Source: Bacillota bacterium
GTDB taxonomy: Bacteria > Bacillota > Clostridia > Peptostreptococcales > Anaerovoracaceae
Direction of reading: 5' to 3'
Assembly: GCA_017412505.1 (NCBI GenBank)
Contig: JAFPXN010000044.1
Location: 3,619 to 67,618 of the forward strand
DNA length: 64,000 bases
Shown: in pieces, positions 1 to 64,000 of the stretch
Layout of the letters: every line of letters begins with the position of its first letter
Numbering within the stretch: position 1 is the stretch's first letter
Notes under the pieces: generated by a model
Database searches by the model: none
Told to the model about the DNA's origin: nothing
The model's input: only the letters and a program-made list of their open reading frames with translations
Position numbers and translations under genes: made by a program

Positions 1-536
1 AGCGTCCGACTCTTTTTAGAGAAACCAAAAATCCAGAGACGTATATAGTGGTTCCCGCAGTTTCCTCGGAAAAGCGTAGATATGTCCCAATCGGTTTTTT
101 GAATTCTGATACGATTCCCACAAACCTTGTAATCATTATTCCAGACGCCAGTTTATACCACTTTGGTGTTTTGGAATCCAACGTCCACATGTCATGGATG
201 CGTACAGTCTGCGGAAGGTTGAAAAGCGATTATCGCTACAGCAAAGACATCGTCTACAACAACTTCCCCTGGCCGGATCCCACCCCGGAACAGAAGGCGA
301 AGATCGAGCAGACGGCGCAGGCTATTCTGGATGCCAGGGCGCTCTACCCGGAGGCTTCGCTGGCAGATCTTTACGACGAGCTCACCATGCCGCCCGAGCT
401 GCGCAAGGCACACCAGGCCAACGACCGGGCCGTCATGCAGGCCTACGGCATGCCCATTAAGGAGACCGACGAGGCGGCCTGCGTTGCCTGGCTCATGCGC
501 CTGTATCAGGAGAAGGTGGGGGAGTTAGAGAAGTAA
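1..536 (+). CDS. C-terminal part of an MmeI-family (type IIG/IIL) restriction-modification enzyme / DNA methyltransferase; the 5' end lies outside the window
   Basis: Frame 3 is open from nt 3 (RPTLFRETKNPETYIVVPAVSSEKRRYVPIGF...). The motifs VSSEKRRYVPIGF, YHFGVLESNVHMSWMR, YRYSKDIVYNNFPWP and LADLYD..MPPELRKAHQANDRAV are typical of the target-recognition/C-terminal region of MmeI-like enzymes. Stop TAA at 534-536. Confidence 0.75.
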   Translation, partial: RPTLFRETKNPETYIVVPAVSSEKRRYVPIGFLNSDTIPTNLVIIIPDASLYHFGVLESNVHMSWMRTVCGRLKSDYRYSKDIVYNNFPWPDPTPEQKAKIEQTAQAILDARALYPEASLADLYDELTMPPELRKAHQANDRAVMQAYGMPIKETDEAACVAWLMRLYQEKVGELEK

Positions 537-557
537 ATCGTTGCAAGGCATATTAAA

Positions 558-584
558 ACAGGGCAGGTTATACACCTGTCCTGT
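558..584 (+). terminator. Stem-loop just 3' of the methyltransferase stop; possible terminator without a clear U tract
   Basis: ACAGGGCAGG / CCTGTCCTGT form a 10-bp inverted repeat (one G.U on the + strand) around a 7-nt loop, about 20 nt after the stop codon. Confidence 0.3.
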
Positions 585-676
585 TACGATCGCATTCAGA
601 GTAGCGAAAGACTCACTGATAAATGTCTTGATTAGGGTCAAGAGAAACCCACTAAATGGTAACCTGAGTATAGAGA

Positions 677-705
677 TTATTAAGAATTGTGTCAAGTGTT
701 ATAAT
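677..705 (+). promoter_or_regulatory. Extended -10 promoter candidate for the DUF3800 gene
   Basis: TGtTATAAT at 697-705, a weak -35 TTATTA at 677-682 with a 17-nt spacer, 44 nt upstream of ATG 749. Confidence 0.4.
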
Positions 706-748
706 TTACTGCATTTACATAAATAGTAATTTATGGTATAGTGCTGAT

Positions 749-1324
749 ATGGTTCTTTTTGTCGATGAAACAGAAAATTTAAAATATTTCATAGTGGCTG
801 GATTGATTGTTGATAACCAGGCTTCCATGGAACTTGCATATAAAACATTCAAGAAAAGTTTATCCGGATTCAACATTCCCCCCAAATATAAATCCAAAGT
901 GTTTACTGAGTTCAAGTCAACTCTGCTAGATCGGGATTATAAAAAAATCAAAATTTCACTTTTGATGACTGTTAGAAATGCAAGCTTTTTGATTCTATAT
1001 TCTATCTATGAAAAAGTTTCACCACGGATTGATCAATTGACTAAAGAGAAAATATATATCCAAAATCTTTCGCACATAATTGAGAATCTGAAAGAGACGG
1101 GTGACATAGTTTTTGATGGATTTGGGAAAGCTGATTTTGAAAAGGATATCATGGATGCCTTTAAAGATGATCCTAGGGTTCTAAGCATTCGACCTGCGGA
1201 TTCTCAGACCGAACACGGGTTACAATTTGTTGACAACATATGCAGCACAGTGCGCTTGCATAAGTCTGAAATGGATATGGATAATTACTTCGATATTATC
1301 AGAGATATTGCAAAAGAGGTTTGA
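749..1324 (+). CDS. DUF3800-family protein of unknown function, on an AT-rich islet
   Basis: N-terminal MVLFVDETEN (the FxDE(S/T) motif) and C-terminal ADSQTEHGLQFVDNI (DS..LQxxD motif), at the family's usual size of about 190 aa. I prefer ATG 749 to the GTG at 689 in the ORF track because the -10 element sits at 700-705. Confidence 0.65.
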   Translation: MVLFVDETENLKYFIVAGLIVDNQASMELAYKTFKKSLSGFNIPPKYKSKVFTEFKSTLLDRDYKKIKISLLMTVRNASFLILYSIYEKVSPRIDQLTKEKIYIQNLSHIIENLKETGDIVFDGFGKADFEKDIMDAFKDDPRVLSIRPADSQTEHGLQFVDNICSTVRLHKSEMDMDNYFDIIRDIAKEV

Positions 1325-1360
1325 CAATAGTCCTGATTGATGGTAATATGTGGATAAGAA

Positions 1361-1419
1361 GTGTGGCCTCCTGGCGGTTTGTAGCTGGGTGTACGGAAAA
1401 CGTAGGACCACGCTTTTTT
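1361..1419 (+). terminator. Structured intrinsic terminator after the DUF3800 gene
   Basis: Outer stem GUGUGGCCU / AGGaCCACGC with two internal hairpins (CCUGGC..GCUGGG and UACG-GAAAA-CGUA), followed by a T6 run at 1414-1419. Confidence 0.55.
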
Positions 1420-1440
1420 ATTGGATTGTTATAATGATTA

Positions 1441-1488
1441 TTGACATAAGTCAAAACCGGGTATAACATCATAACTGACATATGTCAG
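1441..1488 (+). promoter_or_regulatory. Promoter of the DUF134 fusion gene with two related palindromic operator candidates
   Basis: -35 TTGACA at 1441-1446 and -10 TAACAT at 1464-1469 with a 17-nt spacer. Palindromes TTGACATAAGTCAA (1441-1454) and CTGACATATGTCAG (1475-1488) have centres 34 bp apart. RBS AGGAGAG lies at 1491-1497. Confidence 0.5.
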
Positions 1489-1500
1489 AAAGGAGAGCCT

Positions 1501-2691
1501 ATGCCGAGACCGACCCGTTGCCGCAGAATCGAACAGATGCCGGTCTACCGGAGCTTTTCCCCGGACGACGTGGCCGATGCCGAGACCGTGCGCATGACGG
1601 TGGACGAGTACGAAGCATTGCGCCTTCTGGACGACGAAGGTTTAACGCAGGAGGCCTGCGCGGCTAAGATGAACGTCGCACGGACCACCGTTACGGCGAT
1701 ATACGACAGCGCCAGAAAGAAGATCGCGGAGACGATCGTTCATGGAAAACGCCTGGTGATTGCGGGCGGCCGCTGCGAATATGCGCCGGTAGACATCGAC
1801 CAACCCATCAGAGAGAAAGGAAACGATACGATGAGAATCGCAGTCAGTTATGAAAACGGAACAATTTTTCAGCATTTCGGACATACCGAGCAGTTTAAGC
1901 TGTACGACGTGGAAGACGGCAAGATCGCAGCCGAGCAGATCGTAAACACCAACGGGAGCGGTCACGGCGCGCTGGCCGGTTTCCTGAAGGCCGCAAAGGC
2001 AGACGTCCTGATCTGCGGCGGCATCGGCGGCGGTGCGCAGACGGCGCTGCAGGAGCAGGGCATCGAGCTGTGCGCAGGCGCCAGCGGCAATGCGGATGCG
2101 GCGGTACAGGCCTATCTGCGCGGCGAGCTGATCAATACCGGCGCGAACTGTGACCACCACGATCACCACGGGGAAGGCCACGAGTGCGGCGATCACGGCT
2201 GCGGTGAACACGACTGCGGGGGTCACGACGGCGGCTGCGGCGGATGCCACAGTCCCCGGATGGAAGGCCCGAACGTAGGGAAAAAGGTCCGTACCCATTA
2301 CCGCGGCACCTTCAACGACGGCACGCAGTTCGATTCCTCTTACGACCGGGGCGAACCCCTGGAATTCGTCTGCGGCGCAGGGATGATGATCCCCGGGTTC
2401 GACAAGGCCGTCGCGGACATGAAAGTGGGCGAGATCCGCAAGGTGCATCTGATGCCGGAGGAAGCATACGGCGTCCGCGATCTGGGCAACGTGTTTACGC
2501 TGGAGATCCAGCAGCTGCCCGGTTCCCAGGACCTGAACGTGGGCGAACGGGCCTACCTGCAGACGATGGACGGCCGTCCCTTCGAAGTGCAGGTCACCGC
2601 GAAGGATGACAAAAACATCACGCTGGACGCCAACCATGAGATGGCGGGCAAAGAGCTGAACTTCGAGATCGAACTGGTGGAAGTCCTGTAA
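1501..2691 (+). CDS. Four-module fusion: DUF134/UPF0251 putative DNA-binding domain + NifX/NifB-like cluster-binding domain + His/Cys-rich metal tract + SlyD-type FKBP peptidyl-prolyl isomerase
   Basis: MPRPTRCRRIEQMP.. (DUF134). MRIAVSYENGTIFQHFGHTEQFKLYDV..ICGGIGGGAQ (NifX-like). NCDHHDHHGEGHECGDHGCGEHDCGGHDGGCGGCH at nt 2146-2250. VRTHYRGTFNDGTQFDSSYDRGEPLEFVCGAGMMIPGFDKAV..DANHEMAGKELNFEIELVEV (FKBP with IF insert). Confidence 0.8.
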   Translation: MPRPTRCRRIEQMPVYRSFSPDDVADAETVRMTVDEYEALRLLDDEGLTQEACAAKMNVARTTVTAIYDSARKKIAETIVHGKRLVIAGGRCEYAPVDIDQPIREKGNDTMRIAVSYENGTIFQHFGHTEQFKLYDVEDGKIAAEQIVNTNGSGHGALAGFLKAAKADVLICGGIGGGAQTALQEQGIELCAGASGNADAAVQAYLRGELINTGANCDHHDHHGEGHECGDHGCGEHDCGGHDGGCGGCHSPRMEGPNVGKKVRTHYRGTFNDGTQFDSSYDRGEPLEFVCGAGMMIPGFDKAVADMKVGEIRKVHLMPEEAYGVRDLGNVFTLEIQQLPGSQDLNVGERAYLQTMDGRPFEVQVTAKDDKNITLDANHEMAGKELNFEIELVEVL

Positions 2692-2695
2692 AGCG

Positions 2696-3337
2696 ATGCG
2701 GTTCCCAGATGCGTATTTCATCACCGGCACCGCCTACGCGGGCAAGTCGACGATGGTAAAGCTGCTGGCGGAAAAATACGGCGGCATTTTCTGCGGAGAG
2801 AATTATCATAACGAAAGGCTGGAAGGGCTGGATCCCGCGGAGTTTCCGGGCCTGACGTACACCCGCGACCTGGAAGACTGGCACGATTTCGTGCGCAGGA
2901 CGCCGGATGAGTACGAAGCCTGGATCGACCGCACGTCGAAGGAATGCGAGATCCTGGAGCTGCAGATGCTGGAAGACCTGTCGAAACAGGGCAGGAAGAT
3001 CTTCGTGGATACGAACATCTCCGTGGAGACGCTGCGGCAGATCTCGGACGACCGCCACGTGCTGATCATGCTGGCGGATCCGGACGTTTCCGTCCGCCGT
3101 TTCTTCGACCGGCCGGACCGGGAGAAACAGTTTCTGTACCGGCTGATGCTGGAAGAACCGGACCCGGAGGCGTCGCTGGAGAACTTCCGGCAGTGCCTGA
3201 TGCGGATCAATTCGCCGGAGCGCTGCGACGCGTTTCTTCACTGCGGCTTCCCCGTGCTGCTGCGGGATGAGGGAAGGACCGTGGAACAGACGCTGGCGCT
3301 GGTCGAACGGAGCTTCGGCCTGGAGGGCAACACATGA
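2696..3337 (+). CDS. P-loop NTPase / small-molecule-kinase-like protein of unknown substrate
   Basis: Walker A-like GTAYAGKST near the N-terminus in a 213-aa ORF with codon usage like its neighbours. There is no clear RBS. Confidence 0.5.
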   Translation: MRFPDAYFITGTAYAGKSTMVKLLAEKYGGIFCGENYHNERLEGLDPAEFPGLTYTRDLEDWHDFVRRTPDEYEAWIDRTSKECEILELQMLEDLSKQGRKIFVDTNISVETLRQISDDRHVLIMLADPDVSVRRFFDRPDREKQFLYRLMLEEPDPEASLENFRQCLMRINSPERCDAFLHCGFPVLLRDEGRTVEQTLALVERSFGLEGNT

Positions 3338-4386
3338 GGAAAAAGAACAGAAAAGGAGTGATCGTTATGGCGGTCCTGCTCAGCCTGCTGACGCTTTTCG
3401 GACTCGGCGGATGCAAAGAGGATGCCGTACCGGAACCGGAACCCATCGACGGCGGCACGACGACCCATACGGACGCAAACGCGCCGAAGGTGATCGAATC
3501 GAAGGACATCACAGAGTTCAGCGTGGATTTTTATCTGTCGAACCGCTGGCGGGGCGACGAGGAACGTTACTTCCGCTTTGCTGTAAAAGAGAAGGGCGGC
3601 GTGCTGACCGCTTCAGAAGAGGAATCCGGTATCAGCCATCCGGCGGATGCGGCGCTTCTGACTGCGCTGCAGGAGATCATCGATAAATATGACCTCGTGA
3701 AGGAGAACGGCATCTATCAGGTGACCGCCGGTCTTCCGACGGAATACCAGGCGAGGACGCTGTTTGTGAAGTATGTCTCAGGCGAGACGCTCACGTTCAC
3801 GACGAACAACGAGCCGGAAGCAGCCTGGGCAGAGAGCATCTACGATCTCTTTGCGGACTGGTTTGCAGCAAACGGAGACGAAACGCTGCGCCCGGCGAAG
3901 GAGGAGAGCCTCGTGTCGCGGCTGGACCTGCGGATCAGGGAAGGCTCCGTCTGGACGGAATTCGGCGGCATCAACGTGCAGGAAGAGGATGCCATCGACG
4001 GGCAGACGTATCTGCTGTTCCATGAGATCTATAACGAACAGACGCAGGAGACGGATGCGTGGGATTTCCGGCTGTTCCCGGAAGGCTATTACGAAGGCCT
4101 GACGGCTATCCTTGCGGAGCACGATGTGGTCCGGACATATGAATTCAGCTATTATGACCGGGAATCGGGCAATTACGGCAACCATGACGAAGGATATTTC
4201 GGATTCGGCGATAAGACGACGGCGGACGGCGAGGCGGATTCGGAAGACCTCTACGTGGACCTCTACGTTGAATATGAGAGCGGCCGGAGGATGACCATCG
4301 AGACGAAAAAGGCGAGCGAGATCGAAGGCCTGCAGCCTCTGATTCGGGACCTGCTGGCATATTTCGAGCCGCTTTTCGAAGAATAG
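3334..4386 (+). CDS. Lipoprotein of unknown function
   Basis: Signal peptide with lipobox LFGLGG-C (MRKKNRKGVIVMAVLLSLLTLFGLGGCKED). The ATG overlaps the upstream stop (ATGA). Confidence 0.6.
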   Translation: MRKKNRKGVIVMAVLLSLLTLFGLGGCKEDAVPEPEPIDGGTTTHTDANAPKVIESKDITEFSVDFYLSNRWRGDEERYFRFAVKEKGGVLTASEEESGISHPADAALLTALQEIIDKYDLVKENGIYQVTAGLPTEYQARTLFVKYVSGETLTFTTNNEPEAAWAESIYDLFADWFAANGDETLRPAKEESLVSRLDLRIREGSVWTEFGGINVQEEDAIDGQTYLLFHEIYNEQTQETDAWDFRLFPEGYYEGLTAILAEHDVVRTYEFSYYDRESGNYGNHDEGYFGFGDKTTADGEADSEDLYVDLYVEYESGRRMTIETKKASEIEGLQPLIRDLLAYFEPLFEE

Positions 4387-4410
4387 AACAATCGCTCAGG
4401 AGGACGGACA

Positions 4411-5544
4411 ATGGACAAGAACATCTATGAAAAAGCAACTGCGCTGCGTCACGAGATCCACGCGCATCCCTGCCTTTCCAATCAGGAAAGGCCCACGTTC
4501 GATACGATCATCGCGTTCCTGAAGGAGAATACGAAGAATATCGAGATCATGGACAGGGGACACTACGTGCTGGCCCGTTACAAGGCGGCCGACCCGAAGA
4601 AGGGCCCCATCGCGTTCCGCGCGGACGTGGACGCCATCCTGGTGTATGACGACATCGACAAGCCCTGGAAGAGCGTCGTCGACGGCGTGGGCCACAAGTG
4701 CGGTCACGACGGCCATGCCGCGCAGCTCGCCGGCCTCGCGCTGCAGCTGGACAAAGACGGGGCGGACAGGGACGTCTACATGATCTTCCAGCCGGCGGAG
4801 GAGAACGGCACGGGCTCGGCCATGTGCACGGACTTCCTGACGGAATTCGGCGTGGAGGAGATCTACGGCTTCCACAGCCAGGCGGGAGCGCCCAAGTATA
4901 CCGTGATGCTCCGGGACGGCCTGTACTGCTGCGCGTCCAAGGGCATGACCGTGACCATGACCGGTTCGCCGGCCCACGCCAGCCAGCCTGAAGACGGCCT
5001 GAATCCCTCGGAAGCCATCGCCAAGACGGTGCTGGCCGTTTCTCAGATCGCGGACCAGAGCCGATACAAGGGCCTGGTGCTCGCGACGATCGTGCAGATC
5101 GACGTGGGCGAAAAGGAGGCGTTCGGTGTCGCCGCGTCCAAAGGCAAGCTGCTGATGACCATCCGCGGAGAGATCGAGGCGGAGATGGATCTGCTGCAGC
5201 GCCGGCTGGAGGACGAAGCCATGAAGAACGCCGCGGAATACGGTCTGGCCTGCGAATTCTCCTACTGCGACGCGTTCCCCGAGACCGTCAGTACGCCGGC
5301 ATGCAACGTAAAGCTGCGCAAGGCCTGCGACGCGCTGGGATACAAGTGGTGGGACAGACCCCTGTTCTACCGGGGCAGCGAGGACTTCGGCAACTTTACG
5401 AAGATCGTTCCCGGCGCCATGTTCTTTATCTCCAACGGTTTGGACGGCGAATGCGACGGCTGTCACACCTCTCATTTCGACTTTAACGACGAACTCATCG
5501 AGATGGTCGTCAACATCGAGATGGAACTGATCCGTACGGCGTAA
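4411..5544 (+). CDS. M20D-family amidohydrolase / peptidase (N-acyl-amino-acid amidohydrolase-like)
   Basis: Motifs HAHPCLSNQE, FRADVDA, HKCGHDGH, IFQPAEENGTG and a C-terminal HTSHFDFNDE. Confidence 0.75.
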   Translation: MDKNIYEKATALRHEIHAHPCLSNQERPTFDTIIAFLKENTKNIEIMDRGHYVLARYKAADPKKGPIAFRADVDAILVYDDIDKPWKSVVDGVGHKCGHDGHAAQLAGLALQLDKDGADRDVYMIFQPAEENGTGSAMCTDFLTEFGVEEIYGFHSQAGAPKYTVMLRDGLYCCASKGMTVTMTGSPAHASQPEDGLNPSEAIAKTVLAVSQIADQSRYKGLVLATIVQIDVGEKEAFGVAASKGKLLMTIRGEIEAEMDLLQRRLEDEAMKNAAEYGLACEFSYCDAFPETVSTPACNVKLRKACDALGYKWWDRPLFYRGSEDFGNFTKIVPGAMFFISNGLDGECDGCHTSHFDFNDELIEMVVNIEMELIRTA

Positions 5545-5611
5545 CCATTAAATGTAAATCGTATCCACTTAAATTAATTGTACGAACTTTGATAAATCGT
5601 ATACAATCCGT

Positions 5612-5657
5612 GCCCGTAGTGATATACTGTTAGTGTATAGAACTACGGGCATTTTTA
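5612..5657 (+). terminator. Intrinsic terminator, or a leader hairpin, between the M20 gene and aconitase
   Basis: GCCCGUAGU / ACUACGGGC 9-bp stem with an extended inner stem, followed by AUUUUUAU. Confidence 0.6.
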
Positions 5658-5694
5658 TGCCTTGCAATAGTCGTTAAAAGAAAAGGAGAGACAA

Positions 5695-7932
5695 ATGATC
5701 CAGCTGCATGAACAGGGCGTCTTCCTCGTAGACGGCAAACCTTGCGATCAGGGTTTGGAACCGAAGGAAGAAGCCAAGAAAAAGACCATTGCTTACAGCA
5801 TTCTGCAGGCTCACAACAAGTCCGGCGACCCGGAAAAGCTGCAGATCACGTTCGACGCCATGGTTTCCCACGACATCACGTATGTCGGGATCATCCAGAC
5901 GGCCAGAGGTTCCGGCCTGAAGGAATTCCCCATGCCCTACGCCATGACGAACTGCCACAATTCCCTGTGCGCGGTCGGCGGCACGATCAATGAAGACGAC
6001 CACGTGTTCGGACTGTCCGCTGCCAAGAAGTACGGCGGCATCTATGTTCCGGCCAACATGTCCGTCATCCACTCCTATGCGAGAGAAGAGATGGCCAAGT
6101 GCGGCGCCATGATCCTCGGCTCCGACTCCCACACCCGCTACGGCGCCCTGGGCACCATGGCAGTGGGCGAAGGCGGTCCCGAGCTCGTCAAGCAGCTCCT
6201 GAAGAACACCTGGGATCTGAACTATCCCGAAGTCGTGCTCGTGTATCTCACCGGCAAGCCCAGAAAGGGCATCGGTCCCCACGACGTCGCGATCTCCCTG
6301 GTCAAGGCCACGTTCGCGAACGGTTTCGTGAAGAACAAGGTGCTCGAATTCGCAGGCCCCGGCCTGAAGTACCTGCCCATCGACTTCCGCAACGGCATCG
6401 ACGTCATGACGACCGAGACGACCTGCGTCTCCTCCATCTGGGAGACCGACGAGATCACCGAAGGCTTCTTCAAGGCTCACGAGAGAGCAGGCGACTACAA
6501 GAAGCTGCAGGCAGGCAACGGCGCCTACTACGACTCCATGATCACCATCGATCTGGACAAGCAGGAATCCATGATCGCGCTGCCGTTCCATCCCTCCAAC
6601 GCCTACACCATCCACGAATTCCAGGCGAACGCCAAGGAGATCCTGGCAGGTGTCGAAGCGGAAGCCGCCAAGAAGTTCCCGAAGGCTCACATGGATCTGC
6701 AGTCCAAGGTCCACGAAGACGGCGTCTATGCGGAACAGGGCATCATCGCAGGCTGCTCCGGCGGCATGTTCGACTCCATCGACGAGGCAAGCTGCATCCT
6801 GAAGGACAAGAGTACCGGCAACAGCTACTTCTCCATGAGCGTCTATCCGACATCCGTTCCCGTATCCCTGGAACTCACGAAGATCGGCGCCACCCAGACC
6901 CTGATGGAAGCCGGCGTCGTCATCAAACCGTCCTTCTGCGGTCCGTGCTTCGGCGCAGGCGATGTGCCCGCGAATAACGGCCTGTCCTTAAGACACACCA
7001 CAAGAAACTTCCCGAACAGAGAAGGTTCCAAGCCCGGTGAAGGCCAGATCTCCGGCGTAGCCCTGATGGACGCCCGCTCCATCGCTGCCACCGCGGCGAA
7101 CGGAGGCCGCATCACCGCCGCGACCGACATCGACTACGAGTACACGCCGCACGAATATCACTTCGACAAGGAAGTGTACAACAAGAGACTGTACTACGGA
7201 TTCGGCAAGGCAGATCCGTCCGTCGAACTCATCCTCGGACCGAACATCACCGACTGGCCGAAGATGTATCAGCTGACCGACAACATCATGCTGAAGCTGG
7301 CCGCGGTCATCCATGACCCCGTCACCACCACGGACGAACTCATCCCCTCCGGCGAGACGAGCTCTCTGCGTTCCAACCCGCTGAAGCTGTCCGAGTACGC
7401 GCTGTCCAGACGCTGCCCCGAATACGTCGGCAAGTCCAAGGCCATCGCGGCGCAGGAGAAGGCGAGAAGAGAAGGCGGCGACGTCGCGGCTCTGAAGGAA
7501 GCGCTGGCTAAGGTCGGCGACGCGGACGAACTGCTGAAGAACACCCAGTTCGGTTCCTGCGTCTTCGCCAACAAGCCCGGCGACGGTTCCGCGAGAGAGC
7601 AGGCCGCGTCCTGCCAGAAGGTGCTGGGCGGCTTCGCCAACATCTGCTACGAATTCGCCACGAAGCGCTATCGCAGCAACTGCATCAACTGGGGCATCCT
7701 GCCGTTCACCATCGATCCGGAGACCAAGTTCGATTACGAAGAAGACGACTACGTCTTCGTTCCGGGCATCCGCAAGGCGGTCGCCGAAGGCATCGAAGAC
7801 ATCCCGGCCAAGGTCATCACCAAGAACGGCGTCGACGACATTATGCTCCACATCAAGGGTCTGACCGAAGACGAGAAGACCATCATCCTGGAAGGCTGCC
7901 TGATGAACTTCTACGCAGCCAAGCTGAAGTAG
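5695..7932 (+). CDS. acn: Aconitate hydratase (aconitase family, 745 aa)
   Basis: Fe-S ligand motifs GSDSHTRYG and FCGPCFGAGD, a C-terminal swivel-domain-like region, an RBS AAAGGAGAG, and IDH directly downstream. Confidence 0.8.
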   Translation: MIQLHEQGVFLVDGKPCDQGLEPKEEAKKKTIAYSILQAHNKSGDPEKLQITFDAMVSHDITYVGIIQTARGSGLKEFPMPYAMTNCHNSLCAVGGTINEDDHVFGLSAAKKYGGIYVPANMSVIHSYAREEMAKCGAMILGSDSHTRYGALGTMAVGEGGPELVKQLLKNTWDLNYPEVVLVYLTGKPRKGIGPHDVAISLVKATFANGFVKNKVLEFAGPGLKYLPIDFRNGIDVMTTETTCVSSIWETDEITEGFFKAHERAGDYKKLQAGNGAYYDSMITIDLDKQESMIALPFHPSNAYTIHEFQANAKEILAGVEAEAAKKFPKAHMDLQSKVHEDGVYAEQGIIAGCSGGMFDSIDEASCILKDKSTGNSYFSMSVYPTSVPVSLELTKIGATQTLMEAGVVIKPSFCGPCFGAGDVPANNGLSLRHTTRNFPNREGSKPGEGQISGVALMDARSIAATAANGGRITAATDIDYEYTPHEYHFDKEVYNKRLYYGFGKADPSVELILGPNITDWPKMYQLTDNIMLKLAAVIHDPVTTTDELIPSGETSSLRSNPLKLSEYALSRRCPEYVGKSKAIAAQEKARREGGDVAALKEALAKVGDADELLKNTQFGSCVFANKPGDGSAREQAASCQKVLGGFANICYEFATKRYRSNCINWGILPFTIDPETKFDYEEDDYVFVPGIRKAVAEGIEDIPAKVITKNGVDDIMLHIKGLTEDEKTIILEGCLMNFYAAKLK

Positions 7933-7953
7933 TTTAGGGAGGTTCATACGAAC

Positions 7954-9168
7954 ATGGAAAAGATCAAGATGACGACACCGCTCGTCGAAATGGACGGCGA
8001 CGAAATGACCCGGATCATCTGGAAGATGATCAAGGACGAACTGCTGGAACCGTTCGTAGACCTGAAGACCGAGTATTACGACCTGGGCCTGATGGAAAGA
8101 GACAAGACCAAGGACCAGATCACGAAGGACGCCGCCAACGCCTGCAGAAAGTACGGCGTAGGCGTCAAGTGCGCGACCATCACCCCCAACGCCCAGAGAA
8201 TGACCGAATACAACCTGACCGAGATGTGGAAGAGCCCGAACGGCACGATCCGCGCCATCATGGACGGTACCGTATTCAGAGCTCCGATCCTGGTAGACTT
8301 CATCAAGCCGGTCGTCAAAAACTGGAAGAAGCCCATCACCATCGCTCGTCACGCGTACGGCGACATCTATAAGGCTGTCGACTACAGAGTTCCCGAAAAG
8401 GGCCAGGCCAAGATCTCCTTCAAGGGCGAATCCGGCGAGGAATGGGAATCCGTCGTCTATGACTTCGAATGCCCGGGCGTTCTGCAGGGCCTGTACAATA
8501 AGGATTCCTCCATCGAATCCTTCGCGCACAGCTGCTTCAAGTACGCCATCAATACCAAGCAGAGCCTGTGGTTCTCCACCAAGGACACCATCTGCAAGAA
8601 GTACGACGGACAGTTCAAGGCCATCTTCCAGAAGGTCTACGAAGAGAACTACAAGGCCGATTTCGAAAAGCTGGGTCTGGAATACTTCTACACCCTGATC
8701 GACGACGCCATCGCCAGAGTCATCCGTTCCGAAGGCGGCTACATCTGGGCCTGCAAGAACTACGACGGCGACGTCATGAGCGATATGGTCTCCACCGCGT
8801 TCGGTTCCCTGGCCATGATGACCTCCGTGCTCTGCAGCCCGGACGGCAAGTTCGAATACGAAGCGGCGCACGGCACTGTCACCCGCCACTACTACAAGTA
8901 TAAGGAGACCGGCGAGATGACCTCCACGAACCCCATGGCGACGATCTTCGCCTGGAGCGGCGCGCTGCGCAAGAGAGGCGAAATGGATGGTCTGGCAGAT
9001 CTGCAGAACTTCGCGGATCAGCTGGAAGGCGCCTGCTTCGACACGCTGTACAGCGGCATCATGACGAAGGACCTCGTAGGTCTGGCAGAAGGCATCGACG
9101 CCAAGGCTGTCACCACCGACAAGTTCATCGCAGAGATCAGAAAGAATCTCGAAAAGAGACTCGCGTAG
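7954..9168 (+). CDS. icd: NADP-dependent isocitrate dehydrogenase, eukaryotic-like subfamily II type (about 400 aa)
   Basis: PLVEMDGDEMTRIIW..., GVGVKCATITPN, TIARHAYGDIYKA, KNYDGDVMSD and HGTVTRHYY. Confidence 0.9.
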   Translation: MEKIKMTTPLVEMDGDEMTRIIWKMIKDELLEPFVDLKTEYYDLGLMERDKTKDQITKDAANACRKYGVGVKCATITPNAQRMTEYNLTEMWKSPNGTIRAIMDGTVFRAPILVDFIKPVVKNWKKPITIARHAYGDIYKAVDYRVPEKGQAKISFKGESGEEWESVVYDFECPGVLQGLYNKDSSIESFAHSCFKYAINTKQSLWFSTKDTICKKYDGQFKAIFQKVYEENYKADFEKLGLEYFYTLIDDAIARVIRSEGGYIWACKNYDGDVMSDMVSTAFGSLAMMTSVLCSPDGKFEYEAAHGTVTRHYYKYKETGEMTSTNPMATIFAWSGALRKRGEMDGLADLQNFADQLEGACFDTLYSGIMTKDLVGLAEGIDAKAVTTDKFIAEIRKNLEKRLA

Positions 9169-9178
9169 GAGGAACTAT

Positions 9179-9472
9179 ATGAAATTGATCCATAAGGCGA
9201 TGGCCGGCACCATGGAATCCTCGGATATCATGGTCACCATCGAACCCAAGGAAGAGGGCGGCATCGAACTGGAACTCACCAGTTCCGTCATGCAGCAGTT
9301 CGGCCGTCAGATCGAAGCGGTCATCCGCGAGACCCTGAAGGGTCTGGGCGTGGAGAACGCCCGCGTGACCGCGGCGGACAAGGGCGCCCTGGACTGCACC
9401 ATCAAGGCCAGAGTCAACTGCGCAGCGTTCCGCGCTGCCGACAGCGACGCATACGTATGGGAGGCGAAATAA
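9179..9472 (+). CDS. citD: Citrate lyase acyl carrier protein (gamma subunit)
   Basis: 97 aa with AGTMESSDIMVTIEP, the prosthetic-group serine context, and adjacent to citE/citF. Confidence 0.9.
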   Translation: MKLIHKAMAGTMESSDIMVTIEPKEEGGIELELTSSVMQQFGRQIEAVIRETLKGLGVENARVTAADKGALDCTIKARVNCAAFRAADSDAYVWEAK

Positions 9473-9473
9473 A

Positions 9474-10370
9474 ATGAGAGAAAAGAAACGCCTCAGAAGA
9501 TCTATGATGTTCGTGCCCGGCAACAACCCCGGCATGATCCGCGACTGCCACATCTACGGCTCCGACTCCGTGATGTTCGACCTGGAAGACTCCGTCTCCA
9601 TCATGGAGAAGGACGCGGCGAGATTCCTCGTCTACCAGGCGCTGCACGACCTGAAGTACGGCAAGAAGGAACTCGTCGTACGTATCAACGACCTGAACTC
9701 CGGCCTCGGCATCAAGGACCTGGAAGCCATCGTGAGAGCCGGCGTCCACGTCGTCCGTCTGCCGAAGACCGACTCCGCGCAGGACGTCATCGACTGTGAA
9801 AAGGAGATCGCCCGCATCGAGTCCGAAGCCGGCATCCCCGTAGGCACCACCCTGATGATGGCTGCCATCGAGAGCGCCAACGGCGTGCTGAACGCCCGCG
9901 AGATCGCCCACGCGTCCGACCGTCTGATCGGCATCGCCCTGGGCGCGGAAGACTACGTCACCGACCTGAAGACCACCAGAAGCGACGGCATCGAACTGCT
10001 GTTCGCCCGCTGCATGATCCTCAACGCGGCCAGATCCGCCGGCATCGACGCTCTGGACACTGTCTATTCCGACGTCAACAACGAAGAGGGCTTCATCGCG
10101 GAAGCGACCCTCATCAAGAAACTGGGCTTCGACGGCAAGTCCGTCATCAACCCGCGCCAGATCGAACCGCTGCATAAGGTGTTCATGCCCAGCGAAAAGG
10201 ACCTGAACAAGGCAAAGGCCGTTATGGGCGCATACGAAGAAGCGATGGCAAAGGGCTCCGGCGTCGTCGCTCTCAACGGCAAGATGATCGACAAGCCCGT
10301 CGTCATCCGCGCGCAGAGACTGCTGGAGCTCAACGAGCTGGCCGGCGTAAGAGAAGTGGAGGAGATCTAA
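9474..10370 (+). CDS. citE: Citrate lyase beta subunit (citryl-CoA lyase)
   Basis: RRSMMFVPGNNPGM, FDLEDSV and ALGAEDY motifs from the HpcH/CitE family. Confidence 0.9.
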   Translation: MREKKRLRRSMMFVPGNNPGMIRDCHIYGSDSVMFDLEDSVSIMEKDAARFLVYQALHDLKYGKKELVVRINDLNSGLGIKDLEAIVRAGVHVVRLPKTDSAQDVIDCEKEIARIESEAGIPVGTTLMMAAIESANGVLNAREIAHASDRLIGIALGAEDYVTDLKTTRSDGIELLFARCMILNAARSAGIDALDTVYSDVNNEEGFIAEATLIKKLGFDGKSVINPRQIEPLHKVFMPSEKDLNKAKAVMGAYEEAMAKGSGVVALNGKMIDKPVVIRAQRLLELNELAGVREVEEI

Positions 10371-10371
10371 A

Positions 10372-11910
10372 ATGGCAGAGAAAAGTTTTGATTTTGCGAA
10401 GATCCCCCACATCGGAGAGATCGCCTGCAACGGTGAGTTCAAGGCTGCCAAAGCCCGCAACACCGCTACGTTCGAAGAGAAGTTCGACCAGAAGAATAAG
10501 GTCGTGGAAAGCCTGGAGAAGGCGATCCGCCTGTCCGGTTTAAAGGACGGCGACACCATCAGCTTCCACCATCATTTCCGCAACGGCGACCACATCATCA
10601 ACCAGGTCGTCGCCAAGCTGGCGGAGATGGGCTTCAAGAATCTGACCCTGGCATCCAGCTCCCTGGCTGCCGTACATGCGCCTCTGATCGAGTACATCGA
10701 ACAGGGCGTCATCACCCACATCGAAACGTCCGGCATGCGCGGAGAACTGGCGGAACAGATCTCCCGCGGCCTGATGGATTTCCCCGTCGTCTTCCGCTCC
10801 CACGGCGGCAGAGGCGAAGCGGTCGCTTCCGGCGAGCTGCACATCAACGTGGCTTTCCTGGGCGCTCCGTCCTGCGACCCGTTCGGCAACGCCAACGGCT
10901 ACAGCAGAGATGACGACGAGTCCATCATGTGCGGCTCCCTGGGCTATGCCCGTCCGGACGCGCACATGGCGGATACGACCATCATCATTACAAATAACCT
11001 CGTGAAGTTCCCGAACACGCCCTGCGCCATCCCCGAATCCGACGTGGATTACGTGGTGGTCATGGACGACATCGGCGACCCGAAGGGCATCATGAGCGGT
11101 GCCACCCGTTATACGAAGAACCCGAAGGAACTGATCATCGCGAAGACCGCGGCGGAAGTCGTCAAGGCTGCCGGCTACGTCTACGACGGATTCTCCATGC
11201 AGATGGGTTCCGGCGGCGCATCCCTGGCTACGGCCAGATACCTGCGCCAGATGATGATCGACGAAGGCATCAAGTGCCGGTTCGCGCTGGGCGGCATCAC
11301 CGGCCAGATCACGGCCATGCACGAAGAAGGCCTGATCGAGAAGATCCTGGACGTCCAGTCCTTCGACCTCGACGCGGCCAAGTCCCTGAAAAAGAACCAC
11401 TTCCATCAGCAGATCGACGCTCCGACGTACGCGAGTTACAGAAGAGAGTCTGCTGTCAACCAGCTGGACTTCGTCATCCTGTCCGCTCTGGAGGTCGACA
11501 CGGACTTCAACGTCAACGTCCTGACCGGTTCTGACGGCGTCATCCGCGGCGCGATCGGCGGCCACCCCGACACGGCGGAAGGCGCGGCGCTGTCCGTCAT
11601 CGTCTGCCCGCTCACGAGAGGCCGCATCCCCTGCGTCGTGCCCAAGGTCAACACGATCGTTACCCCGGGCAGCGTCGTGGACGTGGTCATCACGGACCAG
11701 GGCGTAGCGGTGAACCCGAACCGTCCGGAAGTGGCCGAAAAGCTGGTCGCTGCCGGCATTCCCGTCGTCTCCATCGAGTCCCTGGCGGAGAGAGCCGAAC
11801 ACATCGTCGGCAAGCCAGATCCCATCAAGTTCAAGGATAAGATCGTGGCGGTCGTCATGTACCGCGACAACACCGTCATCGATGTCGTAAGACAGATCGA
11901 CGAGGACTAA
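10372..11910 (+). CDS. citF: Citrate lyase alpha subunit (citrate CoA-transferase)
   Basis: 512 aa with SFHHHFRNGD and MQMGSGGASLA motifs, at the end of the citDEF order. Confidence 0.9.
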   Translation: MAEKSFDFAKIPHIGEIACNGEFKAAKARNTATFEEKFDQKNKVVESLEKAIRLSGLKDGDTISFHHHFRNGDHIINQVVAKLAEMGFKNLTLASSSLAAVHAPLIEYIEQGVITHIETSGMRGELAEQISRGLMDFPVVFRSHGGRGEAVASGELHINVAFLGAPSCDPFGNANGYSRDDDESIMCGSLGYARPDAHMADTTIIITNNLVKFPNTPCAIPESDVDYVVVMDDIGDPKGIMSGATRYTKNPKELIIAKTAAEVVKAAGYVYDGFSMQMGSGGASLATARYLRQMMIDEGIKCRFALGGITGQITAMHEEGLIEKILDVQSFDLDAAKSLKKNHFHQQIDAPTYASYRRESAVNQLDFVILSALEVDTDFNVNVLTGSDGVIRGAIGGHPDTAEGAALSVIVCPLTRGRIPCVVPKVNTIVTPGSVVDVVITDQGVAVNPNRPEVAEKLVAAGIPVVSIESLAERAEHIVGKPDPIKFKDKIVAVVMYRDNTVIDVVRQIDED

Positions 11911-11924
11911 GGCTTAAAGCGCAA

Positions 11925-11968
11925 AGAAAAAGAGGGTGCCTGCGAGTGCGAGGGCATCCTCTTTTTCT
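11925..11968. terminator. Bidirectional terminator between citF (+) and the esterase gene (-)
   Basis: AGAAAAAGAGGGUGCC / GGCAUCCUCUUUUUCU 16-bp arms flanked by an A-run and a T-run. Confidence 0.7.
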
Positions 11969-11983
11969 TCTTTAAGAAAGGGA

Positions 11984-12826
11984 CTATTTCGTGTATTTCC
12001 GGATAAATGCGACGGTATCCCCATGCAGCGCGACGGGAATTTCCGGCGCATCCGCATCCGGGCAGACGTAATTGTCGTGCTTGTATCCTTTGTACTCGAG
12101 GAATTGCACGTCGCCTTCGTATCCGATGGTCTTCAGAGACGCCAGATAGAGCTGCGTCTGCAGCGCCCGGTTTGTCAGGTCGACCTCTGCGAGGGTCACG
12201 AGCTGGGGCACCGGTAAAGATTTCAGATAATACATAGGCGCCGCGTCGTCGATTAACGTCAGTCGCGGATCCCTGCCTCGTGCGAACAGCACGCTGAAGT
12301 GGCTGGTCGGCTGGCCGCTGGCAAAGATGCAGCCGGCGAAGTCTGCGGGGTCCATGCCATAGGGCTGCAGCACGCTCTCGTCGAACAGCAGCATCATGGA
12401 CAGCCAGGCGCCGGCGGAGTGACCGCCTAAGAACATCTTTCCGTTATAAGGAACGTATTCTGCCAGATGATCGCGCACCCAGGCCATGGCGCAGGCGGAA
12501 TCATCGAGAAACCCGCGGAAGACACCGTCCGGGTCGTCGCAGAAATGCGGGTCCGGCGCGACCGGAAATCCTTCGAATTCCGGGTACAGCCTGTAATTCG
12601 GCGCCGCGACAGCAATGCCTTCCTTCGCCAGTTCCGTACAGTATTCGATATAGTTGCTCTTTGTCCAGTGATAATGCAGAAATCCGCCTCCATGGAAGAA
12701 CACCAGGACCGGGCAGTCTTCTGCGCCGATGGGCAGGTACAGGTCCAGCGTTTGGGAATCCGCGCCTGACGGCTTTCCGCCTTCGCGGTACAAGACGTCT
12801 TTTATGGTCTTGATCTTGTAAGCCAT
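11984..12826 (-). CDS. Alpha/beta-hydrolase fold esterase/lipase
   Basis: The oxyanion-hole-like motif VFFHGGGF and the nucleophile elbow GGHSAGA. I chose the start at ATG 12826, preceded by AAGGAG, rather than 12859. Confidence 0.75.
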   Translation of the reverse strand: MAYKIKTIKDVLYREGGKPSGADSQTLDLYLPIGAEDCPVLVFFHGGGFLHYHWTKSNYIEYCTELAKEGIAVAAPNYRLYPEFEGFPVAPDPHFCDDPDGVFRGFLDDSACAMAWVRDHLAEYVPYNGKMFLGGHSAGAWLSMMLLFDESVLQPYGMDPADFAGCIFASGQPTSHFSVLFARGRDPRLTLIDDAAPMYYLKSLPVPQLVTLAEVDLTNRALQTQLYLASLKTIGYEGDVQFLEYKGYKHDNYVCPDADAPEIPVALHGDTVAFIRKYTK

Positions 12827-12937
12827 GGTATGATCTCCTTTGCCTGTCCAGTATATCATAAAGACCCGCAGACCGGTCTCCGCTCGTTGACATTTCCCTT
12901 CACTCTGCTAAACTGCAAGTGGTAAGGAAGGTTATTC

Positions 12938-13549
12938 ATGGAACGCGATAATAGAAAAGACAAGTTTAGAAAGGCATTGAACGTAGTGCTTGCGATTGCC
13001 GTTTTCGGCGCGTGGGGCCAGATGGTGTTTTCCGGGGAAGGCACGCTGGCTTCCACCGGGCTTTCGAGTCTGAAGTACTTCACCGTGCTGTCCAACCTGC
13101 TGGAAGGGTTCGCATGCCTTTATTGGCTCGCGGGCAAAGGCGCGAAAGGGGAACGGCTGAAGTTCGTGGCGACAGTCGCGGTCTCTGTTACGTTCCTCGT
13201 GGTCATGACCTTTCTGGGACCTTTGTACGGCTATCCGGCCATGTTCCACGGAGGCAATCTGTGGCTTCATCTGATCGTTCCCGTCGGGGCGATCCTGGAA
13301 CAGCTCTTCCTGTCGAAAAGCCCATTTGGCCGCAAAGACGTGCTGTTCGCGGCGCTCCCGGTCCTGTTTTACGGCGCTGGATATCTGGGCAACATTCTGA
13401 TGAACGGCGTCGGCGAATGGCCGGACACCAACGACTGGTACAGTTTTATGATGTGGGGCTATCCCGGCGCCGCTGTGATCTACGGCGGACTTCTTCTCAT
13501 CTCCCTGGCGCTGGGCCTGTTGTTCCGGAAGGTCAGGGTGAAGAAATGA
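12938..13549 (+). CDS. Multi-pass membrane protein, possibly Pr6Pr/AIG1-like family
   Basis: Five or six hydrophobic segments and a YFTVLSNLL motif. A TTGACA-N16/17-TAAACT promoter lies upstream (about 12887-12915). Confidence 0.5.
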   Translation: MERDNRKDKFRKALNVVLAIAVFGAWGQMVFSGEGTLASTGLSSLKYFTVLSNLLEGFACLYWLAGKGAKGERLKFVATVAVSVTFLVVMTFLGPLYGYPAMFHGGNLWLHLIVPVGAILEQLFLSKSPFGRKDVLFAALPVLFYGAGYLGNILMNGVGEWPDTNDWYSFMMWGYPGAAVIYGGLLLISLALGLLFRKVRVKK

Positions 13550-14421
13550 CCAGGAGCAGAATCATAAAACTTATCGCAGCGATCCTCCTTCTGGTCCTGC
13601 TCATTCTCCTGATTGGCTTTCTGCTTCCCCGCAGCCTGGACGAGGCGGTGTGGCGCTACCGGACGGAACCGAAGCACGTCACCATCCTCCGGTATGACCA
13701 GAACGACCCGCCCGCTTTCGGGGTCACGCTGGATGAGGCCAGAACGGCGGAACTGATGCGGCAACTGAAAGCCCTGAGCGGGCGGTACAAAGGACCGTCC
13801 GGCAAGGATGCGGGCGAGGCTGCGCCGGCCGGCTACGTCCTCCGGCTGAACAGCACCGGTTACGGCGAAGTTGATTTCGCGGGAGAATCCGGATTTGTGC
13901 TGGCGGAGAAAAGCGGCCTGCTGAGCGCCAGCTGGGGCGGAGGCAAAAGCGCTGCTTATGACCTGGGAAAGGACACGCAGGCGTTCTTCGACTTGTGCGA
14001 CTCCTATCTGGACCCGGACGGAGGCTATCCCGGCCGCGCTTTCCTGCAGGAATTCTTCAACGTCGGTACGGATCGATGGAAGATCTGGGAATCGGCCATG
14101 TTTTCTTCTGATTCCGGAGCCATGGCCCGCGCGATCGAACCGTATCATGCGGGGCTGGCGCCCTACGTGACGCCCGAGATCCTCAAAAGGATCGAGCTGG
14201 GCCGGTATCTTGCCAACATGGAACTGTCCTGTATGGCTGAAGCCCGCAGCTGGCAGATCCAGATGATACGCGTGGACGAAAAGTCCGAGCCCGGCAGCTA
14301 TAACTTCTGGGTAGATCTGTGCAGCACGGAAGAACCGTACGCGTACAAGACCTTCTCGGGAAGCTACGTGGCGAACGGCGAAGGCCTGATCAAGAATTTT
14401 TATGTAGATTTAAGCGAATAA
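13546..14421 (+). CDS. Membrane-anchored protein of unknown function
   Basis: MTRSRIIKLIAAILLLVLLILLIGFLL forms an N-terminal anchor. The ATG overlaps the upstream stop (ATGA). The upstream 178 codons of the 469-aa ORF overlap the preceding gene and were discarded. Confidence 0.55.
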   Translation: MTRSRIIKLIAAILLLVLLILLIGFLLPRSLDEAVWRYRTEPKHVTILRYDQNDPPAFGVTLDEARTAELMRQLKALSGRYKGPSGKDAGEAAPAGYVLRLNSTGYGEVDFAGESGFVLAEKSGLLSASWGGGKSAAYDLGKDTQAFFDLCDSYLDPDGGYPGRAFLQEFFNVGTDRWKIWESAMFSSDSGAMARAIEPYHAGLAPYVTPEILKRIELGRYLANMELSCMAEARSWQIQMIRVDEKSEPGSYNFWVDLCSTEEPYAYKTFSGSYVANGEGLIKNFYVDLSE

Positions 14422-14446
14422 ATACGATCGAGAGAGGCAATGACCC

Positions 14447-14974
14447 ATGGCAACAGATTATAAGATCGAAGGACGGAACCAGGCAATTCTGGATAAGGTG
14501 GACCGGGCTCTGGTGGAAGAAGGCGCAGACGCGTTCGCGAACGAACTGATGTGCTCCCAGTGCGCTTACGTCCACGGCGCACGGATGTTGGGCTTCGACG
14601 AGGAGCAGGCGCTGCTGGCAGCCAGCGGCTTCGGCTGGGGCATGCAGCACGGCGAGCGCTGCGGGGCGGTCACGGGAAGCCTGATGGCCCTGGGCCTGAA
14701 GTACGGCTACCGGAACGCCGAGGAATTTCCGAACTACCAGATCCTGAAGAAAAAGCAGGCGGAATTTGACCGCAGATTTCTGGAGGGCGTGGGAGCGCTC
14801 ACCTGCCGGGAGATCCTGAAAGGGAATTACGCGGTGGAAAAGGAACGGTCGCAGATCTACGCGGAGCGGCGCTATGACGCCTGCGAGCAGGTGATGGGCT
14901 ACGCCATGAGCATCCTGGAAGACCTGCTGAACGACACGTCCGACGACGAGGCGCTCATCCGCTGCGAAAAATAA
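14447..14974 (+). CDS. C_GCAxxG_C_C family putative redox-active protein
   Basis: CSQCAY .. GFGWGMQHGERCGAVTGSLMALGL .. LTCREI .. YDACEQV cysteine pattern. Confidence 0.7.
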   Translation: MATDYKIEGRNQAILDKVDRALVEEGADAFANELMCSQCAYVHGARMLGFDEEQALLAASGFGWGMQHGERCGAVTGSLMALGLKYGYRNAEEFPNYQILKKKQAEFDRRFLEGVGALTCREILKGNYAVEKERSQIYAERRYDACEQVMGYAMSILEDLLNDTSDDEALIRCEK

Positions 14975-15052
14975 TTTCGAAACATTTCGATTCCCATGTC
15001 GCATTTCGGCATGGGAATTCGTATCTATAGGTGAAAGGGGCAGACGAACTGC

Positions 15053-15580
15053 ATGCTGCAAGTGTACCTGTCGCTGCTGGATACCCAGGCGGAGAAGGAT
15101 AAGTTCATACAGGTCTACGAGGCCTACCGGGATCTGATGTTCTATATCGCAAGGCGGTATCTGGCCGGCGATGCGGACCGGGAGATTGCGGTGGACGGGG
15201 CGCTGCACGCGCTTTTGGGGGTGCTCGAGTCCCTCGATGACCCATTCAGCACCAAGACGAAGAACCTCGTCGCCCTCATTACGCGCAACAAGTGCATCGA
15301 CGTGCTGCGGCGCAGAGGCGGCGCATCGGAAGAGTCTTGGGAGGAATCGGGAGGAGAAGAAACCTTGCCTGCCAAGGCTCCGGATGCGGCAGCGGACGAT
15401 TTGTCGCTGGCGATCCGTTCTCTTCGCGAAACGAGCCAGGACGTACTAATCCTAAGGTACTATTATGGGTATTCCGCAGCGGAGATCGGTAAGATCCTGG
15501 GAATCGGCCGCGATGCTGCCAGGAAGCGGCTGGAGCGGGCAAAGAAGGAACTGAAGGAGATGCTGGAGGGGGACGTATGA
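15053..15580 (+). CDS. ECF-type sigma-70 family RNA polymerase sigma factor
   Basis: Region 2 (DKFIQVYEAYRDLMFYIARRYL, RNKCIDVLRRR) and region 4 (ILRYYYGYSAAEIGKILGIGRDAARKRLERAKKEL). Confidence 0.85.
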   Translation: MLQVYLSLLDTQAEKDKFIQVYEAYRDLMFYIARRYLAGDADREIAVDGALHALLGVLESLDDPFSTKTKNLVALITRNKCIDVLRRRGGASEESWEESGGEETLPAKAPDAAADDLSLAIRSLRETSQDVLILRYYYGYSAAEIGKILGIGRDAARKRLERAKKELKEMLEGDV

Positions 15581-16272
15581 ACAGAGACAGAACAGAATGG
15601 GCGGCATGCGGAAAGACCTACTCGTTTGCCGATTTGGCGCAGGCCTGCGAAGCAGCAGCTTCGGCCTCGCTTTCGGACCTTCCGGACATTCTGCCGGCGG
15701 CGGAACCGTCTGAAGCCTTTTCGAAGCGGGTGGAGCGCCTGCACCGGAAGTACCTGAGGGGCCTGCGCCTGGCTCAGTTCGGACGCGCGGCGGCCGGCAT
15801 CGCACTGGCGCTGCTGCTCACATTCTCGGCGGTCATCACAGCGAATGCCCAGGCCAGAAATGCCTTCCTTGCCTGGTGGCAGCGGACATCGGGCAGCAGC
15901 GTGGCGTACTGGTACGGCCGGGAAAGCGATGCGGGAAAGACAGGCAGCTACCAGTTATCTCTTGTGCCGGAGGGGATGCAGGCTGTTCGGCGGACGGAGA
16001 GCGAAGGCTTTTCCAGCACGGTCTATGAAGGCAGCGGACATCTGTTGGTATTCGAATATTCCGGCGGCGAAGAAGCCGGCGCCTTCGAAGTGTTCGAGGC
16101 GGGCGAAGGCATTCCGGTAGAAGTGGGCGGTCTGCCCGGCAGGTTGTTTGCGGAGAATGGACGGATCAGCCTGATCTGGATGGACGAAGCGGCCAGTGTC
16201 GTCTTTACCATCAGTTCGGACCTGGATGTACAGACGGTGCTGCAGGCTGCGGAAAGTGTAAAGGGGTATTGA
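15577..16272 (+). CDS. Putative anti-sigma factor, DUF4367-like
   Basis: Overlaps the sigma gene stop, has a single TM segment (AAAGIALALLLTFSAVI) and a C-terminal beta-rich domain as in DUF4367 partners of clostridial ECF sigmas. Confidence 0.6.
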   Translation: MNRDRTEWAACGKTYSFADLAQACEAAASASLSDLPDILPAAEPSEAFSKRVERLHRKYLRGLRLAQFGRAAAGIALALLLTFSAVITANAQARNAFLAWWQRTSGSSVAYWYGRESDAGKTGSYQLSLVPEGMQAVRRTESEGFSSTVYEGSGHLLVFEYSGGEEAGAFEVFEAGEGIPVEVGGLPGRLFAENGRISLIWMDEAASVVFTISSDLDVQTVLQAAESVKGY

Positions 16273-16273
16273 G

Positions 16274-17845
16274 ATGAGACGAAAAATCATAATCGTGCTG
16301 GCGATCCTTGCGTTATGCACAGCGGCAATCTATGCGGCAGTGTCGGGAGCTGCAGCAAAACCGGTTCTGTCTTTCGACGGCCGGACCGCACAGTGCCGCT
16401 TTAGCCTGTCGGCGCCCGGCGATTCGCTGAAAGCGGTCCTGGAGCTGCGCCATGGGGAGATCCTGATCGGCTCCTGGGAAGCGGACGGAGAAGGATATCT
16501 GCTGATGGAGGGTACCTGCCGCGTGACCCCGGGAGAGACCTACGAACTTTCCGCCGGCGGCAATATCGGCGGGAAAACCTTCAAAACCGTTGCCGTCACG
16601 GCCGTCTGCCCGGCGGGGGACGGTAATGCGCCGGTCTTCCTGGATCCGCAGCAGCGGGATTGGGAGAGGATCTCGGCCGCCTCGAAAGCGCTGCTGCAGC
16701 TGAAAGAAGAGGAGTATTGCGCGAATCTGGAACTCATCGGTCTGCAGCTGCCGGAAGCCTACGAAGAAGATCCCCAGCAGGCAGCGAAGGCGATCTCCCA
16801 TGTGCTGGAGAACGCGGCAAAGGGACGCTGGGGCGCCTACGACTATACGGAACTGGCGGAGCTGCAGGAGCGCATCCTGGACGTGCTGGAGAACCAGACC
16901 AGCGTTGCGGGTGAAGGGTTTTATGAGGATAAGGGCGGCGCGCCTGAGACTTCTGCGGATATTCCCGTCTTCATCTGGCCCCTGCGGTCCTATACGATCT
17001 CCGCGGAATTCGGGCCGTTCTGGTATTCCACAGAAGAAATGCCCGCATTGCATACCGGTTTGGACCTAAAGTCGGATAAAGGAGAAGAGATTCATGCTGC
17101 GCAGGCCGGAACTGTCGTGTTTGCCGGTTGGGATGGATCTTACGGTTATCGGGTCGCTGTTTCCCACGGAGCAGGACTGGAGACCTGGTACGCCCACTGC
17201 AGTGAACTGCTTGTTGAGGAAGGCGATGCGGTAGAGCAGGGGCAGACGATTGCGCTGGTAGGGGTCACCGGGTATTCTACCGGCCCCCATCTGCATTTTG
17301 AGATCCGTATCGACGGAGAACCGGTGGATCCGTTGCTCTATCTGACGGACGGCAGGACGGGCGGCCATGGAGAAGGCAAGGCATCGTTCGAAGTCTTCCC
17401 CGGTCTGGAAAACATGGCTTTTGCGCGGACCGAACAGGGTCTGCTGGCAAAGGGCCTGGACGCCGGAACTGTGGAATGGAAGCCTCAGGAGGATGTGATC
17501 GGCGGCGGTTCGCTCATCTTCGCCGATCCCCGGTTTGCCCATCCGTATTTTGAAGGGGTCACAGGCGAAGGCTCCGCGCAGTGGCTGCCCGGGCCCTACA
17601 GTTTCTCGAAGTATACGATCCTCTCCTTCGACTTTACGGAGAACCGCGGTTCGGACGGCACCATTACCGGGCCGAACATCAGCTGCGTTGCGGATCTCGC
17701 CTCTCACAAGCTCATGAGCTGTTCGCAGGTGCCCCGGGAAGGGGAAGAGATCTCCCTGACGGATGAAGATCTGCTCCGGATCGCGGAATACCTGAGCTAC
17801 GTGATGCTCGGTGCCCAGAACGCCTGGGCGGAATCTGTCAACTGA
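16274..17845 (+). CDS. M23 family metallopeptidase with an N-terminal membrane anchor and long flanking domains
   Basis: HTGLDL..., SYGYRVAVSHG and GPHLHFEIRIDGEPVDP, the signature of LytM/M23 peptidases. Confidence 0.85.
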   Translation: MRRKIIIVLAILALCTAAIYAAVSGAAAKPVLSFDGRTAQCRFSLSAPGDSLKAVLELRHGEILIGSWEADGEGYLLMEGTCRVTPGETYELSAGGNIGGKTFKTVAVTAVCPAGDGNAPVFLDPQQRDWERISAASKALLQLKEEEYCANLELIGLQLPEAYEEDPQQAAKAISHVLENAAKGRWGAYDYTELAELQERILDVLENQTSVAGEGFYEDKGGAPETSADIPVFIWPLRSYTISAEFGPFWYSTEEMPALHTGLDLKSDKGEEIHAAQAGTVVFAGWDGSYGYRVAVSHGAGLETWYAHCSELLVEEGDAVEQGQTIALVGVTGYSTGPHLHFEIRIDGEPVDPLLYLTDGRTGGHGEGKASFEVFPGLENMAFARTEQGLLAKGLDAGTVEWKPQEDVIGGGSLIFADPRFAHPYFEGVTGEGSAQWLPGPYSFSKYTILSFDFTENRGSDGTITGPNISCVADLASHKLMSCSQVPREGEEISLTDEDLLRIAEYLSYVMLGAQNAWAESVN

Positions 17846-17881
17846 ATCCGTTCCCGTTAGGGGACGACCTCGCTCCCAAGT

Positions 17882-17924
17882 GCGGCATAGCAGCGCCTGT
17901 TCGTTGCTTTATGCCGCATTTTTT
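17882..17924 (+). terminator. Intrinsic terminator after the M23 peptidase gene
   Basis: GCGGCAUA / UAUGCCGC stem followed by AUUUUUU. Confidence 0.7.
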
Positions 17925-17962
17925 AGTACAATTTATTCGATCAAAAGGGGAGAGAGGACATT

Positions 17963-19243
17963 ATGATAGAAATCAGAAACGTGCAGCTGCCGGACATGCT
18001 GGCGTGCCGCGAAGCGCGGGCGAACCGGCAGAGGCAGCTGATAGAAGAATATAAAAAGCCTGTCGTCTCTCTCAGCATGAACATCGCGGGCGACGTCAAG
18101 AATACGCCGGCGATCTCCATGCTGCAGAAGGACGGGGAAGGGGAATTCAAGTCGGCCGCGGAAAAGGCCGGTTTTGCGCTGCTCTTCGAGGAGCGGTCCG
18201 ATGCGTTTACCGGACCGGAGAGCCTGCTGGTGTTCGATACGGAAGACGCGCAGACACTCAAAAACACCGGCGTCGCCCTCGAGGAGGAGACCCCCTGGGG
18301 ACGCCTGTTCGACATCGACATCATCGGCACAGACGGGGAAAAACTGTCCCGTCCGCAGCCGAGGCGTTGTATCGTGTGCGGCGGTCCCGCGGCGGACTGC
18401 GCCCGGAGCAGGGCACACGGGCTGGACCAGATCAGAAAAGCGGCGGACGAGCTGCTCGGCCAGTATCTGGGAGACAGCCTGGGAACGGCCGCCGCGTCCG
18501 CCCTGGTGCGCGAGGCGGCGCTCACGCCGAAGCCGGGTCTTGTGGACGCGTCGAACAACGGCGCCCACAAGGATATGGATCTGGATCTACTCCTGACTTC
18601 TGCGTCTGCGATAAGGCCGTTTTTCGCCCAAATGGCGGGTTTTTCTGCAGCTTACGGGACAGATATCGAAACGCTCATAAAAATCGGCAAAAACGCCGAA
18701 AAAGCCATGTTTGCCGCGACGAAGGGGGTCAACGCCCACAAAGGCGCGATCTTTGCGTTTTCTCTGTATCTGGCGGCTGCCGCCGACTGCCTGATGCGCG
18801 GCGGCGACCTTGTGGAAAAGGTGAAGGAACTGGCCGCAGAAAAAGTCGCGAAGTCCCGTCCCTCCGCGCCGACTCACGGAGACGCGGTGCGCGCGGTCTA
18901 CGCCGGTTTCGGCAAGGAAGGCGCGTTGGCGGAGGCCTGCAAGGGCTTTCCCATGGCCGTTCTTGCAGCTAAGACGATACGCGAGACCGGCGACGAGCTG
19001 CTGGCGCTGTGCCGGGTCATGAGCCAGCTGGCGGACAGCAACGTGCTGTACCGGGGCGGCGTCAAGGGGCTGAACTGGGTGAAGTCCGAAGCGTCCCGGC
19101 TGTGCGCCATGGACGCGGTCGAACGCAGGGCAGGGCTTCGCGTGATGGACGCGGCCTGCATCTCCCGCAACATTTCCCCGGGAGGCGCTGCGGATATGCT
19201 TTCTTTAGGAATGTTTCTGTCAGAACTGCCGTTTTCATTCTGA
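17963..19243 (+). CDS. citXG: CitX-CitG fusion: holo-citrate lyase synthase + triphosphoribosyl-dephospho-CoA synthase
   Basis: The N-terminal half resembles CitX (LACREARANRQRQLIEEY.., WGRLFDIDI). The C-terminal half resembles CitG (LTPKPGLVDASNNGAHKDMDLDLL, NVLYRGG, ISPGGAADML). Confidence 0.8.
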   Translation: MIEIRNVQLPDMLACREARANRQRQLIEEYKKPVVSLSMNIAGDVKNTPAISMLQKDGEGEFKSAAEKAGFALLFEERSDAFTGPESLLVFDTEDAQTLKNTGVALEEETPWGRLFDIDIIGTDGEKLSRPQPRRCIVCGGPAADCARSRAHGLDQIRKAADELLGQYLGDSLGTAAASALVREAALTPKPGLVDASNNGAHKDMDLDLLLTSASAIRPFFAQMAGFSAAYGTDIETLIKIGKNAEKAMFAATKGVNAHKGAIFAFSLYLAAAADCLMRGGDLVEKVKELAAEKVAKSRPSAPTHGDAVRAVYAGFGKEGALAEACKGFPMAVLAAKTIRETGDELLALCRVMSQLADSNVLYRGGVKGLNWVKSEASRLCAMDAVERRAGLRVMDAACISRNISPGGAADMLSLGMFLSELPFSF

Positions 19244-19277
19244 AGTTAGTTACCGCTGTTATATTTTTATTGAGATA

Positions 19278-19307
19278 TTGACAAGTTAGCATATGCTAAT
19301 TTATAAT
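19278..19307 (+). promoter_or_regulatory. feoAB promoter with an embedded perfect 14-bp palindrome (candidate metalloregulator operator)
   Basis: -35 TTGACA at 19278-19283 and -10 TATAAT at 19302-19307. The palindrome TTAGCATATGCTAA at 19286-19299 fills the spacer. Confidence 0.55.
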
Positions 19308-19348
19308 ACCTTTCGGTGGGGCGGATTGCTCCATGGAAAGGTATTTTT

Positions 19349-21703
19349 ATGTCAGAGATCCTGAAATTAAGCGATATCAAACCGGGCGAATACGCGAAGG
19401 TCCTGAAAACGGGCGGGGAAGGCGCGCTGCGCCAGCACCTGCTGGACATGGGGCTGACGCCGGGCGCCGCGCTGCAGGTCATCAAATACGCGCCGATGGG
19501 CGATCCCCTGGAACTTCGCATCCATGGCTACGAACTGACGCTGCGGCTTTCGGAAGCCGCCTGCATCGACGTGGAGCGCAGCGACGCGGAGACGGCCAGC
19601 ACCCGCAGCGGCATCTATACGGACATCGAACACCCGGGCCTGGGCGAATACGGTAAGACCCACGATAAATCTACAGAAGACCCATTACCGAAAACCAGCC
19701 GCATCACCTTTGCGCTGGCCGGCAATCAGAATAGCGGAAAGACCACGCTTTTCAACGCTTTGACGGGTTCGAACCAGCATGTGGGGAACTTCCCCGGGGT
19801 CACGGTGGACCGCAAGGACGGCGTCATCCAGGGGCATCCCGAGACCCGCATCACGGACCTGCCGGGCATCTATTCGCTGTCCCCGTACACCCGCGAAGAG
19901 GTGGTCTCCCGGTCGTTCATCCTCGACGAAAAGCCTTCGGGCATCATCAATATCCTGGACGCGACCAGCATCGAGCGCGGCCTGTACCTGACGATGCAGC
20001 TCATGGAACTGAACGTGCCAATGGTGCTGGCGCTGAACATGATGGACGAACTGCGCGGCAACGGCGGCTCCGTCAACATCAACCGCATGGAAGCGCTGCT
20101 GGGCATCCCCGTCGTACCCATCTCCGCGTCGAGAGGGGACGGCCTGCAGGAACTGGTGGATCACGCGCTGCACGTGGCGAAATACCAGGAAAGACCGCTC
20201 AGAAGAGATTTCTGCAGCGAAGATGAGAACGGCGGCGCCGTACACAGGGCGATCCACGGCATCATCCACCTGATCGAGGATCACGCGAAAGCTGCCGGCA
20301 TTCCGGCCCGTTTCGCGGCCACCAAGCTGATCGAAGGCGACGAAATGCTGGCGGATCAGCTCGACCTGACGAAAAACGAGCGCGAGACCGTGGAGCACAT
20401 CATCCTGCAGATGGAGGAGGAAAGAGGGCTGGACCGTTCCGCCGCCATCGCGGACATGCGGTTCTCCTTTATCCAGAACCTGGTGGCGGAGAGCGTCATC
20501 CATCCGCGGGAAAGCAAGGAGAGGGAGCGCAGCCGCCGCATCGATAAGATCCTGACTGGCAAATACACGGCGATCCCTTCGTTCATCCTGATCATGGCGG
20601 CGGTCTTCTGGCTGACGTTCAACGTGATCGGCGCCTGGCTGCAGGATCTGCTGGACGGCGGCATCACGGCGCTGGGCGACTGGGTGGCGGCAGCTATGGA
20701 ACATTCCGGCGCGTCGCCCATGCTGCAGAGCCTGGTGACGGAAGGGATCTTCGCCGGCGTGGGCAGCGTGCTCAGCTTTATCCCGATCATCGTCATCCTG
20801 TTCTTCTTCCTGTCGCTGCTGGAAGACTCGGGCTATATGGCGCGCATCGCATTCGTCACGGATAAACTGCTGCGCAAGATCGGCTTGTCTGGCCGTTCCA
20901 TCGTGCCCATGCTGATCGGTTTCGGCTGTTCCGTGCCCGCGATCATGGCGGCCCGGACCATGCCTTCGGAGCGCGACCGCAAACTGACGATCCTGCTGAC
21001 GCCCTTCATGAGCTGCACGGCGAAACTGCCGATCTACGGCTTCCTGACGGCGGCCTTCATCCCGGCTTACGCGGGTCTGGTGATGGTCAGCCTGTACCTG
21101 CTGGGCATCCTGGTGGCGATCCTGTTCGCGGCCCTGCTGAAGCGCTCCGCGTTCAAGGGCGAAGCGGTGCCTTTCGTCATGGAACTGCCGAATTACCGGC
21201 TTCCCGGTGCGAAGAACGTGGGACGGCTGCTGTGGGACAAGGCGAAGGACTTCCTGCAGAGAGCGTTTACGGTCATTTTCGTCGCAAGTCTCGTCATCTG
21301 GTTCCTGCAGCACTTCGACACGGGGCTGAACATGGTCGACGACCCGGAGACGAGCATCCTGGCTGTTGTCGCGGGAACGATCGCGCCGGTCTTCAAGCCT
21401 CTGGGCTTCGGCACCTGGAAGTTCTCCACAGCGCTGATCACAGGCTTCATGGCCAAGGAGAGCGTCGTCGCGACGCTGACGGTGCTGTTCGGAGAGGGCA
21501 CAGTCATCGCATCTGCGCTCACGCTGCCCGCTGCGTTCGCGCTGCTGGTGTTCTGCCTGCTGTACACGCCCTGCGTGGCGGCTATCGCCGCGGTCAAGCG
21601 GGAACTCGGCGCCAAATGGGCGGCAGGACTGGTGCTGGAACAGTGCGCCATTGCCTGGATCGTGGCGTTGGTTGTGAAGGTCCTTTTCGAAATACTGCTT
21701 TGA
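19349..21703 (+). CDS. feoB: Ferrous iron transporter, FeoA-FeoB fusion
   Basis: FeoA SH3-like N-terminus (LSDIKPGEYAKV..LLDMGLTPGA..GDPLELRIHGYELTLR). It is followed by the FeoB G-domain (ALAGNQNSGKTTLFNALTG, DLPGIYSL) and a polytopic permease. Confidence 0.9.
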   Translation: MSEILKLSDIKPGEYAKVLKTGGEGALRQHLLDMGLTPGAALQVIKYAPMGDPLELRIHGYELTLRLSEAACIDVERSDAETASTRSGIYTDIEHPGLGEYGKTHDKSTEDPLPKTSRITFALAGNQNSGKTTLFNALTGSNQHVGNFPGVTVDRKDGVIQGHPETRITDLPGIYSLSPYTREEVVSRSFILDEKPSGIINILDATSIERGLYLTMQLMELNVPMVLALNMMDELRGNGGSVNINRMEALLGIPVVPISASRGDGLQELVDHALHVAKYQERPLRRDFCSEDENGGAVHRAIHGIIHLIEDHAKAAGIPARFAATKLIEGDEMLADQLDLTKNERETVEHIILQMEEERGLDRSAAIADMRFSFIQNLVAESVIHPRESKERERSRRIDKILTGKYTAIPSFILIMAAVFWLTFNVIGAWLQDLLDGGITALGDWVAAAMEHSGASPMLQSLVTEGIFAGVGSVLSFIPIIVILFFFLSLLEDSGYMARIAFVTDKLLRKIGLSGRSIVPMLIGFGCSVPAIMAARTMPSERDRKLTILLTPFMSCTAKLPIYGFLTAAFIPAYAGLVMVSLYLLGILVAILFAALLKRSAFKGEAVPFVMELPNYRLPGAKNVGRLLWDKAKDFLQRAFTVIFVASLVIWFLQHFDTGLNMVDDPETSILAVVAGTIAPVFKPLGFGTWKFSTALITGFMAKESVVATLTVLFGEGTVIASALTLPAAFALLVFCLLYTPCVAAIAAVKRELGAKWAAGLVLEQCAIAWIVALVVKVLFEILL

Positions 21704-21729
21704 TGAAAACCATCAAGAAAAAATGTAAG

Positions 21730-21770
21730 ACGGCGGACAAATTCTTCGGAATGGGCCCGCCGTTTTGTTA
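21730..21770 (+). terminator. Intrinsic terminator after feoAB
   Basis: ACGGCGG / CCGCCGU stem followed by UUUGUU. Confidence 0.55.
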
Positions 21771-21842
21771 TATAATATTCATATGAGTTTTGTTATCATT
21801 TGATGCTTGCATCTGAAAGTAAAACCTGCAAGGAGGCAATCT

Positions 21843-22694
21843 ATGAAGATCTATCCTGAATACGTCGCAAAAGACCGGGTGATGCAGCCGGGCCAGGAAG
21901 GCTCCGCTGTCGACGCGCTGGACTTCGTCTGGAAGGGCAGCCGCATCCTGGGTCAGATCTATGTGCCGGTCCACACCCCCGGCGAAAAGCATCCGCTGGC
22001 GATCACGCTGCACGGCTTCCCGGGATACACGAACAACCAGGATCTGGACCACGCGCTGCGCCGCACCGGTTTCGTCACGGTCCATCCGTTCGCGCCCGGC
22101 GCCTGGGGCAGCGAGGGCTACTATACGTTCGACGGCCTCGTGGAGTGCGCGATGGCGCTGCTGGACTACTGCAAGAGCGATGAATTCGCCGAAAAGTACA
22201 GCATCTGCCGCGACAATATCTTCTTCGTCGGCCATTCCATGGGCGGCATGACCTCCGTCAACGTCCTGAAGAGAAGGGACGACGTCAAGGCGGGCGTGTT
22301 CCTCGCCCCGTTCGACGTGGCGCAGTTCTTCTTCGAGGGTCACGATCCGGTCGCGGAGCTGGGACCCCTGTTCGAGGAAGGCTCCATCCTGCGCACGCCC
22401 GAACCCTTCATGGAATTTTTCCTGAAGAACGGCGAGGAGACCAAGAACGATCTGCTGTTCATGAACGCGGTGGACGCGCTGAAGGACCGCAACTTCCTGT
22501 TCGTCGGCGGCGCGCTCGACCCGCTCGCTCCTCCCGCCACCATGTGCGAGCCCCAGTACAAGAAGGCGAAGGAACTGGGCGACGGCAGCAAGAAGCAGGA
22601 GTATCTGCTGATCAATTCCGATCACGGCTTCAACGATCAGCGCATCTATCTGGCACAGAAGGTCGCAGAATATCTGGCGGACCTTGTGGAATAA
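21843..22694 (+). CDS. Alpha/beta hydrolase (dienelactone-hydrolase/esterase-like)
   Basis: Nucleophile elbow GHSMGG. RBS AAGGAGG lies 7 nt before ATG 21843. Confidence 0.7.
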   Translation: MKIYPEYVAKDRVMQPGQEGSAVDALDFVWKGSRILGQIYVPVHTPGEKHPLAITLHGFPGYTNNQDLDHALRRTGFVTVHPFAPGAWGSEGYYTFDGLVECAMALLDYCKSDEFAEKYSICRDNIFFVGHSMGGMTSVNVLKRRDDVKAGVFLAPFDVAQFFFEGHDPVAELGPLFEEGSILRTPEPFMEFFLKNGEETKNDLLFMNAVDALKDRNFLFVGGALDPLAPPATMCEPQYKKAKELGDGSKKQEYLLINSDHGFNDQRIYLAQKVAEYLADLVE

Positions 22695-22725
22695 TGCACT
22701 TATAGTTATTTAAAGGAGGACAAAA

Positions 22726-24987
22726 ATGCGTAACAGCAAATTCATTGCGCTTCTGCTGGCGTTCGCGTTGATCCTGGGTTCCTTCGGCTTTGCATTCGCA
22801 GACGATGATGCAGCAGCCCCTGCAGACGCACCCGAGACCACCGCAGCACCGGCGGATGACCCTGTCGATCCGGCCCCGGAAGACGGAGAGCCTGCCGAAT
22901 CAGGGGACATTGTGATCCTGCACACGAACGACATACACTGCGGCTACGAGGCTTTCGACAAGCTCGCTGCACTGGCAAAGACCGCGGACTTTGTCGTGGA
23001 TGCCGGCGACGCCATCCAGGGCGGCCCGATCGGCACGCTGTCCAAGGGCGAGTACATCACCGAGATCATGAACTACATCGGTTATGACGTAGCCGGCCTT
23101 GGCAACCACGAATTCGACTACGGCATGGATCAGGTCAAGAAGATCATCTCTGACGTGGCGGAGTTCCCGTACGTCTGCTGCAACCTGACCGATCTGAAGA
23201 CCGGAAAGCCCATGCTCGACGCGTACAAGATCTTCGAAGCCAAGGGCAAGAAGATCGCGTTTGTCGGCGTAGATACGCCAGAGACGTTCCACAAGTCCAC
23301 TCCGACTTATTTCCAGGATGCGGACGGCAATTACCTCTACAGCTTCTGCGAAGGCAACGACGGCCAGGATCTGTATGACGCCGTTCAGAAGGCAGTCGAC
23401 GACGCCAGAGCCGAAGGCGCGGATTTCGTCATCGTGCTTGGTCACCTGGGAATCGATGAAGAATCTGCTCCCTGGCGTTCCACCGACGTCGTCGCCAACA
23501 CCACAGGCATCGACGTCCTGATCGACGGCCATTCCCACAGCGTTCGCAGCATGAACGTTAAGAACAAGGATGGCAAGGATGTCCTGATTGAGCAGACCGG
23601 CACCAAGTTTGAAAATATCGGCAAGATCACCATCGCTGCCGACGGCACCATCACCGGTGAGAATGTCCCGACCGAAGGTCTCGAAGCCGACGCGGAGGCA
23701 ACCGCTTTCGTTGCCGGTGTCGCGGAAAGATTCCAGTCTCTGATCAGCAAAGTCGTCGCGAAGACCGAAGTCGATCTGACGACTAAGAACGAAGACGGCT
23801 CCAGAGCGGTCCGTTCCAAGGAGACCAACCTGGGCGATCTGTGCGCTGACGCGTACCTGAACGTGATGGATGCGGATATCGCTTTCGTTAACGGCGGCGG
23901 CGTCCGTGCGGACATCCCGGCCGGCGACATCACCTACGAACAGATCCTGAACGTCCATCCGTTCGGCAACATGGCCTGCCTGGTCGAAGTGACCGGACAG
24001 CAGATCCTGGATGCCCTCGAGATGGGTTATTCCCAGACTCCGGGCGAGACTGGCGGCTTCCTGCAGATCGCGGGCATCACCTGCACGGTCAACACCGCGA
24101 TCCCTTCCTCTGTCGTCAAGAATGACAAGGGCGAATTCGTCAAGGTCGATGGTCAGAGAAGAGTCTCTGACGTCTTAGTCGGCGGCGAACCCATCGATCC
24201 CGCGAAGATCTATAAGCTGGCGTCCCACAACTACATGCTGAAGAACGGCGGCGACGGCTATACCATGTTCGGCAAGGACAATGTCAAGCTTCTGCGCGAC
24301 GAGGTCCTGATCGACAACCAGGTCCTGATCAATTACATCGTCGACAACCTGAACGGCGTAGTCGGCGAAGAATACGCACAGGCACAGGGCCGCATCAACA
24401 TCATCAATGATAAGTCCGCAGTGGACGTTGCCTCTTACTTCTCCGACGTGAATGAAGGCGACTGGTTCGTGGATCACGTAAAGGCCGCGTTCACAAGCGA
24501 CATCATCGCGGGCTTCCACGACGGCACCTACAGACCGCAGGGCAACCTGACCCATGCCCAGATCATGGTCATGGCAGCCAACCTGCACAGTAAAGAGAAG
24601 GGCGACGATTACGACTTCCAGGCCAACCGCAAGGAAGGCGACGCCTGGTATCAGGTATTCGAAGACTACTGCGTTGCCGAAGGCATCGTTCCCGCCGAAA
24701 CGTTCGGCGCAGGCGGCCCCTTCGAAGGCAAGGAGAATGAGAACGTGACCAGAGCGCAGATGGCGTTCTACTTCGCCAATACGCTGAAGGCCGAATCCTA
24801 TGCGGAAAAGAAGGAAGTTGCTCTGAGCGACATCGAGGGCCACATTTTCGCTTCTGAGATCGAAAAGCTGGCCAAGGCCGACATCGTCGGCGGCTACACC
24901 GACGGCACCTACCGTCCGGAGAACCTCGTGACCCGCGCAGAGGCTGCTGTCTTCGTACACAACATTCTCAACGCGATCGCTGAATAG
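22726..24987 (+). CDS. Secreted bifunctional metallophosphoesterase / 5'-nucleotidase with C-terminal SLH cell-wall anchoring repeats
   Basis: Signal peptide. ILHTNDIHC, DAGDAIQG, GNHEFDYG and GHLG..DGHSH (calcineurin-like). A 5'-nucleotidase C domain (FVNGGGVRADI, HPFGN). SLH-like repeats (FSDVNEGDWF..., IVGGYTDGTYRPENLVTRAEAAVF). Confidence 0.85.
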   Translation: MRNSKFIALLLAFALILGSFGFAFADDDAAAPADAPETTAAPADDPVDPAPEDGEPAESGDIVILHTNDIHCGYEAFDKLAALAKTADFVVDAGDAIQGGPIGTLSKGEYITEIMNYIGYDVAGLGNHEFDYGMDQVKKIISDVAEFPYVCCNLTDLKTGKPMLDAYKIFEAKGKKIAFVGVDTPETFHKSTPTYFQDADGNYLYSFCEGNDGQDLYDAVQKAVDDARAEGADFVIVLGHLGIDEESAPWRSTDVVANTTGIDVLIDGHSHSVRSMNVKNKDGKDVLIEQTGTKFENIGKITIAADGTITGENVPTEGLEADAEATAFVAGVAERFQSLISKVVAKTEVDLTTKNEDGSRAVRSKETNLGDLCADAYLNVMDADIAFVNGGGVRADIPAGDITYEQILNVHPFGNMACLVEVTGQQILDALEMGYSQTPGETGGFLQIAGITCTVNTAIPSSVVKNDKGEFVKVDGQRRVSDVLVGGEPIDPAKIYKLASHNYMLKNGGDGYTMFGKDNVKLLRDEVLIDNQVLINYIVDNLNGVVGEEYAQAQGRINIINDKSAVDVASYFSDVNEGDWFVDHVKAAFTSDIIAGFHDGTYRPQGNLTHAQIMVMAANLHSKEKGDDYDFQANRKEGDAWYQVFEDYCVAEGIVPAETFGAGGPFEGKENENVTRAQMAFYFANTLKAESYAEKKEVALSDIEGHIFASEIEKLAKADIVGGYTDGTYRPENLVTRAEAAVFVHNILNAIAE

Positions 24988-25006
24988 CGGCTGAGCAGAA
25001 CAACAG

Positions 25007-25036
25007 AAAAGGACCGGCTTCGCGCCGGTCCTTTTT
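25007..25036. terminator. Bidirectional terminator between the nucleotidase (+) and antiporter (-) genes
   Basis: AAAAGGACCGGC-UUCGC-GCCGGUCCUUUU. Confidence 0.75.
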
Positions 25037-25051
25037 CGTGTCATGATTGCG

Positions 25052-27340
25052 TCAGCGGCGTGCTTTCGCCGCTTTTCTGCTGACGATCTCGGCTTCGATG
25101 AGTTTGTCCGCCATTTCCTGCGTGCCGAGCACCCAGATGGAATCGCCGGCAGCGATGATCGTATGGACGTCCGGCGTCGGGATCGGCAGCATGTTGCGCT
25201 GCAGACCCAGGATCATACAGTCGTAATCACGGCGCAGTCCGCAGTCCCGGATAGTCTTTCCCGCGAGGGAAGAGGTCTTGTCGACGAGAATGGGGAAGGA
25301 GTAGAGATTCGAATCCGCGCTCTCGTTTTCTTCCATGTACTCCCGCAGCGTCTGCTGCGCAGGCTGTTCCCAGCCTCCGAGGCGGCTGTAGAGGGTCGCG
25401 ATATTGTCGGATTCCCCGATGACGGTGATGTCGTCGCCTTCGTGCAGCACCGCGTCTCCGTCCGGCATCATCAGTTGACGGTCTCCCTGGACCAGTTTGA
25501 TGATGTTCACGTCGTAGCGTTTGCCCCAGCCCAGTTCCTTCAGGGATTTTCCCGCAATATTATATGCCGGGAAGACGATGAAATGCGCGACGTGAAGGCG
25601 TTCGTCGAGCATGTCGGATACGCTCAGCACGTCGTTGTTCTCCAGGCTGCGCTCGTTGAAATTCGCGATGAAGCGCGCTTCCGCGTTCAGGTAGAGGCTC
25701 GCCAGGCGGCTGGAACGGGAGACCAGGATCAGCGCGGCGCCGATGAAGGGCAGGAGGGCAAGCCCGGAGGCGCCAGCGACCCGGCGCAGCGGAATGAAGG
25801 CGATCAGCAGCAGGATCGCGATCCGTATGCCGGTCAGCACCATCAGGGACGCCCGGTAGAGGCCTCCCTGCACCCAGAGCTTCGTGTAATCGAAGGAATG
25901 CGTATCCATGAACGGCCGGATGAACAGCGCCATGGCGAGATAGATCAGCACGAGCGTGATGAGCTTTGCTATCTTGGTGTCCGCGATGACCTGCGACAGC
26001 AGCGGCAGCACGAAATAATGTCCCAGGATCGTGCAGGCCAGCATCAGGATGCCGTAGACCAGCGTGATGCGGACGTAGCGCTTCAGATAGGCCGTCCAGG
26101 CCGTATCCTGCTTCAGTTCGCTTTCCGCAGTCTCTTCCTTGTCGATCTTCGCCAGGAATTTGCCGGGCAGGATGCGCTGCAGCAGATGGTAGACTTTTTC
26201 CGAGCCCTTGATGCAGTAGGGCGTCGTCAGCGTCGTCAGAACGGAGACCGCTACGATGATGGGATAGACGTAGTCCGCGATGACGCCGAGGGACATGCCC
26301 AGCGACGCGATGATGAAGGCGAATTCTCCGATTTGTGCCAGCGATGTGCCGCAGCGCACGGCGAAGTGCAGCCCGTGACCCGACAGCAGCACGCCCAGCG
26401 TGGAGCAGAGGGACTGTCCGAACACCACGACGACGCTGATGATCAGGATGGGGATCTTGTATTTGACGATCATGGCCGGGTCGATCATCATGCCTACGGA
26501 GATGAAAAAGACCGTGCCGAACAGGTCCTTGATGCCGTTCGTGATGTGTTCCACCCGTTCCGCGTGGACGGTCCCCGCCAGCAGGGACCCCGCGAGGAAC
26601 GCGCCGAGCGCCGAGGAGAAGCCCAGTTTATCCGCCAGCAGCACCATGCCGAAGCAGATGCCCAGAGAGACGATCAGAAGGGTCTCGTCGGTCATGAGCT
26701 TCGTTGCCTTGCGCATGATAGTGGGAAGGAAGTAGATGCCCAGCACGAGCCAGATGATCAGGTAGAGCACCAGCATGGACAGCTGCAGCGCAAGATCCAT
26801 GCCGGAGATGTTCTTGGAAACGGAGATCGTGGACAGGATGATCATCATGAAGATGCCGGCGATGTCCTCGACGACGAGGATGCCGAACACCAGCTGGGCG
26901 AAATTCTCTTTCTCTACGCCCAGCTCCGAGAACGCTTTGATGATGATGGTCGTGGAACTCATGGAAAGCATGCCGCCGAGGAAAATGGAGTCCATGTTCC
27001 CCCAGCCGAGCGCGAGCCCTGTCAGATATCCGAGGGTCAGCATGCCGGCCACCACCGTCGTGGCGGTGATGATCGCCCCGGCGCCGACGCTCATCAGCTT
27101 TTTAAAGCTGAATTCCAGACCCAGGCAGAACATCAGCACGATGATGCCGATCTCGCTCCAGGTCTCGATGGACGCAGTATCCTGCGCCGTAAAGAAATAG
27201 GGCAGATAAGGCCCGATCAGGAAGCCGGACAGGATGTAGCCCAGGATGAGGGGCTGGTTGATCTTTTTAAAGATGACGGTGACGACGCCCGCGGTCAGCA
27301 GAATGACCGCAAGGTCGGTGATAAGAGCGGGTAAATGCAT
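25052..27340 (-). CDS. CPA2-family monovalent cation:proton antiporter with two C-terminal RCK_C/TrkA-C domains
   Basis: N-terminus LAVILLTAGVVTVIFKKINQPLILGYILSGFLIGPY, about 12 TM segments, and a soluble tail with a duplicated TrkA-C-like region (GDSIWVLG, GDDITVIG). Confidence 0.85.
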   Translation of the reverse strand: MHLPALITDLAVILLTAGVVTVIFKKINQPLILGYILSGFLIGPYLPYFFTAQDTASIETWSEIGIIVLMFCLGLEFSFKKLMSVGAGAIITATTVVAGMLTLGYLTGLALGWGNMDSIFLGGMLSMSSTTIIIKAFSELGVEKENFAQLVFGILVVEDIAGIFMMIILSTISVSKNISGMDLALQLSMLVLYLIIWLVLGIYFLPTIMRKATKLMTDETLLIVSLGICFGMVLLADKLGFSSALGAFLAGSLLAGTVHAERVEHITNGIKDLFGTVFFISVGMMIDPAMIVKYKIPILIISVVVVFGQSLCSTLGVLLSGHGLHFAVRCGTSLAQIGEFAFIIASLGMSLGVIADYVYPIIVAVSVLTTLTTPYCIKGSEKVYHLLQRILPGKFLAKIDKEETAESELKQDTAWTAYLKRYVRITLVYGILMLACTILGHYFVLPLLSQVIADTKIAKLITLVLIYLAMALFIRPFMDTHSFDYTKLWVQGGLYRASLMVLTGIRIAILLLIAFIPLRRVAGASGLALLPFIGAALILVSRSSRLASLYLNAEARFIANFNERSLENNDVLSVSDMLDERLHVAHFIVFPAYNIAGKSLKELGWGKRYDVNIIKLVQGDRQLMMPDGDAVLHEGDDITVIGESDNIATLYSRLGGWEQPAQQTLREYMEENESADSNLYSFPILVDKTSSLAGKTIRDCGLRRDYDCMILGLQRNMLPIPTPDVHTIIAAGDSIWVLGTQEMADKLIEAEIVSRKAAKARR

Positions 27341-27358
27341 GGCTTTCTCCGGAATGGT

Positions 27359-27868
27359 TTACTGTTCTTCGGATTCTTTCAGGAAATTCATCTGCACGTA
27401 GTACTTGCAGGCGAAGGACAGGGCGAAGTTCTCCATCAGGTATTTCTGCTCCCTGCCGGCGATGTGGTTGTCCTTGATGTGAACTTCACCGCTGAATACG
27501 GCGCTCACCGCGTTCTCGATGGCTTCGCAGAAGCGGTTGTACGTGGTCTCGCGGCCTGCTTCGAGGTCGAGGCCCATGCGGATCAGTTTGCCCACGTCCT
27601 CCGTCTCATAGCAGCTCTTCAGAATATATACGACGATGATCATGGCGACGGACACCCGCGGATAGCGCTTGTTGACCGGCGCCTGCACGATGCGGGCTTT
27701 GACGTAGTTGTTGATCATGTTCTTCGTGACCGGCGCGATGCCGACGCTGCCGAAGAAGCCGCCCAGACTGCCGTTGATCAGCGTGATGACTTGCTCCATA
27801 TACAGATCGACCGCTGGGAGCTGCTCCCAACGGGGGATATGGAACGCTGCGGCCTGTGTTTTCTCCAT
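27359..27868 (-). CDS. DUF1836 domain protein
   Basis: IPRWEQLPAVDLYMEQVITLIN..VTKNMINNYVK motif. The start at 27868 is preceded by AGGAGG. Confidence 0.65.
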   Translation of the reverse strand: MEKTQAAAFHIPRWEQLPAVDLYMEQVITLINGSLGGFFGSVGIAPVTKNMINNYVKARIVQAPVNKRYPRVSVAMIIVVYILKSCYETEDVGKLIRMGLDLEAGRETTYNRFCEAIENAVSAVFSGEVHIKDNHIAGREQKYLMENFALSFACKYYVQMNFLKESEEQ

Positions 27869-28034
27869 GGTTTTCCTCCTGTTGTACAACATATAATTAT
27901 ATCATTCCGTTATTTTTGCGTAAAGATTGACACGGTCAAGAATACAAAGTAACATAGTGTTCAATACTACGTGCTTTTGTGGTATAATAAATAAGTTATT
28001 AGTCCCCATCGAAAGTAATATAGAGGAGTTTATC

Positions 28035-29834
28035 ATGATCTATACTCAGAGAGGTCTGGATTGGGCGATGGATTTCATCGACCGGATCAATGCCGACCCC
28101 AGCAAATATGTTATGTACAAGCAAAGCCGTCCCATCGCGAACCTGAAGCACATGATGGTGACGACCGTGGACCTTTACCCCGGCAATACGGCTTTCATGA
28201 TGAAGTTCCCGGGCGATAAGACATATACGTCCATCACGTTCGCGCAGGTGCTGGAGGAGATGAACGCCCTCGGCACCGCGCTCATCGCGAGAGGCCTGAA
28301 GGGCAAGCGCATCGCGGTCTGCGGCGAGAACTGCTACTACTGGTGCCTGTCCTATCTGGCGGCGGTCAACGGCGTGGGCGTCGTCGTCCCCCTGGATAAG
28401 GAACTGCCGGACACAGACCTGAAAGGCCTTGCGACGGCGGCGGAGTGCGCCTGCGTGCTGACCACGAAGAAGCATATGGAAGCGTTCCGCGGCATGCTGG
28501 AGAATCACGAAGGCAGCGTCGAATGCGTCGTCGGCATGTACACGGAACCCGGCGGCGACGGATCCGTCCTTTCCCTGAAGGACCTGATCGAAGAAGGCAA
28601 GAAGCGGATCGCGGAAGGCGACAGAAGCTATATCGACGCGCAGATCGACGAGGAAGCCATGGGCATCCTGCTGTACACGTCCGGCACGACGGGCCTGTCC
28701 AAAGGGGTCATGCTGTCGCATAAGAACATCTGCGCCGACCTGATGAGCTCGCCGAACCTGCTGGAAGTGAAGCCCACCGACATCTTCTTCAACGTGCTGC
28801 CGCTGCATCACACCTATGCCTGCACCTGCGACTTCCTGATGCCCATGTACAAGGGCACCTGCGTCGCGTTCTGCGAAGGCCTGAAGTATATCCAGAAGAA
28901 TCTGAAGGAAGTGCAGCCCACGTTCTTCCTGGGCGTTCCCGCCATCTTCGAGAGCCTGTACAAGGCGATCAACAAGAACATCAAGAAGCAGGGCAAGGAG
29001 AAGACCGTCGCCAAGCTCCTGAAGATCAACCGCTTTACGAAGAAGATCGGTCTCGACCTGGTGCCGAAGTTCATGGGACAGATCCTGGACGTTTTCGGCG
29101 GACGGATGAAGACCATCATCGCCGGCGGCGCCGCCATGGACCCTGTCATCACGAACTTCTTCCTGGATCTGGGCTTTAAGGCGGTCCAGGGCTACGGCCT
29201 GACGGAATGCTCGCCCATCGCCGCGCTCAACCCCGACAAGCGCGAGATGGCCAATCCCGCCGCGGCGGGCCGCGTGCTGCCCAACACCCAGGCGAAGATC
29301 GTCGACGCCGGCGAAGACGGCAACGGCGAGATCTGCATCAAGGGCGACCACGTCATGCTGGGCTACTACCAGATGCCGGAACAGACGGCGGAAGTGCTGA
29401 TCGACGGCTGGTACCACACCGGCGACCTGGGATACATCGACGAGAACGATTTCATCTTCATCACCGGCCGCAAGAAGAACGTCATCATCACCGCGAACGG
29501 AAAGAACGTCTATCCGGAAGAACTGGAATACAAGCTGTCCCTCAGCCCGTACGTGGCGGAATCCATGGTCTGGGCCGCGGAGGACGAGCAGGGTCACGAC
29601 AGCAGCATCGTCGCGACGATCATTCCCGACAAGGAAGAGGTCGAAAACGCGCTGGGCAAGGACGCTCCGGCGGACAAGGTGCTGGAGCTGCTGCAGGGCG
29701 AGGTCAACAAGCTGAACGATCAGGAGCCGCTGTTCAAGCAGATCCGCAGAGTCGTTCTGCGTACGGAGCCCTTCGTCAAGAATACTTCCGCGAAGATCAA
29801 GAGATTCGAAGCGGACAACAAGAGACTGAACTGA
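28035..29834 (+). CDS. AMP-dependent synthetase/ligase (long-chain fatty-acid-CoA ligase-like)
   Basis: LLYTSGTTGLSKGVMLSH (AMP-binding motif I), GYGLTE and TGDLGYIDENDFIFITGRKKN. ATG 28035 is preceded by AGGAG. Confidence 0.85.
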   Translation: MIYTQRGLDWAMDFIDRINADPSKYVMYKQSRPIANLKHMMVTTVDLYPGNTAFMMKFPGDKTYTSITFAQVLEEMNALGTALIARGLKGKRIAVCGENCYYWCLSYLAAVNGVGVVVPLDKELPDTDLKGLATAAECACVLTTKKHMEAFRGMLENHEGSVECVVGMYTEPGGDGSVLSLKDLIEEGKKRIAEGDRSYIDAQIDEEAMGILLYTSGTTGLSKGVMLSHKNICADLMSSPNLLEVKPTDIFFNVLPLHHTYACTCDFLMPMYKGTCVAFCEGLKYIQKNLKEVQPTFFLGVPAIFESLYKAINKNIKKQGKEKTVAKLLKINRFTKKIGLDLVPKFMGQILDVFGGRMKTIIAGGAAMDPVITNFFLDLGFKAVQGYGLTECSPIAALNPDKREMANPAAAGRVLPNTQAKIVDAGEDGNGEICIKGDHVMLGYYQMPEQTAEVLIDGWYHTGDLGYIDENDFIFITGRKKNVIITANGKNVYPEELEYKLSLSPYVAESMVWAAEDEQGHDSSIVATIIPDKEEVENALGKDAPADKVLELLQGEVNKLNDQEPLFKQIRRVVLRTEPFVKNTSAKIKRFEADNKRLN

Positions 29835-29849
29835 AGATCCGTTTTATGA

Positions 29850-29873
29850 GCCCGGCGTCGCGCCGGGCTTTTT
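29850..29873 (+). terminator. Intrinsic terminator after the acyl-CoA ligase gene
   Basis: GCCCGGCG-UCG-CGCCGGGC followed by UUUUU. Confidence 0.75.
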
Positions 29874-29927
29874 GTTTGCCGGGTCATACAAGTGCCAGAT
29901 GGGGAAAATCTTTGGTATAATAGCATT

Positions 29928-31358
29928 ATGAAAAGAATCGTTTCCTGGATCCTCATAACGGTCATGATGATCTGCTGCGCGGGCTGCACTTCCGGAGAAC
30001 AGAAGCCGGAAGAGCTTTCGGCGGGGTTTTATGTTGCGGATGAAAACGAGCTGTACCTGTGGGAGAACGGCGTCGGCATGCTCGTGACGCAGCAGAGCGG
30101 CAGCGAAAACGGCGCGCTGGTGACGCGGGCCTCCTATAACGGGATCTCCTGGACGCCGGATTCGCTGCGGATCGAGCGGGAGGACATACCGTTCGGTCTG
30201 CAGCAAAGCAAAACGGATCCGGAGAAGACTGTGCTGGAATTCGTCTTCGGCGGGACGCAGTTTCGCTTTGTGCTTGCGGCAGATCCTTCCGCAATGCCGG
30301 TCTTCTGGGGTCCCGACGGGTCCGATGGCGCGGAGATCCCCGGGTCCTATCTGGGAGAGGCCGGAGAAGAGGCTGTGTTTTATGAGGATGGTACGGGAGT
30401 TCTGAAAGCGGATGGCGCGGAGACGCCTTTCTGCTGGGGCGTCCATAACATCACGTTCCTGATCATAGACAGCTTTTTGAGCAATCTGGATCTTTCCGCC
30501 GGGTGCATCTCCTTCACGACCGGTCTGGAACCGGCATTTACCATGGAGTCCGAGGAGGTCGTACGGGAGAGGGAGGCGTATCTGCCCCTGGGCAACGCCG
30601 GAGAACTCGATGGCAGGATCGTTGTCTTTACGGTCTTTGCGAGCGGATCCGATTACCGCTGGGACTTTTCGAAACAGGAAGACGCAGATCGAAAGAATAA
30701 ATGTCTGAAAGACCTCTCGGAAGCGACAGTGTATCTGACGGAGAACGCTGCGCTGTACGGCAGGAACGCGGAGTTTCTCTACGATTGGACCGCGGATCCG
30801 CGGCTTGCTGTCGAATATGAGGCAAATTACCCGATGGCGAATTCCGCGAAGACCAAATCCGTCGCGTACGAATTGGCGCCGGCAAGGCAGCTGAAAGAGC
30901 AGTACGATGCCGATCAGGTCATCTACCTGTTCATCGTAAACACGGACTATGAAAACGAGCAGAGGTCCCATGCGAATTCCTATGACCCGGATAAGATCGA
31001 GGGAAAGGCGGCGCTGACAGACCTGATCGAGTACGTGAAGATCGATCTGCGCTATTCCCGCGAAGGGGAAACGTGGGACGCACAATCTTCCACGTACGCG
31101 CACGAGATCCTTCACCTGTTCGGCGTGCCGGACCTGTACAAGGCCGGCCCTCTGATCACGCAGGAATACGCGGATCATATGGACGCCGTGATGCGCACCG
31201 CGCCGCATCCGGATATCATGTACGGCGGCGTAGCCGGTTGGAGCGCGTGGGATCACGCATTTTCCGGCGTGGACGCCTATTATGCCGGCCTGACGGATCA
31301 CTGTGAAGACGTCGAGGCATACGGGCTGGGGAAGAGCCAGCACAGGACAGACCAATGA
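29928..31358 (+). CDS. Lipoprotein with an HExxH zinc-metalloprotease-like motif
   Basis: MKRIVSWILITVMMICCAGC lipobox. YAHEILHLFGVPDLY lies near the C-terminal third. Confidence 0.55.
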   Translation: MKRIVSWILITVMMICCAGCTSGEQKPEELSAGFYVADENELYLWENGVGMLVTQQSGSENGALVTRASYNGISWTPDSLRIEREDIPFGLQQSKTDPEKTVLEFVFGGTQFRFVLAADPSAMPVFWGPDGSDGAEIPGSYLGEAGEEAVFYEDGTGVLKADGAETPFCWGVHNITFLIIDSFLSNLDLSAGCISFTTGLEPAFTMESEEVVREREAYLPLGNAGELDGRIVVFTVFASGSDYRWDFSKQEDADRKNKCLKDLSEATVYLTENAALYGRNAEFLYDWTADPRLAVEYEANYPMANSAKTKSVAYELAPARQLKEQYDADQVIYLFIVNTDYENEQRSHANSYDPDKIEGKAALTDLIEYVKIDLRYSREGETWDAQSSTYAHEILHLFGVPDLYKAGPLITQEYADHMDAVMRTAPHPDIMYGGVAGWSAWDHAFSGVDAYYAGLTDHCEDVEAYGLGKSQHRTDQ

Positions 31359-32299
31359 GCAAATACGACATAGTATTCATCGGAACAGCGATCGTCGACG
31401 CGATCCTGAAGGGTTTTGACCCGAAGCCCGTCTCTGCGACAGGTTACCGGGCGGACAGCTGTTCCCTGCACGCGGGCGGCGAAGCCGTCAACGGGGCGAT
31501 CGCTGCCGCCAAACTGGGCATGAAGACGGCGATCCTCTGCGCGCTGGGCAAAGACGCGGCAGGGAACATGATCGAGGCGCAGCTGGCTGCAAACGGCGTG
31601 GACACGAGCCTGATCGTGCGGTCTGCCGATCATCCCACGCCTGTCACGGCGATGTTCGTGGCGGAGGACGGCAGCCGCAGGTCGATCACGAACAAGGCGC
31701 ACCGGTACAACTTTCATCCGGAGCGATACGCAGATGCGATGACGGACGCCGGAGCGGTCGTGCTTGGCTCGCTGTTCCGGACTCCGTTCGATGACCCTGA
31801 GGTGGTCCTTCAGATCGTGGAAACTGCACATGCGAAGGGTGTTCCCGTCTTTGCGGACACGAAACTTCCGAACTTCACGAAACTCAGGCTCGAAGACCTC
31901 GCGGATTCCCTGCCGTTGATCGACTGTATCACGCCGAACGAAGACGAAGCCCGTTATTACAGCGGAGAGGACGACCCGGAAAAGATGGCGGACGTCTTCC
32001 TGGACGCGGGCGTGGGCAGTGTGATCATTAAACTCGGCGGCAAGGGGTGTCTGTTCAAGAATAGGGAACGCTCGCTGTATCTGCCGGCCTGTCCCATCGC
32101 CGCGGTCGACGCGTCTGGCGCGGGAGACAACTTCCTGGCAGGCTACGTTTCCGAGATCTTGCGAGGGAGCAGCGTCGACCAGGCCTTGACCTTTGCGAAC
32201 GCCTGCGGCGCGATCTGTACGACGGCAGTCGGCGCCTGCACGGCGCTGCAGGACAGGCAGCAGGTGGAGGAATTCATAAAAAAAATGTCAGAGAAATAA
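31355..32299 (+). CDS. PfkB-family carbohydrate kinase
   Basis: The C-terminal signature DASGAGDNFLAGY and ribokinase-like length. The start overlaps the upstream stop. Confidence 0.8.
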   Translation: MSKYDIVFIGTAIVDAILKGFDPKPVSATGYRADSCSLHAGGEAVNGAIAAAKLGMKTAILCALGKDAAGNMIEAQLAANGVDTSLIVRSADHPTPVTAMFVAEDGSRRSITNKAHRYNFHPERYADAMTDAGAVVLGSLFRTPFDDPEVVLQIVETAHAKGVPVFADTKLPNFTKLRLEDLADSLPLIDCITPNEDEARYYSGEDDPEKMADVFLDAGVGSVIIKLGGKGCLFKNRERSLYLPACPIAAVDASGAGDNFLAGYVSEILRGSSVDQALTFANACGAICTTAVGACTALQDRQQVEEFIKKMSEK

Positions 32300-32310
32300 A
32301 AGAACAGGGA

Positions 32311-33699
32311 TCACAGAGAAGAGGGCTGCCCGTTTTCCGCGGGCAGTCTTTTGTATATGCGGAAATACATGACGATGCAGCAGAGGCTGGCCCCGATGAT
32401 CTGGGACAGCATCTCCGCGTAGAACACGCCCATGACGCCGAAGCCGACGCGCGGCAGCAGGATCGTGAGAGGCACGATCAGGAACAGCTTGCGCAGCATG
32501 GAGAAGAACACCGCGTATTTCGGCTTGTTGAGCGCGACGAACGTGTTCTGTCCGCCCATCTGGAAACTCATCATGAAATAGGCGGCGTAGTAGATGTGCA
32601 GGCAGGGGATGGCCGTTTCGATCAGCGCGGCGTCGTTCGTGAACATGCGGATGAGCTGCGCCGGATGGGTGAACACGACGATCCAGGCGATCACGTTGTA
32701 GGTAAGCGCAGCCGCGATCATAAAGCGGATGGCCTTCTTGACCCGGTCGTAATTCCGGGCGCCGTAATTGTAGCTCATGACGGGAACGGAAGCCTGATTG
32801 ATGCCGCTGATCGGCTGGCTGATGACTTCCCGCATGGAATTGATGATGGAAAACGCGCCGATGTACAGCGTGCTGGCTGCGCCGCCGAACGTCTTCAGCG
32901 TCAGGTTGACGACCGTCTGCGCCACGCTGTTGGAGAACTTGAACATAAAGCCCGTCACGCCGAGCTTCAGGATGCGGGGCACTTCCAGCATGTCCAGATG
33001 GAGCCTCTGGATGGGCAGCAGGGTCTTGTTCCCGGTCAAAAACCGGATGACCCAGACAGAACTGACGAATTGGGAGATGACCGTGGCGATCGCGGCGCCT
33101 TTTACGCCCATGTGCAGCACGAAAATGAACAGGGGGTCTAGCGCGATGTTCAGGGCGGCGCCGATGACGACGGTCCCCATGCCGATCTTCGTAAAACCCA
33201 TGCCGTTGATGAAGGGGTTCATGCCGAGGCTGATCAGCACGAAGACGGTGCCGGCGACGTAGATGCGGAAATATTCCAAGGCGAAGGGCAGCGTCTCTTC
33301 ATCCCCGCCCATGGCGGCCAGGAAAGGCCCCGCGAAGAGGAAAAGGATCGCTGTCAGCAGCGCGCTGAAGATCAGCAGCATCGTGAAGGCCGTCTCCAGG
33401 ATGCGCTGTGCCCGGGCGTTGTCGCCCTCGCCCCGCGCGATGGAGCACAGGGGATTGCCGCCCGTGCCGCACAGGTTTGCGAACGCGGTGATCAGGGAAA
33501 TGAGGGGAAAGGCGATGCCGACGCCGGACAGCGCCGCCGTACCGATGCCGGGGATGTGCCCGATGAAGATGCGGTCCACAATGTTGTAGAGCACGTGGAC
33601 GATCTCGGCCATCGCGATGGGGATACCGAGTCTTAAAACCGTTTTAGGGATGCTTCCCTGCGAAAAATCGCCTTTTTTAGGGGTTGTCTGCTGTGCCAC
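32311..33699 (-). CDS. MATE family efflux transporter
   Basis: 462 aa, 12 TM segments, and an N-terminal LRLGIPIAMAEIVHVLYNIVDRIFIGH typical of the MATE/NorM family. Confidence 0.85.
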   Translation of the reverse strand: MAQQTTPKKGDFSQGSIPKTVLRLGIPIAMAEIVHVLYNIVDRIFIGHIPGIGTAALSGVGIAFPLISLITAFANLCGTGGNPLCSIARGEGDNARAQRILETAFTMLLIFSALLTAILFLFAGPFLAAMGGDEETLPFALEYFRIYVAGTVFVLISLGMNPFINGMGFTKIGMGTVVIGAALNIALDPLFIFVLHMGVKGAAIATVISQFVSSVWVIRFLTGNKTLLPIQRLHLDMLEVPRILKLGVTGFMFKFSNSVAQTVVNLTLKTFGGAASTLYIGAFSIINSMREVISQPISGINQASVPVMSYNYGARNYDRVKKAIRFMIAAALTYNVIAWIVVFTHPAQLIRMFTNDAALIETAIPCLHIYYAAYFMMSFQMGGQNTFVALNKPKYAVFFSMLRKLFLIVPLTILLPRVGFGVMGVFYAEMLSQIIGASLCCIVMYFRIYKRLPAENGQPSSL

Positions 33700-33770
33700 C
33701 GGGGGATCTGCCTTTCTGGGTGCCTTTATTATAGCACAGAAGAACGATGGCGGCGTACCCGCCCGGAATC

Positions 33771-33827
33771 TTTACAAACCACAAGATATAGCGTACAATG
33801 ACAATATAATCGCAACATTCTTGTGGA
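33771..33827 (+). promoter_or_regulatory. nrdR promoter with NrdR-box-like sequences
   Basis: -35 TTTACA at 33771-33776 and -10 TACAAT at 33794-33799 with a 17-nt spacer. CCACAAGATATAGCGT (33779-33794) matches the NrdR-box consensus acaCwAtATaTwGtgt at 13 of 16 positions. A weaker second box lies at 33812-33827, 33 bp away. Confidence 0.35.
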
Positions 33828-33852
33828 CTATGGAACAGTCAGGAGAACGAAT

Positions 33853-34374
33853 ATGAAATGTCCGTTTTGTGAAGCCCCGGATACCAAAGTCATCGACTCC
33901 CGTCCGACCGAAGAGGGTCATGCCATCCGCCGCCGCAGAGAATGCGAAAAGTGCGGAAAACGCTTTACCACGTATGAAAAGGTGGAAGAAGTCTTCTTCA
34001 TGGTGGTCAAACGGGATGGCAGCCGCGAATCCTTCGACCGCAACAAGGTGCTGAACGGCATCGTGAGAGCCTGCGAAAAGCGCCCGGTCACCATGGAACA
34101 GATGGAATCCGTCGTGTCCGAGGTCGAAAGAGGCCTGAACAACATGATGGAGAAGGAGATCAGCAGTTCCTTCATCGGCGAGGTCGTCATGGAAAAGCTG
34201 AAGGATCTGGACGAAGTCGCCTACGTGCGGTTCGCCTCCGTCTACCGTCAGTTCAAGGACGTGAATACGTTCATCGCGGAGATCGAGAAACTGCTGGGCA
34301 CCGACGCCGGCGGCAAGCTGAAGAAATCCGCCAAGGCGCCGAAAGCTCCGGCTCTGCCCGCGGAAGAGGAGTAG
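33853..34374 (+). CDS. nrdR: Transcriptional repressor NrdR with a Lys/Ala/Pro-rich C-terminal tail
   Basis: [42 protein letters not shown] (zinc ribbon) plus an ATP-cone. Confidence 0.9.
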
Positions 34375-34378
34375 CTCT

Positions 34379-35041
34379 ATGCGCACCAAGACCATCGTTG
34401 CCATCGACGGACCTGCCGGCGCGGGAAAAAGCACGATCGCGAAACGGTTGGCGGCCCGCATCGGCGCGGATTATATCGATACCGGCGCCATGTACCGGGC
34501 GGTGGCGCTCAAGCTGCTCCGTACCGGTACGGACTACAAGGACCCGGAAGCCCTGCAGACCATGCTGGACGCTATGGACGTGGACTTTTCCGAAGGACAT
34601 ACGATCCTGGACGGGGAGGACGTCTCCGGTCTGATCCGCACGCCCGAGATCTCCGCGCTCGCTTCGCCTTCTTCCGGCGTGCCGGCCATCCGCTACAAGC
34701 TGACGGCGCTGCAGCAGGCCATGGGAAAGCGCAAGAGCATCGTCATGGACGGCCGCGACATCGGCACCGTCGTGTTTCCCGACGCGGATTTCAAGTTCTT
34801 CCTGACCGCATCGGCGGACGAAAGAGCCCGCCGCCGCACGGAAGAGATGCGCGCAAAAGGGGATCCTGCGGATTTCGAGACCATACGCGCGGACATCATC
34901 CAGCGGGACTATCAGGATTCCCACCGGGAATTCCGGCCGCTGCGCAAGGCGGACGGCGCTGTGGAGATCGATTCCACGGACATGAGCATCGAAAGCGTCG
35001 TGGATACCATGATGGCTTTCATCGAAGCGAGAGACCGCTGA
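34379..35041 (+). CDS. cmk: Cytidylate kinase
   Basis: IVAIDGPAGAGKSTIAKRLA..YIDTGAMYRAVAL. Confidence 0.9.
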   Translation: MRTKTIVAIDGPAGAGKSTIAKRLAARIGADYIDTGAMYRAVALKLLRTGTDYKDPEALQTMLDAMDVDFSEGHTILDGEDVSGLIRTPEISALASPSSGVPAIRYKLTALQQAMGKRKSIVMDGRDIGTVVFPDADFKFFLTASADERARRRTEEMRAKGDPADFETIRADIIQRDYQDSHREFRPLRKADGAVEIDSTDMSIESVVDTMMAFIEARDR

Positions 35042-35056
35042 CGCGGGAGGCATCCT

Positions 35057-36049
35057 ATGGCAGGCAGTGAAAATCAGAAATTCAAATTGCTGTATCTGTA
35101 CCAGATCCTGATGGAGGAAACGGACGAAGAGCACGCGCTGACGACGCCCCAGTTGATCGAGAAGCTGGCGGTAAAGGGCATCAAGGCGGAACGCAAGAGC
35201 ATCTACGCGGATCTGACCGCCCTGAAGGAAGAGTTCGGCGTGGATATCATCGACGTGGGGCGGGGCGGCCACTATATCGGGTCCCGCACGTTCGAGTTTC
35301 CGGAGGTCAAACTGCTGGCGGACAGCGTGCTGTCGTCGCGTTTCATCACGGAGAGAAAGACCGTGGAACTGGTGGAAAAGCTGAAGACGCTGGCAAGCAG
35401 CCACCAGGCGAAACAGCTGACCGGCCGCATGTTCGTCGCGGACCGGGTGAAATCCATGAACAGCAGCGTCTATTACAGCGTGGATACCATCGCGTCCGCC
35501 ATCGACGCGGGCTGCAAGGTGTCCTTCAGATATTTCGGATACGACGCGAAGAAGGAAAAGCAGTACCACCACGACGGACAGGCGGTTTCGGTCAGCCCCT
35601 ACGATCTCGTGTGGGACAACGAGTACTACTACCTCGTGGCCTATGACGGCACGGATCAGAAGATCAAGCACTACCGCATCGACCGCATGGAGCGGATCAA
35701 GGTGCTGGAGAAGGAAAAGCGGGAAGGCGCGAAGGAATACAAGGACGCGGACGTGCGGTCCTATTCCAAGCGCATGTTCTCCATGTTCTCCGGCGAGGAG
35801 CAGCAGGTGACCCTGCGCTTTGCGGAAAGGCTTGCGAACGTGGTCATCGACCGCTTCGGTAAGGATGTGATCCTGGCGCCGGACGGCGAGGGCTGTTTCC
35901 GGGTCAGCGTGAAGGTCTTCTGCAGTCCGCAGTTCTTCGCCTGGCTGTTCGGCCTGGGCAGCGGCGTGCAGATCCTGGCGCCGGAATCCGTCAGGCGGGA
36001 TTACGTACAGACGCTCCGGGACGTTCTCGGACAATACGGAACGGAATAA
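35057..36049 (+). CDS. wHTH-WYL domain transcriptional regulator
   Basis: N-terminal winged HTH (KFKLLYLYQILMEETDEEHALTTPQLIEKL), then a WYL-type core (SFRYFGYD..PYDLVWDNEYYYLVAYD..KHYRIDRM) and a C-terminal WCX-like region. Confidence 0.75.
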   Translation: MAGSENQKFKLLYLYQILMEETDEEHALTTPQLIEKLAVKGIKAERKSIYADLTALKEEFGVDIIDVGRGGHYIGSRTFEFPEVKLLADSVLSSRFITERKTVELVEKLKTLASSHQAKQLTGRMFVADRVKSMNSSVYYSVDTIASAIDAGCKVSFRYFGYDAKKEKQYHHDGQAVSVSPYDLVWDNEYYYLVAYDGTDQKIKHYRIDRMERIKVLEKEKREGAKEYKDADVRSYSKRMFSMFSGEEQQVTLRFAERLANVVIDRFGKDVILAPDGEGCFRVSVKVFCSPQFFAWLFGLGSGVQILAPESVRRDYVQTLRDVLGQYGTE

Positions 36050-36053
36050 CGAC

Positions 36054-37670
36054 ATGATCCACAGCATATTCAACGAAGTTTTGGGTCCCGTCACCACGGG
36101 GCCTTCCAGTTCCCATACGGCAGGCTGCGGCAGGATCGCTCTGACGGCCCGTTCTCTGTTCGGCCGCCCTGTGCGCAGGGCAGAGGTCGTCTACGAGATG
36201 AGAGGATCCTATCCCAGCACGCACGTCGGGCAGGGCTCGGATTACGCCTTCGCCGGCGGCCTGCTGGGCATTCCCATCGACGATCCCCGTTTTAAGGATG
36301 CGCTGCAGATCGCGAAGGAGCAGGGCGTGGAGATCTCTTTCCGGGAGGCGGATCTGGGTTACGAGCATCCGAACCAGGCCGAGATCCGGATCTACGCGGA
36401 CGAACCGCCCGCTCTGCCGGAAGGAAAGAAGGAAAAGCCCGAACTGCGCCTGATGACGTTCTCCACGGGCGGCGGCATGTTCGAGATCCGTTCTCTGGAC
36501 GGTTACGGCGTGCTGATCGACGGCAGCACGGAGCAGGTATTCATCCTGTGCGCGGAAGAGGTGGAAGACGCGGTGGAAGAAGTGATCCTGAAGAACCGCT
36601 TCTTCTACGACCGCATGGATCACAGGGGCGAACGCTTTTTCGACGTGGCGGTGGGCGCGGATCAGAGCCGGGCTCCGCTGGAAGCCCTGCGCGAATGGGA
36701 AGGCGTGCGATACGTGCGCGTCGCGCAGCCTGTGATGGCCGTACGGAAGAGAAGGATGCCGCAGATGCCTTTCACCAACGCGGAAGGCGCGCTTGCTTAT
36801 GCCGGGGAGCACAACCTGAACGCAGCGCAGCTCGCACTCTGTTACGAGAGCGCCTACGGCCACGTGGACGAAGCGCAGGCGATGCGGCTGGCAGCGCGGA
36901 TCGAGGAGGTCATGCGGGCGTCCTGCGTGCCGCCGGACCCGGAAAAGGTTCCGGTACACGGTTTTTTGCCGTATCAGGGCCGGAAGATGCGCGAAGAACT
37001 GGAAGCGCAGCGGAAGGCAGGGGGCGCTCCTATGGCCGGCGGAGAGGCTTTCTGCGAAGCGGTGCTGGCGGCGGTCGCGGTCGTGGAAAACAGCAACGCG
37101 CACAACGTCGTGGCGGCAGCGCCTACGGCAGGCGCCAGCGGCGTACTGCCCGGCGCGATCGTAACGGCAGGTACGAAAATGGGCTTTTCTTCGCAGCAGA
37201 TCTGCGAGGGTCTGCTGGCGGCGGGCCTGGTGGGCGCGTTCATCGCGAATCAGGCTACGTTCGGAGCGGAAGTGGCCGGATGCCAGGCGGAGAACGGCGC
37301 AGCCGGTGCAATGGCGGCAGCCGGCCTTGCCCACATGATGGGCTGCGGCGCCAGGCAGGTGTTCTGCGCCGCGTCGCTGGCGCTGCAGAACATGCTGGGA
37401 CTCGTGTGCGACCCGATCGCGGGCCTTACGGAAGTGCCCTGCATCTCGCGCAACGCGGCGGCGATGGCGGGTGCGATGGCCAGTGCGGACATGGCGCGGC
37501 TCGGTTTCGACAGCATGGTTCCTCTGGATGAGGCGATCGCCGCCATGAAAGACGTGGGCGGGCAGCTGCCCGCGGAATTGCGCTGCACCTGCAAAGGCGG
37601 CCTCTGCGCCACGAAGACAGGGCAGAAGCTGCAGACTTGGATGAATGGAATGAGCGCGGACAAAGTATGA
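36054..37670 (+). CDS. sdaA: Iron-sulfur-dependent L-serine dehydratase, single-chain (beta+alpha fused)
   Basis: N-terminal GPVTTGPSSSHTAG. Alpha-domain motifs APTAGASGVLPGA, AEVAGCQAENG and GLVCDPIAGLTEVPCISRNA. Confidence 0.75.
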   Translation: MIHSIFNEVLGPVTTGPSSSHTAGCGRIALTARSLFGRPVRRAEVVYEMRGSYPSTHVGQGSDYAFAGGLLGIPIDDPRFKDALQIAKEQGVEISFREADLGYEHPNQAEIRIYADEPPALPEGKKEKPELRLMTFSTGGGMFEIRSLDGYGVLIDGSTEQVFILCAEEVEDAVEEVILKNRFFYDRMDHRGERFFDVAVGADQSRAPLEALREWEGVRYVRVAQPVMAVRKRRMPQMPFTNAEGALAYAGEHNLNAAQLALCYESAYGHVDEAQAMRLAARIEEVMRASCVPPDPEKVPVHGFLPYQGRKMREELEAQRKAGGAPMAGGEAFCEAVLAAVAVVENSNAHNVVAAAPTAGASGVLPGAIVTAGTKMGFSSQQICEGLLAAGLVGAFIANQATFGAEVAGCQAENGAAGAMAAAGLAHMMGCGARQVFCAASLALQNMLGLVCDPIAGLTEVPCISRNAAAMAGAMASADMARLGFDSMVPLDEAIAAMKDVGGQLPAELRCTCKGGLCATKTGQKLQTWMNGMSADKV

Positions 37671-39001
37671 GTTGGATGACCTGGATAACCTGGTTCTTCT
37701 CGTCCCTGGGGATGTGGAAGATTCTGCAGAAATACGGAAAAGCCACCTGGCAGGCCTTTGTTCCCGGCTTGCGGTATTACCGTCTGGGACAGGCGTGCGG
37801 GCGCGATAAGGAAGGGCTTTACTGCCTCGTCTTCGAGGTGGTCTGCCGGCTGCTTGCGGCAGCGGCGAAACTCCTTCCTGAGGAAAGCAAGCCGACATTC
37901 TTCCTGAATGTGGTCGCCCTCGTCGGCGCGATCGTACTCGCCGTGTTCGAGATCCGCGTCATCGCGGGCCTCTGCCAGGCATTCGAGCTGAAAAAGCGCT
38001 GGATCGTATTTTGGGTACTCGCCGCCAGCGTCGCTTCCATGATCATCGGCTACTCCAAGCGGTTCCAGCCGGTACATGCCGCAGTGGCAGACGAAGAGAT
38101 CCTGGCTGGTACGCAGCCGGCGGAACTGAGCGCGCCGGTCGCGGAGAGCGAGAGCGGCGAAGGCCTTGCCATCCACGTGCGGGCAAGGACGGCCCGCGCC
38201 TTCGGCAAGACCCGCTATCTGCTGAAGGACGTTCACCTGACCATCCCCAACGGCTCGCTCGTCCTGCTGCTGGGCGGTTCCGGCGCGGGCAAGACCACGC
38301 TGGTGAACGCCATCACAGGCTACGAAAAGGCCGACGCGACCATACGCCTGAACGGCATCGACGTGTATCAGAACTACAACGAGATAAAGCATAAGATCGG
38401 CTTCGTTCCCCAGCAGGACCTGCTGCGCATGAACGATACCGTATCGAAGACGCTGGGCGACGCGGCTTTGATGCGCCTGCCCGTTACGGTCTCCGCGAAG
38501 GAACGCCAGGAAAAGATCGAAGCCGTCATGGACGTGCTGGGACTTTCCGGCAGGGCGGACGGCCTGGTCGCCAAGAAGTCCGGCGGACAGAAAAAGCGCA
38601 TCTCCATCGGTACAGAGCTGATCAGCGACCCGGAACTGTTCATCCTGGACGAACCGGATTCCGGGCTGGACGGCGTCATCGCGCGGGAACTGTTCGAGAA
38701 GCTGCGCAGCGTAGCGGACATGGGCAAAGTCGTGATCGCGATCACGCACACCCCGGACCGCGTCGCGGACCTGTTCGACAAGGTGATCGTGCTGGCGAGA
38801 GACTCCGGCAAGGTGGGACGGCTGGCGTTCTACGGGTCACCGGACGAGGCGCGGGAATTCTTCGGCAAATCCTCCATGGAGCAGGTCGTGCTCGCCATCA
38901 ACAGCGAATACGAGGGCGGCGAAGGCCGCGCAGACGAATTCATCGAGAAATACGCAAGACGGACCGCAGCGAAAGAGAAGGAGGTGACCGTCCATGAATG
39001 A
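37667..39001 (+). CDS. ABC transporter ATP-binding protein with an N-terminal membrane domain (DUF5684-like)
   Basis: ATG 37667 overlaps the sdaA stop. The N-terminus WFFSSLGMWKILQKYGKATWQAFVPGLRYY is followed by more TM segments. Then come Walker A GGSGAGKTT, the signature SGGQKKR and Walker B LFILDEPDSGLD. Confidence 0.8.
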   Translation: MSWMTWITWFFSSLGMWKILQKYGKATWQAFVPGLRYYRLGQACGRDKEGLYCLVFEVVCRLLAAAAKLLPEESKPTFFLNVVALVGAIVLAVFEIRVIAGLCQAFELKKRWIVFWVLAASVASMIIGYSKRFQPVHAAVADEEILAGTQPAELSAPVAESESGEGLAIHVRARTARAFGKTRYLLKDVHLTIPNGSLVLLLGGSGAGKTTLVNAITGYEKADATIRLNGIDVYQNYNEIKHKIGFVPQQDLLRMNDTVSKTLGDAALMRLPVTVSAKERQEKIEAVMDVLGLSGRADGLVAKKSGGQKKRISIGTELISDPELFILDEPDSGLDGVIARELFEKLRSVADMGKVVIAITHTPDRVADLFDKVIVLARDSGKVGRLAFYGSPDEAREFFGKSSMEQVVLAINSEYEGGEGRADEFIEKYARRTAAKEKEVTVHE

Positions 39002-39935
39002 AGCGCTGCGCTACCGGGGACGGGCTGCCCAGACCTGGATCTATCTGAAAAAACTGGCGCGCATGTTCGTATATCATAACGACTGGAAAATGCTTCCGAT
39101 GTCGGCTCTGATCGCGGGGCTGGTGACGTTTGCCGTGGGCGGAAGCCTGTTCCATACGCAGGAAGGCACGTTCAGCGGCTGCTTCGCGCTGGTCTGCGTC
39201 TGCATCTGGAACGGATTCTTCAATTCGATCCAGTCCGTCTGCCGCGAACGCCCCGTCATCAAGAGGGAACACCGCAGCGGACTGCACATCACGTCGTACA
39301 TCGCGGCGCACATGATCTACCAGATGGCCCTCTGCATTCTGGAAACGGTCATCCTGCTGTTCATCTGCAACATGGCGGGCATCGCGTTTCCGACGGAGGG
39401 CGTGATCACGCCGGTCTTCCTGGTGGATTACGGGATCTCTATGTTCCTGATCACCTACGCGGCTGACATGATGTCCCTGATGATCTCTTCGCTCGTCCGC
39501 AACACGACGACGGCGATGACGGTCATGCCGTTCATGCTGATCTTCCAGCTGATCTTCTCCGGCGGTTTCGTGAAGCTGGAAGGCTCTGCCGCGAATCTGA
39601 AGAGCATCACGGCGGCGAAGTGGGGGCTGCAGAATCTCTGCGCGCTCAGCGATTACAACAATCAGCCCATGGTGACCCTGTGGAACACGATCTGGAAATT
39701 CCGCTCCCTGGAGATCGGAGGACAGCAGCCGATCAAGATGATGACGGATTACATCGCGGAGAACAACATGCGCGATCAGATCCTGCTGGAATGCGGGAAG
39801 TACAACCTGAATCCGGATTACGTGAAGGAAGCGGGCAATATCCTGCACTGCTGGGGCATGCTGCTGGTGATCATCGTGGTCTTCGCGCTGCTTTCGGTCA
39901 TCTTGCTGGAGTTTATCGACAGGGATAAGCGGTAG
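38994..39935 (+). CDS. ABC-2 type transporter permease
   Basis: Overlaps the ATPase gene stop, has six hydrophobic segments, and has an ABC-2/ABCG-like layout. Confidence 0.75.
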   Translation: MNEALRYRGRAAQTWIYLKKLARMFVYHNDWKMLPMSALIAGLVTFAVGGSLFHTQEGTFSGCFALVCVCIWNGFFNSIQSVCRERPVIKREHRSGLHITSYIAAHMIYQMALCILETVILLFICNMAGIAFPTEGVITPVFLVDYGISMFLITYAADMMSLMISSLVRNTTTAMTVMPFMLIFQLIFSGGFVKLEGSAANLKSITAAKWGLQNLCALSDYNNQPMVTLWNTIWKFRSLEIGGQQPIKMMTDYIAENNMRDQILLECGKYNLNPDYVKEAGNILHCWGMLLVIIVVFALLSVILLEFIDRDKR

Positions 39936-39946
39936 GAAATGCGAGT

Positions 39947-40603
39947 ATGGATCAAGGACTGAAAGAGCTTCTGAACAAAGCCAGAGCCTGTGTGTTCGAC
40001 TTCGACGGCACGCTCGCGGATACGGAAGGGTTTCATTTCGACCTGTATCAGCGTATCCTGGGCAGGCGTTACGGCGTGACCCTGGATTGGCCGCACTGGC
40101 TGCATTATATCGGCCGCACGGATCCGGATTTCCACCGGATGATGGAACAGGAATACGGCATCGTCATCGATTCGGAAAGCGTCATGGAGGAATATTTTGC
40201 CGCTCTGCTGGCGGAGGAACCTGACGCCGTACAACCGTATCCCTGGGCAGAGGAGATCCTGCAGATGTGCCGGGAGAAGGGCATCCCCGCCTGCATCCTG
40301 TCCTCGGGCAACCGGGACGTCATCTGCGCCTGCCTGAAAGCCTGGGGACTGGACGGATATTTCGAGGACGACAACGTCATCAGCGTATCGAAGGGTGAGT
40401 TTACGAAACCGGACGTGTTCGCGGACCCCGCCCGCTATCTCAGCGGGTTTGCCGGGACCCCTGCGGACGTGCTGCTGTTCGAGGATTCGATTCACACGAT
40501 CGAAAAGGCCAGAGCCTGCGGCATCGGAGCCGTAACCGGGGTCTGCCACGAGTATAATCGGGAGATAGAACGCTATTGCGATAGTTTGAGGAACGGTCAA
40601 TGA
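39947..40603 (+). CDS. HAD-superfamily hydrolase (beta-phosphoglucomutase-like subfamily IA)
   Basis: The DxD motif VFDFDGTLADTE, and later ILSSGNR and LLFEDSIHTIEKA. Confidence 0.8.
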   Translation: MDQGLKELLNKARACVFDFDGTLADTEGFHFDLYQRILGRRYGVTLDWPHWLHYIGRTDPDFHRMMEQEYGIVIDSESVMEEYFAALLAEEPDAVQPYPWAEEILQMCREKGIPACILSSGNRDVICACLKAWGLDGYFEDDNVISVSKGEFTKPDVFADPARYLSGFAGTPADVLLFEDSIHTIEKARACGIGAVTGVCHEYNREIERYCDSLRNGQ

Positions 40604-41742
40604 ATTACAGAAAGCTGGGAAAGACAGGGCTTCTGGTGAGCGAGATCGGCTTCGGCGGCGAATGGCTGGAGCGTCACGACGAGGCGCATTCCGTGGACCT
40701 GGTCCGCTACGCGGGTGAACTGGGGATCAACGTCATCGACTGCTGGATGTCGGATCCGAAATCCAGGGATATCATCGGCAAGGGCATGGAAGGCCGCCGG
40801 GACAAGTGGATCGTGCAGGGTCACATCGGTTCGACCCATCAGGACGGGCAGTACGTACGCTCGCGGGATATGAAGGTCGTGCAGCCTGCGTTCGAGGACC
40901 TGTTGCGCCGCATGAAGACCGACTATATCGACCTGGGAATGATTCACTACGTGGACGCCCAGGAGGACTGGGAGCGCTGCGTCGGGACGGAGTATATCAA
41001 ATACGTGTATAAACTGCGGGAAAGCGGCACGATACGCCATATCGGCCTCTCCACCCACAACCCGCGCATCGCGAAACAGGCGGTGGAAACGGGCATTGTT
41101 GACATGATCATGTTTTCCGTCAATCCGGCGCTGGATATGAAACCCGCCATCGAGGACATCGATACGCTGTTCGCCCCGGATTACGAAGGGCTGTCCGGCC
41201 TGGATCCGGAGCGGGCACAGCTGTATCGCCTGTGCGAGGAAAAGGGCGTGGGCATCACCGTTATGAAACCGTATTTCGGCGGACGCCTGTTCGATCCTGC
41301 CCAGACGCCTTTCGGCGCGACGCTCACGTCGAACCAGTGCATCCACTACGCGCTCACGCGGCCGGCCGTCGCGTCTGTCCTGTGCGGCTATGACACGAGA
41401 GAGCAGATCGACGCCGCGGTCGCCTATGAGACGGCACCGGAAGAGGAAAAGGATTACGCGTCTGTGCTGGCGTCCGCGCCGCTGCATCCGATCACGGGCC
41501 AATGCACGTACTGCGGGCACTGCAAGCCCTGTCCGGCGGACATCGATATCGCGATGGTGAACAAGTTCTACGATCTGGCGTCTGTGCAGCCGGAAGTGCC
41601 GGAAAGCGTAAAACAGCACTATCTGTCTCTGGCGCATCATGCGTCCGAATGCGTCGGCTGCAAAGGCTGCGAGGACCGCTGCCCGTTCGGCGTGGAGGTC
41701 TCGGACCGCATGACAAAGACAGCGCAGCTGTTCGGCTGTTAG
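40600..41742 (+). CDS. Aldo/keto reductase with a C-terminal 4Fe-4S cluster-binding domain
   Basis: An AKR N-terminus (MNYRKLGKTGLLVSEIGFGGEWL). The C-terminus has CTYCGHCKPCP and CVGCKGCEDRCP cysteine clusters. Confidence 0.8.
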   Translation: MNYRKLGKTGLLVSEIGFGGEWLERHDEAHSVDLVRYAGELGINVIDCWMSDPKSRDIIGKGMEGRRDKWIVQGHIGSTHQDGQYVRSRDMKVVQPAFEDLLRRMKTDYIDLGMIHYVDAQEDWERCVGTEYIKYVYKLRESGTIRHIGLSTHNPRIAKQAVETGIVDMIMFSVNPALDMKPAIEDIDTLFAPDYEGLSGLDPERAQLYRLCEEKGVGITVMKPYFGGRLFDPAQTPFGATLTSNQCIHYALTRPAVASVLCGYDTREQIDAAVAYETAPEEEKDYASVLASAPLHPITGQCTYCGHCKPCPADIDIAMVNKFYDLASVQPEVPESVKQHYLSLAHHASECVGCKGCEDRCPFGVEVSDRMTKTAQLFGC

Positions 41743-41757
41743 AGGAGGGGACGTCCT

Positions 41758-42543
41758 ATGAGATACGACGGTCTTACGCCTGCGGAGGTGCGCGCGCTCA
41801 TCCGCAGGGAGGAATATACCGGCCAGACGTCCGGCCTCTGCCCGGGCTACGCCCAGGCGAACCTGGTGGTGCTTCCGAAGGAATACGCCTACGATTTTCT
41901 GCTGTTCGCGCAGCGGAATCCGAGAGCCTGTCCGCTTCTGGAAGTGACGGATACGGGCAGCCGCTTCCTGAAGGACATCGCGCCCGGCGCGGACATCGCG
42001 TCGGATCTGCCCCGTTACCGGATCTATGAGAACGGCGTGCTGACAAGCGAGCGCACGAATATCGCGGATCTGTGGCGGGACGACTTCGTAAGCTTTCTGA
42101 TCGGCTGCAGTTTTTCCTTCGAAGGCGACCTGCTGGCGGCGGACGTGCCGGTGCGGCAGATCGAGGAGGGAAAGAACGTACCGATGTATGACACGGATAT
42201 TCCCTGCGCATCCGCGGGGATCTTCCACGGCAATATGGTCGTCTCCATGCGGCCTATTCCCTATGAACTCGTGCCGAAGGCCGTGCAGATCACGGCTTCC
42301 ATGCCCCGGGTGCACGGCGCGCCCGTGCATATCGGAGACCCCGCCGCCATCGGCATCGCGGACCTGTCCCGCCCAGATTACGGCGAGGCGGTCACCATAA
42401 GGGAGGGGGAGGTGCCCGTATTCTGGCCCTGCGGCGTCACCCCGCAGAACGCGCTCCTGCGTTCCAAGCCTTCCTTTGCCATCACCCATGCGCCGGGTCA
42501 CATGCTGATCTCCGACGTGAAGAACGTGAACCTGAAATACTGA
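41758..42543 (+). CDS. Putative hydro-lyase, DUF1445/UPF0317 (D-glutamate cyclase C-terminal-like domain)
   Basis: RALIRREEYTGQTSGLCPGYAQANLVVLPKEYAYDFLLFAQRNPRACPLLEV.. and HGAPVHIGDP. Confidence 0.75.
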   Translation: MRYDGLTPAEVRALIRREEYTGQTSGLCPGYAQANLVVLPKEYAYDFLLFAQRNPRACPLLEVTDTGSRFLKDIAPGADIASDLPRYRIYENGVLTSERTNIADLWRDDFVSFLIGCSFSFEGDLLAADVPVRQIEEGKNVPMYDTDIPCASAGIFHGNMVVSMRPIPYELVPKAVQITASMPRVHGAPVHIGDPAAIGIADLSRPDYGEAVTIREGEVPVFWPCGVTPQNALLRSKPSFAITHAPGHMLISDVKNVNLKY

Positions 42544-42545
42544 AA

Positions 42546-43376
42546 ATGACCTCTGAAACGATAGAAGATATTATTTTGAAGTTTTCCCGGCGCGGCATGG
42601 AAAAGCTGCGTCCCCATCTGCCCGCGAATTTCTGCGAAGAGGCGGCGAAGGAGATCCTTTCCTGGGAGAGGGGGACCGTGCTGCTGGCCACCGGATTTTA
42701 CGTGGCGGGACACGCGGAAACGGACGGCCCGGCCGGTACGGTCGTGCTGGCCAAGGCCCTGCAGATGCTGGGTTTTGCGCCCTGCATCCTGACCGACGAG
42801 AACTGCAGCCATTACTTCGAACCGGAAGGACTGGACACGATCTATATGTCCTATGAAGAAGGGGACGATTTCTGCCTGTCACTGCTCGATCGTCTGCAGC
42901 CCGCCGGGCTGATCTCGATCGAACGCTGCGGCCGCAATGCGCAGGGCGATTACGCCAATATGCACGGGGAAAGCATACACAGCCATACCGCTGAGATCGA
43001 CCGTCTGTTCGACGCGGCGTACGGCAAAGTGCCGACCATAGGCGTCGGGGACGGCGGCAACGAGATCGGCATGGGCAATCTGGCGGACGTGATCGAAACG
43101 GAACTGGATCTCGTGCCGTGCCGCACGAAAGCGGACCGGCTCGTGATCGCGACGGTCTCCAACTGGGGCGCTTACGGCATCGCCGCCTATCTGGCGAAAT
43201 TGTCCGGCAAGGCGGTCTTTCCGCCGGTCGAAGACGTCAAGGCATATCTGCGGCGGACGGTATCGCTGGGCAGCGTGGACGGGCGGTCCGAACAGAACGT
43301 GTGCACGGTGGACGGATATACGCCGGCGGAGAGCGAAGAGGTCTACGCGGCGCTGCGGCGGGCTGCTACATTTTAA
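42546..43376 (+). CDS. DUF4392 protein (D-glutamate cyclase N-terminal-like domain)
   Basis: TGFYVAGHAETDGPAGTVVLAKAL, ISIERCGRN and IGVGDGGNEIGMGN. It starts 3 nt after the DUF1445 gene. Confidence 0.7.
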   Translation: MTSETIEDIILKFSRRGMEKLRPHLPANFCEEAAKEILSWERGTVLLATGFYVAGHAETDGPAGTVVLAKALQMLGFAPCILTDENCSHYFEPEGLDTIYMSYEEGDDFCLSLLDRLQPAGLISIERCGRNAQGDYANMHGESIHSHTAEIDRLFDAAYGKVPTIGVGDGGNEIGMGNLADVIETELDLVPCRTKADRLVIATVSNWGAYGIAAYLAKLSGKAVFPPVEDVKAYLRRTVSLGSVDGRSEQNVCTVDGYTPAESEEVYAALRRAATF

Positions 43377-43629
43377 ACAGCTCCCAGCGGCATTCCGGGA
43401 TGAAATACTTCAGCTGATAGCGCCGTTCGGCGCCGCCGATGTCGCTCTGGCAGTCGTACACGTAGACGGGCACGCCGGCAAAGCGCTCCTCGGACGCGGT
43501 GAGGATGCGCTTGACGTACACTTCCCGGTTCGTACCGTCCGGCTCGGTATAGCGGAATTTATAGGGGAGGGGCTTGCCGCTCCCTTTGAAGACGACGATG
43601 GCGTCTATGGGTCTCATCAGCAGTTTCAT
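43366..43629 (-). CDS. Small hypothetical protein (88 aa)
   Basis: ORF with ATG at 43629 (MKLLMRPIDAIVVFKGSGKPLPYKFRY..CRWELFKM). Its GC content matches its neighbours, but I recognised no motif. Confidence 0.4.
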   Translation of the reverse strand: MKLLMRPIDAIVVFKGSGKPLPYKFRYTEPDGTNREVYVKRILTASEERFAGVPVYVYDCQSDIGGAERRYQLKYFIPECRWELFKM

Positions 43630-43703
43630 AGGCTTGTCCTTTAAACAGTCTGTTCGCAAGATCATTATAAAGAACATATGTTCGCATTTCAAGAGGTATT
43701 ATC

Positions 43704-44516
43704 ATGAAACTTACGATCCTCTCCGAAAACAATACGCATACCCGGGAGCCTTATCTGATGGGCGAACCCGGCTTTTCCTGCTACATCGAGTGCGGCGGCA
43801 AACGCATCCTGCTGGATACGGGCTATTACGGCGTCGCGGTGAAGAACGCGGAAACGCTGGGCATCGATCTGAACGGCCTGGACTATATCGCAATCTCCCA
43901 CGGCCATGACGACCACACGCACGGTCTGCTGCCGCTGCTGGAAGCAGGGATCGACGTCAGCCGGACAAAGCTCGTCGTCCACCCGAAGGCGCTGCTGCGC
44001 AAGGTCGTAGACGGTACGGAATCCGGTTTCCCCTGGCCCGGGGACGGGATCCGCAGCCGGTTCGACGTGCTGGAAGCGGCGCAGCCGTTGGAACTGGCGG
44101 AAAACCTGTGGTATCTGGGGCAGATCCCCCGGACGAACGATTTCGAGAATCAGACGCCCATCGGCTTCGTCGTGGACGAGGGAAGGGAAGAACCGGACTT
44201 CATCCTGGACGATACGGCGCTCGCCTACAGAACGGACGAAGGCGTCTTCATCATCACCGGCTGTTCGCACAGCGGGATCTGCAACATCTGCGAATACGCA
44301 AAGAAAGCGCTGGGCTACGATACGCTGCTCGGGGTCATCGGCGGATTCCATCTGCTGAAGCCCGGCCGCCAGCTCGAGGAGACCATACGCTATTTCGAAC
44401 GGGAAAAGCCCGCGAAGCTCTGCCCGTGCCACTGCATCTCCATGGGGTGCAAGTTCCGGATCGCGCAGGCGCTGCCCATCGAAGACGTGGCGGTCGGCTA
44501 CGAACTGGAGATCTGA
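43704..44516 (+). CDS. MBL-fold metallo-hydrolase
   Basis: LLDTGY..ISHGHDDHTHGL (HxHxDH motif) and CSHSG. Confidence 0.8.
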   Translation: MKLTILSENNTHTREPYLMGEPGFSCYIECGGKRILLDTGYYGVAVKNAETLGIDLNGLDYIAISHGHDDHTHGLLPLLEAGIDVSRTKLVVHPKALLRKVVDGTESGFPWPGDGIRSRFDVLEAAQPLELAENLWYLGQIPRTNDFENQTPIGFVVDEGREEPDFILDDTALAYRTDEGVFIITGCSHSGICNICEYAKKALGYDTLLGVIGGFHLLKPGRQLEETIRYFEREKPAKLCPCHCISMGCKFRIAQALPIEDVAVGYELEI

Positions 44517-44527
44517 AGGAGAGACCA

Positions 44528-45121
44528 TTGAACCTGAAAGAAACGAACGTGATCCTGGCATCCGGCTCGCCCCGCCGCATCGACATGCTGCGGGCGGACG
44601 GCATCGAGCCGCTGATCGTCAAACCGGACTGCGAAGAAAAGATCCATATCGCGCTCAGCCCTGCGCAGGAGGTGATGGCGCTGGCGCTGCGCAAGAATCT
44701 GCGCGCGGCGGAGATGCTGGCGGAGCAGGGCAAACTGCCTGCGGAGGGCGTCATCCTGTCCGCCGACACCATGGTCGTATTGGACGGCGTCCCCATCGGA
44801 AAGCCGGCGGATGAAGCGGACGCGTTCCGCATCCTCAGCAGCCTGAACGGGAAGAAACACACTGTCTGCAGCGGCGCCTGCCTCTGCGACCTGTCGACCG
44901 GCCGCAGACTGCTGTTTTCCGAGGCGACGGACGTGTATTTCATGGAATATACCGACGAAGAGATCCGCGCGTATATCGCGACGGGAGAACCCATGGACAA
45001 GGCGGGCGCTTATGCGATCCAGGGCGGATTCGCCCCTTACGTGACCCGTACGGAAGGCACGATGGACAACGTGATCGGCTTTCCCTACGAAACGATCCGG
45101 CGCATCGTTGCCCTGTGGTAA
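44528..45121 (+). CDS. maf: Maf-like nucleoside-triphosphate pyrophosphatase; inferred TTG start
   Basis: VILASGSPRRIDML.., SADTMVVLDG, KAGAYAIQG. TTG 44528 is preceded by AAGGAGAG. The ATG-less upstream part of ORF 44108 overlaps the MBL gene. Confidence 0.85.
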   Translation: MNLKETNVILASGSPRRIDMLRADGIEPLIVKPDCEEKIHIALSPAQEVMALALRKNLRAAEMLAEQGKLPAEGVILSADTMVVLDGVPIGKPADEADAFRILSSLNGKKHTVCSGACLCDLSTGRRLLFSEATDVYFMEYTDEEIRAYIATGEPMDKAGAYAIQGGFAPYVTRTEGTMDNVIGFPYETIRRIVALW

Positions 45122-45163
45122 AATGGTAATATATGGAAATTATTCGCAATCTGTGATATACTG

Positions 45164-45190
45164 AACTCCGGCCGGGAGCCGGAGTTTTTT
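45164..45190 (+). terminator. Intrinsic terminator after maf, abutting the radC start
   Basis: AACUCCGGC-CGGGA-GCCGGAGUU followed by UUUU. Confidence 0.65.
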
Positions 45191-45910
45191 ATGACAGAAC
45201 AATACAAGAAGAACCCGTACAGATCGGCGATGCCGCTCGTCCGGGAGATGCCCGCGTCGGAGCGTCCGAGAGAAAAGATGCTGGCGCAGGGAGCCGCGGC
45301 GCTTTCGAACACGGAGCTTCTGGCGGTCCTGATCGCGTCCGGGTCCGGCAAGGACAGCGCCGTGTCGCTGGCCGCCAAGGTTTTGGCGGCGGAAGAGGGC
45401 AGCCTGGCCGCGCTGTCCGTCAGCCAGCCTGAGGACTTCATGCGAATCCCCGGGATCGGCACCGCGAAAGCCTGCGTGCTCACCGCCGCGCTGGAACTGG
45501 GCCGCCGGGCGGCCACCATGCCCGCGTCCCAAAAGATCGCGGTCGCGTCGCCGCAGGACGCGGCGGATCTGTTCATGGGTCAGCTGCGCTATTTGAAAAA
45601 GGAGGTCATGGAAGTCGCTCTTTTAAACGTAAAGAGCGAACTGATCATGAAAGAACGGATCTCCACCGGCGGGCTGAACAGCGCCGTGACCCAGCCCCGA
45701 GAGGTGTTCGCCAACGCGATCCGCAAGGGTGCCTGCGGCGTGATCCTGGCGCACAACCACCCCAGCGGCGATCCGGAACCGTCCGGGCAGGACGTGGCTA
45801 TTACGAAACAGCTCGTCAAAGCCGGAAAGATCCTCGGGATCAGCGTCGTCGACCACATCGTGATCGGCGACGGCCGCTACGTCAGTTTCGCGGACAGGAA
45901 ACTGCTGTAA
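45191..45910 (+). CDS. radC: RadC-family JAMM-domain protein
   Basis: ERPREKM..LSNTELLAVLI, HhH GIGTAKA, and the JAMM motif ILAHNHPSGDPEPSGQD. Confidence 0.9.
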   Translation: MTEQYKKNPYRSAMPLVREMPASERPREKMLAQGAAALSNTELLAVLIASGSGKDSAVSLAAKVLAAEEGSLAALSVSQPEDFMRIPGIGTAKACVLTAALELGRRAATMPASQKIAVASPQDAADLFMGQLRYLKKEVMEVALLNVKSELIMKERISTGGLNSAVTQPREVFANAIRKGACGVILAHNHPSGDPEPSGQDVAITKQLVKAGKILGISVVDHIVIGDGRYVSFADRKLL

Positions 45911-46005
45911 AAAATATTTTCGCGATTTCTGCTTTTTTATCCCAAAATCCCCCTTGCCGATGGTAAAATTATCTTGTAAAATAGCCTGCGTTTGAAAGGA
46001 CAGAA

Positions 46006-46722
46006 ATGGGCATTACAGCACTGGTCACCTCCGGCAAGGGAGGCGCGGGAAAAACCACGATAACGGTCAATTTAGGAGCAACTCTGGCGCAGAAGGGCGC
46101 AAGAGTCGTTTTGGTTGACTTCAATATGGGCCTGCGCAACCTGGATATTTACCTGGGGATGGAGGACTGCAGCCTGTTCGACCTGGGAGACGTCCTGACC
46201 GGCGTCTGCAAGGTCGAGAAAGCCCTGGTGCACGACGAACGCTTCGGACGTCTGTACATGCTGCCCTGTCCGCAGTTCAAGGAGATCAACGGGATCACGG
46301 CGCAGCACGTGGCGGGTCTGTTCGGCGTGCTGAAGAACAAGTTCGATTACGTGCTGGTCGATATGCCTCTGGGCGTCGGCCAGATGATGGAGAACGCCGC
46401 GTCCGCGGCGGATCTGGGCATCGTCGTGGTCACGCCGGACTACGTATCCCTGCGCAACGCGGACACCGTGGACCGCAAACTGGACGTCTGCGGCCTGCAG
46501 AAGCGCTGCTTCATCATCAACCAGGTCGACCTGGAGATCCTGCGGAGCGGCAGCGTTCCGGGCATCGAACACATCGCCCGCAACATGAGCACGCCGCTGG
46601 CGGGCATCATCCCCTACGACGAGAACATCCACGCGGGCAACAACATGGGCAGCCCCGTCGTTCTGGCCGCCGATTCCTATATCGCAAAGAATTTCAGCAG
46701 CATCGCGCTGCGCGTTTTCTGA
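46006..46722 (+). CDS. MinD/ParA-family P-loop ATPase (MinD-like, 238 aa)
   Basis: The deviant Walker A TSGKGGAGKTT, and VLVDFNMGLRNLDIYLG and VLVDMPLG. Confidence 0.75.
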   Translation: MGITALVTSGKGGAGKTTITVNLGATLAQKGARVVLVDFNMGLRNLDIYLGMEDCSLFDLGDVLTGVCKVEKALVHDERFGRLYMLPCPQFKEINGITAQHVAGLFGVLKNKFDYVLVDMPLGVGQMMENAASAADLGIVVVTPDYVSLRNADTVDRKLDVCGLQKRCFIINQVDLEILRSGSVPGIEHIARNMSTPLAGIIPYDENIHAGNNMGSPVVLAADSYIAKNFSSIALRVF

Positions 46723-46732
46723 TCGAAAAGAC

Positions 46733-46767
46733 GAAGCCCTCCGGCAACGCAGCCGGAGGGCTTTTTT
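46733..46767. terminator. Bidirectional terminator between the minD-like gene (+) and selD (-)
   Basis: GAAGCCCUCCGGC-AACGCA-GCCGGAGGGCUUU flanked by an A-run and a T-run. Confidence 0.75.
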
Positions 46768-46778
46768 CATGCAGTTCG

Positions 46779-47819
46779 TTATTTCAGGAAAATGCGCTTT
46801 CCGCCCTGATAGGCGCGGACCGTTCCGATCCTCTGCGCGCTCAGCACCTGTCCCCGCAGCATGGCAAGGCATGATTCTGCGTCCTCGGGCGCCACGGCCG
46901 CCAGCAGGCCGCCGGACGTCTGTGGGTCGAACAGCGCGTCACAGACGGCTGTCTGTACGGTTCCCGCGTCCACCTGCGCTTCGCAGTGGTCGCGGTTGCG
47001 GTACATGCCTTCCGCCAGGATGCCCATGCGGGCGAATTCCAGGGCGGCGGGAAGGATCTCGACCGCCTGCGTATCCACGACGGCTTCGCAGTCCGTGCCG
47101 TCCACCATCTCGAACAGGTGACCCATCAGGCCGAACCCGGTCACGTCGGTGCAGGCGTGCATGGTGTGCCGTACGAAGACGTCGCGGGCCTTTTTGTTCA
47201 GCTCCGTCATGATGCGGATCATGGCTTTCTGATCGTCTTCCGACAGCAGACCGGCCTTGGCAGCCGTCGTCAGGATGCCGGTGCCCAGAGGCTTCGTGAG
47301 GATCAACACGTCGCCCGGCTTCGCGCCGCAGTTGCGGTAGAACCGGTCCGGATGGACGTAGCCGGTGACGGAAAGCCCGTATTTCGGCTCCTCGTCCAGG
47401 ATGGTATGGCCGCCCGCTACGACGGCGCCGGCCTCGTAGACTTTATCGTAGCCGCCGCGCAGGATTTCCCGGATGATCTCTTTGGAGAATCCGCGGGGCA
47501 CGCCCATGACGTTCAGGCAGGTCTTCGGTTCGCCGCCCATGGCGTAGACGTCGGAAAGGGCGTTGGCCGCGGCCACCTGGCCGAACGTGTAGGGGTCATC
47601 GACGACGGGAGGGAAGAAATCCACCGTCTGTACGAGCGCCAGTTCGTCGTTCACTTTGTAGACGCAGGCGTCGTCGCTCTTATCGAATCCGACGAGAAGG
47701 GCGGGATCGCTCTGCATGGAAATACCGTCTAACACTTCAGCAAGAACTCCTGCTCCCAGCTTCGCCCCTCATCCGGCGCAGCCTGCAAGGTCCGTCAGTC
47801 TGATATCCTTTGCAGTCAT
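46779..47819 (-). CDS. selD: Selenide, water dikinase (selenophosphate synthetase) with in-frame UGA = Sec at codon 17
   Basis: The ORF-track fragment 46779-47735 (…LLVGFDKSDDACVYKV…DFFPPVVDDPYTFGQVAAANALSDVYAMGG) lacks the N-terminus. The same frame continues upstream through TGA (47769-47771) to ATG 47819, which is preceded by GGAAAGGAGG. This gives MTAKDIRLTDLAGCAG-U-GAKLGAGVLAEVL, which aligns with E. coli IRLTQYSHGAGC(17)GCK(20). Confidence 0.85.
47739..47771 (-). other. UGA(Sec) codon plus SECIS-like hairpin
   Basis: On the minus strand: UGA GGGGCGAAGCUGGG then AGCAGG-AGUU-CUUGCU. This is a 6-bp stem with one G.U and a tetraloop, starting 14 nt after the UGA. Confidence 0.5.
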
Positions 47820-48062
47820 GAGCGGATCACCTCCTTTCCGTCGTATTTCTCAATGCTTTTCACAAAATAAGTATATATCGCACCCTTGATTTTGTGCAAG
47901 TCCAACTGTTTTTTGTAAAGAAATACACAACATTTGCTTTACAATTGACTGCATAAATTGTACAATATATTGGTATATTTTTTTGATTTTCTAACTGCGA
48001 AACGACAGTTTTTATCATACAGTCAGAAAATTAAACACTATTTAACGCAGAGGAGGCGCAGA

Positions 48063-49598
48063 ATGCTTGTCAAAGCACTGATTGCAATCGCCTTTCTCGC
48101 GATCGGAATACTTGTAGGTTACATCGTCCGCAAGAATACGGCAGAAAAGGTCATCGGCAGCGCCGAAACACAGGCCAAGAACCTGATTCTTGACGCGGAA
48201 AACCGCTCCGAAGCCATCCGCAAAGAGACGCTGGCAGACGCCAGAGCGGAGGCTCACTCCATAAAGCAAGATGCGGAAAGAGATATTCGCGAACGCAGAG
48301 AAGAGGTAAAGAAGACAGAGAGAAGACTGGTCCAGAAGGAAGAATCCTTAGACCGCAAGATCGAAAACATCGAACAGAAAGAAGAGAGCATCTCCAAAAA
48401 GCAGAGAGCCCTCGCTGAAAAAGAGAAGGAACTGGACGGCTTCATCGAACGCCAGGTCGCGGAACTGGAGCGCATCTCCGGCTGCACGGCGGAAGAGGCC
48501 AAGGCACAGCTCCTGGAAACGATCGAGAAGGACGTCCGCAGAGACGCTTCCATCATGATCAAGGACATCGAGTCCAAGGCGAAGGAAGAAGCGGACCGCA
48601 AGGCGAAAGAGATCATCACCGGCGCCATCCAGCGCTGCGCAGCGGATCACGTGGCGGAGACCACCGTTTCCGTCGTGCCCCTGCCCAACGATGAGATGAA
48701 GGGCCGCATCATCGGCCGCGAAGGCCGCAACATCCGTGCCATCGAGACCGCGACCGGCGTGGACCTCATCATCGACGATACGCCCGAGGCCGTCATCCTG
48801 TCCGGATTCGACCCCGTCAGAAGAGAAATCGCCAGAGTTGCTCTGGAGAAACTCATCGTCGACGGACGCATCCATCCGGCCCGCATCGAAGAAATGGTGG
48901 AAAAGGCTGAGAAGGAGGTCAACACGATCATCAAGGAAGAGGGCGAGGCTGCCACGTTCGAGATGGGCATCCACAACCTGCATCCCGAACTGGTCAAACT
49001 GCTGGGTAGACTGAAGTACCGCACCAGCTACGGCCAGAACGTGCTGAAGCACTCCCTGGAAGTCGCTCACCTGGCCGGCCTGATGGCAGGCGAACTGGGC
49101 ATGGACATCAAGCTGGCCCAGAGAGCGGGTCTGCTGCACGATATCGGCAAGGCGCTGGACCACGAGATCCAGGGCACCCACGTGGATATCGGCATCGACG
49201 TCTTAAGAAAGTATAAGGAATCCGAGGCGGTCATCGACGCGATGGCGGCTCACCACGGAGATTACGAACCCAAGAGCGCGGAGGCCGTTCTGGTCGCCGC
49301 CGCAGACGCGCTGTCCGCAGCCCGTCCCGGCGCTCGCCGCGAAACGCTCGACACCTACGTCAAGCGGCTGCAGAAGCTGGAAGAGATCGCGAACACGACG
49401 CCCGGCGTCGAAAAGTCCTTTGCGATCCAGGCCGGCCGCGAGATCCGCATCATCGCAAGACCGGACGAAGTATCCGACGACGCGATGGCGCTGCTGGCGA
49501 GAGAGATCTCCCAGAAGATCGAGAGCGAACTGGAATATCCGGGTCAGATCAAGGTGAACGTCATCCGGGAGACCAGAGCCATAGACTACGCAAAATAA
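48063..49598 (+). CDS. rny: Ribonuclease Y
   Basis: N-terminal TM anchor, a coiled-coil, a KH domain ([13 protein letters not shown]) and an HD domain ([18 protein letters not shown]). ATG 48063 follows GAGGAGG. Confidence 0.9.
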
Positions 49599-49610
49599 AG
49601 CAGGAGAAGC

Positions 49611-50768
49611 ATGTTTGTATATTTAGACAACAGCGCTACTACCCAGGTGCGGCCCGAGGTCGCGCAAATCATGGCAAAGACAATGACGGAGGATTTTGGA
49701 AATCCTTCGTCTTTGCATAGAATGGGTGTGAACGCGGAAAAGATCCTGAAGAAAGCCCGCGCCCAGGTAGCCGGCGCCCTGAACGCTTCGCCCGAGGAAG
49801 TGTTCTTCACGTCCTGCGGCACGGAAAGCGACGCCACGGTGCTGCGGGGCGTCTGGGAAAGCCGCAAAAAGCAGGGCAGACGCATCATTACGACGGCGGT
49901 GGAGCATCCGGCCATCCTGCGCAGCTGCGAAGCGCTCGCAAGAGAGGGTGCAGACGTAATTTATCTTCCGGTAAACCATGACTGCACGTTCGATATGGAT
50001 GCGTTGCGCGCCGCGCTGACCCCGGATACCATCCTCGTCTCCGTCATGCACGTGAACAACGAGGCCGGAAGCATCATGCCGCTGGCGGACATCCGCCGGG
50101 AGATCGATCAAGTGAACCGGGGCATCCTGTTCCACACGGACGCGGTCCAGTCCTTCGAGAAACTGGATACGGACGTCCATAAGCTGGGCGTGGACATGCT
50201 CAGCCTGTCGGGTCACAAGATCCACGCCTGCAAGGGCATCGGCGCGCTGTACGTAAAGAAAGGCCTGCACATCCAGCCCTTTATGCTGGGCGGAGGCCAG
50301 GAGAACGGGTTCCGTTCCGGTACGGAGAACCTGCCCGCCATCGCGGGCCTGGGCGAAGCCGTGCGGCTGGCGGAGGAAAACAAGCGGGACCGCGTCGCGC
50401 AGATCATGGACGTCAGAAACTACCTGAAGCAGCTGCTGGCGGACAATATCGAAGACGTCACGGTGAATTCGCCGGAAGACGGCGTGTGCTCCGTGCTGAA
50501 CGTCAGTTTCCTCGGCTGCCGCGGCGAAGTGCTGCTGCACACGCTGGAACAGGATGAGATCTATGTTTCCACGGGTTCCGCGTGCTCATCCCATAAGAAG
50601 GGAAGCCACGTGCTGACCGCCATGGGCCTGTCCCCGGAACAGATCGAAGGTGCGATCCGCTTCTCGTTCTGCGAGGATAATACGAGAGAACAGATGGATT
50701 ACGTCTGCGAAAAGCTGAAGGCGGCCGTCAGCAGCCAGAGACGGCTGAGAAAGGCGTTTAAGAAATAA
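49611..50768 (+). CDS. nifS: Cysteine desulfurase, NifS/IscS class
   Basis: YLDNSATT, SGHKIHACKGIGALY (PLP lysine) and STGSACSS (active-site Cys loop). Confidence 0.85.
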   Translation: MFVYLDNSATTQVRPEVAQIMAKTMTEDFGNPSSLHRMGVNAEKILKKARAQVAGALNASPEEVFFTSCGTESDATVLRGVWESRKKQGRRIITTAVEHPAILRSCEALAREGADVIYLPVNHDCTFDMDALRAALTPDTILVSVMHVNNEAGSIMPLADIRREIDQVNRGILFHTDAVQSFEKLDTDVHKLGVDMLSLSGHKIHACKGIGALYVKKGLHIQPFMLGGGQENGFRSGTENLPAIAGLGEAVRLAEENKRDRVAQIMDVRNYLKQLLADNIEDVTVNSPEDGVCSVLNVSFLGCRGEVLLHTLEQDEIYVSTGSACSSHKKGSHVLTAMGLSPEQIEGAIRFSFCEDNTREQMDYVCEKLKAAVSSQRRLRKAFKK

Positions 50769-51976
50769 TGGAAAACATCTATATCGTCCGCTGCGGCGAA
50801 AGCGCGCTGAAGGGCAAGAACAAACCTTATTTCGAGCGCATGCTCGTGCAGAGGATCAAAAAGAATCTGAAGGAATTCGACGGGACCGCCGTGGAAAGAG
50901 TCGACGGGCTCATCTTCGTGCGTACGCCGGAAACCGTGCCCGCGGACGGCGTGCTGAAGAAGGTCGGCCGTGTATTCGGCGTGGATTCCGTCAGCCCCGC
51001 CGTGGAAGTCTGCATCGAAGGCATGGACGCGGAGACCGCCCTGAACGCCATCGGCCAGGAAGCCGTCGCGTTCATGATGCGCCAGATCGAAGAGAAGGGC
51101 ATCCGGACGTTCAAGGTCGACGCGAAGCGCGCGGACAAGACGTTCGCCATCCAGTCTCCGGACATCGGTAAACGCATCGGCGCCCGCGTTCTGAAGGGCT
51201 GCAAGGTGCTGAAAGTGAACGTCCACGAGCCGGACTACCACCTGTATATCAACGTGCGCAGAAACCTCGCGTACCTTTACGATAAAAAGGTCTCCGGCTA
51301 CGGCGGCCTGCCGCTCGGCACGAACGGACGGGGCATGGTGCTGCTGTCCGGCGGCATCGATTCGCCGGTGGCAGCGTTTCTGATGGCGCACCGGGGCATG
51401 TACGTGGAAGCGGTGCATTTCCACTCCTATCCGTACACGTCGGAGCGCGCGTTCGAAAAAGTCAAAGATCTGGCGGGCATCCTGACGGATTACTGCGGAC
51501 GCATCCGCATGTTCTCCGTCAACCTGCTGCCCATCCAGGAACAGATCGTGCAGAATTGTCCCGAAGAGGAAACGACGATCCTGGTCCGCCGCTTCATGAT
51601 GCGCATCGCGGAAGCGATCGCAAAGAGAGAAGGGGACCTGATGCTCATCACCGGCGAGAGCCTGGGCCAGGTCGCCAGCCAGACGGCGGCTTCCCTCGTG
51701 GTCACCGACGCCTCCGTCAGCCTGCCCGTGATGCGGCCGCTCATCGCCATGGACAAGACGCAGATCATGGACATCGCACGCGATATCGGCACGTTCGAGA
51801 CGTCCATCCTGCCGTACGAGGACTGCTGCACCGTCTTTCTGCCCAAGCATCCCGTCACCCAGCCGAAACTGGAGCGGATCGAGCAGTCGGAATCGCGCCT
51901 CGAAGTGGAAAAATTAGTGCAGGCAGCGGTAGATTCCGCAGAATTGACAATTATTTCGCAAAGGGACGGGATTTAA
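50768..51976 (+). CDS. thiI: tRNA 4-thiouridine(8) synthase ThiI
   Basis: A THUMP region followed by the PP-loop LLSGGIDSPVAA. The start overlaps the nifS stop (TAATG). Confidence 0.85.
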   Translation: MENIYIVRCGESALKGKNKPYFERMLVQRIKKNLKEFDGTAVERVDGLIFVRTPETVPADGVLKKVGRVFGVDSVSPAVEVCIEGMDAETALNAIGQEAVAFMMRQIEEKGIRTFKVDAKRADKTFAIQSPDIGKRIGARVLKGCKVLKVNVHEPDYHLYINVRRNLAYLYDKKVSGYGGLPLGTNGRGMVLLSGGIDSPVAAFLMAHRGMYVEAVHFHSYPYTSERAFEKVKDLAGILTDYCGRIRMFSVNLLPIQEQIVQNCPEEETTILVRRFMMRIAEAIAKREGDLMLITGESLGQVASQTAASLVVTDASVSLPVMRPLIAMDKTQIMDIARDIGTFETSILPYEDCCTVFLPKHPVTQPKLERIEQSESRLEVEKLVQAAVDSAELTIISQRDGI

Positions 51977-52124
51977 GCGTCTAACCCCTTGCAAAGTTTG
52001 TTAAAATATTGTTTAATAAATATTGGTGGCAACGCGCCTTCAAGAGAAGGGGCGCTGTCTTCCACGCTGTTATTTTTAGGACATAGTTAATATGGCCCTG
52101 TAGAAAATATAAGGAGGCAAAAGA

Positions 52125-53264
52125 ATGAACTTTCAATTATCGAAAGAGCAAGAGAAAGTAAGAGAACTGGTAAGGAAGTTTGCCCTTGCCGAAGTCGAAC
52201 CCATCGCTGCTGACATCGATAAGGAACACAGATTCCCCAAGGAAAATGTCGAAAAGATGGCTAAGCTCGGTATGATGGGCATTCCGTTCCCCGCTGAATA
52301 CGGCGGCGCCGGCTCCGACCATATCTCTTATGCGATCACTGTGGAAGAACTCGCCAGAGTCTGCGCATCCACTGCTGTTATCGTCTCTGCTCACACTTCC
52401 CTGTGCTGCTGGCCGATCTTCAACTACGGCACTGACGAGCAGAAGGCAAAGTACCTGCCCGACCTGCTCTCCGGCAAGAAGCTCGGCGCTTTCGGTCTGA
52501 CCGAACCCAACGCGGGTACCGACGCATCCGGACAGCAGACCAAGGCTGTCGACATGGGCGACCACTGGCTCCTGAACGGCGCTAAGGTCTTCATCACCAA
52601 CGGCGGCTATGCAGACACGTTCGTCGTCTTCGCGATGACCGACAAGAGCAAGGGCAACCACGGTATTACCGCTTTCATCGTCGAGAAGGGCTTCCCCGGA
52701 TTCTCCATCGGCAAGACCGAGGATAAGCTGGGCATCCACGCTTCTTCCACCACCGAACTTATCTTCGAAGACTGCATCGTTCCCAAGGAAAACCTGCTGG
52801 GCGAAGTCGGTCAGGGCTTCAAGATCGCCATGTCCACGCTGGACGGCGGCCGTATCGGTATCGCTTCCCAGGCTCTGGGTATCGCGCAGGGCGCTCTGGA
52901 CGTCACCGTCGACTACATGAAGTCCAGAAAGCAGTTCGGCAAGTCCCTGAACAAGTTCCAGGCTCTGGCTTTCGAAGTTGCTGAAATGAAGACCCGCATC
53001 GAAGCTGCTAGACTCCTCGTCTACAGCGCAGCCTTCAAGAAGGACCAGCATATGCCGTACTCCGTAGACGCTGCGATGGCTAAGTACTATGCCGCTGAGA
53101 CCGCTATGTACGTCACCACCAAGGCAGTCCAGCTCCACGGCGGTTATGGTTACACCACCGATTACCCCGTAGAGCGCATGATGAGAGACGCAAAGATCAC
53201 GGAGATCTACGAAGGAACCACCGAAGTTCAGAAGATGGTCATCTCCGGCGCTGTGTTCAAGTAG
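52125..53264 (+). CDS. bcd: Acyl-CoA dehydrogenase, butyryl-CoA dehydrogenase-like
   Basis: GAFGLTEPNAGTDA, QLHGGYGYTTDYPVERMMRDAKITEIYEGTTEVQ, with etfB-etfA immediately downstream. Confidence 0.8.
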   Translation: MNFQLSKEQEKVRELVRKFALAEVEPIAADIDKEHRFPKENVEKMAKLGMMGIPFPAEYGGAGSDHISYAITVEELARVCASTAVIVSAHTSLCCWPIFNYGTDEQKAKYLPDLLSGKKLGAFGLTEPNAGTDASGQQTKAVDMGDHWLLNGAKVFITNGGYADTFVVFAMTDKSKGNHGITAFIVEKGFPGFSIGKTEDKLGIHASSTTELIFEDCIVPKENLLGEVGQGFKIAMSTLDGGRIGIASQALGIAQGALDVTVDYMKSRKQFGKSLNKFQALAFEVAEMKTRIEAARLLVYSAAFKKDQHMPYSVDAAMAKYYAAETAMYVTTKAVQLHGGYGYTTDYPVERMMRDAKITEIYEGTTEVQKMVISGAVFK

Positions 53265-53284
53265 GCTAAAGGAGGAAAAGAACT

Positions 53285-54085
53285 ATGAGAATTATCGTTT
53301 GCGCAAAGCAAGTACCCGATACCAGCGAAGTTAAGATCGACCCGAAGACCAACCGTATCATCCGTGACGGCGTGCCCAGCATTCTGAACCCGGACGATGC
53401 CAACGCTCTCGAAGAAGCTCTGCTGCTGAAGGATAAGGATCCCAACGTCACCGTTACGGTCGTTTCCATGGGACCGCCCCAGGCAAAGGACATGCTGATC
53501 GAATGCCTCGCAATGGGCGCAGATGAATGCTATCTGCTGTCCGACAGAGCCGTAGGCGGCTCCGACACATGGGCAACCTCCAACGCCATCACCGCGCTCA
53601 TCGAAAAGATCGGTCCCTTCGACATGATCTTCGCAGGCAGACAGGCCATCGACGGCGACACCGCCCAGGTCGGTCCGCAGATCGCGGAAAAGATGCACCT
53701 GCCCCAGGTCACTTACGTTCAGAAGTTCGAGATCTCCGAAGACTATAAGAAGGTCACCGTTCAGAGACAGCTCGAAGACGGCTATGAGATCATCGAAGTC
53801 GCCACTCCCTGCATGCTCACCTGCATCAAGGAACTGAACAACCCTAGATACATGACCGTCAGCGGCATCGTCAAGGCCTGCAAGCCCGACGCTCCCATCT
53901 ATGTGAAGAGCGCCAAGGATGTCGAGTGCGACCTCTCCAAGGTAGGCCTCGAGGCTTCCCCGACCGTCGTATTCCGTTCCTTCACGCCGGCTCCCAAGGC
54001 TCCCGGCCAGATCATCAAGGGCGAGGACGAGCGCGAGCTCTCCAAGAACCTGCTGGCTAAGCTGAAGGAAAAGCACGCGATCTGA
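53285..54085 (+). CDS. etfB: Electron transfer flavoprotein beta subunit
   Basis: MRIIVCAKQVPDTSEVKIDPKTN..., VSMGPPQA and FAGRQAIDGDTAQVGPQIAE. Confidence 0.9.
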   Translation: MRIIVCAKQVPDTSEVKIDPKTNRIIRDGVPSILNPDDANALEEALLLKDKDPNVTVTVVSMGPPQAKDMLIECLAMGADECYLLSDRAVGGSDTWATSNAITALIEKIGPFDMIFAGRQAIDGDTAQVGPQIAEKMHLPQVTYVQKFEISEDYKKVTVQRQLEDGYEIIEVATPCMLTCIKELNNPRYMTVSGIVKACKPDAPIYVKSAKDVECDLSKVGLEASPTVVFRSFTPAPKAPGQIIKGEDERELSKNLLAKLKEKHAI

Positions 54086-54106
54086 TGGTAGAAGGAGGAT
54101 ACTAAA

Positions 54107-55378
54107 ATGGCAGTAGTAATTAATCAAGAATTATGCAAAGGTTGCAAGATCTGCGTCAAGAACTGCCCGTTCCAGGCGATCGACTTCGACGAGACCACCA
54201 GAAAAGCGACCATTAACGAGAAGTGCACGGCTTGCTCCGTCTGCATTTCCAAGTGCCCGTTCAAGGCAATCTCCAAGGACGAGAGCGACGAAGTCGATCT
54301 GTCCGCTTATAAGCATATCTGGGTCTTTGCCGAACAGAGAGACGGCGAACTCATGGGCGTAGCGAAGGAACTGATCGCCTGCGGCCGCAGACTTTCCAGA
54401 GACATCTCCCCCGAGACCAAGTGCTATGCGCTGCTCGTCGGCAACAACCTGGGAGCGCTCGGACAGGAAGCGATCGAATGGGGCGCTGACGGCTCCATCC
54501 TCATCGAACATCCGCTGCTTGAACACTTCAACACCGACGGTTACACCAAGGTCATCTGCGACGCGATCCAGGAAATGAAGCCCGAGATCATCCTCTACGG
54601 CGCAACCCACATCGGCCGCGACCTGGCTCCCCGTGTAGCCGGCAGATCCAACGTCGGTCTGACCGCAGACTGCACCGGTCTGGAAGTCGACCTCGAGAAG
54701 TACAAGGCATACTGCGCAAAGGAAACCACGCTCGACCTGTCCACGCTGGAAGGCGAGGACCCGAACGACAAGTGCATCAAGCAGACCCGTCCGGCATTCG
54801 GCGGCAACCTGATGGCCACCATCGTTTCCAAGAAGACCAGACCGCAGATGTCCACCGTACGTCCCGGCGTTATGTCCAAGCAGGAAAGAGTTCCCGGCGC
54901 TCAGGGCGAGATCATCAAGGTCACCCCGAAGCTCGAAGAGAGCGACATCCGCACCAAGATCATCAAGATCGTCAAGGAAGCCAAGGAAATGGTCTCCCTG
55001 ACCGACGCCAAGATCATCTGCTCCGGCGGTCGTGGTCTGGGCGGTCCGGAAGGATTCAAGCTCATCGAAGAATTCGCGAACAAGGTCGGCGGCGTTGTCG
55101 GTTCTTCCCGTGCCTGCGTTGACGCTGGCTGGATCGGCCACGAACACCAGGTCGGTCAGACCGGTACCACCGTCAAGCCCGACATCTACTTCGCATGCGG
55201 CATCTCCGGCGCTATCCAGCACCAGGCGGGCATGAAGAACTCCAAGCTGATCGTTGCGATCAACAAGGATCCGGATGCTCCGATCTTCGGCATTGCTGAC
55301 TACGGTATCGTCGGCGACCTGTATAAGGTCATCCCCATGATCATCGAAGAATGGGACAACTTCTCCACAGCTCTGTAA
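54107..55378 (+). CDS. etfA: Electron transfer flavoprotein alpha subunit with an N-terminal 2x[4Fe-4S] ferredoxin domain
   Basis: [12 protein letters not shown] and [12 protein letters not shown] within residues 1-65. A canonical EtfA follows ([28 protein letters not shown]). Confidence 0.9.
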
Positions 55379-55401
55379 TATTTTCTACAAGACCTTTAAG
55401 G

Positions 55402-55427
55402 GCGGCTCTCCGGAGCCGCTCTTTTTT
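55402..55427 (+). terminator. Intrinsic terminator after etfA
   Basis: GCGGCUC-UCCG-GAGCCGC followed by UCUUUUUU. Confidence 0.8.
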
Positions 55428-55436
55428 GTTTTTGTG

Positions 55437-55462
55437 CACATGGGGACAGGTACAATGTGTCG
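55437..55462 (+). repeat. Solo copy of a 26-nt repeat (CACATGGGGACAGGTACAATGTGTCG)
   Basis: Identical to 60150-60175 and, in inverse orientation, to 60182-60207. Confidence 0.9.
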
Positions 55463-55505
55463 TTTTGATCCGCAGCAGGTGCCGGGACGCAAAAGCAGAA
55501 TGATT

Positions 55506-55637
55506 GCCACCCCTCGGGGTCCTGTCGTCCAACGCATCCTCATGCTGTCGCTACGCTCATCCGCGACCGCAGCTCTTGGGAGTCACGGCGCTCGCTGCGC
55601 TCCGGCATGAGCCTCTTTGGACGCCACCCCTCGGGGT
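55506..55637 (+). other. 102-nt three-way-junction element flanked by 15-nt direct repeats
   Basis: GCCACCCCTCGGGGT occurs at 55506-55520 and 55623-55637. Between them, the helices are 55526-32/55617-23, 55539-45/55605-11, 55547-51/55563-67 and 55568-73/55594-99. Confidence 0.6.
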
Positions 55638-55669
55638 TAGACAGTCATTTGCATTATTTTTTGTAAAAT

Positions 55670-55779
55670 GCCCTTAAAAACAAGGACAAATACAATTAAA
55701 GAAGCAAAAGACCTTTATTTTAGATGGGAAGTAAAGGAAAACTTTGCTTTTTGTAGAATTGCCTTTGTTTTCTAAGGGC
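55670..55779 (+). ncRNA. Candidate structured RNA: a 110-nt AT-rich extended hairpin
   Basis: Three stacked helices: 55670-85/55762-79 (16 bp, two bulges), 55699-710/55742-52 (11 bp, one G.U, one bulge) and 55712-17/55732-37 (6 bp). Confidence 0.3.
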
Positions 55780-55829
55780 TTTTATTAATAAACTCATGAT
55801 TGCCTTTACCCTAGTGCTAAGAAATAAGT

Positions 55830-55895
55830 ATTGACTTGCAAAGTATTGATACGGATTGGAGTCAATCGGGACCACGTTGAGTGGAAGTGTGCCCG
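55830..55895 (+). other. Two adjacent small hairpins
   Basis: ATTGACT/AGTCAAT (55830-36/55860-66) with an inner CAA/TTG. CGGG/CCCG (55867-70/55892-95) with an inner CCAC/GTGG. Confidence 0.4.
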
Positions 55896-55969
55896 GGACT
55901 AACTTATATCGTCACAAGACTTTTCCTTCATCTATCAATTATCAATAATATTTTAATTTGCGGTCTGTA

Positions 55970-56187
55970 ATCGGGTGATGTGGTGCAATCGGAGGGAATC
56001 GTCTGTGTTTCCGGTTTCTGAGCGTAATCCGTTTCGGACGCGCGCCTGAGGGTGCTGCGGCGGAGCGATGCCCGAGGCCGAGTTTCGCAAAGACGAAACC
56101 GGACGAGTCCGCGAAGCTGCGCCGAAACGGCACGCGAAAGAAATCGATGAAACACCAGATTCCCGACTTTGCACCACAATATCCGAT
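55970..56187 (+). ncRNA. Candidate ncRNA or MITE-like element: a 218-nt GC-rich imperfect hairpin (6S-RNA-like fold)
   Basis: Collinear helices: 55970-74/56183-87 (5 bp), 55979-88/56169-78 (10), 55994-56000/56158-64 (7), 56005-11/56149-55 (7), 56012-19/56139-46 (8, one G.U), 56022-25/56132-35 (4) and 56029-37/56122-30 (9). The apical stem is GUUUCG-CAAAGA-CGAAAC at 56082-56099. Confidence 0.35.
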
Positions 56188-56250
56188 GAAGATCGTTTGC
56201 GTATATAGAACAGATTGACAATATTATCCATTTTATGTTACTGTAAAAAT

Positions 56251-56643
56251 ATGGATAATATTGAGAGGGATAAAATTAAGAAGAAAAGGGGCAGGAAGGG
56301 CGAGGACCTGGCTTGCGAATTCCTGAGACAGAACGGCTACCGCGTGATCGAGCGCAATTTCCGCTGCAAAATGGGCGAGATCGATATCGTGGCGACCGAC
56401 GGAGAGCATATCTGCTTTACGGAGGTCAAAGCCCGCACCCGGACGGATTACGGCATGCCCAGAGACGCGGTGGACCGCAGAAAACAGCAGAAACTCCTGC
56501 GCTGCGCGCAGCTGTATCTGAAGCTGCATCCGGGCTATGCGCAGCGCTTTTCCCCACGCATGGATATCGTGGAGGTCCTTTACACGGAGGAAGGAACTTA
56601 CGCGCGCCATACGCCCAACGCATTTTCTCTTTCCTCGGGATGA
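56251..56643 (+). CDS. yraN: YraN-family (UPF0102) endonuclease-like protein
   Basis: GRKGEDLACEFLRQNGYRVIERNFRCKMGEIDIVA..ICFTEVKAR. Confidence 0.85.
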   Translation: MDNIERDKIKKKRGRKGEDLACEFLRQNGYRVIERNFRCKMGEIDIVATDGEHICFTEVKARTRTDYGMPRDAVDRRKQQKLLRCAQLYLKLHPGYAQRFSPRMDIVEVLYTEEGTYARHTPNAFSLSSG

Positions 56644-56690
56644 GCCGGGCGGTGTATAATAAAGCCAGAATGTGAAAAGGAGTACGCCGC

Positions 56691-57722
56691 ATGGAATACG
56701 ATAAGAGACAGCTTCTGAAAGACGCGTTCGCGGGGAAGGAGACGCCGAGAGTCCCCTGCGGGTTCTGGCATCATTTCGTGCTGGGCAGGGATCAGTTCGT
56801 CGCGGATAAGGATGAATCGCTGCAGGAAAAGATCGTGGAGGGTCACCGGGCGTATTATAAAACAGTGCGCCCCGACATGATGAAGATGATGAACGAAGGT
56901 TTCTTCGGATATCCGCCCATCATGGACAACGATCTGCGGACCGGGAAAGACCTGCTGAAGATCAAGGCGATCGGGCCGGACCACCCCTGGGTCACGGATC
57001 AGGTGAAGCACGTGCAGCGCATCATCGACCAGTTCGACGGAGAGGTCATGACGTTCTACAACGTCTTCTCGCCCCTGCAGAACATCCGCATCCGTTTCGA
57101 TTTCCTGGACCTGGAGTACGACCGCTTCGTGCGGCTCGCGGAACAGTACCCGGAGGAACTGGCTGCGGCCGGCGAGGAGATGCAGAAAGATTACACGGTC
57201 CTGGTGCAGCGCCTGTTCGAGGAGACCTCGCTGGACGGCATCTATTACTGCGTGCAGAACGTGCAGAGCCCAATGTATACGAAGGAACTGTACGACCGCA
57301 TCCTCGGACCGTCGGAACGGGCCGTGCTGGACCTGGCGAACCGCTGTTCGCAGTACAACATCCTGCACATCTGCGGCTACGCGCATCACACGAACGATAT
57401 GAAATACTATCTGGATTACGATGCCGGCTGCTACAACTGGGCTGTCCACACAGAGGGGCTCTCCATCGCAGAAGGCAGAAAACTGTTCCCGGGCAAGTGC
57501 ATCCTGGGCGGTTTCGACAACAATCCGGGCACGCTGATCGATACGGGCACCCGCGAAGAACTGCGGGAGTACGTGGGTCAGCTGATCCGGGAGAACGGCT
57601 ACCGGGGCTACATTCTCGGCGCGGACTGCTCCATCCCCAATCTGATCGACGACAGGCGGGTGCGCTCCGTTACGGATGCGGCCAGGACGTTCCCGAACCC
57701 GCATTTCCCGGAAAACGCATAG
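56691..57722 (+). CDS. Uroporphyrinogen decarboxylase (URO-D) family protein, possibly an MtaA/CmuA-like methyltransferase
   Basis: 343 aa with an N-terminal LLKDAFAGKETPRVPCGFWHHF and a URO-D-like TIM-barrel length. The call is tentative. Confidence 0.55.
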   Translation: MEYDKRQLLKDAFAGKETPRVPCGFWHHFVLGRDQFVADKDESLQEKIVEGHRAYYKTVRPDMMKMMNEGFFGYPPIMDNDLRTGKDLLKIKAIGPDHPWVTDQVKHVQRIIDQFDGEVMTFYNVFSPLQNIRIRFDFLDLEYDRFVRLAEQYPEELAAAGEEMQKDYTVLVQRLFEETSLDGIYYCVQNVQSPMYTKELYDRILGPSERAVLDLANRCSQYNILHICGYAHHTNDMKYYLDYDAGCYNWAVHTEGLSIAEGRKLFPGKCILGGFDNNPGTLIDTGTREELREYVGQLIRENGYRGYILGADCSIPNLIDDRRVRSVTDAARTFPNPHFPENA

Positions 57723-57737
57723 ACTTTGGAGGTCGTT

Positions 57738-58556
57738 ATGAATAAAAATCTGTTTGTATTAGGCGCCGGCAACATGGCGGAGAGCATCGTGGCCGCCCTG
57801 CTGGAGGACGGCGTGTTCGAACCGTACGGCATCACGGTCTACGATATCTCAAAGGCGCGCATGGATCACATGATCGAAACCTACGGCGTCATCGCCGCGC
57901 TGGATCCGGCAGCGGGGCTGGCGGACGCGGACGTGATGCTTCTGGCTGTGCGTCCCCAGGATCTGCCGCAGGTCCGGTGGATCAGGGACGCGGAGAAGAA
58001 AAAGGACCTTCTGACGGTCTCCATCGTCTGCTCCCAGCTCATCTCCACGCTGGAAGAGGTGATGGGCGAAGGGAAAACCGCCCGCATGATGCCGAATACG
58101 CTCACGAAGGCGAAGCACGGGTATTCTTCTCTCTGCGTCAACGAAGCCTGCGGCGAAGAGGATAAAAAGATGCTGGAGTCGATCGCCGGTGCGATCGGTC
58201 AGTACATGTATGTGGACGAGAAACTGTTCAACGCGTGGACGGGCTTTGCGACGTCGGCTCCGCTCATGATCTACAAGTTCATCTACGGCATGATCGAGGG
58301 CGGCATCTACAGCGGCTTTACGCTGGAGCAGAGCAAGGAGATCGTTTACGAAGCCATCATCGGTACGGGGATGAACCTGCAGCTGACCGGCGAACATCCG
58401 CTGCAGCTCGTGGACAAACTCACGACGCCGGGCGGCGTGGGCATCGAACACTTCAAGGCGCTGGAAGAAGGCAATTTCACAAATCTGTGCATCGACGCGG
58501 TCTGGGCCGCGGTGCAGAAGGCGGAAGCCATGGCGGAGAAATACAAGGTGGACTAG
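57738..58556 (+). CDS. proC: Pyrroline-5-carboxylate reductase
   Basis: LFVLGAGNMAESIV (Rossmann fold), MPNT and TTPGGVGIEHFKALEE. ATG 57738 follows GGAGG. Confidence 0.85.
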   Translation: MNKNLFVLGAGNMAESIVAALLEDGVFEPYGITVYDISKARMDHMIETYGVIAALDPAAGLADADVMLLAVRPQDLPQVRWIRDAEKKKDLLTVSIVCSQLISTLEEVMGEGKTARMMPNTLTKAKHGYSSLCVNEACGEEDKKMLESIAGAIGQYMYVDEKLFNAWTGFATSAPLMIYKFIYGMIEGGIYSGFTLEQSKEIVYEAIIGTGMNLQLTGEHPLQLVDKLTTPGGVGIEHFKALEEGNFTNLCIDAVWAAVQKAEAMAEKYKVD

Positions 58557-59048
58557 ATGAAGAAGGACGCGATCGAAAAGACGAACGTCATGCGGCTGCT
58601 GGATCAGAAGAAGGCCGTATACAAGAGCCATACCTACGTCAGTACCGGAGCGATCTCCGGCGTGGAGGTGGCTGCTGCCCTGGGTCAGGATCCTGCCTGT
58701 GTGTTCAAGACTCTGGTGACCGCAGGGAAAAGCGGACAGCATTACGTGTTCGTGATCCCCGCGGCGAAGGAACTGGATCTGAAAAAAGCCGCGAAGGCTG
58801 CCGGGGAGAAGAGCATCGAGATGATCAAGTCGAAGGAACTGCTGCCGCTCACCGGTTACGTGCACGGCGGATGTAGTCCCATCGGCATGAAGAAATTCTT
58901 CCCGACGTTTATCGATCAGACCGTAGAGAACTGCGAAACGTTCTGCTTCTCCGCGGGCAAGATCGGCTATCAGATCGAGACGGATCTGCAGACGCTGGCG
59001 AAGATGATACGCTTTACGCTGGCGGACCTGACGGAAGAAGCGCAGTAA
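58557..59048 (+). CDS. ybaK: Cys-tRNA(Pro)/Cys-tRNA(Cys) deacylase YbaK
   Basis: KTNVMRLLDQKKAVYKSH.., VFKTLV, GYVHGGCSPIGMKK. Confidence 0.8.
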   Translation: MKKDAIEKTNVMRLLDQKKAVYKSHTYVSTGAISGVEVAAALGQDPACVFKTLVTAGKSGQHYVFVIPAAKELDLKKAAKAAGEKSIEMIKSKELLPLTGYVHGGCSPIGMKKFFPTFIDQTVENCETFCFSAGKIGYQIETDLQTLAKMIRFTLADLTEEAQ

Positions 59049-59058
59049 GGAGGCAGTT

Positions 59059-60135
59059 ATGAAAGCAGCAGTTTGGCACGGTTATAAGGACGTTAGGATC
59101 GAAGACAGACCTGTTCCCGAACCCAAGGCGGGGCAGGTGCGCATCAAAGTGGACTATGCGGGCATCTGCGGTACGGACCGCCACGAATACGTGGGACCGA
59201 ACTTCATTCCGGTCACGAAGCCGCACCGTCTGACAGGCCGCACGGCGCCGCTCATCATCGGACACGAATTCTCCGGCCGCATCGACGCGGTGGGCGAAGG
59301 CGTTTCCGGCTGGGAACCCGGCCAGCGCGTGACCGCCAACGGCAGCCTGACCTGCGGCGAATGCGAACTGTGCCGCTCCGGCCGCTACAATATCTGCAAG
59401 AAACTTGGATTTGTAGGCGTCGGAGACGACGGCTGCTTCGCGGAATATCTGGTCGTCGGCGCGGATAAACTGTTTGCGATCCCGGACGAAGTGACCCAGA
59501 AGGAAGCCGCCGTAGCGGAACCTCTGGCCTGCGGCATCCACGCTACGAACCTGATCGGCGATCTGGGCGGGGTCAAAGGGAAACTGGCCGTCATCGTCGG
59601 CCCCGGCATCATCGGCATCGGCGCGTTCTACGCGGCGAAACTGGCCGGCGCCCGCAAGGTACTGGTGATCGGCCGCGGGGAAGAGAAGCGAGCGGTCATC
59701 GAAAAACACGGCGGGGAATTCCTGAACACTGCGCTGCTGGAAAACGGCGCGGCGGACGTTCCTTCGTACGTGGAAAAATGGTCGGACGGCGCGCTGGCGG
59801 ACGTCGTCTACGAATGCGCCGGCACCCAGCAGACGCTGGATCTTTGCGTGCCCATCGTAAAACCCGGCGGCATCCTGATGGTCATGGGCGTGTTCGGACA
59901 GAAACCCGTCATCGATATGAATACGGTGCAGGAAGCCGAGCGCATCATCCTGACGAGCCAGGCCCACGTGAACGAGATCGCGGAAGCGCTGGAATACATC
60001 CGGAAGGGAGAGATCGACGCGGACGAACTCGTCACGCGCGTCGTGACGCTCGATACCCTCGTGGAAGACGGTTTCGAGGAGCTGGAGCGCAATTCGAAGA
60101 ACCACATCAAGGTGTTGATCAGGATCAGCGAATAG
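59059..60135 (+). CDS. Zinc-dependent medium-chain alcohol/polyol dehydrogenase
   Basis: GICGTDRHEY, GHEFSG, the structural-Zn loop CGECELCRSGRYNIC, and GPGIIG (Rossmann fold). Confidence 0.85.
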   Translation: MKAAVWHGYKDVRIEDRPVPEPKAGQVRIKVDYAGICGTDRHEYVGPNFIPVTKPHRLTGRTAPLIIGHEFSGRIDAVGEGVSGWEPGQRVTANGSLTCGECELCRSGRYNICKKLGFVGVGDDGCFAEYLVVGADKLFAIPDEVTQKEAAVAEPLACGIHATNLIGDLGGVKGKLAVIVGPGIIGIGAFYAAKLAGARKVLVIGRGEEKRAVIEKHGGEFLNTALLENGAADVPSYVEKWSDGALADVVYECAGTQQTLDLCVPIVKPGGILMVMGVFGQKPVIDMNTVQEAERIILTSQAHVNEIAEALEYIRKGEIDADELVTRVVTLDTLVEDGFEELERNSKNHIKVLIRISE

Positions 60136-60142
60136 ACGGGAC

Positions 60143-60214
60143 AAAAGAACACATGGGGACAGGTACAATGTGTCGCAAAAACGACACATTGTACCTGTCC
60201 CCATGTGTTCTTTT
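60143..60214. repeat. Perfect 33-bp-arm palindrome acting as a bidirectional terminator; same repeat family as 55437-55462
   Basis: AAAAGAACACATGGGGACAGGTACAATGTGTCG-CAAAAA-CGACACATTGTACCTGTCCCCATGTGTTCTTTT lies between the convergent stops at 60135 and 60224. Confidence 0.9.
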
Positions 60215-60223
60215 CTGGAACTT

Positions 60224-61816
60224 TTACGCTTCGTAGACGGTTCTGCCGCCTAGGACGGTCTTCAGCACACGCGTGTCTTTGATCGCCTCCGGTTCGACTG
60301 TAAAGATATCGCGGTCGAGCACGAGGAAATCCGCCAGTTTTCCCGGCGTGATCGTTCCCTTGATCTCCTCCTCGAAGGAGTCGTAGGCAGCGTACTTCGT
60401 ATAGGTGCAGACGGCGTCGTAAACGGACATCTTATTCTCCGGGCAGCTGCCGCCTTCCGGCCAGCCGTGTTGATCGCAGCGGGTCACGCAACAGTAGATG
60501 CCCAGCCACGGATCCTCGTCCAGGCCCGGCGCGTCGGATCCGGACGTCACGACGACGCCTTCCCGCAGCATGCGGCCCCAGGCGTTCGCGTAGGGCATGC
60601 GCGCCGCGCCGATGCGGTCTTCGATCCATGCCGCATCGGTATCCATGTACAGCGGTTCCGCGTCGATGACGACGGGAAGCTTGCGGATCCTCTGCAGCAC
60701 GTCCTCCGTAGCGACTTCCAGGTGGATCATGCGGATGCGCGGGTCGGGCTGCGGATCTTCGCGCAGCAGCGTCTCGATGGAATTCGTCAGCATCTCGCAG
60801 GCCTTGTCGCCGATGACGTGGGTGCCTGTCTGGATGCCGAGGGAATAGGCCTTGCGCAGCTCTTCCGTCAGACCTTCCTGCGTATAGTTCAGCACGCCCG
60901 TGTTGCCCGGATCGTCGCAGTAGGGCTCGATCATGGCGGCGCTTCTGCCGCCGAGTCCTCCGTCCAGAAAGACCTTGTAATAGCCGTAGCGCAGCAGCTC
61001 GTCGCCTTCGCCTCGATGGGCCTTCAGTTCTTCGAGGTCGTCCGTGGCATAATACAGGCGGGCGTTCAGGCGGCCTTCGTCTTTCAGCTTCTGATAAGCT
61101 GCCATGTACTCCGGCAGGTTGACGTGCCTGGCCTGCACGGGATGGGCGCCGGTGAAGCCTTTCTTATTCAATTCGCGGATCGCCTTTTCCAGCACGTCCG
61201 CCTTCGCTTCGAGCGTGGCGTAGGCGTCCGGCATAAGGGAGACGACTTTCAGGCCCGAAGCGTCGCTCAGCACGCCTGTAGGTTCTCCGTCTTCCCCGAA
61301 CAGCGCCGTTCCTTCCACTTCCGGCTTGAAATTCCGGTCGATGCCGGCCGCTGCCAGCGCCGCGGAATTCGCGGAGAAGAAGTGCATGCACCAGCGGCCG
61401 ATCACGACTTTGTGATCCGGACAGGCCGCGTCCAGCACTTCCTTCGTCGGCAGGCTTTTATCATCCGTAAAGCGCTCGTTGTCGAAACCGAATCCGTAGA
61501 TCCATTCTCCCGCGGGAACGTTCTTTGCGTAATCCCGCAGCTTTTCCTGCAGTTCCCTGACCGACGTGACCTTGTCCAGCAGCAGTCTTTCCAGATTGCA
61601 GGCATAGGGGAAGAGGTGGATGTGGGTGTCGATCAGCCCCGGGATGACGGTCTTTCCCTGCAGGTCGATCACGTCGTCCGCCATCGCGGCCGCCTGTTCG
61701 CTGCTGCCGCAATAGACGAATCTGCCGCCGCGCACCGCGATCGCTTCGCACGCGGCGCCGTCGTTTTCCATGGTGTAGATCTTCGCGTTGACGTATGCGG
61801 TCGTTTTCTCCATCAT
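60224..61816 (-). CDS. Amidohydrolase-family (Amidohydro_3-like) metal-dependent hydrolase
   Basis: MMEKTTAYVNAKIYT.., VIPGLIDTHIHLF, and later GSDAP. The start at 61816 follows AAGGAGG. The upstream 158 codons of the 688-aa ORF overlap the SDR gene and were discarded. Confidence 0.8.
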   Translation of the reverse strand: MMEKTTAYVNAKIYTMENDGAACEAIAVRGGRFVYCGSSEQAAAMADDVIDLQGKTVIPGLIDTHIHLFPYACNLERLLLDKVTSVRELQEKLRDYAKNVPAGEWIYGFGFDNERFTDDKSLPTKEVLDAACPDHKVVIGRWCMHFFSANSAALAAAGIDRNFKPEVEGTALFGEDGEPTGVLSDASGLKVVSLMPDAYATLEAKADVLEKAIRELNKKGFTGAHPVQARHVNLPEYMAAYQKLKDEGRLNARLYYATDDLEELKAHRGEGDELLRYGYYKVFLDGGLGGRSAAMIEPYCDDPGNTGVLNYTQEGLTEELRKAYSLGIQTGTHVIGDKACEMLTNSIETLLREDPQPDPRIRMIHLEVATEDVLQRIRKLPVVIDAEPLYMDTDAAWIEDRIGAARMPYANAWGRMLREGVVVTSGSDAPGLDEDPWLGIYCCVTRCDQHGWPEGGSCPENKMSVYDAVCTYTKYAAYDSFEEEIKGTITPGKLADFLVLDRDIFTVEPEAIKDTRVLKTVLGGRTVYEA

Positions 61817-61827
61817 CTTTGCCTCCT

Positions 61828-62622
61828 TTACGCGATGCCGCCTCCGTCGACGACGAGCGCGGCTCCGGTGACCCATCCGGCCAGGTCGGAGCACAGGAAC
61901 AGCACGCATTTCGCGATGTCTTCCGGCTGTCCGATGCGGGCGAGGGGACGTCCGCTGCCGCAGGCCTTCAGGAATTCTTCGATGTCGTCGTCGGACTTGA
62001 TCTCGCCGGTCTGGCGGCCTTCGGAGATCATCATGTTCGTCACGGTATCGCCTGGGTTGACGGAATTGACGCGGATATTGTCCTTGCCGTGGTCGATGGC
62101 CATGGCGCGGGTCACGTTGACGATGCCGCCCTTGACCGCGCAGTAAGCCGCCGCCTGGTCGCCGCCTTTCAGCCCCCAGCCGGAACCGGTGTTGACGATG
62201 GAACCGCCGCCGGCCTTTCTCATCTCGGGAATGACGTATTTGCTCATCAGGAACAGTCCCTTGAGACCGACGTCCAGCACGAAATCCCATTCCTTTTCGC
62301 TGAGCGCGTCGATGGTCTTGCGCACGGTGACCCCGGCGTTGTTGTGCAGGATGTCGATATGTCCAAACGCGGAGACGATGCCTTCGACAGTCTCCTTCAC
62401 GTTCTGTTCGTTCGTTACGTCGCAGCGGAAAAACTGCACGTTTCTTCCCGCTTCGCGGAATTTGCGTGCTTCCTCTTCGCCTGCCGGGTTCACATCCACG
62501 ATCGCGACGGCAGCGCCGTAGGCGGAGAGCATGTCCGCGACCGCGAGGCCGATGCCGGAACCTGCCCCGGTGACGACGGCGGTTTTTCCACTGAGATCCA
62601 GATAGTCTTTTCTTTCAAACAT
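61828..62622 (-). CDS. SDR-family oxidoreductase
   Basis: TGAGSGIGLA (cofactor motif), NNAG and YCAVKGG (YxxxK). The start at 62622 follows AAAGGAG. Confidence 0.85.
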   Translation of the reverse strand: MFERKDYLDLSGKTAVVTGAGSGIGLAVADMLSAYGAAVAIVDVNPAGEEEARKFREAGRNVQFFRCDVTNEQNVKETVEGIVSAFGHIDILHNNAGVTVRKTIDALSEKEWDFVLDVGLKGLFLMSKYVIPEMRKAGGGSIVNTGSGWGLKGGDQAAAYCAVKGGIVNVTRAMAIDHGKDNIRVNSVNPGDTVTNMMISEGRQTGEIKSDDDIEEFLKACGSGRPLARIGQPEDIAKCVLFLCSDLAGWVTGAALVVDGGGIA

Positions 62623-62782
62623 AGCGCGCTCCTTTCTGCCCGTGAAGGGCAGGATCTTCTTCAAGTATATCTTTATCATACCATAGAAAAGCAGAAGGCT
62701 TTGTGAAAAGATGATTTACAAATAATGGTAACTATATTAAGATAATGGTAAAATATGTCAATTTCAACAGAAAGGATACGAT

Positions 62783-64000
62783 ATGTACGCAAGAGTTTTG
62801 ACTGCCGGATTATACGGACTGTCCGGCGAACCCACCTGGGTGGAAACGGACGTGGAGAACGGGCTGCCCGGGTTCTTTATGGTAGGGCTTGCGGATCAGG
62901 CGATCCGGGAAGCGAAGGAACGCATCCGCTCCGCGGTTTTGAACGGTGGGCACAAGTTCCCGGACAAGCGGATCACGGTAAACCTGACGCCGGCCAATAA
63001 ACGCAAGGAGGGCAGCCATTTCGACCTGCCCATCGCGATGGGTCTGCTGCTGGCTTCCGAAGCGGTGCTGTGCCGGGGCGACCTGTCTTCGACGGCTTTT
63101 TTAGGCGAACTGACTTTGGACGGCAGGGTGCTGGGGACGGGCGGCGTGCTTCCCATGGTGATCGGCCTGCAGAAAAGCGGCGTCCGGCGGGTGGTGCTGC
63201 CGAAGGAGAACGCCGCGGAAGCGGGACTCGTCAAGGGCATGGAGATCCTGCCGGTGGAAACGCTCTCCGAAGCGGCGGAATTCATCGAAGGAGGGCTGTC
63301 GGAGGCTTCGTTCATCGCGGAAGGGTACCGTCCGCCGGAAGACGCGGAACCCATCCTGGATTTTGCCGATATCCGCGGCCAGCAGACCGTGAAGCGGGCG
63401 GCGCAGGTGGCTGCCGCAGGGGGTCACGGACTGCTGATGATAGGGCCGCCGGGCACAGGAAAGAGCATGGTCGGAAAGCGCATCCCGGGGATCCTGCCGG
63501 ATCTGACGTACGAAGAACAGCTGGAGGTGACCCAGATCTACAGCGTGGCGGGCCAGCTGGACCCACAGAGGCCTTTTCTGACGCAGCGGCCGTTCCGCGC
63601 GCCGCACCACAATCTGTCCGCGGCAGCGCTGGCGGGAGGCGGCACGAATCCCAAGCCCGGCGAGATCTCGCTCAGCCACTGCGGCGTCCTGTTCCTGGAC
63701 GAACTGCCGGAGTTCGCGCCTGCGGCGCTCGAGTGCCTGCGCCAGCCATTGGAAGACGGTCAGATCACGATCGCCCGGGCCGTGGGCAGATGCACGTATC
63801 CGGCCCGCTTTATGCTCGTTGCGGCCATGAATCCTTGCCGCTGCGGGTATTACGGGGATCCCGTGAAGGTCTGCACCTGCAATGAAAGTGAGCGGAAAAA
63901 ATATATCGGCAAAGTCTCCGGTCCTCTGCTGGACCGCATCGACATGCACGTGGCGGTGGAGCGGGTCGCTTACCGGGAGATCCGCAGCGGTCTGCGGCCT
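62783..64000 (+). CDS. comM: YifB/ComM-family Mg-chelatase-like AAA+ ATPase; the 3' end lies outside the window
   Basis: My own translation from ATG 62783 gives MYARVLTAGLYGLSGEPTWVETDVENGLPGFFMVGLADQAIREAKERIRSAV..HFDLPIAMGLL..GELTLDG... A Walker A GPPGTGKSM lies near 63441. The frame is open to nt 64000, so the ORF track, which needs a stop, does not list it. Confidence 0.85.
   Translation, partial: MYARVLTAGLYGLSGEPTWVETDVENGLPGFFMVGLADQAIREAKERIRSAVLNGGHKFPDKRITVNLTPANKRKEGSHFDLPIAMGLLLASEAVLCRGDLSSTAFLGELTLDGRVLGTGGVLPMVIGLQKSGVRRVVLPKENAAEAGLVKGMEILPVETLSEAAEFIEGGLSEASFIAEGYRPPEDAEPILDFADIRGQQTVKRAAQVAAAGGHGLLMIGPPGTGKSMVGKRIPGILPDLTYEEQLEVTQIYSVAGQLDPQRPFLTQRPFRAPHHNLSAAALAGGGTNPKPGEISLSHCGVLFLDELPEFAPAALECLRQPLEDGQITIARAVGRCTYPARFMLVAAMNPCRCGYYGDPVKVCTCNESERKKYIGKVSGPLLDRIDMHVAVERVAYREIRSGLRP

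Follow-up and report, generated by a model that had tools for sequence, protein, structure and literature searches.

A selD gene with an in-frame UGA at codon 17 that very probably encodes a selenocysteine-containing selenophosphate synthetase in a Bacillota bacterium

The window, i.e. the whole stretch of 64,000 nucleotides analysed here, almost certainly harbours a functional selD gene of the selenocysteine (Sec) type at positions 46779..47819 of the reverse strand, encoding a selenophosphate synthetase (selenide, water dikinase) that itself contains Sec. A preliminary description of the same DNA had proposed that this selD is a selenoprotein gene, and the proposal is borne out by matches to protein families and structures, by the conservation of the UGA codon, by the Sec machinery of the genome and by its other selenoprotein genes. 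The gene comprises 346 codons and a TAA stop codon (46781-46779). Its ATG start codon (47819-47817) lies in the same frame as the open reading frame predicted with translation table 11, provided that TGA is read as U. Translated in this way the gene yields 346 residues beginning with MTAKDIRLTDLAGCAG-U-GAKLGAGVLAEVL... (over a longer stretch, MTAKDIRLTDLAGCAG-U-GAKLGAGVLAEVLDG...) and contains a single TGA at codon 17 (47769..47771, reverse strand), which is aligned with Cys17 of the Escherichia coli SelD and presumably read as Sec.

The read-through product was assigned to SelD by two equivalog profiles, TIGR00476 (404.6 bits, cut-off 125) and NF002098 (347.1 bits, cut-off 299). According to a phmmer search against the PDB its residues 2-341 match residues 2-341 of the E. 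coli SelD structure 3u0o (E=1.7e-70), and end-to-end alignments were also obtained with the Aquifex SelD structures 2yye and 2zod. The two-domain PurM-like architecture (PF00586, AIRS; PF02769, AIRS_C) is recorded for the called product. The N-terminus aligns with 3u0o without gaps, placing U17 on Cys17 and K20 on Lys20, and thus comprises the glycine-rich loop, which in E. coli SelD is established to be required for catalysis. The alignment agrees with the earlier placement of the UGA at the Cys17 position, three residues ahead of the conserved lysine. The restoration of the SelD N-terminus from an upstream ATG with a strong ribosome-binding site, also put forward earlier, holds likewise: ATG 47819 is preceded by the Shine-Dalgarno region GAAAGGAGGTGATC (47825..47838, reverse strand, direct reading), a nearly complete complement of the 3' end of the 16S rRNA and hence a very strong ribosome-binding site. 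Within this region AAGGAGGTG is kept in all orthologues of the genus in the DNA alignment.

The list of open reading frames obtained with table 11 contains only a truncated version of the gene (46779..47735, reverse strand; 318 amino acids) that begins with a GTG at codon 29 (47733..47735), the start used by ORF finders. A second false start, the ATG at codon 35 (47715-47717), matches a product of 312 amino acids. The preliminary description had expected automated annotation to call the gene truncated, and indeed the public protein cluster for this SelD consists of 312- and 318-residue members only, one of them from NCBI. If these calls were correct, the UGA would terminate a leader peptide of 16 residues and the truncated SelD would be made from GTG 47735 or ATG 47717. 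Besides the choice of these starts by gene callers, a weak GGAG located 11 nt ahead of the GTG might be taken in favour of such an arrangement. However, this GGAG belongs to the conserved hairpin described below, the strong Shine-Dalgarno sequence precedes ATG 47819 instead, and the GTG is not conserved, the codon being ATC or ATA in G004, G002 and G007. Taking furthermore into account that the truncated protein would be devoid of the glycine-rich loop with Sec/Cys17 and Lys20, which is kept in all 107 homologues compared, it seems very unlikely that the truncated SelD is the actual product.

The earlier prediction of a full Sec-decoding system elsewhere in the genome proved correct. The genes selA (36160-37500; 574 bits), selC encoding tRNA-Sec (37568-37664; anticodon TCA; 69 bits with RF01852 against a cut-off of 47) and selB (37725-39605; 363 bits against a cut-off of 242) were all detected above their cut-offs and are located next to each other on contig C63 (36160-39605). 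The preliminary description had also suggested searching for further genes interrupted by UGA, and a grdA and two grdB-type genes were identified. One grdB (...LTST-U-GTCTRCG...) is located downstream of selB and grdA (...ECFV-U-TAAG...) belongs to the same C63 cluster, each of them with an in-frame TGA. A second gene of the grdB type with an in-frame TGA and the motif LTST-U-GTCTRCG was found on another contig (C126:16263-17600; L051); its product may represent the B subunit of a reductase of the sarcosine/betaine type. No FdhA was detected above the cut-off in the genome; FdhA was rejected as a further selenoprotein, the only matches being sub-threshold molybdopterin enzymes whose genes lack an in-frame stop codon. 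The use of selenium in selenouridine was rejected as well, as no selU/ybbB was found in the genome.

The region C63:36160-44740 (L001, L003, L011, L049, L050) of the genome (G000) thus contains selA, tRNA-Sec and selB followed directly by the glycine reductase cluster, in which an ORF resembling thioredoxin reductase comes right after grdB. On C63 the genes for Sec decoding are physically linked to their main clients, while selD stands alone on another contig.

Based on these features we infer the following course of events. Translation of selD would start at ATG 47819, and the mRNA hairpin located 14-29 nt past the UGA would recruit SelB carrying Sec-tRNA(Sec) to codon 17. Selenocysteine would then be built into the N-terminal glycine-rich loop where the E. 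coli SelD has its catalytic Cys17, whereupon translation would run on to the TAA at 46781-46779. The product, as a putatively active SelD enzyme, would supply selenophosphate to SelA, and the selenophosphate would presumably serve Sec synthesis for at least GrdA, the two GrdB-type proteins and SelD itself. An autocatalytic dependence of selenophosphate synthesis on selenium, as had been pointed out for this gene before, is a familiar feature of Sec-type SelD/SPS2.

If thiophosphate takes the place of selenophosphate, cysteine can be inserted at Sec codons via the Sec machinery. The UGA of selD might accordingly be read as Cys via Cys-tRNA(Sec) at low selenium, as Trp or Gly through near-cognate decoding or reassignment, or as a mixture of these with Sec. 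Insertion of Cys would also ease the bootstrap problem of a SelD that depends on Sec for its own synthesis. Yet tRNA-Sec is the only UGA-reading tRNA found, and all homologues compared have either Cys or Sec in the respective column. Moreover, TGA is a normal and frequent stop codon, terminating 347 of the 1242 long frames in the genome; therefore the genetic code is standard and a reassignment of TGA was rejected. A residue other than Sec appears hardly probable at codon 17.

The conservation of the codon was assessed in 41 related genomes, in which 27 selD orthologues were found. Exactly one TGA is present in 25 of them, in all 25 cases in the same alignment column, and the orthologues with TGA extend down to 45% identity; the remaining two, from G008 (same genus) and G031, have TGC in this column. 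All 80 further homologues from outside the genus have Cys at the Sec position. The TGA is also present in each of the ten independent ENA metagenome contigs that were fetched (10/10), which originate from different samples and vary at neighbouring polymorphic bases, and at least 24 public contigs encode the truncated SelD product in identical form. The 16 codons ahead of the UGA evolve as coding sequence under purifying selection, as eight of the ten differences that separate the window from G002 (65% identity) fall on third positions. Given the TGA in all ten contigs, a sequencing error at 47769-47771, named beforehand as a possible refutation, is excluded, and so is a private mutation. The assumption of an assembly or sequencing error or of a recent inactivating mutation, which would render selD a pseudogene or a gene truly encoding Cys at codon 17, can invoke the stop that a plain table-11 reading meets at this very TGA, the fragmented assembly (164 contigs, 92% complete) and the Cys-type SelD in the same genus (G008), but it retains next to no probability, as it is refuted in practice by the conservation of the TGA in orthologues and independent metagenome contigs and is further opposed by the selection on the upstream codons and by the full Sec machinery of the genome.

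The presumed SECIS element of the gene is the hairpin AGCAGG-AGUU-CUUGCU (47739..47754, reverse strand), which begins 14 nt after the UGA. It consists of a stem of 6 bp formed by AGCAGG (47754-47749) and CUUGCU (47744-47739) and of the loop AGUU (47748-47745), which begins 20 nt after the UGA and contains GU. Criteria of the bSECISearch type ask for a stem-loop just 3' of the UGA with an apical loop about 16-37 nt away and a G (GU) in the loop; they are in agreement with the spacing and the loop of the selD hairpin. Hairpins of comparable geometry (GUUGC-GGC/GGU-GCAAC) follow the UGA of the grdB genes in the same genome at a distance of 13 nt.

The position given for this hairpin in the preliminary description was exact, and its pairing is preserved throughout the eight Sec-type genes of the genus, in which all pair cells are standard (48/48, 100%) compared to 25-62% in slid registers. 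The hairpin of G003 and G006 shows a compensatory double change from A-U to G-C, the covariation within the genus amounting to one evolutionary event only. The codons involved (GGA GCA GGA GTT CTT GCT) are identical across lineages that have a wobble identity of 0.42-0.46 elsewhere in the gene, and all six of them end with A or T (0/6 GC3) in a gene with a GC3 of 0.81 (P about 4.5e-5). In the Cys-type gene of G008 the same peptide is encoded by GGC GCC GGA GTG CTG GCA, five of the six wobble sites being changed. The genus thereby offers a natural control for the constraint that a SECIS element imposes on synonymous sites, in which Sec-type genes with a frozen hairpin of rare codons stand against a Cys-type gene with the same peptide and drifted codons.

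The selD of G008 (L027) keeps the peptide GAKLGAGVLAEVL, and the changed codons at the site of the former SECIS are GC-ending for the most part. It retains a 5-bp hairpin (GCCGG-AGUG-CUGGC) which resembles a "fossil SECIS" and which is also what the preferred codons for A-G-V-L-A yield unaided.

The folding energy of the window hairpin is ordinary compared to dinucleotide shuffles (z = +0.47). Of the synonymous-codon shuffles drawn from the codon usage of selD itself, 99% are more stable than the natural segment of 48 nt behind the UGA (z = +2.05). Encoded by common GC-ending codons, the peptide A-G-V-L-A can itself give rise to a similar hairpin, as it does in the Cys-type relatives. Since a synonymous version rich in GC would form a stronger fold, the case for the hairpin is an evolutionary one; a role as SECIS element is suggested by conservation and covariation rather than by stability. 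What appears to be selected at 47739-47768 (reverse strand) is a particular hairpin of moderate strength whose flanks stay open, and not the greatest possible stability. Across the order, the region after the UGA in Sec-type genes (n=25) exceeds synonymous shuffles in stability (mean z = -1.24; 36% at p<0.05), while the corresponding region in Cys-type genes (n=82) shows a mean z of -0.20 with 2% at p<0.05. In AT-rich relatives from the same order the hairpin is located 3-4 nt nearer to the UGA, has another sequence and clearly surpasses synonymous shuffles in stability. The attempt to describe all 25 Sec-type genes by a single column-wise structure was dropped, as the register of the hairpin differs between families. 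Searches against Rfam, covering the whole window at gathering thresholds and positions 47600-47900 at E<=10, revealed two chance hits and no relevant family, a result that is uninformative for bacterial SECIS elements.

The nearest SelD proteins outside the genus were 80 matches with 53-69% identity, all of the Cys type (TGC/TGT) and labelled mostly as Oscillospiraceae, Clostridiales or Christensenellales. In the maximum likelihood tree the genus (eight Sec-type genes and one Cys-type gene) and the Cys genes together make up a strongly supported clade, in which the genus has an unresolved basal position, and the Sec-type genes from elsewhere in the same family and order fall outside this clade. 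The simplest reading is that Sec was ancestral and has been retained, having been replaced by Cys once on the way to the large Cys clade and once more in G008. Sec-to-Cys is also the commonly reported direction (PMC1794560). Alternatively, the Sec form of the genus could derive from a conversion of Cys to Sec inside the all-Cys SelD clade with the motif CAG-C-GAKVGAGVLA, which we regard as improbable. The SECIS element would then have been carved from the hairpin that A-G-V-L-A encodes in any case, through the fixation of rare codons ending with A or U. A position of the genus nested in the Cys clade, which would suggest such a conversion, was unsupported: a tree in which 77 Cys genes were forced into one clade as sister to the genus had an even better likelihood (p-AU 0.87). 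If true, the conversion would be the second documented event of this kind in SelD after that in the Pasteurellales (PMC4561486).

Near-identical Cys-type SelD of the Oscillospiraceae type were observed on contigs (L068, L076, L120, L129, L132, L133) from MAGs that carry the labels Collinsella, Bacteroidaceae, Synergistaceae, Succinivibrio and Atopobium, which reflects either binning contamination or recent transfers. L132 and L133 (Atopobium) form a separate long branch.

The Sec-type SelD is already known, and the arrangement found here does not depart from the published picture. No bacterial selenoproteins are more widespread than SelD and FdhA, and Sec-type SelD has been listed for Haemophilus influenzae, Clostridioides difficile, Clostridium perfringens and Moorella thermoacetica (PMC1794560). 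Sec is encoded by 19% of the prokaryotic SelD genes in a survey, "always in the same position", and the SECIS within the ORF of such genes has been described as well (PMC4561486). The SelD of the window shares with bacterial Sec-type SelD the assignment to TIGR00476, the single Sec at the same position, the SECIS located within the coding sequence immediately behind the UGA and the co-occurrence with selA/selB/selC and GrdA/GrdB in an amino-acid fermenter resembling Clostridia. There is no difference of kind, the hairpin AGCAGG-AGUU-CUUGCU being specific to the genus. The genome furthermore conforms to the rule by which bacteria that decode Sec and lack FdhA possess a Sec-type SelD (PMC1794560), as it encodes a Sec-type SelD and no FdhA was found above the cut-off.

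The E. coli SelD (3u0o) is collinear over residues 2-341, with the catalytic loop and Lys20 aligned, but it has Cys17 (TGC) and no SECIS where the protein of the window has Sec17. The Cys-type SelD of Oscillospiraceae and Christensenellales are the closest by sequence outside the genus and share the motif KLTKLAxCAG-C-GAKVGAGVLA. In contrast to the gene described here, they have TGC or TGT at the respective codon in 80 of 80 cases, and the region after this codon is no more structured than in synonymous shuffles.

The importance of the finding is limited to annotation and conceptually it is nothing new. The gene should be listed as a full-length selD with selenocysteine at codon 17 and neither as a truncated protein of 312 or 318 amino acids nor as a pseudogene. 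The organism appears to be a selenocysteine user in which glycine reductase and the supply of selenophosphate itself would depend on selenium.

Upstream of selD a consensus scan identified the promoter-like site TGCACA-17-TATACT (47870..47898, reverse strand), of which the block GATATATAC is kept among the orthologues of the genus in the DNA alignment; it may act as the selD promoter. An intrinsic terminator with a stem of 12 bp followed by a T-rich tail is located past the TAA (46734..46763, reverse strand). Due to the promoter-like site upstream and the terminator downstream selD looks monocistronic. The gene encoding RNase Y (47958-49598) is transcribed divergently from selD, and that of a MinD-like ATPase (46006-46722) is convergent with it.

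The preliminary description had furthermore considered that a nifS-type desulfurase encoded in the vicinity could double as a selenocysteine lyase, which is not supported by our analysis. The NifS-like gene (49611-50768, forward strand) reached 95.6 bits with the SclA selenocysteine lyase model NF040779, for which the cut-off is 525. Its best match was the NifS/IscS-type cysteine desulfurase model TIGR03402 (424.9 bits, under the cut-off of 530.75), and no specific desulfurase equivalog was matched above its curated cut-off. The gene overlaps by one base with the start of thiI (50768-51976, forward strand), which follows immediately, and desulfurase and ThiI form the classic pair for the synthesis of 4-thiouridine in tRNA. 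Because thiI directly follows and the SclA score is below the cut-off, the context points to sulfur supply for tRNA 4-thiouridine or Fe-S. A dedicated Sec lyase was rejected on account of the family score and the partnership with thiI, and a moonlighting role of the NifS-like protein in selenium delivery is conceivable, though nothing points to it.

Further downstream (52125-55378, forward strand) an acyl-CoA dehydrogenase, EtfB and a probable EtfA are encoded in this order; the dehydrogenase has its best match in the acryloyl-CoA reductase AcrC, at a score below the cut-off. Modules of butyryl- or acryloyl-CoA dehydrogenase and Etf are typical of fermenters of amino acids or lactate. On the other side of selD the longest ORF of the Maf gene (44108-45121, forward strand) encodes 337 amino acids, compared to 190-197 amino acids in public gene calls for Maf. 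The N-terminal extension of about 140 codons shows no match to any family and is an artefact of ORF finding in GC-rich DNA.

Follow-up and report, generated by a model that had tools for sequence, protein, structure and literature searches.

A fast-changing mosaic of dispersed, hairpin-forming repeats very likely fills the etfA–yraN spacer of a rumen Bacillota bacterium

The etfA gene (54107-55378) encodes a protein with an N-terminal ferredoxin domain. From its stop codon (55378) to the ATG of a YraN/UPF0102 gene (56251) there is a spacer of 872 nt. This is the longest spacer of the window, by which we mean the whole 64-kb stretch of DNA that was analyzed, and it is free of genes; both points had been made in an earlier note on this DNA. 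Two other seemingly long gaps, which came from a crude greedy ORF tiling of the window, were rejected because ordinary genes lie inside both. All nine ORFs of the spacer were compared with Pfam. None had a significant match, and the sole match listed (E = 0.17) was far below the cutoff. Pseudogene and small-protein readings of the spacer were rejected for this reason. In seven independent contigs from metagenomes, all of this organism, gene callers called zero genes in the spacer, and no tRNA was found in the 872 nt.

Repeat, fold and terminator scans located all the modules that the earlier note had named. The features of the spacer are as follows.

55398-55433, + strand: etfA intrinsic terminator, an 11-bp GC-rich stem followed by a T run (terminator scan, hairpin 55398-55423)
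55437-55466, + strand: solo arm, half of a palindromic repeat (identity to arms at 60150-60207)
55468-55497, + strand: left-arm remnant of a GC-hairpin copy at position A (L024 and L027 carry the full hairpin in the opposite orientation)
55506-55637, unstranded: 117-nt unit, with its 15-nt end GCCACCCCTCGGGGT repeated once more (direct-repeat search)
55657-55792, unstranded: AT-rich long hairpin (inverted repeat and folds; hairpin about 55663-55785)
55829-55912, unstranded: module X, two small hairpins (alignment to relatives)
55955-56195, + strand: GC-rich hairpin (stem 55970-56187, conserved core 55982-56176)
56215-56263, + strand: yraN promoter and an overlapping 16-nt inverted repeat (read from the sequence, inverted-repeat search)

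The etfA terminator had been described as clean, and the terminator scan agreed. Its hairpin is present in the spacer of every relative and forms the conserved left edge of a variable region. The right edge is the yraN promoter, which consists of TTGACA (56215-56220), 18 nt, TACTGT (56239-56244), 6 nt and the ATG. The geometry of −35, −10 and ATG is identical in L011, L013, L016, L027 and L029 (L numbers denote stretches from strains and relatives), while all sequence upstream of it varies. Apart from the terminator and the promoter, no part is conserved in all relatives. Because the promoter abuts the ATG and there is no Shine-Dalgarno sequence, yraN is probably leaderless, with its start predicted at 56251. 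The DNA between terminator and promoter (55434-56214) appears to be dispensable, which would explain why repeats have built up there.

The spacer was said to be hairpin-dense and mosaic in composition, and both descriptions held. The minimum free energy of its + strand was −293.6 kcal/mol, versus −236.5 ± 5.5 kcal/mol in shuffles (z −10.4); the z score of the − strand was −6.4. G+C was 28–31% at 55650-55850 and 62–65% at 55500-55650 and 56000-56150. Local direct repeats and 'TGCC(C)TT' motifs recur inside the spacer. The earlier note had also taken two G.U pairs as a weak hint of + strand transcription; a uniform + strand bias was not found, as strand preferences differ between modules. The 117-nt unit folded better on the − strand in all five copies. 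In the window, the AT hairpin and the GC hairpin folded better on the + strand, and the AT hairpin did so in 3/4 copies. These different preferences argue against one long + strand RNA.

Relatives were collected via YraN homologues and exact-pattern scans. On contigs with identical EtfA, the 872-nt spacer was unchanged except for four SNPs. In L008 and L009, strain contigs that are about 98.7% identical, 55428-55499 is missing; this 72-nt indel includes the solo arm. Many metagenome contigs terminate within the spacer. In relatives that are 76–97% identical in YraN, the spacers are ~290–440 nt long and vary in module content, order and orientation, as listed here together with a more diverged relative.

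L024/L023, flanks 91–97% identical: arm, reversed GC hairpin at position A, solo 15-mer, short linker
L027, YraN 97% identical: content like that of L024, plus AT hairpin and module X
L011, YraN 84% identical: reversed GC hairpin immediately 3′ of the terminator, plus module X
L016, YraN 76% identical: 313 nt; the sole module detected is a GC hairpin that is reversed and differs in its apex
L013–L015, YraN 78% identical: 293 nt; the sole module detected is the 117-nt unit
L035, more diverged: module order as in the window

The GC hairpin also changes position. In the window it sits at position B (55955-56195), which is empty in L024–L028, and position A holds the remnant at 55468-55497. A much-diverged version of this remnant segment is present in L010. 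L024 has an 11-nt direct repeat, CGGGTCGCAAA, on either side of precisely the part that is missing from position A of the window. The pattern is the footprint expected of a slipped-strand deletion of a palindrome, if the change ran in that direction. An inverton was considered and rejected, because the two orientations do not share a position: one occurs at A, the other at B. The element is also a palindrome over its whole length, and a search for a promoter found none.

The earlier note had offered a large structured ncRNA locus as one reading of the spacer. In that case, a single large ncRNA comparable in size and ornateness with OLE, GOLLD or ROOL would take up all 872 nt or else the block formed by GC hairpin, unit and AT hairpin. 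The + strand z score, a T run like that of a terminator at the end of the AT hairpin, and a block of ~600 nt with the same order at locus L034 (described below) are in its favor. However, when homologous spacers were compared, the region proved not to be conserved as a whole. A single conserved ncRNA gene would keep its elements, their order and their orientation at orthologous loci, and this was not found. Close relatives whose flanking genes are 91–97% identical lack modules or carry them inverted or moved, and strains differ by the 72-nt indel and by the copy number of the unit. No promoter-like site was found for such an RNA on the + strand of the spacer, and strand preference is mixed among the modules. 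Rfam 15 was searched with cmscan over the whole window at the gathering score and gave 0 matches, so that 6S, ROOL, GOLLD, raiA, HEARO and OLE, which had been put forward as candidates, were not matched. When 55300-56350 was searched at E ≤ 10, all that appeared was noise and sub-threshold matches resembling a terminator, at the etfA terminator (55341-55436). We regard one large ncRNA as extremely improbable; the comparative data have already largely refuted it.

The modules were then considered individually. The solo arm had been reported as 26 nt at 55437-55462, and it extends to 55462/66. Its sequence, CACATGGGGACAGGTACAATGTGTCG, is identical to the two arms at 60150-60207 over 30/30 and 26/26 nt. 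Those two arms belong to a further feature of the window.

60141-60213, unstranded: complete perfect palindrome of the solo-arm family, between convergent genes

The arm is the only spacer module that occurs in two places within the 64-kb window; nhmmer profiles of the GC hairpin and the unit revealed no further copies there. All three arms match their L024 counterparts at 100% identity, while the surrounding DNA differs by ~8%.

The region 55506-55637 had been read as a three-way junction flanked by direct repeats. The 15-nt direct repeats (55506-55520 and 55623-55637) were confirmed; the junction was not, as the 117-nt unit folds as a single long unbranched hairpin. Its copy number varies in tandem, with at least two copies in L008 before the contig end and 1.3 copies in L034. 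L024 and L027 have a solo 15-mer instead of the full unit. Away from this locus, the unit was found in L021 and L034; it also occurs in the orthologous spacers of L013–L015, where the copy is 76% identical to that of the window. Pairing in the stem is maintained. Compensatory changes were found in 7 of 42 pairs, and at one position three copies have GTCCAA/TTGGAC, GCCCAA/TTGGGC and GCCTAA/TTAGGC.

The 3′ side of the AT hairpin, with TTTTATTAAT, resembles an intrinsic terminator on the + strand (terminator-like match 55761-55779). This hairpin was found in L027, L035 and the unrelated CoA-transferase locus L034, and it is missing from the orthologous spacers of L024 and L011. Module X is 89% identical in L025–L028 and 78% in L011, and it is not in L024. 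In L032, an inverted module X was seen by eye, without alignment, inside a unit-like stem.

Modules of the spacer are dispersed. Three rumen MAGs (RUG11894, RGIG8458 and RGIG7540) contain five stretches that match a 22-mer from the GC-hairpin core, and RGIG8458 has at least four GC-hairpin copies on three contigs. The five stretches match window DNA solely through repeat modules, so none of them is the etfA–yraN locus. The dispersed GC-hairpin copies are flanked by housekeeping genes, which encode a CoA transferase, an Asp/Glu racemase, an FTCD_C cyclodeaminase and a Big_5 protein, or are tuf. At non-orthologous loci, the GC hairpin is present in L017–L022 and L034, the unit in L021 and L034, and the AT hairpin in L034; the arm has its second location at 60141-60213. 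The copy search suggested by the earlier note thus found the modules at unrelated loci in related rumen bacteria. Overall, copies were found in five genome stretches, three metagenome stretches and three clusters of spurious ORFs. The clusters came from a protein search with a spurious 92-aa ORF across the GC hairpin, which gave L034 and L035 and is no census. The copy total is well below the classical abundance of REP and BIME, and the collection scans, which need exact matches, undercount copies.

One pair of loci showed a site with and without a module.

29871-29886, unstranded: empty site; L022 has a 229-nt GC-hairpin copy at the point that matches window 29878

L022 is syntenic with window 26163-33990, and its GC-hairpin copy lies directly 3′ of a terminator. 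In this single pair of filled (L022) and empty (window) sites, no target-site duplication was found. Seven nucleotides at one end of the L022 copy, CCGGGTC, are already in the empty site. We considered whether the outer stem is copied from the target by palindrome extension or template switching. This was unsupported, as only 6–7 nt, at one end, pre-exist at two empty sites. Several copies from different loci have outer stems of related sequence (GACCCG..GCAGG.GCC.GG), which suggests that the GC hairpin mostly brings its stem along.

Locus L034 is orthologous to the CoA-transferase locus of L021. From a terminator to the next gene, it contains a contiguous block of ~600 nt made of a GC hairpin, 1.3 units and an AT hairpin. 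Over 306 nt, positions 2278-2583 of L034 share 89.5% identity with window 55506-55811, with the GC hairpin preceding. At the orthologous site, L021 has just a GC hairpin and a partial unit, and a full unit lies one gene further. The block shared by L034 and the window suggests that modules also move together or are exchanged together.

A purely local origin was weighed against these data. The spacer could have arisen by duplication, inversion or template switching at an unstable, palindrome-rich site, or it could be a decayed former gene. The direct repeats and 'TGCC(C)TT' motifs in the spacer, the deletion footprints between short repeats and the inverted module X in L032 are consistent with local events, but they do not account for modules at unrelated loci in other genomes or for the GC-hairpin copy missing at window 29878. 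A former gene does not fit the lack of a protein-family signal in any frame, nor the apex lengths, which differ by non-multiples of 3. We consider this explanation very unlikely, and the dispersed copies already contradict it. A phage or plasmid origin of the modules was rejected: a blastn search in 'distant' mode with 55424-56214 against plasmids and phages gave no match, and hairpin, unit and arm had 0 exact-pattern matches in viral contigs.

Pairing is maintained in the GC hairpin as well. Its core of ~170 nt is 79–91% identical across several species-level lineages. In a consensus of ten copies, the 64 pairs are 96.9% paired, and 21 of the 64 changed on both sides, versus 9.1 ± 1.8 in shuffles and 4–7 in slid controls. 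Compensatory change, a further check raised in the earlier note, was thus found in both the GC hairpin and the unit. Although the outer stem varies most, its bases nearly always pair; some copies end in TGACCCG...CGGGTCA. The asymmetric bulges are invariant among copies. The pair G56014.U56144, which had been pointed out before, was confirmed, and it is G-C in one strain that has C at 56144. On the O+ strand, which is the + strand in the window, there are ~20 G.U versus 5 A.C cells, and the consensus energy is −71.6 kcal/mol on O+ versus −50.1 kcal/mol on O−. The G.U excess and the O+ energy hint that one strand of the GC hairpin matters.

These features could mean that individual modules, the GC hairpin above all, are functional RNAs transcribed from the G.U-tolerant strand, either as multi-copy sRNAs or cis-acting elements or as the guide or partner of an unlinked mobile-element enzyme. 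The conserved core, the compensatory changes, the strand asymmetry and the invariant bulges would all fit such RNAs. However, DNA palindromes covary in the same way with no RNA involved, and among the mismatches of single-stranded DNA, G.T is likewise the mildest. Maintained pairing alone therefore does not make the spacer an RNA. In addition, the energy preference for O+ is absent or reversed in four copies (L017, L019, L020 and L022), and, as read from the flanking ORFs, most copies are O− in the sense direction of the flanking genes, whereas the window copy is O+. The window GC hairpin has no promoter-like site beside it and no terminator-like site of its own, and no Rfam family matched. 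We consider functional RNAs an unlikely explanation of the modules.

The modules were compared with known repeat families of bacteria. BOX (boxA-boxB(n)-boxC) and RUP are found in Streptococcus pneumoniae, and ERIC/IRU in enterobacteria; they are intergenic elements of 100–300 nt with stable folds. Like BOX, the spacer is modular and has an internal module, the 117-nt unit, that varies in tandem (L008 and L034). Unlike BOX, RUP and ERIC, it contains at least four module types, and its sequence and host are unrelated to theirs. IHF, gyrase and RAYT are proteins associated with BIMEs. BIMEs themselves are mosaic elements of enterobacteria that combine REP/PU palindromes with other motifs (described in part in PMC3116915 and PMC3733652). 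Both BIMEs and the spacer are extragenic at gene 3′ ends, combine modules and vary from strain to strain, and modules recur in varied combinations in the window, L034, L021, L011 and L024 as they do in BIMEs. The differences are that there is no sequence similarity, that the modules here are 117–240 nt compared with 20–40 nt in BIMEs, that copies are far fewer, and that the host is an uncultured rumen Clostridia/Bacillota lineage instead of enterobacteria. Rearranged recurring modules together with tandem variation of the 117-nt unit are what a BIME- or BOX-type mosaic looks like.

REPINs are REP doublets that form hairpins and are moved by RAYT transposases (Bertels and Rainey 2011, PMC3116915). 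REPs and REPINs come in tens to hundreds of copies, with a RAYT (Y1 transposase) gene in the genome. Similar to REPINs, the modules include long hairpins of two inverted arms (60141-60213, the GC hairpin and the unit) whose pairing is kept by covariation. Solo arms that look like decay products, intergenic locations and the lack of target-site duplication are also REPIN-like. The GC hairpin differs in being ~230 nt long with a conserved core and a variable outer stem, whereas a REPIN has two short REPs and a spacer. REP palindromes have a GTAG or CGTC tag at one end (PMC3733652). Neither tag was read in the arm or its flanks, which sets the arm apart from REP and REPIN.

Prokaryotic MITEs include Correia elements and a Porphyromonas gingivalis MITE with an internal minisatellite (PMC4596501; reviewed in PMC10969869). 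The spacer modules are likewise small, non-coding, dispersed and hairpin-forming, with presence/absence polymorphism. They differ from MITEs in that no target-site duplication was found at the sole filled/empty pair. The termini of the GC hairpin vary more than its core, which is the reverse of MITEs with their transposase-recognized terminal inverted repeats. The MITE-like nest that had been offered as the other reading of the spacer is right in essence: separate modules do occur at unrelated loci, but a strict MITE is not supported, as target-site duplication was not found at that pair. Large ncRNAs (OLE, GOLLD, ROOL, HEARO and raiA) resemble the spacer in size range and in ornate predicted folds; unlike them, the spacer has no covariance-model match, and its module order and orientation are not fixed.

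Taken together, the spacer is very likely a mosaic of at least four non-coding, hairpin-forming families of dispersed, non-autonomous repeats of the REP/REPIN, BIME, BOX, ERIC or MITE kind. The four families are the palindrome with the 26-nt arm, the tandem-prone 117-nt unit, the AT-rich hairpin and the GC-rich hairpin of ~230 nt. The pattern seems closer to BIME/BOX/REPIN-type repeats than to a strict MITE, because no target duplication was found, the ends vary more than the core, and modules appear to travel as a block.

That the modules are mobile is suggested by their presence/absence patterns; neither a target-site duplication nor a long conserved terminal repeat was found. If these repeats move, gain would be by insertion shortly downstream of intrinsic terminators, as the pattern in L011, L016, L021, L022, L024 and L034 suggests. 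The mobile form would probably be single-stranded hairpin DNA handled by a trans-acting enzyme, either of the HUH/Y1 type (RAYT/IS200-like) or a recombinase. As target duplication was not found, such a single-strand route seems likelier than a DDE transposase, and it would fit the G.T-type wobble bias on one strand. No transposase or RAYT partner was identified in the 64-kb window or the short loci of relatives. Loss may occur by slipped-strand deletion between short direct repeats, leaving solo arms and solo 15-mers, and blocks may be exchanged between loci by recombination between repeats. Any cellular effect, such as extra termination, transcript insulation or stabilization, would be a by-product. 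A bolder version, which we think quite unlikely, is that the GC hairpin is an undescribed mobile structured nucleic acid. As an RNA from one strand, or as an intermediate of single-stranded DNA, it would guide or partner an unlinked enzyme, insert beside terminators and carry neighboring modules along as a block of ~600 nt.

The etfA–yraN spacer is best read as an ordinary, fast-changing cluster of bacterial 'junk' repeats rather than as a single large RNA gene. That a long spacer is predicted to fold ornately and very stably is no evidence that it holds a large ncRNA, and looking at close relatives quickly decides between ncRNA and repeats. The finding would be of wider interest only if the GC hairpin were a transcribed, enzyme-partnered RNA. 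For the uncultured rumen Clostridia lineage, it documents unnamed families of palindromic repeats. These repeats break metagenome assemblies, create structural variation at the strain level and lie clustered from a terminator to a probably leaderless promoter, and knowing them is of use for MAG curation, for strain typing and for the study of the origins of REPIN/BIME-like elements outside Proteobacteria.

The start codon of yraN directly follows its promoter, and an inverted repeat overlaps both. The two features, in window coordinates, are:

56215-56253, yraN promoter and start: TTGACA, 18 nt, TACTGT, 6 nt, ATG
56219-56234 and 56248-56263, 16-nt inverted repeat: arms CAATATTATCCATTTT and AATATGGATAATATTG, 94% complementary

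A TGT immediately precedes the -10 box TACTGT, and no Shine-Dalgarno sequence was seen before the ATG in 56215-56253. The distance from the -10 box to the ATG was identical in the etfA-yraN spacers of two relatives, L013 (-10 box TATAGT) and L016. On this reading, yraN of the window appears to be leaderless. The inverted repeat reaches from the -35 box into the yraN coding sequence as far as codon 4, and its left arm was kept in L011, L024, L027, and L029. It could be an operator.

Many metagenome contigs stopped inside the etfA-yraN spacer (L008-L010, L025-L029, and L033). Multi-copy repeats typically interrupt assemblies in this way. In the strain contig L010, a 45-nt segment (2621-2665) differed from window 55468-55510 at about 9 positions, and the contigs were >97% identical elsewhere; this segment would fit an exchange with another repeat copy. 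By eye, module X (window 55860-55909) seemed to be inverted at L032 78-250, within a stem whose start resembles the 117-nt unit. This locus would be another rearranged form of the spacer.

Three ORFs differed from most window genes, whose third-position G+C was 0.7-0.85:

689-1324, 38011-38394, and 43574-43909, ORFs with low third-position G+C: 0.33-0.47

They may be foreign or miscalled.

Repeats were also analyzed outside the spacer:

60141-60213, perfect palindrome of 73 nt: between convergent genes 59059-60135 (+) and 60224-62290 (-)

Its 26-nt arms were 100% identical between the window and L024, whereas the flanking DNA was ~8% different, which suggests that the arms are under constraint or homogenised. 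A pair of inverted GC-hairpin copies enclosed a 1.4-kb cassette adjoining tuf in the rumen MAG RGIG8458 (L020 113-1933). The cassette encodes a 103-aa HTH protein of the Cro/C1 type and a 252-aa protein for which Pfam gave no match, and it might represent a mobile cassette flanked by repeats.
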